This document shows positions 1 through 64,000 of a stretch of 64,000 nt of DNA, piece by piece (the stretch's first letter is position 1; the number at the start of each line of letters is the position of its first letter). Under the pieces are notes generated by a model. The model ran no database searches. It worked only from the letters and a program-made list of their open reading frames with translations, and had not been told where the DNA came from. Position numbers and translations under genes: made by a program. Source of the stretch: Takakia lepidozioides (taxonomy: Eukaryota > Plantae > Bryophyta); assembly GCA_030704615.1 (NCBI GenBank), contig CM060734.1, positions 13,206,001 to 13,270,000 of the forward strand, written 5' to 3'.

Positions 1-1419
1 TAAAGTAACCCCCAAAAAACAGAAAACCACCGGGGCACCAGAGGAGGCGCAGGAGGGGCCCCAAGGGAGTGACTCCGACGACGACTTTGTGCAAGGTCCT
101 GCGACTGCTGCTGCTACTACCAAGTCACCGGTCGTCCGGGTTCCCACTCAGTTCGGACTGGGACTGGCTCTGCCAAGAAGTTGGCATTTGAGGGCGAGCC
201 TACACGGCGGTATTCGGCGGTGACGTTTCCGCAAAGGCTAAAGTTAGAATCCCCAACTATCATCCAATGCGTCAATGAGAGCTTTCTTGATGCTCTGGCT
301 GCCAGGGCGAAGAAGGTGGCACACAACAAGTCTCTGGAGGAGCTGAAGGGGAAAGCCAAGAAGAGGGCTGCTGCTACAGAGCCTAAAGACACCCCTGGTT
401 TGGAAGCCATGATGGAATTCTTCACGGCTGTGAGCACGGATTGCAAGAGCACTCGGGGGGGGGTTGAGGTGGAGAGAGCCTGTGATATGATTCTCCTCGA
501 TATTCTAGATGGGGAGCTGTTGGAGGGCCTGGATGGTGTGCCCACCTGGAACAGGTTTACGGAGGACTACTGGAGAGCCGGGTTTGGGCTGGCGGGGATG
601 CTCCTGGATGACGGTGGATGTATGGTGGTCCTTGCCACAAGAGGGAAGACCACAAAGAATGTTGTGGCAAGGTGGACACCAAAAAGTGTCACCCCGGTCC
701 TCCTGAAAAAATGGTTCTGCATCAATACGCAGGGGTTGCGAACAGAGGGTCAGAGTGTAAGTTATCAATCTATTGCATTCACTTCATATTGTGGTGTATC
801 TAAACTAGACCCTGGAGTGGATCCCTCTTTTGTTGGATGTGCAGACATTGGTGTTTGAGGCATATTGTTTTGTGAAGAGAGGGTCTACGTTCAAATTCCG
901 CAATGACGGTCGTCTTGTTGATGCCGTTGTGGACCCTGTTACCTACGATGTCCTCTACAACTATGTGCCCCAATCCAGTATGCCGAAGGACACAAAGACA
1001 GGCAAACCATGGCGGTACAGCCGGACCCGGAGCCCTGCTTTCATCCAAACCCTCATGGAGACGTGCTCGGATGTCCAAGGGCGGATTCTTGACCTCACAT
1101 GCGGCACGGGTAAGCCTTCACGTGCACATTTTGTCCCCTGGCCCGATTGCAATTGCATGCCGCATGCTACTAACCACCCGCTTTGTCCCTCAGGTGCTTC
1201 AATGTGGGCAGGGACGTTGTCTGACAGGCATGTCTTTGCCTTCGCCTTGCAATAAAATGTTGCATTTCATTGCTATGACGAGTCCACTGGTGCCACATTC
1301 CAACTTCACATGACCCTATTTCCGTGCCTCCTAACCCTATTTCCGTGGACACACAATGGTCCGCTCATGCTCTTTTTTTTTCCACTCATGCTCATGCCGC
1401 TCATGAAATAGCAGCCCCC
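1..1419 (+). mobile_element. Copy 1 (3' part) of a repeated element carrying an amino-methyltransferase-like gene; runs off the left window edge
   Basis: Bases ~60-1419 recur nearly identically in inverted orientation at 18912-20285. Both copies end at the same terminus (...GCTCATGAAATAGCAGCCCCC) next to unrelated sequence (LINE here, Gypsy there). Confidence 0.75.
73..1255 (+). pseudogene. C-terminal part of a spliced beta-class N6-adenine/N4-cytosine DNA methyltransferase-like gene (exons ..756, 845-1109, 1194-1255)
   Basis: GT-AG introns 757-844 (gtaagt...gcag) and 1110-1193 (gtaagc...TACTAAC...cctcag) join ORFs 181-858 and 830-1255 in frame. The product has DMILLDILDG (DPPY-type motif IV position; DIPDG in the other copies) followed by RSPAFIQTLMETCSDVQGRILDLTCGTGASMWAGTLSDRHVFAF (motif X-I, FxGxG-like). 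Confidence 0.7.
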
Positions 1420-2275
1420 AGGGTGGGGGCGGTGCTAGCCTGGAAGTGAGTTTTGAATGAGGTGATGTTGCGTAGGGGTAGTGATGAGAGGATCATGGGT
1501 TGGGGGGGTGGGGTGTGTAAGCTGTTGATGTGTATATGGCTCGTGAGATTTGAGGGGATTGCCACGTGGGTTTTCTGATAGAATCCGTCTATAAGGCTTA
1601 ATGAGAAGTAGTTTAGTCCGCCTTGTCTAGAATAGTGTTGGTCAGTAGGGATGTATTTAAGTTGATGTTGTGTAGTAAATTTAGCCCATTCATGCTCTGA
1701 TGGGGTGGGAGGTTTGTGTGCACCGTTGTATGTGTGACCCAGGAGGGCGTTGTCTCTGTTGAAGTCTCCTGCTAGTATGATATGGTGGTGCTGGTGTTCG
1801 GGGTTAGTGATTGTATTGGATATTGTGCTTAGTATTTCTGGTATAATTGGTAGGTCCTCTGTGTGGGATGGCATATATATATGGATGAGGATAATGGGGC
1901 ATAGGGCTGGTAGATGCAACTGGATAATTTGGAGATGGGAGCAGAGAGGAATGGGGATAGTGATTTTAGTGGTGGTGCTAGGGGAGTGGTGCATACGCAG
2001 GATGCCTAATGCGACCCCGCCTCTAGTGGGTTTGTATGGTGCTGAACGCCGCATAATGCATTGTGGGGCAGTGAAGGGTATACCGTATAGTAGGTAGTAA
2101 TCCGGTAGTAGCTTGTTTATGTAGGAGCTATTAGTATCATGGGTGTGTAACTTGGTTTCTTGTAGTAGAATAATGTGCGGGGTGGAGTCTGCTAGGAGGT
2201 GGATAAGGCTTTGGATACTTGTGGCAAGGGACCTGACGTTCCATGAGGTGATGTTGAGAGAGTGTAGTGTGAATG
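1420..2275 (-). mobile_element. LINE fragment: apurinic/apyrimidinic endonuclease (APE) domain
   Basis: Minus-strand translation gives NITSWNVRSL, HIILLQETKL, RGGVALGI, HIILAGDFNRD and SLIDGFY, the EEP/APE motifs of LINE ORF2. It is cut off at 1420 by the element terminus. Confidence 0.85.
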
Positions 2276-4700
2276 CAGGGGAGTAACATTAAAAAATTTG
2301 TTGTTACTTGTTCAGCTTCTGCATTTCTACAGGACAGGGGATCTGATACCGGCGGGAAGGAATTTGAGCTATCCTTGTGAGGTTATTAGGAACAACATGG
2401 GAACATTGGGAAACGCTTGGCCAGGATATAGCCTAAGTACCTACGATTATTCGTCCATCCATGCTTTATCATCCATGAGTATGAACGAATGGCCAGGTGT
2501 GCTTCTCATCCGAGTGATGAATGAACTTCATCTATGCGCGATGGCAGGGAATGCCCTATGGGGTGCCATGAGCAGAAGAACGAGCAAGAGTGCGTGTAAC
2601 AGGGAGTGCGGGAAGAAAAACACTTGGAGGATTCTGCTGCGGGAAATGGAATGAGCAGGGAGAGTAGGAAGAAACACAAAGAGGAGATTTTGCTGTGAGT
2701 CAATGGTGCCGCCATCTTCGTGGTAATAATCAAATTCTGGAGGAGATACTTGCAGGGAGATTGGGTAGCTTAGGGCTTGCTGGAGGATGATCGTACAGGG
2801 AATAGCTTGGAAGAGTTGTGCTCAAGCCAGGTGAAGGGAGGCGGTGCTGTCACTGATCTTGTGCAACCACCAGAGCCGCCATTGCCTTGATGAACATAAT
2901 CATGGGAGGATGAGCTTGCAAGGGAAACGGCCAGCCGCCAGAGAACAGGGAGGTGGGGTTGCTGGCACAATCAATGGTGAGTTAGGATGAGGAGCAGCTC
3001 GACATAACGAGCATCTGCCAGAGCGAATGAAGGATTGGCTTGTGGATGGTGACTCAGGTTATATGTAAGTAAGGAGGTAAAGAGTGGAATGTACAGATGC
3101 AGGAAGCTTTCAGATATCTTCTTGCTATAAGATCATATCAGATCTTAGGGTAGGTTTGCTTAGATAGTGAGGTAGGGTAGTTAGTTGGCAAGCTACAGGG
3201 GTGTTGCCATAGGCTGAAGCAGGGCCGTCATGACTTAATGAACGCTGGAATTGTCAAATCCAGACGAGAAGAGGAGTTAAGGTAGCTGCTGACGGAGATG
3301 GTGAGGTGCCATTTTGGGCAAGCAGACCCACCGCTTCACCTGGAGTATAAGACAGATAAGTTTGTAGACACGAGGCTTCTTCTTTTTGACACTTAGGAAT
3401 CGTTGTTGTGAAATTTTGGTAGAGACTCTCAAACTGAGAGCGTGATGAGGACAGGAAAAAGACTTTTGAAAATGGAATGGAGACTCTGGACTTCAAACCA
3501 GGATGGGGTGGAGATGAATGGATCTGATGCACATGTCTGTAGGAGTGCTGATGGAGGGCAGATGTAGTTCACCCACAGTGACAGAATGCTTGTTGTTTGT
3601 TTTGTTTTTGTTCCTTTGGCTTCAGTATCATGAATCTGCATACAATGCGGCTCTGGGATTTTGATTATCAGATGTAAATGCAATCCAGTGTAGTTGATGT
3701 GAGCACTAGTGAGGGTTAGCTGTAATATCTTGAAATCATAAAGAGGAAGAGGTGGATGGCTCGATACAAAGAGTAGGGCACGTTGAATGAATATGCTTGC
3801 ACACTGTAAGGCAATCAGATTCCAAGTTTAATTACTAGAGGTGGATGGGGCTGCAAACTGACACTGATGTAGAGTTTAGAACTGGTTCAGAGTGGACTCA
3901 ACATTTGAACTCTGTTGGTTCAAATCTAAAAGTGCAAAAGTGAGTTGTTGGGGTGTGTAGATGCAGATCTGTAGAAGGGTTGGGAATTGACTGACAAACT
4001 GGGTTGTCCCTGGAGGCAAACAGTGTGAAGGGTCTATTTTGGGTGAGAGAAAGACTGATGGAAGAGCTGATCATGTCTTGTGTGACCAAGGTTTGATTCC
4101 AAGGCTGGATTCACTGGATACATGGCTGAATGTGTTTGCATTGCATGTAGATAGGCTGCTGGTTGGAAGAAAAATGAGCCAGGGAATTTTACAGCAGGAA
4201 GGAGAGAGAAAAGGTTTGGGAAGGGAGAGAGCTGCTCATTAAAAGGGGTAATGAGGGATGGTCAACTGGGAGATAGAGGAGAAACCATGACATCTGCAAA
4301 GAATCACTAGGCCTGTAATTCATGGCAGATCTGAGTTGCCTTTCTCTTATCAGTGATCTCATTACAAAAGGGGTTTCAACGTGTGTTGCTCAAGGGTGAT
4401 GCCCACATGGGTCGCATTTAGCTCCGTCATAGGGCTAGTTGTATCACTGAAAACATCACAGCAGCACCATTGGTGCTGCAATTGTATAAAGATTGTGTAA
4501 ATCATGAACAAGAAGGATTCAATCCCCATCCATGTTTTCTCTTCCGCTTCGGCATGGATGAGGATTTATGAACTCTGATCATGAACGATAGGAGGGAAAC
4601 CCATAACCGTGTGCCGCTGGTAGATTGCTAGGTTGTTCTTTTTACTGGAAGAAGTATAGTTAGAATTACACAGAAGGGGATTTATGCCCCCTTCTTTTCA

Positions 4701-6900
4701 CACTACAAGAGTAAGTGCAGTTTATGGGGGGATGGTTAGGAGGAAGAGCTAACTCGGTTGTTTCGGTTGGGGTGGGTATAGGTGTGATTGGTAGGAGTGG
4801 TGGGAGTGTAGGGGGAGGTGGATACTCAAGGACAATGGGAGTGGTAGCTCGAAGGGTGGCAGATTATGATGATGTTGACGAATAATCGGTGCCGACTTTC
4901 CCCACGCGCGCAGAAACATAGGAGAAGTATTGGTAGTCGGTGCCAACTACCAACATCCTTGCCTTTGGGTAACTCGAAATAGTGGTAGACACCAAGGCGT
5001 TCCTATGCCTTTTTGTTGTTTCTCTGTTCATGGAGTAAAGGTGTGAAAATCACATTGCGGTTAATCGTTACCCTCAGTGCCAATTCAACAAAAACAAAGA
5101 AGAGGACATTGAAGTCGGCTCCGACTACCACCACATGGGGTGAGGAAAAATGTAGTGGGAAAATATATAGTCAGCAGCGACTATAGGCGAATTTCTCATT
5201 ACATAGCATGTTTCCGAAAAGTCGTTGCCAATTTCCACCACGCCAACAGAAATTGAGAACAACTCACAGTAGTCGGTGCCGACTACCACCAACCGGGACG
5301 ACAGGGTCGTTGGAATAAAAATGAAAATTGCAGTAGTAGGCCTCGCCATTGTGCATATGCGGCCGATTTATTCGTTCACACTGTAACATTTCCACTGCGA
5401 TACATCATCCTTATCTATTGAGGTTGACAGGGTCTTGGGTGCATGATGTTGACAATGCAAATGTGTCACTTAGAGAAGTCGACGTCGTATCTACAGAGGC
5501 ATACCCAAAATATTTAGTCACTTCCAGACATACTCATAAAGTACTTGCAAATGAACTTCTCCAACTGTACTCGCCGCTAGCTAATGCTCTCCTTTGTTAC
5601 CTTAGAACGTTGGCGGAAATCAGAAACATCTCATGGGACAGAATGGAAACAAACGAGACAAAGGAAATGAAACATTTCTTTAGCAGGAGGCCATAGAATC
5701 CCAAGCCATACTCTTTAACATCAACTTTGTAATGGCTGTGGGAAGCTTCCATACATAGGAGAGCACTAAAGACGACAGTGAGGCCAAAAGGCCGGGCAAA
5801 ACAATTCAACATGAAAATGCAACTCGACATTATTTCTCACAATCGACGCCGGCATAGGGGGCATGTGCCGTTCACCTGAACCCAGCTGTCAATGCATGCA
5901 CTGTGGAAGGAGTGCAGACACACACTGAGCATGCGTATAGTTTCTCCCAGTTGTGCCGACTGAAGGCAAATACTACATGAGTCCATTGCCTTAGTTTCCG
6001 CGGTCACAATAACTTGTTCAGCAGAACAGACATAAGAGTCAATGCAAACACCACTCCAATGGAAGTCCTCTTCCTCAACAACCTCCAATTCTTCAAAACC
6101 ATGTACAGGATACTCCCCAACTTCCTCCTCGTCCACACTCTCGTCGAATGACTCTGACTCCGAATCCAACGCACACCACCAAGGCAATCTGGATTCTAAG
6201 AAGGCAATGTAGTCGGCCATCCCTTCTTCGTATTCCGTGATGTTTACCAACTGAGGGGAGGCAAGCCTGCTCCCCACGTCTTCTTCCACCGCAGGAATTC
6301 CAACTGCTTGAAAATTGACATCAGGCGAATGTCCACTTTCACTCCCATGTTCCTCTGCACCTCTCCCCTCATCATTGTCATACCGCTCAACCACTCCACC
6401 TTCTTATGATTCCTGCGCTGGAGGATTGCCCTCACCTGTGTGAAGATGGCCTCTCACCATCGTGGAGGTAACGTCAGCGAATGTCGTTCCACAAAGTGGA
6501 ATGTCACCTGTTAAACAGAAACGTAGCCCTAACAAGACAAGGCCATCACTTTGGCTCCTTTATATTCTGTTTTCTACATGCACGAGCGGGAAAATGATTG
6601 CCGCAAATGTTTCCCACTCCCTCCAATGGCTATAGTCGTTGTCGACTACTTCTTAAGCGGCCATTGGATACTATTCCACAAAAAATAAATAACAAAGTTC
6701 CGAATGTCGAATGTGTCGATTTTAACCATGTTCAAAAAATCTTGTTTATTACAAAATTTCCTATTACCGCGGACCTATTACCGCGCATTTTTGTCGCACG
6801 CCTATACCCGTGTTGGAGGTCGCAGTGCCTATAGTCAGCACCGACTACCTATCCATTAAATTTTTTTTCTCATATAGTCTGCACCGACTATTTAGGTTTG
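4701..6900. mobile_element. Putative CACTA-type element remnant surrounding the RING ORF
   Basis: CACTACAAGA at 4701. Imperfect palindromes of type TAGTCGGTGCCGACTA occur at ~4885-5290 and again at ~6830-6890. No matching right TIR was found. Confidence 0.45.
5837..6394 (-). CDS. RING-H2 (C3H2C3) zinc-finger protein, putative E3 ubiquitin ligase, intronless
   Basis: C-terminal CSICLQSAQLGETIRMLSVCLHSFHSACIDSWVQVNGTCPLCR fits RING-H2 spacing. The N-terminus is acidic. The start codon is uncertain. Confidence 0.75.
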   Translation of the reverse strand: MVERYDNDEGRGAEEHGSESGHSPDVNFQAVGIPAVEEDVGSRLASPQLVNITEYEEGMADYIAFLESRLPWWCALDSESESFDESVDEEEVGEYPVHGFEELEVVEEEDFHWSGVCIDSYVCSAEQVIVTAETKAMDSCSICLQSAQLGETIRMLSVCLHSFHSACIDSWVQVNGTCPLCRRRL

Positions 6901-7039
6901 GCAACTCCCGAACCAAATCTCGTTAAACCACATCTGCGGTCTATGGGCCACAACGATGGCTATCATACCTATTTTTCACCTCAAAAGCAATGGGAAATTG
7001 CGTGGTGGCGGGCCAAAATCCGAGAATATTCCTTGGATT

Positions 7040-7104
7040 ATGCTCTGCTCATGCTTATATTTGCTCATGCTCATGCTCACTGCTCATGTAAAATCCGCAC
7101 CCCT
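7040..7104 (+). repeat. Isolated terminus related to the 1419/18912 element end
   Basis: GCTCATGCTCATGCTCACTGCTCATGTAAAATCCGCACCCC resembles CTCATGCTCATGCCGCTCATGAAATAGCAGCCCCC. Confidence 0.45.
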
Positions 7105-8152
7105 GCTCAGTCACTCCCCCCCCTACCTTTTCTTTCTTTCTTTGTTGCCCCCTCTCTCCCTCTCTGCTTTGTTTTGTTTTGTGAGCAGCACAAAAGAGAG
7201 GGAAGATACTTTTTGTCATGTCAAGACAAAGACAGGACCCCTAGGGTCATTGTCATGAAGAAGAAGAATAATCAGACATATCAGCCACTTAACAGTGGCA
7301 CCATCCATCAATCATCAAGCTAGAAAATCCAGAATTACATCCATGCACAGTAATGTGTTCATGTCAGTAATATTCATAACCCAAAGAGTATTTCACTGAT
7401 GCTGATTGACCACCAGTTATGATCAGGATACACATTCAGAGGTCTGGGTGGGATGGCGGGTACTTGGCCATATTTTGGCCTTGATGTGTTGCCGGTCAAA
7501 TGGTCATACATATTTACAATCCAGATTGATTGATGTCCGCAAGCTGTAATCCAAGCATACTTACTCAAACCCCATGGGTGTCATGGAGGGATTTTTTGAA
7601 AAAAACAAAAACAGAACTTGGATACCACAGATTTAAATACCTTGCCCTGCCAATATTTGTTTAAACTAGTCTGCAGCACAATTTGCCCCCACAGGGGAGG
7701 GGGATATGTCTGGTAATTTTTCCAGAATACCCCTATACCATTATTTTTTGCTACAGCTGAAAATCAAAGTTCATGACACAGCAAGGCAAAAATAAAGCAC
7801 TGCATACACACCCTGTGACAGTATATGACACTGTCAGCACACCCTATTCACATCATACCATATTTGACCATGTCATAACACCATGTCCAGGGGGTATTTC
7901 CACTTAACCACCTTGGCTGCCTCAAAAACCAGTCACCAAATATATTGTTGTCATATTTCAGTGTCAGCTGAATGGCCACAAGCAAAATCTTCACCATAGC
8001 ATCTTGCTAACAAAGCCATCCAGGTATACCATGGCTGTGATGGTTCTTTAACTTGGTGCGACTTCCCGATTTTTTTCATCCTGACGCGATGGGAAATGGT
8101 ATCTGTCTGCTGGGCTTAAGGTTGAGGTGGATGAATTTCATCCTGGAAGAGG

Positions 8153-8700
8153 CACTAGAAGAGAAACCGGCTTTTTCCACGGTTTTTTCCACACTTTTTG
8201 CTGTGGAATCAACCGCAATCCACACCTATCGTGGGTGTAAGAAATGACTAGTGCTTTCGGACACCCCGTGGACGGCCTGGCTCTCGGGTGGCCCTATGGA
8301 AAAGTCCACGGGTGGCTGAATCCACGGGTGGCTTTTTTCACGGGGTGAATGGATTTTTCCATGGGGCGACGTGTGCTTTGGTGAACACCGCCACGTGGAT
8401 CCTAGACGTACAAAGGGTGTGGACTTGTCCACACCGACGGGAAAATTATGCGACAGCCTGTCACCATGGCTTGACAACATCTGGGCAACGGTATGGACAC
8501 CACGTGTATTTTTGTCAAGGCGACACGTGGCATATTTTGGAGCAACTCTTGGTGTGGGTGTGGAGTATTTTACTGCCTATACTGTAGGTCATTCCACATA
8601 ACTGTGGAGAAGACCATAGCGGGTGTGAAATATACTACGGCCTACGTCGTAGGACATTCCACATAAATGTGGAGGATACCACAGTTCACCGTAGGTTGCT
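8153..8700 (+). mobile_element. CACTA-like 5' end with subterminal repeats
   Basis: CACTAGAAGAGAAA at 8153 is followed by many CCAC/GTGG palindromic units (TCCACGGGTGG, CCACGTGG) and a short direct repeat (GTAGGxCATTCCACATAA). Confidence 0.55.
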
Positions 8701-8874
8701 TGTGGTCAGTATCACGATCTAAAGACACCTAAACACAATTCCAAAGCATCACGGCAACAACCTGCTCATGACATGAAGAACTGACTAAGCATGGCCAGAA
8801 CAACAGATAGAATGAGCAGATGCAACGATAATTCAAAATTACATAAGTGCTTCATTGCCCAAATACACTTCAAT

Positions 8875-9950
8875 CTGACGATGACAGCCTAGATTTGTTC
8901 TAGGAAACACCCAACTCAACTTATCACACTAGTTCCTATGCTCAATTGCATCTGCTACTCTCTATAATCCAACAAGCATTCACCTTCTTGCCTCGATTGT
9001 CCCACCATTGACTAGGGTTAGAAAAGTATTCATTCCACAGCTTGTCCTCGTCTCTGTTACCTGTTTCTGGATACTTTCGTGTTGTCACATCGGCAGTATC
9101 ATGTCAAAGTCACTCCAAACTAGATTCACTCAACCAACTAACTTGCAGAATTCAACATGGAAAGTTAGGGGCGATTCTTATAAGAGGGAAAAACAGGGTG
9201 AAATGTGCTGAAGAAGATGCTTTCATTAGCAGTGCCTGATTATATCAATTGTGCCGCTGCTGCCAGTTGACCATCTACCCATGCAGGTTTCTGGTAGCTA
9301 TTGATCCACAGGGAATCACAGGTAATGTGGAGCTTGAAATCTGGCCCTCTTAGATGAATCTGGACCCACACTCTATCCCTGCTCCTTCAGCTATCCATGC
9401 CTCTGCACAAATCATGCATACCCTTTCCGTGCTGCTAGCAACTGACAATGAAAGCCTAGAATTGTTCTAGGAAACACCCAACTCAACTTATCACACTAGT
9501 TCCTATATTGCTCAATTGCATTTGCTACTCTCTGTAATCCAACAGGCATTTACCTTTTGCCTCGATTGTCCCACCATTGACTGGGGTCAGAAAAGTATTC
9601 ATTCCACAGCTCCTGGTCTCCTTGTCTGTGTTACCTGTTTCTGGATACTTTCCTGTTGTCACATTGGCAATATCAGTCAGTCACTCCAAACTATCAAAGG
9701 TTCACTCAACCAGCTAACTTGCAGAATTCAACATGAAAATTCAGGGCCGATCCTGATAAGAGGGAAAAACAGGGTGAAATGTGTTGAAGAAGGTGCCTTC
9801 ATTAGCAGTGCCTGAATTTATCAATTGTGTTGTTGCTGCTGCAACTTCCAGTTGACCATCTACCTATGCAGGTTGCTAGTAGCTATTGATTCATAGGGAA
9901 TCATAAGTAATCTTGTGCCTGAAATCTGGCCACACTCTATCCCTTCGCTT
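8875..9950 (-). pseudogene. OSB-like (organellar ssDNA-binding protein) PDF-motif exons in a ~570 bp tandem duplication
   Basis: Units start at ~8875 and ~9442. Minus-strand exons read LWNEYFSNPSQWWDNRGKK|gt and ag|IHLRGPDFKLHITCDSLWINSYQKPAWVDGQL, matching the WWDNR...PDFKHK...LW...PxWV PDF motif. The upstream unit has in-frame stops and a frameshift. Confidence 0.75.
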
Positions 9951-9954
9951 CTTT

Positions 9955-12900
9955 TTCCCCACACATATGCAGCCATCACAGCCTCCAAACTGTCGGTGGT
10001 ACCCTTTGCCCATCATTTGCTCAAAGGTATCCAAAGCCTCCATCCCATGACCCTGCTGGGCATATCCTGTTCAACTCACAAAACGTATTTGTGGCCTTCC
10101 CACCAGCACCCCAAATGCCCTCACCCAGCTCCCAACGGACAGTTACGGCATAGGCACTAGCCCACTAGTTACCTCATACGCCCGGACCCTAGGGCACACA
10201 ACTCCAAGAGGCCCTTAATGATCCAGGGCGGCTAGGTCTAATCTATAGAGGGCTTCTCAAATCCCTTGCCTCCAAATATAATGGCCTCCACTCCCTCCCA
10301 TCTCTCCACCCTCAATCTTGCCTCCACTCCCCCACTGCCCGCACATTGTTTGTCCCACGACAAATGAAAATCAGCATACAAACCGACCTCCCGGGCTACC
10401 CCAACACCATCGCACCCCTCGAACAAACCTGGCTTAGCAGCCCCTACCTCTCTCAATTAGATGACCTACACCCCTGTCAAAAAAAACCCATCCTCTCATA
10501 CTTCAAAGAAATGCACATAACCAAACTAGCCCAACTCACCACAGCCCCCGGCAACCGACTACTTACCCCCAGTGAATTCACCCTCAGATACTCTAGAGCT
10601 ACCGTCAAAACTTATCGATATCTACACCACCTACGCTCCCTTTCTGTCATCCATCCGCATCGTGCATTCTCAACTATGACCTCCCATGCTCACTTTCTCC
10701 CCACAACAAGCAAGATCTCCTCCCCCAATATAGGGTTGGCCCCGCAGCCTCTATTCTTAATATGCTTAAAATCATCTCGGCCTTGACCACTAACCCTACA
10801 AACAGTACCACCCCCCCCCCTTTTCCTTCCCGCCCCCAGATCAACCCCACCCATGAACCCAAACCGAGCCTACCCACCACCACCTCCCCAGATCAGTCCT
10901 CCCGCCACACCCCAACCTAAACCAACACTACACCACATTACCCCCCAATTACCATTCCCCAATTTGTCTCCCAACCCTAACCCAATAAATTACCCAGACA
11001 ACCCTGAGGCCTTCATTATTGAAGCCATATTAGGAATAAAAACCCAAACCTCTATTGACGCATTTGGTGCAACCAGCATAGACACCTACTACCTTTGTAA
11101 ATGGGCTGGCTATCTGACGGACGACAATACATGGCAAACTGAAGACGACCTCTTTGGTGCTCAATGAAGCTGTGATCCCGCACATAACCTCATCCTTCTC
11201 ACCACCTTTCACAAAACTACCAACATTAACTATCTGGCTCAAACCCACCAACACCATGTCTAGTCCCAACCCCAGCAGAGGGACACCCGGTACATCCGCA
11301 ACACCCTAACCACACCTGATGTACATGTCAGTATCACTGAGTGTAATCCAGACAAAGACATACTATACGACTCCCCCACCCTCCACTATAACCACCATCT
11401 AACAAATATCTGCCATACGGAGGTTACATTGGATCTATCCCCAAAAGACGGCTAACATGGCTCTGGCACAGATACTCTACTCCCACCCCCTGCTCTTTCC
11501 AACTACTACCACCCAGACAAGACTTTGCCACAGAAATCTGTTTGGCTTATCGACCGTTATCTTCGCGATACCCCCCCTAAGAAACCCCGCACTCCCCTCA
11601 AATTAACACAAGCTTACACTCATAACTCCTTTCCACCAGATATCCTCGCACTCCTCATCACATCATTTCACTCACACACTCTTATTACTCTAGCCCACTC
11701 ACATGCCCTATGGAGATCTCCTCATACTCTAGCCCCAACCACCGTGATTGCATCTTCGGTGCCTCTGGCCCGGCCCCCCAACGTATCTGGGCTGGTGGTG
11801 GCCTTGCCCCACGCCCGCCAGGTCTCCAGACCCACGAGGCCCTTTATTGGGCTCGGTGTGCGGCACAATCCCCTTCACCCACCACTACCATCCTTATACT
11901 TACAAAACACCGTGGCCGGACCTTCGACACCCCCTCCTCCAACTCCCTCATGGGTCACCCTCTAGCCGCTATTTAACCCAATCAGCTCAGGTATATACAA
12001 AACCCACCCTTCCCCAAGTACCTCAAATATACAGAGCCCACCTTAACCCTGATACTACTTGTTCAAAATACCTCTCCCAACAACGTACATCCAGACTTCC
12101 CTGCCCGTCTCAACCGCCTATTATCAACCTAAGCAAAGCCTGGACCATCGGCACACCCCCAGTATGTCAACAAATCCCACCTCTAAAATACCCCCCTGCT
12201 AACTCTCACTACACTGACGGTTCCCTCACCGGCTCCCAAGCAAGATATGGCATCTACCATGCAGCCACTAAACAAGGCACCGCCCTTAGACTCCCTGGAC
12301 CCACCCCCATCCTACCGCTGAGCTTATGGCTATCCATGTCACACTCTCCTAGCTGGCCTCCTCTCTCCCCCCCCACACTACATTTTTACCGACAGTCTGA
12401 CCTCTCTATTTTTCATACGAAATCATCTCTCTAGCCCCTCTACCCACCACTACCATCCTGACCAGAACCTAATAACAGCCATCGTACACCGTGCCATCTC
12501 TCTGAACCAACCAATCCACTTTCTCAAAGTTCGTTCGCATACTGGTATCTTAGGCAACGAAGCAGCAGACCTCTTAGCCCAACAAGGGGCCACCCAGCCC
12601 CCTGTAGATCCCACAACGGACCCTATACATATCGCACACACGCACCCATTCTGGCTCATACACCCCGTCCCGGAACCCCCTGAGTCTCGACCAATCCGTA
12701 ACCTCTTTAAAACACTTACTCGAGAAACTAGCAAACAAGCCTCATCCTCCACCACTCACACCAAACACCACATCCAAAAATGGACGCATTCCAAGATACT
12801 ACACCATGAACTGTCCAACCACTTCTGGCACACCAAAGTCGCCTCAGATGCACAAATACGACAAACCCTAAAATTCAGACATGCCCAGTACATGGGCCAC

Positions 12901-13540
12901 CAACGCAAACACACCTTCTGGCCATGCCTCTACCCCTCCCCGAACTGCCCGCTCTACTCTCACACTCACTTGATGCATGATACATGGCCTCACCTCCTTA
13001 GTCAATGCCCCCACCCCATTATACATTGTCTCCGTATTACTCGACATAATCATGTTGTCTGGCACATCCATAAACTTCTCCTGCAACGCCCCGAAACTAG
13101 ATGGTTCTCCCTCATCAACGCTGGCACCTACCAAGGCAGACCTCCGGACCACACAGTTCCGCCATGGGTGCTTCCGTGCTCTTGCCGACCCCGCGTACCC
13201 TGCACTGCGGCCGGCTATGCCCGGACATCCTGCTGGTGCATGGTCTACCCATACAAGCCCCACCACCCAATGCCCCATCCCCCGACCTTACCATATACTT
13301 CATTGAATTCACATACTGCCACGACCGCTCACTAGCCCGTTAACTGTAATCACGGCTGGAACACGCGGTGGTATCCACAACGCCAGTATCTCTGCACTCC
13401 ACAAGAACTTTAAAATCCCTATCCCCCCTATACACAAATGCTTTAAAGTTGTCCACCTAACGGCACTCCGCTCTTGAACCGCCCATTATTACCAACCAAC
13501 GACAACTTGAGTCCACTCTCCCATCAAGCTCCTAGGCCCC
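9955..13540 (+). mobile_element. LINE (Dualen/RandI-like) 3' half, copy A: chromodomain, MTase-like segment, RNase H, CCHC, restriction-like endonuclease
   Basis: Chromodomain FIIEAILG...YYLCKWAGYLTDDNTWQTEDDL (~11010-11150). RNase H HYTDGS...AELMAI...FLKVRSHTGILGNEAAD (~12205-12575). CPLY..DTWPHLLSQC..RHN (~12945-13055). PDILL...IYFIEFTYC (~13220-13320). Multiple frameshifts. Confidence 0.8.
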
Positions 13541-14294
13541 TCATGTACACTGTGATGCCTCGGGAGAAGCATTGGGGGCTATGTTAGCCCCAAATGTCAC
13601 AGGAAACATAGATTCACCTATGTACTATGCTAGCAGATTGTTGAACAGTGCTAAGAGGAACTATAGCACTACTGAAAGAGAAGCTTTGGCAATGATTTAT
13701 GCAGTCAAGAAATTCAGGCATTACCTATTGGGAAGGAAGTTTATGTTTTATATGGATCATCAGGCTTTGACTTATCTGATGAACATGCCTTTGATAAGTG
13801 ACAGGATAGCAAGATGGTTGATTATCTTGCACGAGTTTGAATTCGAAGTTGTTTACAAGCCTGGACGTTTGCATCTTGTGGCAGATCACTTGTCACGCTT
13901 ATCAACAGGAGAGCCCATCAGTAGACGAGTTTATTTGCAAGGGAAGTGCAGGGAAGTGCAGATGATTGGTTAGATTGGCAATGGCCAATCAGATACTACC
14001 TTACTCATGGACAGTGCCCACCCAGTTATGGGAAGGAGGAGAGGAAAAGAATAGCTAACTATGATAGGGGGAAGATTGTATAAGCTAGGACCTGATGGAG
14101 TTCTTAAACGATGCTTGTACCACCATGAAGTAAATAAAGTTTTGGAAGAAGTTCATAAAGGAGTGGCTGGAGGTCATTTTGGAGAAGAGACTACCAGTAG
14201 GAAAATACTACTTGCAGGTTATTGGTGGCCTACTCTATTCAAGGATGTACACAAGTTTTGCAAGAATTGTGATGAGTGTTAGAGGCTAGGACCT

Positions 14295-15164
14295 TTGCAA
14301 AGATCTGGGAAGATGGCTTTGCATCCTACGATGCCTACTGAACCATTCCAGAAATGGGGATTAGACTTTGTTGGACCAATTAATCCACCATCCAGGAATA
14401 CACAGAACAAGTATATAATCACAGCCACTGATTATACCACAAAATGGGTGGAAGCTAAGGCTCTGAGGGACAACACAGCTAAGTCCACAGCAAGGTTCCT
14501 ATATGAGAATGTTCTCACAAGATTTGGCTGTCCCCTGGAATTTATCAGTGACCAGGGAAGTCATTTCATTAATGAGACCATAGAACTATTGACTAAAGAG
14601 TTCATGATTGTGCACATGAAGAGTACAACCTATTACCCACAGGGCAATGGGCAGGCAGAGGCCACCAACAAAATACTATGCACTATCTTGGCTAAGATAG
14701 TCAATGTAAACAGGACAGACTGGGATACAAAGCTGTTGACAGCTTTGTGGTCATACAAGACTTCATATAAAGTCACCACCAAATACACACCATTCCAATT
14801 AGTTTATGGTATGGAAGCTTTACTTCCAGTGGAATTCTTATTACCTACCATGAGAACTGAATGGGGAAGGAGAATGAAATTGGAGGATTCAATTAAAGTA
14901 AGGAAACATGAATTATATCATGTGGAAGAAGTATGTGCTGATGTAGCTGATAACATGACCAGAATACAGATGAAGAGGAAGGATAAGTTTGATGAAGGTA
15001 AATTGAAAACTTTAAGACAAGTGATTTGGTATTGTGGCTGCAGAAGAAGGGAAAGATTAAAGCTTCTAAGCTTAAATCACCATGGAAAGGACCTTATGTC
15101 ATACAAAAGATATATGATAACAACACAGCTATGTTACAAACCATTACCAAGAGATGTTTGGTAG
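14295..15164 (+). pseudogene. Gypsy integrase catalytic core
   Basis: DDE motifs present. A stop at 14280-14282 and a downstream frameshift break the pol frame. Confidence 0.85.
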
Positions 15165-15337
15165 AGTCAATGCCAATAAGTTGAAGGGATACAGTGGTAT
15201 CCATGATAGACCATTGCAGCATGATTTGCATCTTGAAACACAGATGCAGTCACAGACTACACCAGTAGTACCAGCGGAGCATGAAGCACTTGTCATAAAG
15301 CCGAATGTGTATGGCCATAGCAGAGAACACAGGTGTT

Positions 15338-15420
15338 CACACAGCCATCACAGCCCACCACAGCCTATTACAGCATATCACAGCTTACCACAGTTTGTCA
15401 CAGTTTGTCACAGCCCACAC
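15338..15420 (+). repeat. Degenerate 10-bp tandem repeat (core CACAG) downstream of the integrase
   Basis: cacagccat cacagcccac cacagcctat tacagcatat cacagcttac cacagtttgt cacagtttgt cacagcccac. Confidence 0.8.
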
Positions 15421-15959
15421 AAGCCGCACAATCCATAGGGTCAGTGACAGGTGGACACGAGTTAACGTCAGTAAAGTGGCCGGTAAGTGTAAAGACAATT
15501 TGGAAGTCAAACTCTGAGAATGTGCCATGCGGACAGAGGGAGATGGGAGAGTGTTTGAATTCAAACACGTGGCCTAAGGGGCAAAGCACTCCGCATTGCA
15601 TGTACTGCAATAACGGGCGTCATCACACAAGAAGACAAATAGGGCCGTCAAAGCACCTACCCGGTACATCAGCCAAAACTAATTACGAGCCCATTAATGC
15701 ATCAAGAGGACAGGTAACGGAACCCTTTACGCGTCCGGCAAAGGGGAACCTTTGTCACATATGCAGTCCTAGTGGTCATTCCAAGCTGGAATGTGAACAG
15801 ATTAGAGAGGCAATCAAAGCTATAGCTTTGTAGCTATGGCGGATATCACGGACTATACACTAGCTCTACTTCTTACGCAGTGGCACAAGGAAGGACAGGT
15901 CGAAAGTACTTTCTCTCTCACTCACTATTTGCAAGCCCCGCAGGCTTATACTAACTTGT

Positions 15960-18234
15960 ATGTTCCATTCTGTGCTAACCACACTTTCATGCTTTACGCC
16001 TTACAAGCTTTCCTACAGTTATTCCAAACAAGGCCTTCTTGTTTGTCCAGGGATGAAGAGAATTAGAGAGACTGAGGACCTCCGTGTGAAGAGCACGACG
16101 ATTCTACAGAAGCAAACAATCGCTACACCACAGGCAGTGCAGTTGTTGAAGGAGCTGCGGTTGGAGGGGTTGCTACGCAAAGAATGGTCTTTGCATCATC
16201 GGGAATTGATGATCCAATTCATCAGGAACTTCAAGCCATGGACAGGACTTACCCATGTGAAGGGCGTTGATATACAGGTTACTCCACAGTACTTGCAACA
16301 ACTTTTTGCATTACCAACTGGTAATGTGAGCGTGGATGAGCACAGGGCAAGATTGCAAGTAGGGGATCTGTTCCAAGAAACGAGTTTCTTCCGGAACCAA
16401 GGATTCACTTGCACCAAGGCCGAGTATCCAGGGTTGAGGAAAATTGGCTAGATACTGAACATTCTGTTTGCCAGGAAACAGAATCAACAGTATCTTAGCA
16501 GATCTTTCACGGAAGAGGCACTGAAAGCTTTGAGAGGAGAGGATGTAGCTTGGGCGGAGATGATGTACAGTGGTCTGGTGGAGGAGATAAAACGGTTACA
16601 AAATACTACTGCCAAGTCCCCGATCATTGTGTCTGGCCCAATTATTGCACAAATCATCTTTGATTATTTGCTTGCTTGATGCGCGAGAACGCAAAGTAAT
16701 GGGGGTGTTTGAGGGAGCCACAACTGCAGTTGAGGAGCAAGGCTCTTCACAAGGTGAAGGGGGATTGGAGGGGCAGCACCAGTCCAAGAGACAGAAAAGG
16801 GACGCAACTATAGTGGCGGATCCACTGGCCACAAGGAATCCACAGGATGATGTTTCCATAGCTCCTGTGCAGGATGAGGAGCAGCAGCACAAGGGGCTGT
16901 TATTACTGGAAGCATGGCCTTCAGAGAGGGAGGAAGAAGTCACCTCAGTACCACAGCCACCACAGCCAGCTGACCGGTTGCCCCAGGGGTAACTCAGATT
17001 GGACATGCTGTTACACCGGAGCCTCTTACTATGGAGGGGGAGGGATTGGACATCCCCACTGCAGAGCAAGTAGTGGCAGAAATTGAGAAGGGCGACCTTC
17101 TCTATGAAAACTCTGGCATGGTCGGAGAACCCATGGTACCAAAGATGAAGGGTATGCCCGAGGAAATCTCTGTTGTGCAGGTTATGCCCAAACCTATGGC
17201 GGAGGTTAAAGGGGTAAAGGGCAAGGCAACTGCAGCACCTGTGGAGGATGAGGTTGCTCAGGAAGAAGATCTTGTGGGATCATGGCCTGACTGGTTTGTG
17301 AAACATCAAACTGTGGAGGATCAGGAAGAACAGCAACAAGTTCTCCATGAAGACCCACAGCAGGCTATGCTTATGAGTTCCATAAGCAGGACACCTCATT
17401 TGTTGGGCACCTATGTCAAGACCCATATTCCTTCCACACAATTGGCAACATTGAGGGAGGAGCTCAAGCAAGAGTTTGAGGCAAGAATTGCCACTGAGTG
17501 TGCAAATAAGGTGGATGTGGAGGCCAACCTCAAGTTGCAGAAAGAGTTGGAGGATACTAAATCTGCTCTACAGCTTGCGAAGGAAAATTTGATTGAAGCA
17601 GGTCTGGAGCAGGAGAAGTTGCATGAAGTACATAAGCAACAACTATACCAGTTGCAAGCTAAGCATGAGGGCAAGCTGCAGGAAGTGCAGTTGCTTCATA
17701 CAGAGTTGGAAGCAGTCCATCAGAGAATGATCATACAGTGTGCCACACTAACGACTAATCTGGAGTTGATTGCACTAGAAGTTAAGAACCAAGCTGAGAG
17801 ATGTTTAATGGCGGAGATAGAGTCAATGGAGCAGGGGAAACTCATTGCTGACATGAAGGCTACTATTTGTTGCAATGAGGATACTTTTTCAGCAGTACCA
17901 TCAGGTCGATGCCCAGAATGACAAGTACATCTTTGAATTGCAGCAAACAATCATAGTACGGGAGAATGAGCTTTCTGTGACTGACAAGGCTTGGAAAGAA
18001 TCCAATAATTTGTCCACTGCCTATGCAGCTCTGGTTGAACCTCATGCAAAGCGCATGGAGAGTTTACAGCAACAGTTGGAAACATATAGACTCAAGGAGG
18101 AGCAGGATCTCAGTGGTGCTACACAGGACTTGGTGGATAATCATCTTTTGCAAGAGTGGTTAACACAAGGGCCAGTGGAAGGGAAGGCACCAAAAAAGCT
18201 CACCCAAGAGGAGATGAATGATCTCAGGCTATAG
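15960..18234 (+). pseudogene. Extra (env-position) ORF of Gypsy family A, fragmented, with a long coiled-coil region
   Basis: Consecutive same-strand ORFs 15960-16451, 16627-16992, 17031-17921 and 17875-18234. The E/Q/K/L-rich heptad-like region lies at ~17440-18100. Confidence 0.55.
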
Positions 18235-18254
18235 GTGCAGAACATTGCCACAAC

Positions 18255-18911
18255 CCAGAAGCAAAGCTAAACTAATACCTCCAGTGGATGAGGAAGAAGA
18301 TGTTAATGAAGAATGGCAATGATGTGCCTGAAGATGATGAGGCTTGGAGAGATGAGAAGGAACTGCACAAGGAAGTGGTTGATACCATAAGGGAAATGCA
18401 GAAGGATATTGATATCCCTATGGCAGATTCTTCTGACTCTGAAGGAGAAGATGAAGAAGGTGAAGAGAAAGTGACGCAGGAGGCTTCACAAGTGCAGGGT
18501 AATGAAGGGACTTTGGCTGAAGTAATATGCCAGTCCAAAGCTGAGATTACCATTGGACAGCTATTGGCTGTGGCACCTCATTGTAGGCACAGGCTGTATC
18601 AAGCAATCAATCAGATTGCTCATGTGATAGAGAACATAGACCTGAGCAGCAAGGTAACAAGTTATAATGTGAAGCCTGAAGGGCGAGAAACTGTCATGGA
18701 CTTTGATGATTCTATGCCAGTAATCCAGTTGAGAATTGGAAGCACACACTTGACTGATGTACTCATAGATGGAGGCTCATGAGTGAATATTATGACAGAC
18801 AAATTAAGGCAAAAGCTTGGTCTAAGTAACATGAAACCAGCCCCATTCACAGTAACAATGGCAGATCACAGGAGTGTACAACCTTTAGGCTTAATAAGAG
18901 GAGTCAAGATA
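18255..18911 (+). mobile_element. Gypsy family A fragment: gag-pol linker and aspartic protease
   Basis: Near-identical to the reverse complement of ~60189-60843. Contains VLIDGGS (protease), followed by a stop. Confidence 0.9.
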
Positions 18912-20285
18912 GGGGGCTGCTATTTCATGAGCGGCATGAGCATGAGTGGAAAAAAAAAAAGCATGAGCGGACCATTGTGTGTCCACGGAAATAGGGTTAG
19001 GAGGCACGGAAATAGGGTCATGTGAAGTTGGAATGTGGCACCAGTGGACTCGTCATAGCAATGAAATGCAACATTTTATTGCTAGGCGAAGGCGAAGACA
19101 TGCCTGTCGGACAACGTCCCTGCCCACATTGAAGCACCTGAGGGACAAAGCGGGTGGTTAGTAGCATGCGGCATGCAATTGCAATCGGGCCAGGGGACAA
19201 AATGTGCACGTGAAGGCTTACACGTGCCGCATGTGAGGTCAAGAATCCACCCTTGGACATCCGAGCACGTCTCCATGAGGGTTTGGATGAAAGCAGGGCT
19301 CCGGGTCCGGCTGTACCGCCATGGTTTGCCTGTCTTTGTGTCTTCGGCATACTGGATTGGGGCACATAGTTGTAGAGGACATTGTAGGTAACAGGGTCCA
19401 CAGCGGCATCAACAAGACGACCGTCATTGCGGAATTTGAACGTAGACCCTCTCTTCACAAAACAATATGCCTCAAACACCAATGTCTGCACATCCAACAA
19501 AAGAGGGATCCATTCCAGGGTCTAGTTTAGATACACCACAATATGAAGTGAATGCAATAGATTGATAACTTACACTCTGGCCCTCTGTTCGCAACCCCTG
19601 CGTATTGATGCAGAACCATTTTTTCAGGAGGACCGGGGTGACACTTTTTGGTGTCCACCTTGCCAAACATTCTCTGTGGTCTTCCCTCTTGTGGCAAGGA
19701 CCACCATACATCCACCGTCATCCAGGAGCATCCCCGCCAACCCAAACCCGGCTCTCCAGTAGTCCTCCGTAAACCTGTTCCAGGTGGGCACACCATCCAG
19801 GCCCTCCAACAGCTCCCCATCTGGAATATCGAGGAGAATCATATCGCAGGCTCTCTCCACCTCAACCCCCCCCCCCCCCCCCCCCCCCCCGAGTGCTCTT
19901 GCAATCCGTGCTCACAGCCGTGAAGAATTCCATCATGGCTTCCAAACCAGGGGTGTCTTTAGGCTCTGTAGCAGCAGCCCTCTTCTTGGCTTTCCCCTTC
20001 AGCTCCTCCAGAGACTTGTTGTGTGCCACCTTCTTCGCCCTGGCAGCCAGAGCATCAAGAAAGCTCTCATTGACGCATTGGATGATAGTTGGGGATTCTA
20101 ACTTTGGCCTTTGCAGAAACATCACCGCCGAATACCGTCGTGTAGGCTCGCCCTCAAATGCCAACTTCTTGGCAGAGCCAGTCCCAGTCCGAACTGAGTG
20201 GGAACCCGGACGACCGGTGACTTGGTAGTAGCAGCAGCAGTCGCAGGACCTTGCACAAAGTCGTCGTCAGAGTCACTCCCTTGGG
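18912..20285 (-). mobile_element. Copy 2 of the amino-methyltransferase element (inverted), with both introns retained
   Basis: Reverse complement of ~60-1419. Contains DMILLDIPDG and ILDLTCGT, with frameshifts including an expanded poly-C run at ~19866-19890. Confidence 0.85.
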
Positions 20286-20955
20286 GACTGGGGTGCTTAT
20301 GCATACAAAGTCATGCCTTTTGGACTTTGTAATGCACCAGCAACTTTCCAGAGAGTGATAAGTGAATCTTTCCATGAGTATCTGGATGATTTCATGCAAG
20401 TGTTCTTAGATGACTTCAGTGTGTACAGTTCTAAGAATGAGCACTTGCAGAAGTTGGAGTTATGTCTGGCCAGATGCAGGATAAGAGGTCTTGATCTGAA
20501 TCCAGAAAAGTGTACTTTCTGTGTGAACTCAGGGGTACTACTGGGACACATTGTGTGTAAGAAGGGACTGCTTGTGGATCCTAGAAAGAGAGAGGCTATT
20601 AAAGCCTCACCACCACCAAGTAACGTTAAGGGTCTAAGGAGGTTCCTTGGACAAACTACTTATTATAGAAGGTTTGTCAGACAGTATGCACAAATGGCAG
20701 CTCCATTGAGCAAGCTTTTGAAGAAGGATGCAGTGTTTGCATGGACAGCTGAATGTCAACAGGCATTTGAAGCACTTACATTGTCAGTAACAACTACACC
20801 TGTGCTGATTAACCCTCACTGGCATGTAGTATTTCATGTACACTATGATGCCTCAGGAGAAGCATTGGGGGCTGTGTTAGCCCAAAATGTCACAGGAAAC
20901 ATAGATTCACCTGTGTACTATGCTAGCAGATTGTTGAACAGTGCTGAGAGGAACA
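20286..20955 (+). mobile_element. Gypsy family A fragment: RT C-half and start of RNase H
   Basis: MPFGLCNAPATFQR, VFLDDFSV, LRRFLGQTTYYRRFV, HYDASGEALGAVL. Confidence 0.9.
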
Positions 20956-21250
20956 CAGCCTCATGAGAAAGCTAGAGTTCGAAAGGGTAAGCGTGGTAGA
21001 GATAGGGGAGAAGAAGCATAGAAAGCACATCCTTGAGCTATGGCGGTGGCAAGGGCTAGAGATAAAGAGGGAGCTAGAATAGCGGAACCGCTACAGGGAG
21101 GGAAAAATGACACTATAGTGCATAAGAAATTGGCAGAAACCTAAGTCAGGAGGTTAGCAGGGGATTTAGCGGAAAGAAGCGCGGGAGAGCGGAGCTCCGC
21201 CCTCCCGCTTGCAGGACTACATTTGTTGTATTGATTACGGCTCTGCAAAC

Positions 21251-22623
21251 ATGCCCTCATGCAATTTGGCGGAAACAGTGTACAATGCATGGTTGCAGCA
21301 ATCCGGTAAATCAGGTCAAGACTTGTAATATGTTGCTACCACCAATGATATGGTACTGTGAGCAATCACGCAGCAAACAAGATATCGAGATTTTATGAGG
21401 GGACAGTGTGGAGGCAAAGGTCCTGACATATCTGAATTGATGTTGAAGGCTGCAACTAGATCGGGGGATCCAACAAAAATTGCAAAGGCAATGAATAAGT
21501 GCATTGTGGGTTCACCATTGCAATCTTGGGTTCCCCATCTCGAAGGTAAGGAGAGGTTTGGTTCTTGAAAATGGAAGCTCAATCCCCCCCTTGTTCAGAC
21601 GGAGATTCTCATTGGCCAAACACAGTGAACTTCTCTGTCCCCCGTATGTCCCCAATGCACCCAGTTGCGACAAGCTAGCACATTTGTTGCCGAGTCTTCT
21701 ATGGGCGAACCCACAACTTTGCATGCAACCACCGCAGCTCCAGTTTCTCCCAATGACATGATGACCCCTGTGGAAGAGTCTGCAGGTAGTGAATCTGAGT
21801 GGCACATATAGCGCACTGCAGTTGGCTCAAGAGTTGGATGTTCAACAATCCGTGCAATAACTTTTGTGAAGTGCACTGCGAAGATAGCCAAAGGCTCCGC
21901 TGGCACCCCGGCTCCAACATTCACATGGTTGTTTTGACCACACAGAACAAGGGAGTCCAAGGTTCACAAGTTCTGGTTTTGTGGAGACGATATTGCTTGT
22001 TGTGTCAATGGCACAGCGCAACTCTGTCATTTAGTGAAGCCGTCTCCACCCAACATTTGGCCAGTGAAGGCAGGAACCTCTCTCTCATCACAGAAGATTA
22101 CAATGTTGGAAGAGGCTGGCTTTCAATTTGCATGTTCTCCACTGCTGCCTGGACGTGGCATAGGTTCCACTTTCCTTTTTGTTCCTATAGTGCCTTCTGC
22201 CGGGGCAGACTTGCACCCCACAAAAAGGAACAGAAAAATAGTGCGTTGTGTCCCTTCAAGTCCAGATCACAACTGCAAGGTGGAGTCAGCGCGAATGATG
22301 CAGGCGCGGGTGACGGGCATCATGGAAGTTCCTCCTCCTGGCTACGGTCGAGTGTACACATTGTTGACTTCTGGTTTTGTTCTTTGTGACAGGGCATATG
22401 AGGTTACGGTGGGCAATTTTCCAAATTGCACTTGTCCCGATTAACCATGCGTGAGGGCAGTCTTGGCAAGAGAGGGAAGTGGGTCCCCTGCAAGCATCTG
22501 TACTATATATTTCTATACAAGAGATATTGTGACCCCAAAAGAGACCAGTTCATTCACCAGCCCACGCTTGGTTTCAACAAAGTTCAGACTCTTTTGCGGC
22601 GTGATAGTTCACAAACATATTGA
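21251..22623 (+). pseudogene. SWIM zinc-finger protein, probably the C-terminal part of a Mutator-like transposase
   Basis: MPSCNLAETVYNAWLQQSG at 21251 (NxxExxN, like the MULE catalytic Glu motif). YEVTVGNFPNCTCPD...KWVPCKHLYY (CxC...CxH SWIM) at ~22395-22505. Stops and frameshifts present. Confidence 0.6.
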
Positions 22624-23495
22624 GTACTTGCCTTTGTGGTCCTCGAAAGCACGCTTCATGTGTCTTTGATATTTATAGTGATCATTCATGTTGAGTGCTG
22701 CTATATTACAATGGAACATTTATGCCTGGTTTTCATTTGGCCATTTTGGGGTGGCTTTCATCCAAATCAATGCATGTTTGTTCATCAAAGGTGAAGTCAT
22801 TGCATGTTGTACTTCTGCCTTTTTTGTGTGTCCAGCCTTTTAGTGGCATTGTCTGCAAGACATTGCATGGCTTCGGAAAAATAGTTTCACCTCATACTAC
22901 TCATTTTTTCATGGTATAAGGCCCTCTTTGTCTTGCCCTTGGCTATAGGGCCTCCTTCTCCTGCTTGACCACCCTGCGCTCATGCTTAGAGGGCAAAGCA
23001 TAAGCACAGCTCGCAGGCTCATGGGGCTGAGCTCACGCCGTAGCTACGCTGGGCGTAGGGAGGCCGAGCTCCGCCTCCCAGCCCCCCTCCTCTCCTTTCT
23101 TCCACTTTGGACCCAACAATGGACTGCTGAGGCAAGAGCTACTCTCCTTGGTAGCAACGTAGCACGAAGAACACAAACATGACATCGTTGACCTCAAAGA
23201 TGTGGTTGTCACATAAATCAAAACACAAACAGCTGAATACATGGAGTCCCTGAAGTCATCGGCGTCAGAAGAGTTGGCCTGCCAATAACCAAGAGAGAGA
23301 GAAGACTCCGGTCACGGGACCGGCGTAACTAAGAGCCACTTTGCCTTGCGGCTACTGCCCCCTTTCGGGGGTGGGCCCTCTGTAAGAGGAGAATCCGAGG
23401 TACCGGTGGCAGTAGTGATAACAAGGGAGAGTGCCTGGGGTACCAAGGGGGGAGCCCCGGGTACCAATGGGTACCCGGGGGTGCCCCGGGGTACC

Positions 23496-23634
23496 ACATG
23501 CCAGTGAGGGTAATCAACACAAGTGTAGTTGTTACTGACATTGTAAGTGCCGCAAATGCCTGTTGGCATTCAGCTGTCCATGCAAATACTGCATCCTTCT
23601 TCAAAAGCTTGCTCAATGGTGCTGCCATCTGTGC
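23496..23634 (-). mobile_element. Small inverted fragment of Gypsy family A (RT-RNase H linker)
   Basis: AQMAAPLSKLLKKDAVFAWTAECQQAF, matching the reverse complement of ~20690-20826. Confidence 0.85.
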
Positions 23635-23657
23635 CCCGGTTATCAGCGTCACGTCCG

Positions 23658-23697
23658 TCCGTCAGCGTCAGGTCACGTCAGACCTGACGCTGACGGA
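23658..23697. repeat. Perfect 17-bp inverted repeat with a 6-nt loop
   Basis: TCCGTCAGCGTCAGGTC-acgtca-GACCTGACGCTGACGGA. Confidence 0.9.
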
Positions 23698-23784
23698 ACC
23701 TCCGTCACGTCAAGTTCGGGGAATATTCTTGTAAAAATAGTACCAGGTAAAATACTGCCACTTAAGCAGCCACGTCGCCGACAT

Positions 23785-23968
23785 GATGGCGGTGGCAAAT
23801 ACATTTTGAAAATTAACAAAATGAACACGACCGCCAATTCGCTTTGTTTTTCGAAATTAAAAAAGAAATAACGACCACCGTATTGGCGGTCGCTTCAATT
23901 TTTATTTATTTTAAAGCAAAATTGGCGGTCGTTTTTTTTTCGAAATACAAAAAGAAATAGCGACCGTG
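23785..23968 (+). repeat. Detached piece of the hAT subterminal GCGACCGCC array
   Basis: Matches ~35620-35800 (CATTTTGAAAATTAACAAAATGAA...CGACCACCGTATTGGC). Confidence 0.8.
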
Positions 23969-24052
23969 TCGTGCGCATGCGTATCGCTACACAACTACAT
24001 CGCTGTCCAAACCACACCACACATATATGCACAATAAAGTAGTCTACCACTA

Positions 24053-24195
24053 TCCAATGCATTGTGGACATAACCAATCCCCATCCGGAACCATCTCAAG
24101 AGGTGGAGTCAAGTATCCCATATGACAACCTCTAGAGCATCGATCAAACACCAGCATGGTGGCTGCCCCTTTAGCAGACCCACACAACATGCACC
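24053..24195 (-). other. PHD finger at the integrase C-terminus
   Basis: CMLCGSAKGAATMLVFDRCSRGCHMGYLTPPLEMVPDGDWLCPQC: C4HC3 spacing and the PxGDWxCPxC signature, with two Cys positions mutated (F, Y). Confidence 0.85.
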
Positions 24196-25300
24196 TCAAA
24201 CTTGCAGCTACCACTGCCAGGTTTGGGTCAATCCTGCCATCGATATTCGGAAGGTGACATGGCGCACAATTACGCACATGGTCCTTCCAAGTTATGCCAT
24301 CCCGACCCTCCAAGACCAAGACGCCTGAGGGCAAGACCTCTCGAACCCTCAAAATAACACGTCCTACAGTCACATCCAAGGTCGTAGGAGCAGTCTGCTG
24401 CAGATAGACATAGTTACTAGGGTTGAATCTCCGAACCCCAGGACGATAGCCCCCACCACGTATGGTAGCATACATCAACGTATCACAGTGTTGTGCAATG
24501 GCAAGGTTCTCGAAAGCCATGGGCATGACTTTCTTGAACAACTCTGCACGCTGCTCACATGCACGTGCCCACACGTCCGGATCGTCAAGGTTAAGAAGTG
24601 TAGCAGCTTCCCTGCGAATGGATGTAGGCAAATCCGGCTCTCGGCCAAAGAGAAGAAAGTATGGTGAGAAGGAGGCAAGTGATGCTTGCTTGCTGAACCT
24701 GTAGCCCATGGCTAACCATGGTAATTGAAGGTCCCAATCTCCTAGGTATCCCTTCTGCAAGCTATACTTGCGCAAACCCCTCTTTACTGTCTGAACAACT
24801 CTCTCTGCCAAGCCATCGGCCTCAGGATGATCCCGGAAGTGGTGCGGTGGTCTATCAAGGCCTTGTCACACAAAGCCTGAAACTCCCCCAAGAACTCTCT
24901 CCCTTGGTCCGTGAGTACCTCAGCTGGAGCACCGAATCGGCTAAGCACACAATCCAAGAATGCATACGCAGCTCCCTCACTAGCCTTATCACGCAATGGA
25001 ACCAACTCAATCCACTTGGAAAAGTGCTCCACCATCACCAACATGTACTTGTTGTGACGCATGGTCAGTGGCAAATGGCCCTGCAAAGTCAAGACTCCAC
25101 CTGTAGCCCAATCCCATGATCGGAAGAGGGTGCAATTGTGGAGTAGGGGCGTTGAATGAAGCACGCACCCTATCACAGACCATGCACCTAGCCACAAATT
25201 GTTGCACCTCTGTGTGCATACCACGCCACTAATACTGCCCCTGAAGTAGACTATGAGTGCGTCGCACCCCAAAATGCCCCAACTCCTCATGGGCATGCCG
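24196..25300 (-). pseudogene. Gypsy family B integrase
   Basis: HAHEELGHFG...CMVC zinc finger, WSLDFAGP, VLTDQGREF, MAERVVQTVK. Frameshifted. Confidence 0.9.
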
Positions 25301-25699
25301 CACTAACCGTGCCCGCTGTGTTGGGTGAGGCACAATCCTCACTCGACCATCCTTCCACACTCGGAGCAGGTGTGTCCCCTCCCACTTGAACCTCTTGGCT
25401 CGTTGTAGGATCCGATCCCTCTCCTTGGCAGTCACAGTGGCTGCAGTGTCTCCAGTGCGGAGGTAGTCCAACACAACTGAATCCTCATGTATATCTTTGG
25501 CGCCACCTTGCTCATTGCTGGCCTCAGGGTCCTCAGACACTTGATCTACAGTCATCCCTGTTGCAGGTCCAACCTGGCCTTCCGCTGCCAAGATACACAG
25601 AAATGCAGATGCATGCCATCCGGACACCATCTCCTCGTCCGTCTCACCATGTCACCGAGCTCCAGTGTCATCCTGCTGGCTCGTGCATGGATTGCGACT

Positions 25700-27076
25700 C
25701 AACTCCATCATGCATTGCGACTCAACCATCTGCATTGCAATTGACCAAACCCGGTCGATGCACCACCTGAAAGTCATACTCTTAAAGGATGAGTGCCCAC
25801 CGTGCAAGCTTCTCCATAAGCGTGTCTGACTCCATCAACCACTTGAGTGGTTGGTGATCCGTGACAAGGGTGAAGAGATTGCCGTATAGATACTGAAGTG
25901 TGCCACGGCCCACACTGCAGCTAAGCATTCTCCCTCATATGAGCTATACTTAGACTCTGCAGCATTGTTTGAGCGGCTAGCATAAGCCACTACGAACTCT
26001 CTTCCCTCATCATCCACCTGTGTGAGCACCGCTCCAAGCCCCAGCATGCTCCAATCTGTCTGCAGCTGAAAAGGACGCCCCCTGATAGGTCATCTCAAGA
26101 TGGGCGCCAAAGTCAACCTCGCCTTGAGCTCTTGAAAAGCTTGTTCTTGCTCATCTTCCCACTGCCACTCCTAATCCACCTTGGTCAGCTTGGTTAGAGC
26201 CTTTGCAATGGCACTAAATCCCTTAACAAACCGTCTGTAATAGTTTGCTAACCCCATGAAAGCTCAAACTCGGCTCACATCCGTGGGGCGTGGAACCTGT
26301 GCAATGGACTCTACCTTAGTCTGCTGTACCCCCAATCCTCCAGGATATATCATGTGACCCAGATACTCAATCTGATTGTGGAAAAACTTGCACTTGCCCG
26401 GATGTAACTTCAATCCGTGCGTCCTCAAGCGCTCAAATACCCCCTGAAGGTGTCTCTCATGCTCCTCCACCGTAGCACTAAAGATGATGATGTCATCTAT
26501 GTAGCACCGAGCAAACTCCACCCCTGCTAGAATCCTGTCCATGACTCTTTGAAACTCAGCGGGGGCGTTTTTAAGCCCAAATAGTAAGAACCGCCACTGG
26601 TATAGGCAATCCTTCCCGTGCTCATTGATCCCCCAGAATGCCGTCTTTTGCTTATCCGCCTCCTTGATCGGCAACTGGTGATATCCGGATCGTAAATCCA
26701 ACGTGCTAAAGACCTTGGAATGCCCAATGGCATCAAAGATCTCCTCTGGTGTTGGCATGGCATACCTATCGGACTTGGTCTGACGATTTACAGGCCGGTA
26801 ATCACCGCACATACGTCTCTCCGTCCAATTGCCATAGACATCTTTCTTGGCTAGCATCACTGTGGCTGAAGCATACTCTCCACCATAGAGCTCCACCAAA
26901 CCAGCCTCCCAAAGGTCCTGAGTTCTCATCTGAATCAAGGACCTCTCCATGTCACTGTATCTATAGGGTCTCCAAAAGATTGGCGTGTCAGTAGCCAATT
27001 CAATGCGAATCTCTTGACCCTTCAGTGCTCCTAAGTCCTTCAAACTGAAGGCAAAGCAGTTCCTGTAAGCCCTCAA
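25700..27076 (-). pseudogene. Gypsy family B reverse transcriptase and RNase H
   Basis: RRMCGDYRPVN, FSTLDLRSGYHQ, FGLKNAPAEFQR, CYIDDII (RT). FQLQTDWSMLGLGAVL, SYEGECLAAVWAV (RNase H). Confidence 0.93.
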
Positions 27077-27509
27077 GAACCACCGTATACGTCGTCTCTC
27101 TCCTCCGGTGACTATAGGTCCAACATCAGGCTCCCAGTTGTCCTCCGTGACTGCAACCTTGAGTCTAGCAGGCTTAGAGGTAGAAGACGCGTCCCGTGGT
27201 TGCTATGCTGCAACCTCTTGAGCAGTGCTCCCTGCCTGCTCAGTCAATGACAAGGCCTCATCCTGCCCCATCATCTCATCCTTGAGGACCTCATCAACCC
27301 AAGAAGAATCCCCAACCTCATCCATCACAGCTGCCTTGGCTGCCAACTCCCTCTGAACCTCGAGCACCTCCCACGTGTGCCATGGATGTCTACACCCCGT
27401 GGTCCTCACCGGCTCGCCCCCACTCGCTGCCTGTACCATCTCGGTAGGCAGAGAGACTGTCAAGGGAAGTGCACTCCGCACTCTACATTGCTCAGCCATA
27501 GCCAAGCTG

Positions 27510-28450
27510 ATAATCCAGGTCAAGCAATTGAGATCCATTGCTTGCCCCAACACCTGACAACGTGATGCCTCAGAAAGAGAAGGCACCGCCGTGGTCCCAG
27601 TGGAAAAACCCATCGCCCGCTCGCGCTCGTTAGCATTGGGCTCCACTAATTGTTGCAATTGGCTATCCCACCAGAGGCCAGGTCCACCATTCCGAAAAGC
27701 ATGGGATCCTGGGAAGCTGAGCAGTGTAGGTAATGCTGCTCGTGGTTGATCCACCCTGTTGACCACTGCCAAATGCGAACGGTCATCGTGTCTCACACGT
27801 TGAGACTGCCTCCCTGTGTCCAAAATGCTATCCACTGTGAGGTGTGCTGGCCGCTGCACCCCATCAAATGCACGCTTGAGCAGTGCGGGTGGCATCAAGT
27901 TAGTCCACCATAGCCGTGGACGATGAGCCCATGACCCCACTGCAGCTGCATCTAGCAACACTGCTGACCCAAGCCATGACCGGACTTGATGCACACTGGC
28001 CATCACCCTGGCCCGAGAATCGCCCATCAGTGGCACATTCTCCAAGATGTATGTTGGAGATACAGCTTGATGAAGCTGCAAGTGGCGCAAAACCCGCACT
28101 ATCTCCCAAAACAGACCTGTCCTTGAGTCTCGCAATCCATTGCCATGCCCAGCTGATGAATGCCCTTGGCAGGGCCAACCTGCCACTACCAGATCAATGG
28201 AGCCAACCTGCTCCAAATCCTGCGCCCCCAACAACAAAATGTCTGCTGGCAAGGCTTGTTGGTATCCACGAACTGCAGACACTGGCAACAAAACAGGGTA
28301 CTGCTGTACCAACTGAGCCACATGGCGCAGTGAGACGCGTCGTGCAGTCTCATCCCTCTCCGCATACATGTAACGCCTTACCCGCGCACCTAGCAGCAGC
28401 CAATCCGGTGCTGATCCCGCCAAACAAGTCCAGAAGGCAAATGCCTTCAT
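27510..28450 (-). pseudogene. C5-cytosine DNA methyltransferase domain (DNMT3-like) inside the pol polyprotein
   Basis: Motif I LLDLFGGISTG, II RRYMYAERD, IV IDLVVAGWPCQGHS (catalytic PC), VI YILENV, VIII AHRPRLWWTN, IX ERERAMGF and X QVLGQAMD, all in canonical order. One frameshift just after motif I (~28390). Confidence 0.92.
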
Positions 28451-29948
28451 CCATATACTGCCACACAATAGGTGTGGTATCCAATGGTGACAACTGAGGT
28501 GGTCCTGGTGCAATACCCGCACTCTCCTCCTCTCCTGACGGTACAAAAGCCTCTACCCAGGCTTGTTGCACCCGTCGATCAGCAACCTGCTGCAAATCCT
28601 TGCTCGTACCCCACAATGGAGTGTGAGCAACCATGGCAGGCAACTCCGCCATACCATACATGTCATCCTGCTCTGCTGGAGGTGGCACATCCTCTGCATG
28701 GGCATTGCCTTCCAGCAACTCTCCAGGCCAACTAACTGCAGCTGTAAAGGCGGCTAGTATTGGCATCTTGCCCCGTTGGGTAGCCGCAATACCCCCAATG
28801 AATGTCACAGGGAGCTGTGCACGATGACCATCTCCTGACTGCCATCCAGGCCTGTAGGATGCTGACTCCTCCCAAAAGTCCAGGGTGAAGCCCATGGGAT
28901 ATAACACTACCCCACCAACAAGGACATCGTAAGAGACCGCGTCTGTCAAAATGGCCTTAGCTCGCATCACTGAGCCACCTACAGGATGATCTGCTTGTAG
29001 TCCAATGGCCAACTCACGCCGTGTCATGCCCCGAGCCTGCTCTGATCCTCCCAGAGATGTCTGTATCTGGAAAGGACAAGGCTCTATATCCGCCTCCATG
29101 AGGCCCAAACCTGCAATAGCAGCTCTGCCCAACATCAGTGGCTGAGCTCCCGAGTCCAACAAGACCCGTTGTGGCCGGTACTTCTTGCCTGCCGGTCCAC
29201 TCAAAGAGAAAATGTCATCCGGGTTGTCTAACAAGACAACTCCAGGTGTCACCATGGCGCGCTCAAAGGCTGGCCTAGCTGGCAGTTCTGTCAACCTGGC
29301 AACTGCAGCTTGCCATGGCGCAGCCGTGGCAGTCTTGACCCTCAAATCTGAGGATCCCTCTGCCACTACACCTTCCAGTAACTCCGCAGAAGATGAAGTG
29401 ACCTCCCCACTCTCACAGAGTGTTGCTGCTAGTCTGAACACTGCAGCTGGCCTTACCCCCAGCGTCGCAATCATGGTTGCCGAGAACAGTGGGGCTTGAC
29501 ACACAAAGGTGGCTGCCCCCAATAACACACCGGCTGCACTAGCCTTGGTAGCAGGTGTCAGTGCTGCACGTGTAGCTCTCCCCAATGGCATAGTAACCTC
29601 CGCCTCGGTAACAGTCGGGCGAGAACTAGGTGCCATGGATGGCGTCGACACAGTCTCCGCCAATGTGAATGACTGAGGAAGCCTCGCTTGACGGCTTGCC
29701 TCCCCACGCTGTAGATCCAATTCCACCTCTGCACCTCGTGGCTCAGGAACTCGTGCTGCTCCTCGAGTCACGGCTGCAGCAGACTCCACCTGCACTAGTG
29801 GTAGTGCTGCTCCGCACATGAATCCCATGCCTCCCATATCTCCTCCCTCAGGAGCAAGAGGTGGACCATCCCGCCTGGGAGCCGGTACCGCCTGAGCTAT
29901 AGCCATTGCAGCGAGCCTCTGCTCTAGCTGCTGAAGCCGGTTGGCCAT
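28451..29948 (-). pseudogene. Gypsy family B aspartic protease region, in frame with DNMT motif I
   Basis: RVLLDSGAQ and YDVLVG in ORF 28350-29948, which runs directly into GICLLDLFGGIST. Confidence 0.8.
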
Positions 29949-31202
29949 GCCTTGGTCAACACCCTGACCACCGCGTCCTTGGCCATGTTGAGCTTGCCCT
30001 TGGCCTGCACCTCGTGCCCGACCACCTCGTCCTCTCTGGGCTGGTCCACCTCACCCCCGGCCACCATTGTTCCCTTGGAACTGGCCTGGGCGCAACTCAG
30101 GATGCAAGTCATAACTCCATGCCCATACTTGCCACAATGCCCACACTGCAACTGTGCAGGGTGTGATTGTGCCGGTCTTCTGCCACTCTCTGGGCAATCT
30201 CTCTTGACATGGGGTCCTCCACATGTCCAACATATCACCCCTGGTTGCTGTTGGCCTGCAAAAGATGCCACGGGCCTCTTCACCTGAGGTCCCCTGTAAG
30301 CTCCATGGAACTTGGGTTGGGAAACCTTGCCCCCCTGACCACGCTGTTGGGTAGTCTCTTGTGCCTGTGGGCTAGCAGCTGCGCCTCGTGCAAGCATGTC
30401 CTTGCCAAATCCAATGGTAACAACTCGCTCCTCCACCATGTTGAGCTCAATCCGCTCAGCCAGCAGAAACACATCTGCTAATGTGGGTTGGGCTGCTTGT
30501 AACAGGGTTGCATCTCGCACCCTTCTCTTGAGCTCCTTGTCCAAAATTCCATACCAAAATAGATTTCCTGAGCTTCAGTAACCCCTTGGGTCACACTTAT
30601 CAAGCGCCTCATACGAGTGTACGCCTCTCGTAGCTCTCACTGGGTTTGCGCTGGAAGTCTTGCAAACTTCGCAGCTTCTCTGTCCGTACACCTTGGTAGT
30701 TCCTCCGCAACTCTTGGAAGAACTCCACCACCGGGTTGAATCTAGGCACATGTGTTGTAGTCGTGGCAGGAGGAGTAGCAGCACCTTTTGAACTGGTACC
30801 ACCTGCAGAAGTACCGGCACTACTTGCTCCACTACTAGTGCTGGCAGTGGGAGATATTGGTACTGATGCAGCTACTGGTCGCGTCGTGCCTCGAGTAATG
30901 GAGACGTAGTCAGGTGACCAATACATCCTCCACTCCTCAATTTCTGCTTCATGTCCTCGCCTGAACTCGTGGTAATCGTCCATAGGCGGGCCTTCCAAAT
31001 GCTGGAACAGTCCCTTCCACGCCATGAATGGGGTGAATAGCTGTGGATTGCGCATCTGCTGCAAATCACACCAGCTGTCGAACTCCTGGATAAAGTCATC
31101 CAACTCGATTGTGCCCATAGCTCCAGAGTACCTACGAGGCCCCTTGGTAGCTCCATACATCTCCTCCATGTCGTCCCACAACAATGGCGAATGAAACGGC
31201 AC
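29924..31202 (-). pseudogene. Gypsy family B gag with two zinc knuckles
   Basis: PRRYSG...LDDFIQEFDSWC (gag-like). CWTCGGPHVKRDC and CGHCGKYGHGVMTC knuckles. Confidence 0.75.
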
Positions 31203-31925
31203 ACCTGTTGATGAAGCCTCCGAGTCTCTGTCTGACTCTGCACTAGTTGAGGGTGGAGGTGAGGTGGTCTGAACCGAATACCTCGTCTCGTGAACCCACT
31301 CTCACTGTTACTGCATATAGCTGTACTCCCCTCAAAACCCTTGGGTAACTCCATGATGAAACTCACAATGTGCACCTCCCCCACGTGACACTATAGGGCT
31401 CTAGTACTGATTCTAATAGTGACACGGGTGAGCACCTGTTGCAGTTTAAGGGTCATATTCCAATGGCTCAGGGCACCTGCACCTGCATCCACCGCAAGAA
31501 CTCCTATGGTTGGCTGGTCATCAACCCAGCCTCACCATAGAAGAAACACTGGTGGTCTTGTTGGTCATCACTCCAGCCTTACCACCGACAGCATACTCTA
31601 GGATTGACCGGTGATCAAATCCGGCCTAATCCCTATGAAAGCAAGCGCCCACACAAAACCAACATGGCGCACAGTCAAGCATGCAGGTGTTGGGGGGGAT
31701 CCAAACACAAGAAATCAAAACATCAACACCCCCACACCAAAATCCAGCTGCAATGCTGATCCTGCAAAATATCCCAGCTTAAAACCCCGGACTGACTGGC
31801 CTCCACCAAGAGAGGCTTTGGCAACTACGAGTACAAGGTAATGAAAATAGTACAGAGATGGAGGGGAAGAATAGAAGCCCGCCCAAACAAGATCTAATCC
31901 TGATCTATGCTATCAACTGCCAGAC

Positions 31926-32600
31926 TTATCTCAAAGTGCCTCGCTCTGCATGATGGTAAGGTGTAGGAGGTATATCTATGTCCAGAAACCTGCCACTAAC
32001 CTTGTCCCAAGCTACAGTAGCTCGCTCTAACCAACCCTCCTCCTCTTTCTGCCAGGTAGAGACAAAGCAATACTCCCCTATCTCCCGCTCACTGAACACT
32101 AAAGAAAACAAAGGTAGGGTCTGATAGTCTCTCAACTCGAAAGCTTTGAGACAGTTGCGGGTGTCCTCATTGCGAATGACTGCATCTCCTTCAAGCAAAA
32201 CAAACTTGTCATTGCTAATGAACCCCCGCTCGTGGTTGCCTTGTGCAGAGCGTATCCGGCTGCAACCATGTCTGATTGCACAAACTTGTGCAGCTCCTGC
32301 TCCTCTGCTCCAGTACACCACGGCCTTGTGGCTGAACACCTTGGTCCCTGGGGCTGTCTTTGGTTGTGTTCCAAGCCTAGCTTTCACCCACTTTGGTATT
32401 TCACCTACAGCTGTAGAACTGCTGGCTCCAACAGAGTTCTGACTATCCAAAGCAACATTGAGGCCCTCAACGCCAACTACAGCAGTTTGTTGTCTACTGC
32501 TAATGCCTGACTCCCAGTATGCAATCAACTCATCCAACTGTTCTCCACTCAAATCAGTCTGAGTTCCTTGGGAAACATAAATCCGTCCCCTTGTGTGCAC
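31926..32600 (-). CDS. Uncharacterised 224-aa ORF upstream of the family B gag
   Basis: Uninterrupted ORF on the same strand as gag-pol. No recognised domain. Confidence 0.4.
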   Translation of the reverse strand: MHTRGRIYVSQGTQTDLSGEQLDELIAYWESGISSRQQTAVVGVEGLNVALDSQNSVGASSSTAVGEIPKWVKARLGTQPKTAPGTKVFSHKAVVYWSRGAGAAQVCAIRHGCSRIRSAQGNHERGFISNDKFVLLEGDAVIRNEDTRNCLKAFELRDYQTLPLFSLVFSEREIGEYCFVSTWQKEEEGWLERATVAWDKVSGRFLDIDIPPTPYHHAERGTLR

Positions 32601-35439
32601 AGGCTAAGAGACGAGACCTGCCCTTCAATTACGTCCTCATTTCCCCCAGCTATACAAGGAGAACATCCACAAATTTGTCTCTCATATAGACCAGAACAGG
32701 TTCTAGAAACAAAATTGTGGATCTTTCATGGCACACTCACACTCTAAAAATTCCATAGATTTTTAGTAGAGTCCCAAAAACAAAAACCAAGTCTAGATAG
32801 GTAGATATCCCCTTTCTATAGCTATCCCCTCAAGAACTGAGTCAAACGGAGCTCATTTGACAAAGATATGACCAACCAGGCTCTTTAAACATAACACATT
32901 TTTTTTTTCTTTTTTTTTCTTTTTTTTTATATAAGACAAAACAAATACAAGGAAAACTCTATTTTCAATACTTGTCTTGGTTCCCTGTTCCCTGGTTTCT
33001 TGTTCCTTGGTTCCCAGTGACTGGCTCTCCTCCAGTCGGGATCCGTAGCTATGCTGAGCCTTAATCCTTTGCACCAATATTCCCAACAAAAGCAGGAACA
33101 CTTATAATGCAACCCCGGAAAGCACCAGATCGGAAATATCTGATCGGGCTCAGCACTATAGTGCCAGGGGCACATAAACCAGATTGTAGGAGCAGCCAGA
33201 GGAAATGCAGGTTATGCCAGCATCATCCAGACCATCCCTGCATCTTGGATATGCATCCTCCAGCAAGGGCCGTTGCCTCCATTGCCCGACACTTGGTTAC
33301 ATGCTCAGCCAAACCTAATCAGGTCATTTCCGTGACAGATTTCAGCGGCATTCAAATCACTGGCCTCGCTATGCACTGCTGCCCTCAATCAAACATCCTG
33401 CAAAGCTGGCTGTCTTTCTCTGGCAGATCGCAAATAGAATTCTAAAGGTAGGGCGTTGGCTTCAATTCACCCGTGCACTGCTCTGCACATGCTGCTCGCT
33501 TGGGGTTTCAGAATCCCTGGAACACTACCTACTGCAATGCAACATACCTTCAAAAATCTGACCCAAGATTCACTGGCTGCTCGAACACTGGCATGACCAA
33601 ACCTCTTTAACTCCAATCAGCCTGCTACTGAATTACGATCCCAATGCCCAGTTGAGCTGCCAGTCTCGCATTCACTGTCCCCACCAAGGCAACTGCATGA
33701 ATACTATGAATACCATCACAGCTCTCATCTTTCACTCTAACCGGTTGGATGAGTACGGCCTTGAGGTCTGGTCAAGGCCACCAACTGCACCCGGGTTGTC
33801 CCAGTTTTCTGTTGCCCAGTTCGGGTCACCTTGCTGATCGTTGGTGTTTTCAGACGGGTTTATCCCATACACCAGGCAAAGGGATAATCAGGAAAGTCTG
33901 GAGTTCAGAAGCTGATAGAGCTCATATTCCTGCACCAATTAAATGAATGTGGTATCTCGCACTAAGACTCCCAGGACCAGCACCTGTGCAGAAGTAAGTA
34001 CCCTTGACGCCGAAATGACAGTAGAGGCAAGTGATCAGTTGGAAGTGTTCAATGATGAGACAAGTAGAGCTGGAGCTCCCTTGACCTGTATCGCCACAAT
34101 CCTGCACCAAGTTAGGAGGACTTGTGAGGACTTGGTCTTAAAGGAAGAACTTATCTTTCAACAATCAGAACCATTGGCGGGACGGAGGAGCAGTGTCAGA
34201 TATATGGTGACAAATTTGGACTCGGGCAGTGTGCTGAGTTGAAAGCTGGGTTGTGAACCACCATTCGACTTTCCACCAGTTTCCACCTCAAAATGGTGGA
34301 ACCAAGGTGCAAGGTAGCAATAGCTACTTGGCTTTGTACAAACCTGAAGCACTTAAAAACGACTTTGCACCTTGCACTCCCCGAAATCAACAATGCCCCC
34401 AACAACCTTTTTTGTCAGGAAGCTGGTTGCTTATGCAGATAATCGACCAGGTGAAAGTAGCTTTCCCAGCCACAATCACAAGTAGCATGAAGATTTGTGA
34501 GACTCCTGGTTTTGCAGTGTTGATGATATGCCAGCAATGGGCTCCCCGTTCTCCATCGCTTTGCTGCTAGGCTTTCTCTCTCGGGGCCTTCACCTTCAAC
34601 CAGCTCGCTGCACCGTGCTCTACCTGCTGGCGCTGCATTTACTGAAGGGGGCGGATTTATAGCTCCTCCTTCAACTGGCTCCACTACACCAGCTCCACCT
34701 GCTCTTCCGCTGCCTTTCCTGACCGCTTCTAGTCTGTGCACATCGAACTAAGGCGAGCAGCCCGGCCATCTCCAGGCACGGAAGTTCTATCCATCTGCTC
34801 GATCACAGGTACCCTTTTAAGTCTCGCACTTGGTCAGTTTCCCAACGGCCAATCGCTGCTACTCCATGATGTCTCATCACTGACCAAAACGAAGGCTGCT
34901 TCCATGCAGTGTAGCTCCGTCCTGCCCGGCGGCCTCATGCCAGAACCAACGCTGATCGAAACCTGCATATTTTGTTTTTATTTTTATTTTTAAGCTTCTT
35001 AAACTAAGCACTACTCTCACACAGGTAATCATACAAGTGCTAACCCTCAACTCCTACCTTGCACTCACAGGTAAGAGCTCATCTCTCTCGAGTGATAGAA
35101 CAAGCTAAGAGACACACTGTTCACACCAGAAACAACATGAAATCCATCGCTATCACTCGTTAAAATAGAAGTCGAGCCAAGGGCACCCCAAGCTATGGGG
35201 ACTCCACCCCACAACAACCTATACTCCCATCATAAGCACACTCAGTCCTAAACGATGCAGGAGCTCGGTCGTGCAGGCTCAACTCGAGAGAGACGAGCTG
35301 CGCGACTGACGCTCTCGTGAAGATAAGACGGTTCAGGTATCAAACTAAACTTGACACCTGATTTAACACTTGACCTAAATCCAAGTGTTAAATATAAATA
35401 ACTAGCTTTATTCTAGTTTCACACTGTGCTTATTTAACT

Positions 35440-36425
35440 TGACAACCGCCATATTGGCGGTCGCTTCAAATGTTTTTTTTTTAAAAGCAAGATTGGCGGT
35501 TGCACTGGCGGTCGCCTTATTTTTCGAATTAAAAAAAAAAATAGCGACCGCTATGTTGGCGGTCGCTTCAATTTATTTTATAAAAAATACAAGATTGGCG
35601 GGCGTATTGGCGGTCGCACGGTGGCAAACACATTTTTGAAAATTAACAAAATGAATGCGACCGCCAATTATGGTGGTCGCTTTGTTTTTCAAAATTAAAA
35701 AAGAAATAGCGACCACCGTATTGGCAATCGCTTCAATTTTTTCTTTTAAAGCAAGATTGGCGGTCGCACCGGCGGTCGCTTTATTTTTTGAAATAGAAAA
35801 AGAAATAGAGACCGCCATATTGGCGGTCGCTTCAAATGTTTTTTTTTTAAAAGCAAGATTGGCGGTCGCCTTATTTTTCGAATTAAAAAAACAAATAGCG
35901 ACCGCTATGTTGGCGGTCGCTTCAATTTATTTTAAAAAAAAATACAAGATTGGCGGGCGTATTGGCGGTCGCCTAATTTAAAAAAGAAAACAAGCGACTG
36001 CCGTATTGGTGGTCGCACAATTTTGTAAATATGTACAGAACAAGCGACCGCCATATGGCGGTCGGATAAAATATTAAAAAAAAACAGAGACCGCCATTGG
36101 GCGGTCGCTTAATTTAAAAAATATATAGAAAAACCAACGACCGCCATAAAATATAAAGATTAAAAGCGACCGCCTTACTGGCGGTCGCGTTTTTTTTTTA
36201 ATATTAAAAAAAAACGACCACTTTATTGGTAGTCGCTTTATTTTAAATATATTAACAAATGAAGCGACCGCCATACGGGCGGTCGCTTAAATTTAAAAAT
36301 ATGCAAAATAGAAGTGACCGCAATATTGTACAAAATGAAAGGAAATAAAAGCGACCGCAGTAGTGGCGGTTGCTTGTTTTTCATTATAAAAAAAAATAGT
36401 GACCATAATATTAGCGGTCGCTTAA
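35440..36425. repeat. Left subterminal hairpin array
   Basis: Repeated GCGACCGCC / GGCGGTCGC units separated by A/T tracts. Confidence 0.9.
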
Positions 36426-36850
36426 TTTCAAAATTACAACAAATATGGTTGTACAGCCTTTTTCGGGTGGGCGCTATTGGTTCGTCATTTATTCATTTCA
36501 CTTTCATTTCACTTTCATTCCTCTTGGATTATATATAAGAGAGGAGGGTCACCAAGCTCCTCACTTCTTTTGGCGCAAACACTTGAGGTTGCTTTGGATG
36601 TTCTCTTCCATTGAATGAGAGTGTAGTCCAAGAGAATGGTGCGCACTTTTTGCCGTTGTGTCTTCCACCAAAGTCACTTCAGCAGATTGTGTATAAGCTC
36701 AACACTATAACCCACATCGATCCACTTGGGTTGCTGACAGGTGTAGAAGTGTTGGGCTATCGCATTGCACTCTACATTCACAACACGTTCATTTATAGGT
36801 GACTGTTTTTTGTTGCTTGCATCGCTAGGTCCCAGGGGAGTGGATATTGG

Positions 36851-38782
36851 GTGAAGATGAGGGAGGAATGGAACCCTTGGTATACGGCAATCCCGAACAC
36901 TGTCAGTGCCACTGGTAGTGTTGAGTGCAACCTATGTGGATTAAAGCTTTCTTATCGTAAGGATCGGTTGCTCACTCACCTCGGCTATAAAGGTGTGAAG
37001 AGCACTGGGGTGGGTTTATGCCCCAAAGCATCTATGTGGGTAAAAAGCCACTTTGTCCAGTGTGGAGGCAATATTCCAATGTCTTTGGCTCTGGACATGA
37101 CCTCTGAGCAGAACATTCCATCTTCCCGTCAGGATGCCCCGATTAGTACCCAGGGCGACTCTTGTGAGGGTTCGAGTGTCCTTGGACCAGTGGGTTGTGT
37201 CGGAGCAACACCTGCTTCAACACCTCTTCGTACCCCTACACTTCAACGGAGTAGAGGATTACGGCAGCAATCCATGCAAGAAGGTCTTAACTTGTCTGCG
37301 AAAAGACAGTTGGATAAAAAATGGGCGCAGTTTTTCTTCGAGGCCAACATACCATTTAATGTGGCAAGGCTTCCGACATTTGTTTTTGCCGTTATAGCAA
37401 CCTCGGAGTCCAGATCCATGTACGTGCCTCCGACTTATCACAATCTCCGCATAGGATTGTTAGAAGACGTCATGACCGAGCTTACCCAAAAGGTCAACGA
37501 TAGGACGGGCGAGTGCATCAAAAAATATGGAAGCATTATATGTGCCGATGGTTGGAGTTCTGTCACAAACAGACCGTTGTTCAATGTCATGTTCGTATGT
37601 CCAGCTGGGGAACAATTCTTGGGATCGGTTGACACTAGCGGCGAGAAGAAAGATGGACGTTATCAATGCCAACTATTGACGGACTTCATCGAACAGGTCG
37701 GAAGTGATAGAATCGTGCAAATATGCACAGACAATGCCGCTAACATGAGAAACACTGCAGACATGTTGTTGGCACGTTATCCCCATATGTACTATCAAGG
37801 TTGTGCTGCTCATATCCTTGACCTCCTTTTGGAAGATTGGGGAAAAGAACAGTGGGTGAAACAACTTGTCAAGCGAGCGAAGACTGTTGTGTCGTTCATC
37901 CGCACACACTACATCCCTTTGGCAATATATAGGAGGCACGAACCCAAATACAGCCTCCGCAATCTAGGCGAAACTCGTTTTGCCACTAACTTCTTGATGG
38001 TGGATCGGTTGGTGACGGTGAAGAGCAGTCTGGAGCACACCATCATCGATCCTCAATGGGATGCGTACACATGGACATTGCAAGACTCCAGAAAAGCCAA
38101 GTCATTGGGCAAAAGTCGAAAAGTTCGAAATAGCATTCGCAGTGATGATTTCTGGAAGAAATGTGAAAACTTTGTTTATATGGTTGAGCCGGTGTTAATC
38201 GTCTTGCGGGAGTTTGATGGAAAGCAACCAGTAATGGGCAAGACATGGTTACTAATGCAAAATCTTGAGAAGCACGTCCAATCCTTGAGGCATCATCTCT
38301 TCTCCTTGGAACCTGAACTTGCGGACAATGCTGAGGATGCATTTTACGACCGTCGTTCGATGGTTCGAACGGACTTGCATTATGCGTAGGTTTTGCTCAA
38401 TCCATTCTTGCTCGACAATACCATGCTCTGAGACGACGCTGATGCCAAGGCCGGCCTCGTGCGAGTGCTCATGCGACTGGCTCCGCCGAACCATGAAGAG
38501 AGAGCTATATCCGAATACCAATGCTTCTCAGATCGCCGCGACCTTTTTGAGGACATGTCGGATCCAAAAGAGCTCAATATGCTGCCACATGAATGGTGGG
38601 ATCTGATTGGAGCTGGAGCAAGAACATTGGCTCCCATTGTGAAGCGTATTCTTGCTCAAGTGTGCTCTGCCTCATTTTGCGAACGCAATTGGAGCAGTTA
38701 CTCATTTGTTCACAACAAGATTTGCAACAAGTTGAATCCCGCGAAGGCTGACAAATTGGTGTATATGTATACTAATTGTTGA
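36851..38782 (+). pseudogene. hAT transposase (BED-like finger, DUF659-type core, hATC dimerisation domain)
   Basis: ECNLC...LLTHL...LCPK; FFEANIPFNVA; ICADGWS; QICTDNAANM; CAAHILDL; ETRFAT; HEWWDLIG...CSASFCERNWS. In-frame stops at ~38389 and ~38431. Confidence 0.92.
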
Positions 38783-40049
38783 CTACTACGTGAGAGGGCA
38801 GCGGATGATGCTGCAGTATGGTATGAGAGGAATTTGTATTCCGAAGACTCTGCTTCTGAGGTTGATTCGATGAGTGACGATACTGAGCCTCAGAGAGAAT
38901 CATCTCAGAGGGAATCATCTGCCTCCGATAGTGAAGATGGATCCGATGATGCTCCCGAAAATGCATATGACCCGTTTACATTCACAGAGGAGGATGCTTA
39001 TATCCAACCGACCTTTGATGACCTTCTTGAAGAAGTGCGTACCCCACTATAAGCTGAAACCACCGGTAGTGCCCCAATGGAGCTTAGGGGTGATGTACTG
39101 CCAAGACCGATCGACGTACACAACCCTGTTCATACAAACGATGGTGTCGAACCCATTGTACAGTCGACGGGACGGGATCATGCCTCACCGATACGACCAG
39201 CTCCACCTCAATGCCAAAACCGATCAGCTCCCCATCAACACAGCGGGCATTAAGGAGCAACAGGGTTGATCTGTTTTCCACACGCATGCATCATTCTGCT
39301 GCATTGGACCGGGCGGAAGTTGAAGCGTCGGATGATGACAACCTGCCACTACAATTCCACCTTAACCAGCGTGTTGCGCAGCAGACCCGTGGTTCCTCAC
39401 ATGCCGGACCATCTAATCCGATCCATCTCGGGCAGTCCCCCCTCCGGTACCTCCTTCGAGACCACCTTCGATTGCGTCTCAAGTCCATAAACGACAGAGA
39501 ACAGTCCAACCTTTTGTAGGCGATCGGCCCACAAACAGGCCAGATACCGTGGATGGTATTCAAGACCGGAGCGGGAGTCGACCTCAGAGAGAACTAAATG
39601 TGGTTCGAGGTCGCTTGTAGATTCAAAGGCCTGGACATATGAGGTCGGATAGGGAGGACGATTCCAGCACTGATCATGGCAACGGTGGTGAAGTCGAGGG
39701 TGACCCGGATTTTCAACCCATCGGAGCATTATGATTAGGATCTTCTTCGTCCTGCCGTCGAAGTAGTAGAAGGAATTGAAGCAAAACAGCTGTAGGCATA
39801 CATCAACATTTTTTAGTGGACATGTTTATATTTATATACTGAAGTAATACCAATGTGATCATTGTCACTATGAGTATTTGTATTGCTGTTGTGTATGTGT
39901 TGGAAAATAAAAGATGTTGCCCATGTGTATACCAGCCAAAATGTCGGCCAAAGGCACCGTCACTTGCTCATGTTTGTGTTCGGTGATTTGCTTGTGGAAT
40001 GGAGAACAATTGTGCCATGCTACCAACTGTGCATTCATTTTTATTTAAA

Positions 40050-40972
40050 TGGAGCGACCGCCAAGGTGGCGGTCGCTTCTACGAGGTCTGCCCTCCGCGT
40101 GGAGCGAGGAATGAGGGGCGGGGGGGGCATATAAGCTCCCAGTCATTATTTTGGAAATGAAGCGACCGCCGTTACTGGCGGTCGCTTTTTTGTTTTTTGG
40201 ATCAAAATGGAGCGACCGTCATTAGGGGCGGTTGCCGTTATTGTTGTTTTTTGTAATTGCAGCGACCGCCATTAGTGGCGGTCGCTTTTATTGAAATTTG
40301 GTTGGAAATGGAGCGACCGCCATTTATGGCGGTTGCTTATATTTTAATTGTTTTAAAAATGAAAATGGAGCGACCGCCAAGGTGGCGGTCGCTTCTACGA
40401 AGTGTGCCCTGCGCATGGAGCGAGGAGTGAGGCGGGGGGGGGGGAAGGTGGGCATATAAGCTCCAGGACATTCTCCCCTCACTTCGCTTGAAGTTCTTTT
40501 TTGTTTTTATAAATGCAGCGACCGCCATTACTGGCGGTCGTTTTTTATTTTATTTTTTGGCGAAATGGAGCGACCGCCATTTGTGGCGGTCGTTTTTTTT
40601 TGTTTTTAAATGGAGCGACCGCCATGGTGGCGGTCGCTTCTACAAGGTCTGCCCTGCGCGTGGAGTGAGGAATGAGGCGGGGGGGGGGGGGCATATAAGC
40701 CCACAGTCATTCTCCCCTCACTTTCATTACTAGCAGTTTTTGTTTTTACAAAATGCAGCGACCGCCATTAATGGCGGTCGCTTTTATTTTAATTATTTTG
40801 GAAATGAAGCGACCGCCTATGTTGGCGGTCGCTTTTCTTTTTTTAAGGTTTTTAAATGAAGCGACCGCCTATGTTGGCGGTCGCTTTTCTTTTTTTAAGT
40901 TTTTTAAATGAAGCGACCGCCTATGTTGGCGGTCGCTTTTTTTGTTTTAAAGTTTTTGAAAATGAAGCGACT
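40050..40972. repeat. Right subterminal hairpin array with higher-order repeats
   Basis: AATG(G/A)AGCGACCGCC...GGCGGTCGCT units. Three copies of a ~100 bp block (40050, 40365, 40610) and three ~55 bp tandem units at ~40803-40972. Confidence 0.9.
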
Positions 40973-40974
40973 GC

Positions 40975-42628
40975 CCCAGATCAAGCCTGGACCAAATCAG
41001 ACATCATACTCACAACTTTAATGCAAGAAATGACCAAGATAGTTAATGGAGCGATCTTGCCCCCCACAATATCTCTAGTTGGATAGCCACTCTCTCCAAA
41101 ATCGGAAGAGATGCTAAGAAAGTTGCTTACAATATCACCAAACAAAAAGCTGCCGCCAATCATAGAAAATTTGTCTGCTCCTTCAACCAGTTACTACATG
41201 ATCACCCTAAAAGAGCTCACAAAGCCATCTTCAACCCGGCCCTCAACCCACCCATCGACTGTCTCAAACACCGGCTCGGCCACCTACTCACCAACTCAAT
41301 GGAATCAACCAGGAAATATGGTCACAAGCATCCTCAATCTACACACCCACAGTCACAAATTGTCTCCATCCCAACCTCCATGCCACCAACTGCATGTGTA
41401 AAGCTAAACACTACCCCTAGCACAACATAGACGGATTTTCAATAGAGAACAGGGGATCCCCAACAGATCACATACTCGACCTCTTCACAACGGACCTCTA
41501 CGAATCATGTCTTTAAAAACTATCTAAATCTAAAGCCCTTGGCCCCGATCTTATACCAAACGCTATACTACAAGCACTGGACCCCCAACTTCACCATCTC
41601 CTCTACAAGTTTTTCCACCTATGTTACAAATTGCAGCGTATACCACATTCCTGGAAGCACAGCTGTACTATCTTGCTCTTCAAAAAAGGTGACCCTACGG
41701 ATCTCAGTAATTACAGACCCATTGCACTGGCCAACACCATATATAAGTTATTCACTAGCACGCTCACCACAATGTTGTCAAGTTACGGTGAACGACACCA
41801 AATTCTCAGTGACCCCCAAGAAGGATTCCGAGCCACACATGGTACAACTCGACAAATTCAATATGTTCTATCCGCCCTTGAAGACGCCAAAATTACAAAG
41901 CAAGATATCTATCTATTATATATCGACTTTAAGAATGCATTTGGCTCTCTAGGTCACGCTAGATTACTCGCCGTCATGTTTGATCTTGGGTATCTTATTG
42001 ACGCCGTTCACCTTATAGGGGCACCACCGAATACTCTGGTGCCTACTATGGCTCCACCCCTCCTATCTCCATTCTCCGCGACTCTATCCAAGTATCAATA
42101 CAAAACCTCCGCCAGCGACATCTCAGCCGCAGCATATGCAGACGATCTCGTCATTCTCGCACATAAACCATAACACCTAAACCGACAAGTTACCAAACTA
42201 TCCAAATTCAATCAATGGTCAGGCATGGAGCTTAGTCTACACAAGTGCGCCATCACCGCCGCTACACACCAAAGTCAGCTTACTAAAACTGCCATGGCCT
42301 CACATTGTAAACTCTATGTACACTACCAAAATACACCCTTCCCCTTCCTAGGACCAGATGAACCATACACTTACCTAGGTATCCAATTAGTACCCTCCCT
42401 CACCTGGCACATCCAAAAAGAATCTACGACATCCAAAATAGCTACCAAAAGCCTAGCCTTGCTTAGAGCCCCGATTGCCATCCGCCCCAAACTCTCAATC
42501 ATTAAATCAGTATTACAAACACAAATTCAATACTCGTTCCATGTCGCACCCTTCTTCATACCCGACGTAAAAAAACTAGACAAAAAAATTATTCATCTTA
42601 CTAAGCGCGTATGTGGGCTACCACTCCA
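40975..42628 (+). mobile_element. LINE reverse transcriptase fragment
   Basis: WKHSCTILLFKKGDPTDLSNYRPIAL, QEGFR, YIDFKNAF, AAYADDL, YTYLG. The QGxxLSP motif region is missing, probably deleted. Confidence 0.9.
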
Positions 42629-42984
42629 AGTTGTGACGACTTGCCAGTCGTCGCAGGCAAATTTGGGCCACGCTGGCATGGCGGATGAGGATCAGAAGTC
42701 GCCGAAACCACTGCGGGTTTGGCGCCGATCTATACATCGATTTCCAAAAAATAAGAAAATAGATATTTTTAATATTATGGTAAATTGGAGTTGTTTTAAC
42801 GACTGCGGGTTGGACCCCCCCCCCGGGACATTTTTATTAATTGTAACCTATATGGCATTATTTCTTAACTATAATGACAGGCGTCGATTTTCTATAGAGT
42901 AAAGGAGACTCACACTCCTTCGTAAGTCGCGGTGAGTGGGCTGAGGACTTAGCGAGATCGCGACCCCCAGGTTAGGTTTGCAAG

Positions 42985-44242
42985 GTGCGTGCAAGCCTGG
43001 CAGTGCTGGATAAGGGCAAGGAAATCCATGGGGACATTGTCAAAGCTGGAATTTTAGCAGATGTCATTCTGAATAGTACCCTGGTGGACATGTATGCTAA
43101 ATGTGGGTGCATTGATGATGCAAAGGGAGTGTTCGACCTAATGGCTGAACGAAATGTGGTGTCTTGGAGCGGAATGATTGCAGGATATGCACAACGTGGG
43201 TGCGGGATGGAGGCTTTGGAGACCTATGAGCAAATGGTGTGGGAAGGGGTGAAGCCCGCGTGTGCAAGCCTAGCAGCCCTAGAAAAGGGCAAAGAGGTCC
43301 ATGGTGACATCATCAAAGTGGGAATTGAACCAGATATTGTTCTGAACAATACCCTCGTGGACATGTATGCCAATTGTGGGTGCATCGAGGATGCAAAGGG
43401 AGTGTTCAACAATATGACTGAAGGAGATGTGGTGTCTTGTAACGCCATGATTGCAAGATATGCACAGCTTGGGCGCGGGATGGAGGCTCGGCCCTGAGAT
43501 GCATACTAAATTCTGTAAGTTAGCTCGTTGGCTTCTGAAAGAGGATCAAGAGAGGGAGTGACTGTCCATAATGCCTCTTCTGCCTCTTCTGGGCATGTGA
43601 AGATGCTTTGTGAGGTAGGCAGATTGAAAGAGGCTCTACAGACTTTAAACCAAGGAACATTTCAGCAAATTCAGATATGTATGTGGTATGATGCTTTGGA
43701 TGAGCAAATGATGCACGAAGGGGTGAAGCTGAACCAAATCACGATTGTTTGTGTTTGCAATGCGTGTGCAAGCCTGGGAGCCCTAGAAAAAGGGAAAGAG
43801 GTCCATGGTGACATCTACAAAGCTAGAAGTGTACCAGATTTCATTCTGAACACAGCCCTGGTGGACATGTATGCCAAATGTGGGTGCATTGAGGATGCAA
43901 AGGGAGTTTTCAACACTATGGCTGATCGAGATGTGGTGTCGTGGAACGTGATGCTTGCAGGGTATGCACAACAAGTATGGAGGCTTTGAGACCTATGATC
44001 ACATGATGGGGGAAGGGGTGAAGCCCGACCACATAACATTTGTGTGCATTTGTAATGCTTGTGTAAGCCTGGCAGCGCTAGAAAAGGGCAAAGAGGTGCA
44101 TGGAGACATCATCAAAGCTGGAATTGTACCAAACATCATTCTGAACACTGCCCTGGCAACTCTGGAAGAGAACAAAGAGGTCCATGGCAACATCGTCAGA
44201 GCTGGATATTGTCACGTGCTCTTCTTCATGCAGTTCATTTGA
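42985..44242 (+). pseudogene. PLS-class pentatricopeptide repeat fragments
   Basis: Repeated GKEVHGDIIKAG...LNxxLVDMYAKCGCIEDAKGVFxxMxxRxVVSWxxMIAGYAQ...EGVKP. Three broken ORFs, with no E/DYW domain visible. Confidence 0.88.
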
Positions 44243-44599
44243 TTTCGTGCATTGATAGCATGGTCTATATGTTCTGAAGTCTGAATCACATAGGCAATGA
44301 CATGGTCATCCCCAGTGTGCAGGGATTCTGTTGGTTGCAATGCCGTAGTAGATTGATTGTAGCATCTGTGTTGCTATTCAGACACAGTAGAAACAATATT
44401 GCACATGTATGAACTACAAGTTGCAGCCCCCAAGTCAGTGCAACCAGCAGGAGTGCCTGGTTCCCAACCCACAATCGATGTAGTCACTAGTGAGGTAGTG
44501 CATTTCAAACCTCCAGTTGCATCTGTCACTTCAACACTCCAGTTGTCGACTCCACTTGCAAGTCGTGAAGGCAACCAGCAAACAATTCACTGCGTCACG

Positions 44600-45143
44600 T
44601 GCGTCCTTGAAGGTAACCGCTAGTCCGGTCGCTACTACAAGTCCGGCACTCCGAGACATAGTTCACAACTTCGTAGTCTGACCGTGCAGTCGTTGAAACG
44701 ACTTGCTAGTTATTTTTTGAACTACTGGTTAGTGCTCGTGTAGTACGAGATCATAACTATTCAGCTGTGTGAAGCAACACGGCTACGACGCGTGTCCTGC
44801 CTCCAAGAGAACACGTGGAGTTTTCACACCGAGCCACGCGGCTGTATTCCCGGCATGCACACGGTGGGAAGTCGCAACCCCCCGGTCAAAAGTCCACTGT
44901 GGTCAAGGTCCAAGATTCAGTCAACGCCGCGCGTGGCGACGCCACGTGGCCACACCTTAAAAATGACCTTGCAGTTGGCATCACGACTGACTGGAACGAC
45001 TCCGACCACGTAATGACCGGAACGACTGGGCTGTCCGATAGGTCTTGTCCTTTCGGACTCGTAGTCGCCCAGTCATTTTTTGACTGAAATGACTGGGTTT
45101 CCAGTCATTTTTTGAGTCATTATTTTGGCGATTCCTTGTAGTG
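44600..45143 (+). mobile_element. CACTA-like 3' end with subterminal repeats
   Basis: CCTTGTAGTG at 45134-45143 (reverse complement CACTACAAGG), preceded by CAGTC/GACTG direct and inverted repeats. Confidence 0.6.
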
Positions 45144-45149
45144 ACTATA

Positions 45150-46805
45150 CGCCACCAACACCATAACCACAGAAACCGACCCTCGCCCTCAAACACCTAA
45201 TACGCTACATACCGTACCGGATGACAACCTCTATACAACATCAACCCCCCCACTTGCTACACTCGACCCCTCCACCAACTCCCCACTGAATGCCACAGAA
45301 GCCCACGTCTCCCCCCCACACAACTCAGACGACACTAATGCCTATATCATCGAAGCCATACTAGGGGTAAAAACCCAAACGTCAATTGACGCCTTTGGGG
45401 CCACCTGCATAGATACATACTACCACTGCAAATGGGCTGGGTACTCCTCAGAAGATAACACATGGCAGATAGAGGATGATCTATTCGACCCCCATGACGA
45501 TTGTGACCCGGACCACAACTTGGCCCTTCTCACCACCTTCTATAAACATACCAACACCGATTACCTAACACATCTTCATCATCAACACACTACCCCCACT
45601 CAACCTAGGGACAACCGATACGTCCACCAACCGCTCTTTGCCCCAACGTACACATTTGCATAACTGAATGCAACCCCGACAAAGATGTCCAGCATAACCA
45701 GCCACTTATCCACATGGGCCCCCGCCTCTCCACTATCTACGCGCCACATGGTCGCTTCATGGGGATCATCCCCAACAACCGACTCGCATGGCTATGGGAA
45801 AAGTACTCTGCTGCAAGCGTACACTTACACTCCCTACAACCTTTGAAACAAGACTTTGCCACCGAACTATATTGGCTTGTTGACCGATACCTCAAAGACA
45901 CCCCTCCCAAGAAGCCACGATCCCTCGCCAGACTCAAAACTGCATGCGCACATCACACAATACCACAGGATATTCTTGCCTTACTCATAAACGCCTTTCA
46001 GATCACTCACTTGTATTACTCCAGTCCACTGACATGCCCTATGGACGTACACACATTCTCCAGTCCACATCACATAGACTGTATTTTTGGCGCCACCGGT
46101 AGTGCTACCCAACACATTTGGGTTGGCAGGGGCTTGGCCCACCCCCCCCTGGCCCTCTTACTCATGAAGCTCTTCGTTGGGCAAGAATTGCCGCTCACTC
46201 TTCCCCCTCCACCTCCACAATCCTGATCCTCACACAGCAAAACACACCCAGTACCTCCCACCCTCTCTTATGTCTCCCGGTAGGGGTCAACCTACTAGCC
46301 ACAATTGATCCAAATCAACTTAAGTATGTTCATACCCCCCCTCTCCCCAAATACCTTAAACGGAAAGAACCTACCCTAACCCTGGTCCTACACGTTCAAC
46401 ACCCCCTACACACAGACATACTGACACCCTTCCTCCACCATCTCGAGCAGCTGTTAACCATAACCCATAAAATGAAGGCCACCATCCACTACCCCGATAC
46501 ACCCCTCCACATCCACGCAACCGTCACACCCTTCTGGATTTAAACAAACAATGCTTGGGACATGGCGCAACCCCCCCCCCCCCCCCCCCAAAAAAAGAAA
46601 TACCATCAACCCCCCCCTCCCCCCATTCCTTCAATATATCAACAAAACACCTCCCTCAAGTATCCCCCAACTAACTCAAACTACACGGATGGATCCCTCA
46701 CCAACCATAATGTTGGGTATGGAATTTACCACGCCAGCGACGGTCAGGGCGTTGCCTTACGGCTCCCTGGCCCTACCACCATTCTAAGAGCAGAACTTAT
46801 GGCAC
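45150..46805 (+). mobile_element. LINE copy B: chromodomain, MTase-like segment and start of RNase H
   Basis: YIIEAILGVKTQTSIDAFGATCIDTYYHCKWAGYSSEDNTWQIEDDL; YYSSPLTCP...DCIFGATG...WVGRGLAHPP...HEALRWAR; NYTDGS...LRAELM. Homologous to ~10990-12330. Confidence 0.85.
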
Positions 46806-47109
46806 AAAAACAACTGGAGCAAATTCTGACTTTACCTTTATGCCATGGATATCATTCTCAATAGGGAGGCCTACAAGTCTGAGTGTGGGCCAGAAAGATA
46901 AAGAGACATGTGAGTTATACTTTGTGACCCTTTGGATTTGGAACTGCCCCACTTGAACTCCTACTAGGCTTTAATTGACCTCACTTTAAGTTGGAATTAG
47001 GACAATTTAAATTCTTCTAGATAGAGGTTCGCTATGAAACAGTTGCACCCTCTTTTCCATGGATAAAGAAGTTAAAATATTTAGGCTAGCTTGTACAACT
47101 CATTTAGTG

Positions 47110-47790
47110 AAACTCAGGTGTGGCCTGAACTTTAGAGCTTCTAGCTTGAGCTCCCATTGCTAGAATGCACAAAAAGGCAGATGTATGCCATCCCGGCACC
47201 ATCTCCTCATCTGTCTCACCATGCCACCGAGCCCCAGTATCATCGTGCTCGCTCGTGCATGGATTACGACTCAACCCATCTACATCCTGATTGACTATAC
47301 CGGCTCGATGCACCACCTAGAAGTCATACTTTTGAAGCATAAGTGCCCACCGTGCAAGCTTCCCTGTAAGCTTGTCTGACTCCATCAACCACTTCAATGG
47401 TTGGTGATCCGTGACAAGGGTGAAGAGATTGCCGTAGAGGTAGCATCTAAAATGTGCCACTGCCCATACTATAGCTAGACACTCCCATTCATAGTAACTA
47501 TACTTCGCCTCGATACCATTATTTGAGCGGCTAACATATGCCACCACAAATTCTCTTCCCTCATCATCCACCTGTGTAAGCACTGCTCCAATCCCCAACA
47601 TACTCCAATACGTATGTAGCTGGAAAGGCCGCCCCCAAATAGGCCGCCTCCTTGAGTTCCTCAAAGGCTTCCTCCTGCTCCTCCTCCCACTGCCACTCCT
47701 GACCCACCTTAGTCAACTTGGTAAGAGCTTTGGCAATGCTGCTAAATCCCTTGACAAACCGTCGATAGTAGTTTGTCAACCCCATGAAAG
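47110..47790 (-). mobile_element. Second fragment of Gypsy family B (RNase H region)
   Basis: LGIGAVLTQVDDEGREFVVAY, TDHQPLKWLM and HRAGIVNQDVDGLSRNP; homologous to ~25590-26262. Confidence 0.88.
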
Positions 47791-48216
47791 CACAAAATTG
47801 GCCATACAAAGCAGCCCACATGAGAACATGTCAGAAAAACCTGAAATTTTCAGTGCAGGTGTCTTACCTGGCAGGGTACAAGATTCTGGTTTGTCTCATC
47901 TCAAAAAAATTCATAGCTGGGAAATTCGATAAGAAAAGCTGTGTTTTTTACCCCATTGTAAATAGGAAATTTGTTTTTGGCCCAACTTTCAACATTATAA
48001 TCTTGCAATCCGGCGGTTCGATTTGGACCAGACTTTTTGTGGTCATAGCTGGGGTAGGAACATATTACAACGGTCAGTTTTACACGGCCTGAGGAAATCT
48101 CAATATAGAAATTATTTAGTGGGGAAGGGTCAAGTTTTTGGGAGTGGACCCAAAAATTGGGGTTAGTCCTTTAGGGGTTAACAGATATGGAGGGAACATT
48201 TATGGAGGGTACACTG
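47790..48216 (-). mobile_element. Possible Tc1/mariner-type terminus
   Basis: The minus strand reads TA|CAGTGTACCCTCC at 48216. No partner TIR or transposase seen. Confidence 0.3.
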
Positions 48217-50951
48217 TATTCCTATTGTTTTCCACCAATTTTCATGATGCGAGGTTTGTCCGGTTCCTAGTTTGAGGGATGTGTTGACACGCTTCCACGG
48301 GACAGATAGCAGAGACTAGTATTGATCGAAGGAAGATGCAAGATCAGCAGACAAGAGATGGTACTCTTCACCACGCAGAGATGACAGTACTGTAGAGTGA
48401 TTCGTAGTGAAGAGTGTTTGTGTCGGCCTTAACACGTCATTGTCTTCAGGTTCGGCATAGACATGCAAGACAATGTTCGTCCCTGTGCAAGTCATTCGAG
48501 AATGATTGGGACGACCTTTTGTATCCGATCCCCTGTTCGGACTCCAAACACATATCAGAGATATTAGCCCAAGATGGGTTCGACTTGCCTAGACTTCATT
48601 TACGCTCATATATCTCACAATTCCCAAGTGATACACCCCTTGCAGCTTTACAAAAGTATGTTGGGGCGAAATGATGTTGATTGCTCAAAGTACAGACAAA
48701 CGTAAGTAGGTGGGATCGAAGATCTTGTGAGTTGTCAACCAAACTTGGACAGCGGGGGATGGGTACTGTGCTCGATCCCTGGGTGTCAGAGATGCAAACT
48801 TGACTCATTCCATATGCGATATCTGAAATGCGTGCTCATTCATACTCAGGAGCAATTGGGCAAGATAGCGATGTGCAGATCTGAGCATAAGTGGAGGTGG
48901 GAGAGTAAGAAACGATTTGATGCTATCGCATGCAACCCAAGAGACTGGTGTGCAATTTTTATTCCCTCTTATTTAGAGGAACCCAAAACTAAAAATGAAG
49001 CTTCGATTGAATCCATTGATGGGCATCGGTATAGTTTGGAATTACATCACTGGAGTCCATTGCATAATGATTACAAAACTTCGATCTTTAACTTTTGAGG
49101 AGGCTTGTGATGGATGTTCGATTAGAGAAGCACATAATATGCTCGAAATACATAGGCATTGGACATGTTGGAAGGCATAAACTCTACTCGAATTTTTCTT
49201 TTGGTCCTGCCACAGTTTCATATTAGCCATATGCCTATTTCAGATTCTCGGTTTCTACATGAGACGTCATCTCGGTCTTTGCGTGCCTCACAACAGTATC
49301 CGCAATGCATGTTCCTTTGTTTGCCTTCATGTCATGAAGTGGTGTATGGTAGTTTGTTGAAAACAAGATTTCAACCTAGATTTGGGTAGCAAATCCTGCG
49401 TTTGTGTCTCTCAAGTCATTGGACTTCCTCTGTGATTTGTTCGAAGTCACGAATCCTGTTGGACATAGCTACAACATTCCGATCAGTCCCATGTAGTTTG
49501 CTGAATAGCTGGCACATGTAACAAATGCATGTCGGGGGCGAACCAACAAATTGGTATTTTCAAAGCAACTCTGTGAAATGCATGACAGAAAAGAAGACAA
49601 TTTTTCTCCGCCCACTCGACCTTGTGAAATGAGGTGAGATCATCTATTTGTGAATGCAGTTTCTGAGCAATTCGTTGGCTAATTGTCAGTTGTACTAGCT
49701 AAGAAGTTACGACTGTACTAGCGACATCGGTTACAACAATTACAATTATGATAGACTGGAGTTCATGCTCAACATGGTGCTGAGACATACTTGAAGTAGT
49801 TGCCTCGGGATAGGTTTCAAGAGTTGTGAGAGTGATCTCATGCAACAGAATTGTAAAACTTGCCTCATGGCTATGTTGTTAGTTACGATCGCTCAAGTTG
49901 TTCGATTTATAAGGAGCATCATAGTGCTTCAGGTCTCTTCCGGCATTGAGGTTTTGGCTACTGATTGCCATGACAGTGTATGCTAGCTTTTTGGAGGATC
50001 CTCTCTCTGCTGCACAGGCCTGAAGATCTGTTACCCAGAACAGAACTGTTGCACAGGCTCTGCAGATCTGTTGATCAACCCCTCGCCTCTGTGGAGTTTG
50101 TAAATGTCTTTAATGTCCTGAGTCATTGTGGCAACTCCCGGAAACCCCAGGGTTCTTGTTTCCAGTATAATCCAAAGAAGGATTGCCCTGGATTTCAAGC
50201 CGGTACCTGCACTGCCCACCCGAGACTCCTGTAAACCATCTCTGACAGACGACAAAGCTAGAGGGCAGGCAATGAGGAACTTGCTTGTCAAGCCTCTAAC
50301 AAGAATTACGGATTTTCTGTGCTCTTTTGGGAGGATTATGCCAGACAGAGCCTCGAGGATTAACCATTCGACTGTTTAGATGAGTAGCAAAGCGAACTCC
50401 TGAAGATGGGGGTTATACCTTAGATCTTTCCTCCGACAGCCTGAATCAGTATTTCTGCTCAAACTCGTGATTGCGTCGATCTATAATTCTTGCAATCGGA
50501 CCTGAAGGTAGGGCATAGCCCACGTTCGCAGGAACAGCTCTCTCTACAAATATGTGACCCTCACTACATCTTCTCCTGCAGTTTGATCGCAGTTCCAATT
50601 CCAGTCCCATTCCCCTTATTGTTTGGGCATCAAAACAAACAACTGCCAAATCTTAGATTCGTCACCTCTGTGTGCACTGTTCATAGCCTTAGAGGTCGAG
50701 ACTAAACGATCAGACTATTTAGCTCAGTAGCAAAGCGCAATCCTGTGCTTTCGAATATTTTAAATGTGGCTTATACTGTAAATCTGTCAGAGTCTCTGAA
50801 TGCACCAGAGCTGTGTGTCTGATCCAACTCCTGGTTTGCTTGCGATGGCAAGTTCCACTCCATAATCCTTTGCAGGTTTAGTATTCGGCACTAACAATGC
50901 CCTTAAGGTAGGTCACGACTCACGTTGGCAGGTGCAGTCAATGAGTACATC

Positions 50952-50986
50952 TGTGTGTGTATGTGTGTGGGTGTGTTTGTGTGGGT
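50952..50986 (+). repeat. Imperfect (GT)n microsatellite upstream of the SAM gene
   Basis: tgtgtgtgtatgtgtgtgggtgtgtttgtgtgggt. Confidence 0.7.
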
Positions 50987-51101
50987 GGCCCAGATTCGTT
51001 CTTCTACTGCTTTTTCATTAGAAAGTTCCAATTCAATGCAAGGGTGAAAATTAAGAGGCTGCAGAGAATTGCAACTAACGGGGAATAGGGCGAGATACGA
51101 A

Positions 51102-52996
51102 ATGGCCAAGACCAAACGGAAGCATCTGGCAGCTCTCGAAGCAATCAAAGACATCGTCCCTGTGACCGAGAAAGAACACAAGACCCATTATTTCCAGGCA
51201 GAACGCAGGCTTTCAAGCAAACCAGCACCGAAAGAAGTGTCTCCAGTGGTCGAAGTGAGACAACAGCGTGTTATTATCTGGATTCCTCCCCCAACCTCAA
51301 ACCCTAAGCGAAGGGCTCCCCAATCCCTGACAAATACCAACGGAGTTGCCGAAGCAGTGACAAATGACGAAGCCACAACGGTTTCCAGGAAGAGGAAGCA
51401 TGCCATCGAGGAGGCGAAAGAAGCAGATTCTCCCGCCACTGACCCAGCAGAGGTCAACAGGAGCTACTCAAAGGTATGGGATTCTGTTTCTTGTCGTATT
51501 GTAACACTCATCAAGCCTGATGCCTCATCATGTCGTTTCTAGGAGGTTTGCTTTGGTCAGGCATAGTTGGGGTTCTGTGTGCATCCTCTGGACTTCCCAT
51601 GAAGAGTTTGAAGAAAAATTACGCTCTGCATCCCCCCTTGGCATGAGTTTACGTTTCTACCACTGGGTCACAAATCTAAGTGTGACTGACTCCATGCACC
51701 TTCTAGACATTCATAAGTTCGATATTCTGTTGTGTTCTCACACCTTAGGTCATACTCAAGCTCGGCAACTGGAGAAGAGAGAAGGTGATCGACGAGGCTG
51801 GGCCTTCAATGGAGGCTGCCCAAGTCATCACTACAGAGGCTGGACCTTTATTAGCTACCCAAGTCAACATTACAGAACAATCTACCCACAAACCAAGTAC
51901 TAAGATTGAGCTTTATATGTCTCCCAAAAAGAGGACAAGATCCCAGCGTGTAACCTCCAAAATTCCTCCCTCCCTACCTGCACCCTTGGGGTGTGAAGCT
52001 GGAAGTGAAGCTGTTCCAGCTGACAATTTCTGCGACCCTCCTGTAGGGATAAATGGCAGCAGTAAGAGAGAGACAGATGGAGTACCTGAAGACTGCAATA
52101 GGGAGAGAATTGCAGAAACTCCCACAATATTGAACAAAAAATGGCCACCTGTGATACAGAAGAGAAGAGCAAGTTCCCTGAAGGGTTTACTAGCAGCTGA
52201 TCCAGGCCCCCAAAGTCCAATTGACAAGGTAGAAGAGATGACTATGATCAGAAAAATAGAGGCTGTGCCTTCAATGGAGACCGCTCAACCCATCACTACA
52301 GAGAAATCTCCCCATGAGCCAACGAGTAAGATAGGTCTTTACATGTCTTCAAAAAGGAGAACAAGACCCCAGCGGGTTGTCTTCAATATCCCTCCATTAC
52401 CTGCGCCAGAGGTAATGAGGTGTGCCGCTGAAAGTGAAGCTGTTCAAGCTAATGCCTGTGCCTCCCCTGTCGGGATGACTTTCCACTGTAAGAGAGAGAC
52501 AAATGGCGTACTTGAAGACTGCACTAGAGACACACTGGCGGATACTCCCACCACGTTGAGCAAAAAGAGTCCACCTGCGACACAGAAAAGACGAGCAAGC
52601 TCTCTGAAGGGTTTGTTGGCAGCTGATCCAGCCCCCCAAAGTCCATTTGACAAGATAGGAGGAATGCCCATGAACAGAAAAGCCGAGGCTGCAACGGGCA
52701 CAGATAAACAGATTTCTATGAATGAACAGCAGAAAGTTTCTGTTTCTTTAAATAGGCCAACCCTCTGCAACAGAGTAAATAGACCAGAAGTAGTGACAGC
52801 AAAGCTGAAGGAATCAGGAGGCTTAAATGAATGGCTGATTGAGCGAGGGCTTGGGGTGTTTGTTGGATTGTTTGAAGAGAGGAAGATTGACGAAGCTGCC
52901 TTGGTGCAGCTCACGATGGGATCTCTTAAGGAGATGGGAGTCCATGCGGTGGGACCACGTAGAAAATTGATTTCTGCAATAGAGGGTCTTCTCTGA
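51102..52996 (+). CDS. SAM (sterile alpha motif) domain protein, 2 exons (51102-51473, 51749-52996), ~539 aa
   Basis: ATG at 51102. A phase-0 intron AAG|gtatgg...ccttag|GTC joins the two ORFs in frame. C-terminal LNEWLIERGLGVFVGLFEERKIDEAALVQLTMGSLKEMGVHAVGPRRKLISAI is a SAM domain. No internal stops. Confidence 0.85.
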
Positions 52997-54635
52997 TCTT
53001 GTTGTGTGCCCCTTGGTGATATGCCTCAGCAGCTTTATTATGTGCTGTAGCTTCAAGCTTCAAATCTTGAGAATTGCTCCTTCCCCCTGTAGGTGCACAC
53101 CCCCATCTATTGTGTGGCCTTGGATCATGTCATCTGTAAACTGTTCTAACATGTGATTACTGGGGAAATACGGGGGCTTGGTAATTCTTGTTCGAAGGAT
53201 TGGAGACTGTTGGCAGATTGTGTCATCGAGACCAGAATTCCAAAAAGTTCAGCCCTTGGACGAACATATTTGATTCTTGACTGCATGCACTCTGCTTGTA
53301 GAGCATGTCTGCAAGAAAAGACATGCCTATAAGTGAGGCTTGGTGTATACAACGTAGAGCGAAGCTCTACCACACCAGCAAGTTCTTAGGTAACCCACAA
53401 ACCCATATTAAATGCTTGGTCATTTCAGGGGAGAGGTTACTTCTTTCTGTATTGGTGTTCTGAGAGATCTGGAGTCAGGTTTTGTTCAAAACCATGTGAA
53501 AGATCACAAGTCAGTCTGGCTTGTTCATGGTATGACCGTGTTCAAAATCGTATTTCTTGTTCTTCTGCTATCTGGCCTCAAACCTTCGTGGCCCGAACAC
53601 TGTTGGATGCCAAGCAGATGACATTCACCTACGCCATAACACATGTTCCATCCATCTAAGTGATGTTTCTGCTTGGCCCCCAAGCAGAAACATCAAGGGC
53701 ATGACCCCCTCCTCTTTCCTTCACATGAACCTGTTGTTCCCTCAGCAATCTATCTGAACCTTCAGATCTGGTATAATTCTTCTTGAGCCTCCAGGTCTCC
53801 TGGAGGACTCTTTGGTAACCAAAATCTCTTCAATATCTTTTATCAGCAGGCAATAGCCCTCCAGATAGTGGTTCCCTTCATTTACGACAGATTCTCAACG
53901 AAATGTTTCATTACAGTTTCATGTCTGGAATATTGCAGTCCATTTTAGTAGGGTACTGGTTTGTGAAAAAGAGAATTGTCGCTGATCATGGCATATGGCC
54001 CTCGGGTGTACTATTCCTTAGCAGCTTGGAAGTATCAGCAGACCCTCAGAATCTGCGCTCTGTAGGTGCATATCCCATCAATTTTGTCAAGTTTTCTTAT
54101 GGCCTTGGATCATTTCAGTTTGTTTTCTTATGGCCTTGGATCATGTCATAAAAAAACTCTTGTGACATGTTTCTGGAGAAATAAGCGATCCGAGGTCATT
54201 TGATTGAAGGCAATTGGCACCTGCTTCTATGAGACCTATCTCATCAACTTCAGCCTTTGGGCCAGCGTGTTCCATTCGTGCTTGCACACTCTCCTTCTAT
54301 AGCGTGCCAAGACGAAAAGTGGCTGTAAGACTGGTGTAGTATAGAACGCAGCTCTGCAAAACCAGTATTTCCTCACAGCCGCTTTTCTAGCTTATATAGA
54401 TTTCAGAAAGAAACAACTCAAATAGGATAAACTATAACTTGTCGAAAAGACAAAAAGGTACAACAGTTATAGCCATTTGTTTAAAAGCCTTCATATTTTA
54501 CAAGGAATCTGCATGTATATGACCTTCTATGTCAGGTTTAACCTACTAGCAGTCGAAAGAACCACTATGGCCAGGAACATAAATGGTCAAATACTAGATT
54601 GAAACCAAAAGATGTGCCAAAGACCCCATATCTGT

Positions 54636-55166
54636 TTATAACAGACAAGGAGGTGGAGAGAATGTACTCATAAGATGTTGTTTGCCACAGCCTTGTGCCA
54701 TTGACCCCGCGCCCAGTTTGAGCTGAACACAAAGGGGGACAGAACTTACCTCTGTCAGGGGCTGACGTGGGTAGTAAGACTTACCTTGATATAAAACATT
54801 GATCTGGGTTTTCCAGATATCCTCTAGAAATCCCTTCACACAAGCATCAATCTGCTGTGTGTGGTTTGCCCAATAACTAGGCCCCAAAAGGGCCTGGGCT
54901 TTTGGCTCAGCCTCGAGACTTTCAAAGTTGGTAATAAGAGGTACAGGCACAATTCCCTTGATAAATTTGAAGAGAGTGTCTCTCTGGTGAGAGGACCCCG
55001 GACAGTGAATCAGGAAATGAATATTGTCTTCGGGTTGCCCACACAACGGGCAATTGCACTCTCCCTTTCCTCCCTGCTTCTGTTTGTTGTTCAAAGGTAG
55101 GCTTCCCGCCCTGAGTTTCAATTTCAGTCTAGTGCCGAGAATGGGTAGACCCTTGAGGTCATTCAT
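54636..55166 (-). mobile_element. 3' fragment of another LINE family (post-RT zinc knuckle)
   Basis: KLRAGSLPLN...CPLCGQPEDNIHFLIHCP. Confidence 0.7.
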
Positions 55167-55329
55167 GATGTCCTCCCCATGTCAAAGGAGGTGGAGAGAA
55201 AGGGAAGGGTATAGACAGAATTAAAAAATAGTGCATACTCGTCAGGGGCTAACATCGGTAGAAGGTCAACTTACTGCTAGTCTACAACTTCAGTGTTAGA
55301 CTCGTGAACGCAATGCAATCGCAAATGAA

Positions 55330-55610
55330 TGTGATCTTGAAAGCTTCACCCCTTCCCGCATCCTTTGCTCATAGGTCTCCAAAGCCTCTATCTTGCACCC
55401 ATGCTTGACATATCTTATGATCGTCGACCACCAGTACGCTCTAAGACACCACATTTCACTCCATTTGCATCCTCGATGATGCTACATTGCAGTGTTCAGA
55501 ATGTTGTCTGGTACAATTCTAGCTTTGATGCTATCAGCATGGACCTCTTTGCCTTATTCGAGGTTGTCAGGCTCGTACATGCACTTCAAACACAAAAAAA
55601 CGTGATGTGG
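55330..55610 (-). pseudogene. Highly degraded PPR remnant
   Basis: The reverse complement resembles the 43-44 kb PPR DNA (HITF.CV.SACTSL...KEVH...IKARIVPDNILNTA). Confidence 0.6.
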
Positions 55611-55884
55611 TGGAGCTCGAAAGAATCAAACCTTGTCATCTACTCATATGTCTTGAAGACACTCTTACTAGATATACCTGTGTTTTTTAAATCCCCCATC
55701 ATAATATCCCAATGATCAAACCCTAAACTTGGTGGACGATGCTCCCGCACCCCACATCACACACCTCACTTCACACTTAATAACATCCCTCTCTTCCACT
55801 TCTCCCTTCCCTTACCTTTATATATCCTCAAATCATAGTATTTCAAATTTAAAAGTATAAAAGTTTTTATATTTTATTGCTGAA

Positions 55885-58800
55885 TCTCCATCTGGAATAT
55901 CCAAGATGATCATGTCGCAAGACCACTCGGTGACTTTTCCACCCCTCCTACAATCCTTCCCTGCACACACCTTCTCAAAGAACGAGACCATCTTTTGAAA
56001 CCCAGGGGTGTCGGAAGGCTCTTCGGCAGCTGCCTTCTTCAGTGCTCTGCTCTTCAGCCCCTCCATGGACCTGATGTATGCCAACTTGGCTGCCCGCCCA
56101 TCCAAAGCCGCCAAGAAACTCTCATTCACACACTGCACTACTGTTTTTGGCTCCACTTTCGGCCTCTTCATTTCCACCGGCTCGAAAAAGGTGCCCCCCC
56201 GGGGGGTTGAAGAGTGTCTTCTTTGCTCAGCCTGTTCTCATCCCTTTCGTGACAACGGTGGCCGCAGGGGATTTAGGCTGTGTTTCGGGGGGTGGGCTGG
56301 TTGCAAATTCTCCATCGAAGCCCTTTTCTTCACCCTCTTCCTGTTCTTTCTGTTTCTGCTTCTTCGTCTTCTTGGGTGTCACAACTGCTACTCCTTGCTG
56401 GCGAGTCCTCTTCTTCGACCCCTTTTGTTGAGCCTGCACAGCTGCATCCACCGTCTTCTGTGCCATTTCAGCTGCCTTTCTGGATTCTTCCAGAGCAGCA
56501 ACGTCCTTTGTCTTTTCAGGCCCAGCAGGGACACGTATTTCCCTTCTCTTCTCCTTCGCTTTCGCATGCAGGTCTTTCTCCGATTTGTCAACAAGTCCGC
56601 TAGACATGTCCAGGTACCAGGGGCATCCAGCGAGATGAGATGCATGTCATTGTTTCTGCATCTCTGATGTGTAGACACAGCTTGCGCCCGACACGGTCCA
56701 AGCCATGAAAAACGGGGGCTCTTGCGCCAGGGCCCCTATCTTAAATAGCAGGTATTTCATATACCTGCAACACACACCACATGCATCAGTACAGATTTTG
56801 AAGAATGTATCCGCAGAGTGCAACCAAAAACATAAAGTGCGAATGCGGTGCCGCATTTCCCAGACAAACCTCATATCCCAGGTTTTGCATACAACGGGAG
56901 CTGGGCTTTACCTGTACACAATTCGCATTGCTACTTTTCCCGCCCCCTCCTGATGTGTATACTCCACGCTCTTTCTTGTTGTCTGCAGCTCCCTGGCGAA
57001 GAGGTTGTCCTTGTACGCACATCTGAAACGTATCACGTACTCTTCCAATGTCTGTGTTCCATCCCATTTGACGTACAATTCGAACGAATTTGTATGGAGG
57101 ATGACTTGCTCCTTCGCATTCGTCATTACCTGCGTTTCCAACATGCATTATCACATAGTCGTTCATGGAATTCATGCCAGCAAAGCAAATGGGGGGAAGT
57201 ACCTTGAATTACTTGGAACCACCAAGTCATGCGGTTGAGCCAGACATCCACTACAGGGTCGAAAACTTCGAGTGGAAAAGACTACATGGTCCTTATACTC
57301 TCCGATGCATTCCAGATCGACAACCACCTTGTCTGCCATTTCCGATCCAATGTTAGGAGCAGGAAGTACATACGCTATTGCTAGAAAGGAAATTCAGTGC
57401 AGTGCAACCTCACCTTCTCTTTCGCCTCCACACATGCCGTTGAGAGATGATGTAGTTTCTCCAACTGCATGGTCGGCTCCATGGCCCGAGAATAATGTTT
57501 TGCAATCTCGGGGATGAAGTCCTTTCCGAGAGCCGGATCTGCAATGGCCACCAGCTTCACAAGCTTTGACTTGTATTTGGTTCTGGACTTCACCCTGGCT
57601 TCCCACTTCCGTCAATGCCTGCAATGTTTTGGACTGCCCCTCAGTTTCCATGAAGAAGCGTTTGGCATGGGCCAAATCCAGCTTGATGTTTGACTGCAAA
57701 GAACAACATATAGAAGCATTATATAAGATCCATGTGGACAGATGACTGGAAATTGGGGAAGGATCAGGAGAGGAAAATGGGAGGACGACTTACTTCGTAT
57801 ATCACCTCTACCATTCCATCCATAGTGAGCCGATACCATGTCCGGTCTGTTTTAGCCATGGCTTTTTTAATGAGCTCGGGCTCCAGCATTTTGGCAAACA
57901 TGTGCGGGTCAGTGAGACCAATTTTCCTCACCCTGTATAGCATATGTGCCATATGGGTATGCACGTACGCATTTTTCAGTGACCCTGCAAGGCCCACTCT
58001 CCAATTCAGTCCACTGAAGGGCGGAAACAGAACTGATTGGAAAAAGGAATGCGGCACTGCATTTCGGATCTGCATGGGAGGGGATGAGAATCTCACGAGT
58101 TCAGGTCCGCCATAGCATTTTTGAGCAGGGAGGAGTCTGCCGCCTTCACCTTGAGGATGACACACTCCACCATGTAATGCTAGCCAATTTGCTTGGCATG
58201 GTTCTGCTTGATGTACTCCCACTAGGCAAGAAGTCGGTGATTCCCATCCCACACAAAAAACATTTTGCCCGACATATGGCCGAAGTCTGGATCACCCTTC
58301 AGCATTGTCTCGAATTCGTCGTTGCGAGTGTGCCAGTGGGTATCCCATGCTGACAATTCTTCCGCAGTGGGTCCATGAGTTTCGCCGTCCTCATTCTCAA
58401 TGGAAACGTAGAAGGCGGGAGAACCCAAACGATACCCTTCTCGAAATGCGAACTTGAGCTTATCCACATCTCCTGGAAGAGCCTGCCTGACGATGGGGAG
58501 GGAGACCATGCGACAGAGTGGAATTCAAAGTGTCCGTTGGAATACCCTGCTGCCCAGAACTTTGCCAATACTGCTGTGTGTCTCCTCCAACATTGTATCC
58601 GCTGCACTTTGGAATTCCTCCGGAGACATATCTGCAGGTGGCGGTAGGGGCTGAGCAGATGGAGCATCCCCAACTGCACCTGTAGTCTGAGGAATATATG
58701 CGGGCAATTGTCGCATTTCAGAGGCCTCATGCGGGCCTACAATATTTTGAAGTTCTTCCACAATGGCCACCAACATCACCTGTCTCAAAATCAAGCAGGA

Positions 58801-58890
58801 ACGGGGCTTCAGCTCGTGGAACCGGTTTTGCGGGAGACTGCTCTACCCTCCCTCTGATTGTCTTCTGCTTCTTAATCTTTGCAGGTGAAG
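55885..58890 (-). pseudogene. Copy 3 (diverged, N-terminal part): multi-exon gene with a ParB/Srx-like domain leading into the amino-MTase region
   Basis: VRQALPGDVDKLKFAFREGY...AFYVS...FFVWDGNHRLLA(W>stop) at 58222-58509. Several GT-AG introns. Ends in VQCVNESFLAAL...DTPGFQKM...CDMIILDIPDG, clearly homologous to ORF 181-858. Confidence 0.75.
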
Positions 58891-61800
58891 GTCCCAATAG
58901 TACCCCCGAGTTCACGCAGAAAGTACATTTTTCTGGATTCAGACCAAGACCTCTCATCCTGCATCTGGCCAAACATAATTCCAACTTCTGCAGGTACTCA
59001 TTCTTAGAGTTGTACACACTGAAGTCATCTAAGAACACTTGCATGAAATCATCCAAATACTCATGGAAAGATTCACTTATCACCCTTTGGAAAGTTGCTG
59101 GTGCATTACAAAGTCCAAAAGGCATGACTTTGTATGCATAAACACCCCAGTCTGTGATGAAAGGTGTCTTTCCTTGCTCTTCTTCCACCACTTGCACTTG
59201 GTTATACCCACTGAAGCCATCCATGAATGAGTACATCTCATGGCCTGCCACAGTGTCCAGTAAAGCTTCTGTAAATGGCAAAGGAAATGGATCTTTCTTT
59301 GTACAAGCATTCAATTTCTTATAGTTCACACAAACTCTCAGTTTGCCATTCTTCTTGGGAACTATCACAATGGGTGATAGCCAAGTTGTATACTCTATCG
59401 GGTATATGAACTTAGCCTCAGCCAACTTCTTGATCTCTTCCCCAACCTTCTGTGCATAGTTAGGATTCATCCTGTACCTTGCCTGTTTTATTGGTACTAA
59501 CCCTGGTTCCAGTTCAATCTTATGCTGGCAGATCTGAGGTGGTATCCCTTTCAGATCCTCATAGCTCCAAGCAAATACATCTTTGTATTTGATGAATAGG
59601 CTCTTAGCTTCCTCAAAGAATTCTGGCTCCAAGTCAGCCCCTACTTTCACCATTCTTAGTTCCTCCTCAGTTCCCACATTCACTTCTCTCACCTGCTCTT
59701 CAGCTGTGATTGTCCATCCAGCCACTACTTCATCCTGTAAACTCACGGTGGCTGGTTCTTCTAGGATTTCTATTTCTCCCTCTCTTTCTTCATAGAAATG
59801 TGGTGGATAACTACTTGTTTCCCCCTCAATTGGTGTTGTTGTTACTGCACCACAACAGATACCTTTAAAGCAACTCAGACCTCCCAGTTGCATTTCTGCA
59901 ACCTGCTCCCACTCTGGGTGTGCAGCAAACAAGGTAGCTTTCTGCTCCTCATCAAGTCCTCCCCTCCAGTCATACTCCCTGACTCCACGAGGTCAGCCTA
60001 CTAGATTTCTTAGTGGTGACCTGTATCTTGTGCTTCCCATCATGCACAGTCAGTAACTGGGAATTCCAGTCATGGAATACCCTGGCATGTTTCAGCCATG
60101 GTCGACCCAACAATAAGGAGTAAGCTTCCCTGACATCATCCATTTTCAACACAGTCACTGTGATCTTAAAGATCATCTTCTGAATTTGTATCTTAACTCC
60201 TCTTATCAAGCCTAACGGCTGTACACTCTTTTGATCTGCCATTGTTACTGTGAATGGGGCTGGTTTCATGTTACTTAGACCAAGCTTCTGCCTTAACTGG
60301 TCTGTCATAATATTCACTCCCGAGCCTCCATCTATCAGTACATCAGTAAAGTCTGTGCTTCCAATTCTCAACTGGATTACTGGCATAGAATCATCAAAGT
60401 CCATGACTGTTTCTCGCCCTTCAGGCTTCAATTTATAATTTGTCACCTTGTTGTTCAGGTCTGTGTTCTCTGTCACATGAGCAATCTGATTGATTGCTTG
60501 ATACAGCCTGTGCCTACAATGAGGTGCCTCAGCCAATAGCTGTCCAATGGTAATCTCAGCTTTGGACTGGCATACTACTTCAGCCAAAGTCCCTTCATTA
60601 CCCTGCACTTGTGCAGCTTCTTACTTCACTTCATCTTCACCCTCTTCATCTTCTCTATCAATGTCAGAAGAATCTGCCATATGGATATCAGTATTCTTCT
60701 GCATTTCCCTTATGGTATCAGCCACTTCCTTGTGCAGTTCCTTCTCATCTCTCCAAGCCTCATCATCTTCAGGCACATCACTGTCATCTTCATTTATATC
60801 TTCTTCCTCATCCACTGGAGGTATTAGTTTAGCTTTGCTTCTGGTAACTATCATTGTATCTACTTCTGGCACAAAATATGGCCTAACCATGTGAGCTGCC
60901 ACCACTGGGCCTTCATTCACAGGAGCTCTCATCTCATTCTGGTGTCTGATCCAGAATGGACAGGCTGCTTTGCGATGTCCTGCCTGGTTACAATCGTAAC
61001 ATAGTTCTTCACGATTGGGTCCTCGCCTTTGGTCTGTTCTGGGATTATTTCTATAATCTTGATTCCCTGGCTGGTAATTCCCCCTTGGATTACCCTGATA
61101 GTTGCCTCTGGGATTGCCTTGGTAATTCCCTCTTGGATTACCCCTCCCTGCCATTCCATTGTTATATCCATCAGGCCTACCATAGTGGTCATGTTCATTG
61201 TTTCTTCTTGGCTGGGGCTGCACTTGATGCACCCTTACTTGCCTAGGTTCTCTTGCAGCTGTCCTTCTGTTGTAATAACAATTCTCAATAGAATGGTTAT
61301 CCATTTTACAGATAGTACAGTGTTTCTCCTTCATGTGGCATTCAGCTGTGGTATGGCCTTCATTCTTGCATTTTGCACACCAAACACCCTTCCTCCAATG
61401 TGTTGCAGCCTCTGTGGCATACTTCTTCAAGATTTCCTCCAGTCTTTTCTCATAGTTGTCCCTCTTGAACTTTTCCTTCTTCTTGCTCTTGCTCTTCTTC
61501 CTCATCTTCAGAGTCCTCATCCTCCCTTTTATCTCTCCTGAGCATTCCCAATTGCTCAATTCTGTTGGCTGTTTCAAATGCCTCCTCCACTGTATTATGG
61601 GGTAGCATATCCTCTTTCTTTTGTAATTCAGGTCTTAGTCCACTCACAAACCAGGTCTTCTGTAACCCTGGTGCTGGTACAACAACCAGCTTTTTCATCA
61701 TTAACTCCATCTTTTCCATGTACTCCTCAACAGTTTCATGCTTCATTTGCCTTAACTGTTGCAAACTCCTATACACTTCATCCTTAGTTTTGCTTGTCCT

Positions 61801-64000
61801 GAACCTGTTTTGGAATGTTGTACTAAGGCCATTCCAGGTTAGGAAATGATTATTAGGAAATCTTGCATACCATTCACTTGCTTTCCTGATAAGTGAACAA
61901 GGAAACAGTCTCATCTTGGCATCATCGCCATTCTCATTGTTCACAATACACATGTGCTCAAATTGGCTGATGTGTACATCATGATCCCCTTTCCCTGCAT
62001 ATATTGGAAAATGTGGTTTTTCCCGTGTTGGAGGTACCGCCATTTGTGGCCCTACACCCTGCCCTTTGACAGGTGTTGGTCCTCCTGTTGGTGTCGGTCC
62101 TTGAGGACCTGCTGTTGTAGTGGTGGAACTCCCACCAGGTGCTGGCCCCTAAGCACTCCCTGCTGCTGGCTCTTCTGTACTTACAGTATTCCCAGCTCCA
62201 GTTGCACTACTTCCCACACTCCGTGTCCCCCCAGAGCCAGATCCAAGCTGCCCGCCTGATCCCCCTGAGCCGACACCTTTGTTGGCATGTGATTCAAGTG
62301 CTCCACTTGATCCAGGTCCAACAGGTTGGGATGTCCTGGTTGTAGTCTCAACCTCAACTGTTGGGTCTACTTCTTCATACTCTTCATCTTCCAAATTCTT
62401 CTTTCTATTTTCATCTTCCAAGTTCTTCTCTTGGATTTCCTCTTCCTCACTCATATAACTCAATTGAAGTGGTGTTGGAGAGTCTGAACTCTCCGTTGGC
62501 TCTGCCACATCTTCCTCTCCTTCTTTGTCTTGTAATTCAGAAACTAGAGTTCCTGCTTTTGGTGTCCCATGCCAACTCTGATCAAAGATTTCTGTCAAAT
62601 CTTTAATCCAGGGATGTATCTCAGATCTCTCCCCTCGTGGCTGATCTTCTTCCTGTACCAAATCCCTTAATCTTTCTTGTAAGGAAAAAGAAGGAGTGGC
62701 ATCCAACTCTGGTTCTTCCGGTATGGGTGATGTACTCTCTGGTCTTAATGGTGTGAGAGGTCCAGATGATTCCCCTATGTCTATTCCTCTCTCCCAAAGA
62801 GGATAATTAGCTTTCAAATAACTTTTTTTTTTGCTGAATATCTGTGGAGTCTAGCTTCTCTTTCATCACTCATGTCCCATGTCTTTCATATCTTTAATGA
62901 GGCAATAACCAAAACTTTCTTCTATAGTATCTCTCGTATATGCCTGGATTTCTTTCAAGCTTTAATGCACCCTTGGCTATACTAGAAGTCTTTGTTACCA
63001 TATAACCATATGGCAAGCACGTCTGGAAAGCTGTTCTTGGTGTCAGTTTGATCCACAGGATATCCTTAGGAATCCAATTCTTTACCAGTACAAGTTCTTC
63101 ATGCATATGAGTGTAAACATTCACTTTCCGTTCCTCCCAGTCTTCAAACTCCACTCGTTCAATGGATACCAATGCTATCACATAAACCAGTGTTGGTAAC
63201 CAACTTGCTCTCCCTCTACAGGCCACTTGATAAATCTTTATCACTCATTTCTCCAAACCCCACTCAGGATCAGCATCATGCACTCTCTTAAGAATGTTTT
63301 CTTTGCAACCGTCTGGCAATTCCAAGAATCTATGAAAGAATTGTTTGGACAATCTTTCTTTCTCAGTTCCACAGGGAATTTGATTCACATCAAATTCTTT
63401 GATTCTCCAACCACCATAATCCCACCAGATGCCTGTCACATCTAGTTGTTCTTGACTCAGGTCCCCAGTATGGTCGCCAAATGTCAAGCGGCTTTTACTC
63501 ACCCATCCCTTTGCTATCCAAGGTGGGAACTCCAAGATAGAAGAGTTGGATATCTCTAAGCACTCAGCCCGCTCAGAACAACCAGTCATGACCTATAACT
63601 AGTGTATCATGGGAGTGCTTCATGTTTGTATTCCTTCTTGTCTTCATGTCAGCAAGTTACCTTATTGTTATATTTAAGTATCAGATTGCTTCAGCAATCT
63701 ACCAGGTTCCAATCACTCATCCATTCATTCCACAGCTTCACTCAGGTCTCTCTACACAGTGCGAGTATGGAATATGTATCAGATTAAGATCTATCAAGTA
63801 TCAGGCCGAAGCCATGGTGTCTCTAATATGCTCTACAGTACATCTCTACAGCTTGCATGAATCAAGCATCAACAGTTCGTGTCTCCTCCTTCATTGCGCT
63901 CTCCATCCCTCAGCTCCCGATCGTCCTTCTCTCCCTGATGGCCAAGTCGTGATCCCCAAGAAGTCCTCTCCCCGTTGCTACTCTGCCTTTTCTATCTGCA
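58891..64000 (-). mobile_element. Ty3/Gypsy family A 5' part: upstream ORFs, gag, three CCHC knuckles, protease, RT (truncated at 58891)
   Basis: HFPIYAGKGD...RLFPCSL..ASEWY (gag); CAKCKNEGHTTAEC, CTICKMDNHSIENC and CYDCNQAGHRKAAC; VLIDGGSGVN; LRVCVNY, SFMDGFSGYNQ and VFLDDF. Confidence 0.92.
61072..61146 (-). repeat. 24-bp coding tandem repeat (NPRGNYQG x3) in gag
   Basis: Translation RGNPRGNYQGNPRGNYQGNPRGNYQP. Confidence 0.85.

Follow-up and report, generated by a model that had tools for sequence, protein, structure and literature searches.

The window, a 64,000-nucleotide stretch of the Takakia lepidozioides assembly, contains a retrotransposon copy with a DNMT3-type cytosine methyltransferase domain (DNMT) between protease and reverse transcriptase. 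We consider it fairly probable, with clear room for doubt, that this copy represents an abundant Gypsy-order family of seedless land plants whose first ORF encodes Gag-PR-DNMT3, whose second part (RT-RH-IN-PHD) is likely expressed by readthrough, and whose circular cDNA likely integrates. A bolder version is held only tentatively, at somewhat below an even chance: an ancient green-plant lineage with a DDE integrase and thousands of copies in the host, an obligate 2-LTR circle opened inside the LTR, and an active DNMT3 at capsid stoichiometry that methylates the episome before insertion. That the enzyme is active, that the stop is read through and that a circle integrates are what we infer from the sequences. 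The overall reading of the initial annotation, a Ty3/Gypsy element carrying a DNMT3-like domain, is upheld in part; it made no mention of the PHD finger, of terminal repeats that are split, or of a signature of self-priming.

Structure of the element

The copy in the window is dead and decayed. It spans positions 23967-35444, with TG...CA ends and a 4-bp target duplication (Table 1); the extent of 24050 to 31202 first assigned to it was too short. The element was inserted into a subterminal array of GCGACCGCC repeats that belongs to a hAT transposon (repeat family D3, hAT ORF present). The domain order Gag-PR-RT-RH-IN of Ty3/Gypsy elements (Metaviridae) is present, as are a DDE integrase, TG...CA termini and a target duplication within the 4-6 bp of that group. 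Two complete, identical end LTRs are absent: the ends are formed by two different parts, A and B, of a split repeat, giving the layout A-coding-B. Repeat B is 77% identical over 70 nt to the B of two relatives (L057 and L058) and directly follows the pol stop, and the 3' UTR and PPT of this copy appear to be deleted. The window protease alone has no Pfam match and was placed by alignment. The extra 5' ORF is missing from all 80 related loci, has no Pfam or PDB match and gives a poor predicted fold (pLDDT 47).

Outside the element, the fragments of a PPR gene have a median identity of 58% to Diphasiastrum, 48% to Ginkgo and Cryptomeria, 47% to Calypogeia and 42% to Adiantum, a comparison of one broken gene among the best 120 of 2412 matches, which include no hornwort, Selaginella, Isoetes or named moss. 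Taken by itself, this best match to the clubmoss Diphasiastrum would point to a vascular plant, likely a lycophyte, as host. A SAM-domain gene has an ESM Atlas match only at the level of 'Streptophyta'.

Table 1. Features of the element and its surroundings (positions within the window; strand given where assigned).
Feature	Position	Strand	Basis and remarks
Left target-site duplication (ACCG)	23963..23966	.	duplication flanking element
Repeat B, 3' terminus, sense end CACGACA	23967..24050	-	read joints, loose end at 24047
Integrase: H2C2, rve core, C-terminal part	24050..25540	-	Pfam rve (2.9e-12); frameshifts near 24835, 25075
PHD finger, integrase end	about 24059-24193	-	Pfam PHD (1.2e-06)
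RNase H, frameshifted	25725..26090	-	Pfam RT_RNaseH (2.2e-20)
Reverse transcriptase, opens second ORF	26264..27202	-	Pfam RVT_1 (1.7e-31), ORF, motif YIDD 26492-26503
In-frame stop TAG CAA CCA (TAG itself 27203-27205)	27197..27205	-	fits UAG-CAR-YYA readthrough consensus (PMC3542737)
DNMT3-type C5-cytosine methyltransferase domain: motif I, PCQ, ENV, RxR, motifs IX-X	27470..28445	-	Pfam DNA_methylase (PF00145, 1.9e-12), PDB profile; LDLFGGI 28413-28433, GWPCQG 28163-28180, ILENV 28034-28048, AHRPRLWWTN 27899-27928, ERERAMGF 27605-27628, LGQAM 27536-27550
Aspartic protease	28812..29312	-	alignment with P0089, which carries Asp_protease_2; LLDSGA 29145-29162
Gag, two Cys/His knuckle-like motifs (30215-30232, 30119-30145)	30050..31169	-	frameshifts near 30630, 30560, 30100-29950
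Extra 5' ORF, 225 aa	31929..32603	-	high-copy in host (read depth)
Lower-copy insert in 5' leader, about 2.1 kb, with LINE zf-RVT remnant	32950..35075	.	
Putative self-priming site, directly after A	35075..35092	-	complementary to 35282-35299 inside A
Repeat A, 5' terminus, 352 bp; sense start TGTCA, end CA	35093..35444	-	repeat comparison
Right target-site duplication (ACCG)	35445..35448	.	duplication flanking element
PPR gene fragments, outside element	42976..43989	+	similarity search
Related-subfamily fragment, RT end and RNase H only	47165..47802	-	77% nt identity, no DNMT

The methyltransferase domain

A motif search recovers every motif named in the initial annotation, on the minus strand and in the order it gave. 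The protease ORF (28350-30050) does run into motif I, as had been described; the motif series said to be complete has all its members, but a frameshift near 28390 parts motif I from motifs IV-X. A Pfam search places PF00145 between protease and RT and also finds RVT_1 and rve.

The DNMT3-type assignment agrees with the PDB profile search, in which DNMT3A ranks first (2.7e-21), ahead of DRM2-type enzymes (2e-10) and HhaI/HaeIII (2e-7), with DNMT3A/B as the best matches. The domain of an intact relative is predicted to fold with a pLDDT of 93.9, and a fold search with it returns DNMT3A/B first (E 1e-19, TM about 0.7). Motifs I-X are in unpermuted order, unlike DRM. In similarity and in predicted fold, DNMT3 is thus the closest type, ahead of DRM, DNMT2 and bacterial enzymes; an ESM Atlas search returned generic DNA-methylase clusters. 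The catalytic Cys is retained in 51 of 54 loci and the Glu of ENV in 52 of 54. The domain of the relatives is under purifying selection, with a dN/dS of 0.10-0.13 among L050, L053 and L055. Recent dead moss-like copies have pairwise values of 0.4-1.9, in line with expectation after insertion and uninformative.

The domain is integral to the family and not a later insertion, as had been proposed: it occupies the same position in relatives, and read depth in the host (run X1) is equal for DNMT (0.85-1.07 M) and for RT and IN (0.91-1.23 M).

A conserved stop codon between methyltransferase and reverse transcriptase

A TAG or TAA stop followed by CAR separates Gag-PR-DNMT from RT-RH-IN-PHD, in frame, in 53 of 61 sequences (TAG-CAR in 41, TAA-CAA in 12); the remaining eight have no such stop. 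In relative L050, ORFs of 1369 and 1047 aa are both open and are parted only by TAG CAG TTA. Judged across these sequences, the TAG of the window is a feature of the family and not a product of decay. The exact CAR-YYA context occurs in only 5 of the 61 sequences, and the commonest context among moss-like loci, CAA-CCC, is one base off the consensus. We regard the conserved stop as likely to be leaky, that is, prone to readthrough. It is not universal, since relatives such as P0231 have DNMT and RT in a single ORF. The earlier description of the domain as built into pol therefore needs qualification: the domain is integral, but it forms the last part of a Gag-PR-DNMT ORF that terminates in a conserved stop, so that the phrase is true only of a readthrough product.

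Split terminal repeats and a putative self-priming site

Complete relatives have the layout A-coding-PPT-B-NN-A-B (A-coding-B-A-B in L040, L065, L073 and L077). In all six complete loci (five distinct insertions), as in the window, the element runs from TG-A to B-CA between 4-bp duplications. All seven full-length internal A copies are preceded by B plus 2 nt, compared with none of 19 5' A copies. B begins immediately after the G-rich PPT, and A stops immediately before the primer site. The join between the second A and the second B (A2-B2) is precise in six of seven full-length cases; L065 has 19 extra nt there. Reads of the host contain both the A-B joint and the B-2nt-A joint. Despite a DDE-type integrase, the layout of the complete relatives suggests a 2-LTR circle that was cut open at GACA-NN-TGTC, an internal site. 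Where A meets B in L057 and L058, an insert resembling the primer site was considered as a circle remnant; an internal deletion explains it equally well, and it is therefore not counted as evidence for circles.

The primer site of the window can form 18 pairs with the interior of A, 17 of them Watson-Crick. Such pairing is found with three different sequences (18 pairs in the window, 23 in L040, 15 in L050), while shuffled sequences give about 6 on average; at least 15 uninterrupted pairs occur in only 8 of 21 5' A copies. The primer site and its complement in A form a putative self-priming signature.

Copy number and distribution

The initial annotation had cited a second fragment as proof that the family is multi-copy. 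This fragment (47165-47802) holds no DNMT and hence cannot prove that several copies of the DNMT exist; the read depths provide that proof. The land-plant host proposed there is supported. The order protease-DNMT-RT also occurs in proteins of liverworts (Marchantia, Calypogeia) and Sphagnum and in peat-moss-like metagenome loci. Many of the related loci are one insertion seen in different assemblies, so that locus counts overstate independence. A pattern search of limited reach found no relative among viral contigs. Such elements were stated in 2019 to be absent from vascular plants (PMC6338049). A literature search, with most subscription papers outside its scope, found nothing that describes this family from land plants, its stop codon or any integration of circles by it.

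Proposed replication cycle

The RNA would start inside repeat A and prime its own reverse transcription. Most ribosomes would halt after the DNMT, so that production and packaging of the enzyme would keep pace with Gag, and the protease would then free it. Two-jump reverse transcription from primer site and PPT would yield linear DNA with B-NN-A at each end, and joining of these ends a 2-LTR circle. The DDE integrase would then cut the internal GACA-NN-TGTC, producing TG/CA ends, a 4-bp duplication and the layout A-coding-B-NN-A-B; the form seen in the window, A-coding-B, would come from 1-LTR circles or from B-by-B recombination at a later time. Before or during insertion, the newly made cDNA or circle would likely be methylated by the DNMT.

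Alternative explanations

The conserved stop might be a true terminator, with pol expressed by splicing, reinitiation or a subgenomic RNA. The 12 sequences with TAA instead of TAG and the frequent C as last base of the consensus would fit this, but CARYYA can stimulate readthrough of UAA as well (PMC3542737), the ORFs on either side share a frame, the following codon is CAA or CAG in four divergent families, and neither the window nor L050 has an AUG close downstream; we rate a terminator as quite improbable. Only slightly better placed, and still unlikely, is a rebuilding of the split repeats by template switching as in DIRS/Ngaro elements. Here the transcript would continue as far as the last B, and the internal B-A junction would be the template from which the two ends are recopied, with the integrase still acting on the rebuilt junction but no host end-joining of linear cDNA. 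The A1-B1-A2-B2 layout is described as typical of the tyrosine-recombinase elements PAT, Ngaro and VIPER (PMC6681497), and the mostly exact A2-B2 join would agree with such copying. Against it, A2-B2 links exactly the base that precedes the primer site with the one that follows the PPT, like a 2-LTR circle junction, the extra nucleotides in L065 are what end-joining would leave, and a Pfam search found no tyrosine recombinase, the integrase being of rve type.

Returning to circle integration with methylation of the cDNA, its last step faces the most substantial competitor, still a minority prospect: the anatomy is as described, but the DNMT serves non-catalytic DNA or RNA binding, RNA methylation, or trans action directed at host chromatin or at competing elements. 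A structural or trans role, too, would agree with expression at Gag level. The domain of Klebsormidium KnitGypsy-Dnmt3 produced no methylation in yeast, a result its authors call inconclusive, whereas SymbioDIRS DNMT3 domains are reported to methylate CG de novo (PMC5890265); the conservation of the catalytic motifs under purifying selection likewise argues for catalysis. CpG depletion is not supported as a mark of self-methylation: it is weaker in the element (o/e 0.49) than in two DNMT-less Gypsy elements of the same window (0.14 and 0.29), and the lack of excess CpG loss counts towards a role other than cDNA methylation. That a host gene or second element landed by chance in this single copy has a practically negligible probability; the frameshift just after motif I would be compatible with it, but it is refuted by the shared position of the intronless DNMT in Marchantia, Calypogeia and Sphagnum proteins and metagenome loci and by the equal read depths.

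Implications

With these findings, the known range of DNMT3-bearing retrotransposons comes to include land plants. Counts of host DNMT genes are affected, since several PF00145 'genes' in the annotations of Marchantia, Calypogeia and Sphagnum are in fact such elements. Programs that look for two LTRs would miss elements with split ends, and a large repeat fraction may thus be mis-annotated. The layout offers a natural test of a DDE integrase using circles as its normal substrate. Since the stop codon predicts the methyltransferase dose per particle, the purpose of the DNMT, left open in 2018, becomes testable. If an obligate circle and a packed, active DNMT3 were true, the family would be a natural LTR element that integrates obligately from circles and brings along a methylation step.

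Comparison with known systems

We class the family as a land-plant variant of KnitGypsy-Dnmt3 of Klebsormidium nitens (de Mendoza 2018), the Klebsormidium elements being compared by description only. According to the main text of that study (PMC5890265), both share the Gypsy domain set, an intronless DNMT3-type domain under purifying selection, and DIRS-like split A-coding-B-A-B repeats, seen here in relatives and host read joints. The family described here differs in its land-plant host and far higher abundance; KnitGypsy-Dnmt3 is described with DNMT, RT and RNase H in one ORF, whereas here the DNMT ends the Gag-PR-DNMT ORF before a stop (53/61). That main text does not describe self-priming, a boundary between PPT and B, an NN junction or target duplications, all of which are noted here. 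SymbioDIRS-Dnmt3 and PAT/Ngaro/VIPER elements are likewise described with A-coding-B-A-B repeats, and SymbioDIRS with a DNMT3, but they integrate by a tyrosine recombinase (PMC5890265; PMC6681497), for which the Pfam search covered both window and relatives; in the present family the integrase is of rve type, accompanied by H2C2 and PHD, and 4-bp duplications flank the TG...CA ends.

Tcn1 and Tf1-Sushi chromoviruses, present in mosses and clubmosses, share a predicted self-priming instead of a tRNA primer, but are described with ordinary LTRs and a chromodomain, and the available text mentions no DNMT (PMC6317226); here, no Chromo Pfam match follows the integrase in window or relatives, and a PHD finger takes that place. 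Gypsy-7a_cRei of Chlamydomonas also joins a PHD finger to a Gypsy polyprotein, with near-ordinary LTRs and no DNMT among the domains listed in the available text (10.1101/2022.06.16.496473). EpiLTRs are LTR elements that also combine a cytosine DNMT with a chromatin reader, but their DNMT is reported as DNMT4-related, with DAM and a chromodomain, in Cymbomonas and Euglena (10.64898/2026.05.21.726589). Troyka, with CG...CG termini and a 3-bp duplication (PMC12440569), was rejected as a match to the TG...CA and 4 bp found here. The foamy-virus integrase acting on 2-LTR circle junctions is a further DDE integrase reported to cut a palindromic junction internally (PMC1180852); there, cleavage takes place where the two LTRs meet, and ordinary ends are restored, whereas the cut proposed here would lie inside the LTR, and the circle would be obligatory.

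Domain content and relatives of the element

The DNMT3-bearing feature is real and is a variant of the KnitGypsy-Dnmt3 kind known from Klebsormidium nitens. All motifs of the initial annotation are present in the order given there, on the minus strand, and Pfam matches cover the methyltransferase (DNA_methylase, 1.9e-12), reverse transcriptase (RVT_1), RT_RNaseH, integrase (rve) and a C-terminal PHD finger, with Integrase_H2C2 matched under the curated cut-off. A Pfam search with the protease alone gave no match; the segment is alignable to a relative that does have a protease match. The window copy is dead: its frameshifts affect gag, RNase H and integrase, and another lies directly behind motif I of the DNMT.

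The methyltransferase domain is DNMT3-type, as proposed initially: PDB profile ranking, predicted fold and unpermuted motif order all agree. The window fragment matches human DNMT3A first (7.4e-7), and a 36-sequence profile ranks DNMT3A (2.7e-21) before DRM2-type enzymes (2e-10), HaeIII and HhaI (2e-7) and DNMT2 (5e-5). The fold predicted for the intact domain of L050, a related metagenome locus, has a pLDDT of 93.9 and a Foldseek list headed by DNMT3A/B/C. Among 54 related loci in which a single segment spans 80% or more of the domain, the catalytic Cys is kept in 51 and the Glu of ENV in 52. Between L050, L053 and L055, dN/dS of the DNMT is 0.10-0.13 (286 codons); RT and integrase, present in a single pair, give 0.06 and 0.03. 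Median pN/pS between the window and the 54 loci, with synonymous sites close to saturation, is 0.30 for the DNMT, similar to RT (0.25).

The domain is integral to the family and not a later insertion, as relatives have the order gag-PR-DNMT-RT-RH-IN in common and DNMT depth matches that of RT. This order is found, to each contig's limit, in the best 80 of 162 metagenome matches; these loci are probably moss-like, since most have an ORF end in common with named Sphagnum proteins. Homologues occur in Calypogeia, Marchantia, Riccia and Sphagnum (73 and 31 matches in two protein searches), and proteins of Marchantia align successively with gag, protease and DNMT. In a quick tree of 80 DNMT domains the window lies inside a liverwort and moss clade (SH-aLRT 100) and outside the liverwort/moss subclade (SH-aLRT 97), a position compatible with vertical descent but no proof of it. 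In the host sequencing run X1 summed contig depth, which is not copy number, reaches 0.62-1.23 million for the coding part and 0.85-1.07 million for the DNMT; exactly matching flanking contigs have a depth of 67-83. We take this to mean no more than that copies number in the thousands and that DNMT and RT are equally common, in keeping with the multi-copy claim.

Five annotated hypothetical genes of Marchantia (Mp8g17980, Mp4g09160, Mp6g11220, Mp2g26090, Mp8g15430), most with PF00145, match the element polyprotein; such element-derived gene models could inflate host DNMT counts. The extra 5' ORF of the window element is high-copy and specific to this host's family; it is without matches and its predicted fold is poor.

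A stop codon between DNMT and RT

The domain had been described as built into pol. It does lie between protease and RT, but a conserved in-frame stop (TAG CAA CCA in the window) places it on the Gag side. Among 61 junctions (the window and the 60 of 80 loci with DNMT end and RT start at most 700 nt apart), 41 have TAG-CAR, 12 TAA-CAA and 8 neither. In L050, Gag-PR-DNMT (1369 aa) and RT-RH-IN-PHD (1047 aa) each form an uninterrupted ORF, and only TAG CAG TTA lies between them. The tobamovirus readthrough consensus is UAG-CAR-YYA (PMC3542737); five of the 61 junctions match it exactly, spread over three divergent families, and the main moss-like family has CAA-CCC after the stop. From this layout we infer that the methyltransferase would be made at capsid level, with RT and integrase produced only via readthrough. 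The stop is absent from the related protein P0231, a single ORF.

Packaging of the DNMT at Gag level would be in keeping with methylation of the element's cDNA while this lingers as an episome, but in yeast the Klebsormidium domain gave no methylation (PMC5890265), and CpG o/e of the window element, 0.49, is not below that of its DNMT-less Gypsy neighbours, which belong to another family and are strongly CpG-depleted.

A second architecture, RT-RH-DNMT-IN-PHD (P0098, P0099, P0101, P0102, P0236), is found in the chlorophyte Hariotina reticulata and in proteins that group with it; related DNMT3-Gypsy elements thus extend to non-streptophyte green algae, where the domain sits elsewhere in the order.

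Split terminal repeats, priming and integration

In sense direction the window element runs from TG to CA with ACCG on either side, and its insertion point falls among the arrayed repeats of a hAT transposon. Its two ends, compared with each other, have no long repeat in common. In contigs of the same host the 3' end (B) and the 5' end (A) are joined as A-B and also as B-A, one of these joints having two intervening letters. Complete relatives (L040, L065, L073, L077) account for this, as they carry A1-coding-B1-NN-A2-B2, NN being two variable bases. Four-base duplications surround TG-A...B-CA in 6/6 complete loci (5 insertions). B plus two bases precede A in all seven full-length internal copies and in 0/19 5' copies. 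At the junction stands GACA-NN-TGTC, which the divergent L050 and L055 share, and B1 begins immediately 3' of a G-rich tract (15 such B copies, five leading into A and ten into flank). At some B-NN-A junctions the perfect palindrome extends further (L040 near 10344, L064 near 16587; e.g. CATGACAGCTGTCATG), as would be expected of a symmetric integrase site.

Judged by eye, the sequence 3' of A1 does not resemble a tRNA primer site. It is complementary to a stretch within A, the window giving 18 pairs, L050 15 and six moss-like copies 16-23 (shuffled controls: mean about 6, maxima 8-16), and the paired sequence differs in each family. At least 15 uninterrupted pairs are found in 8/21 copies; several have a TATA motif 30-31 nt before the paired segment.

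Given this primer site after A and a polypurine tract ahead of B, the product of standard two-jump reverse transcription would be a linear DNA whose two ends both carry B-NN-A. Were it trimmed and inserted, target duplications would surround B...A; none was seen among the loci analysed. If the linear ends were joined into a circle, the last base ahead of the primer site would abut the first base past the tract, which is exactly the A2-B2 join, and cutting after CA on both strands of one NN site would produce A-coding-B-NN-A-B. A one-repeat circle would give A-coding-B, a form that B-by-B recombination would also yield. The first strand jump would need an A at the 3' end, which is retained in the long form alone, so the circle would be obligatory. 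We infer from these sequences that the family probably integrates by way of a circle. Among transposases, those of IS3/IS30 act on circle junctions that contain short spacers. Cutting of 2-LTR junctions is reported for foamy-virus integrase (PMC1180852). DIRS-like recopying of both ends from the internal junction, for which PMC6681497 offers a matching repeat layout, appears an unlikely source of the same arrangement.

Other features of the window

Coordinates of features in the window
Feature	Position	Strand	Remarks
DNMT3-bearing element	23967-35444	-	TG at 35444, CA at 23967
A (5' end)	35093-35444
B (3' end)	23967-24050
Extra 5' ORF	31929-32603	-
DNMT-less Gypsy	14283-20966	+	CpG o/e 0.29
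DNMT-less Gypsy	58686-62850	-	CpG o/e 0.14
hAT transposon	35445-41000		long GCGACCGCC subterminal arrays; DUF659 and dimerisation domain, 36803-38779
hAT left array, far side	23790-23966		array split by retroelement
PPR fragment	42976-43494
LINE-like	10193-13335		RNase H match 12322-13335; common segment 10992-11154
LINE-like	45145-46226		chromodomain 45145-45663; common segment 45323-45485
1.4 kb repeat	59-1419; 18912-20286		98-99% identical, inverted; short further piece near 58700
SAM-domain gene	51749-52996	+	intronless-looking, internal duplication
RING-H2 gene	5837-6403	-

The best 120 of 2412 matches to the PPR fragment consist of Diphasiastrum complanatum (67), Gb_ identifiers (22), which we take to be Ginkgo, Cryptomeria (12), Adiantum (5), Ceratopteris (1), Calypogeia (1) and others (12), with none from hornworts, Isoetes or Selaginella. 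Median identity in these 120 reaches 58% with Diphasiastrum, against 40-48% in the remaining groups; a second PPR fragment ranks alike. Taken by itself, this one broken gene would suggest a lycophyte close to Lycopodiaceae as the likely host, whereas the DNA comes from the moss Takakia lepidozioides. The additional domains of the LINE-like elements are an unusual set for a LINE. The 1.4 kb repeat is probably a young non-autonomous element.

Comparison with known elements

Passages of a 2026 preprint mention just 'streptophytes (Gypsy-DNMT3)'. New are the high abundance in this host, the predicted readthrough layout and the putative circle-permuted, self-primed ends; a literature search covering few subscription papers found none of the three in print. 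Self-priming, known for Tf1/Sushi elements and predicted for Tcn1 (PMC6317226), is likewise predicted here from sequence signature. In the Klebsormidium elements, too, Gypsy domains are accompanied by repeats arranged as in DIRS, for which the main text gives no mechanism; these elements have DNMT, RT and RNase H in one ORF (PMC5890265), whereas in the present family a stop divides DNMT from RT.
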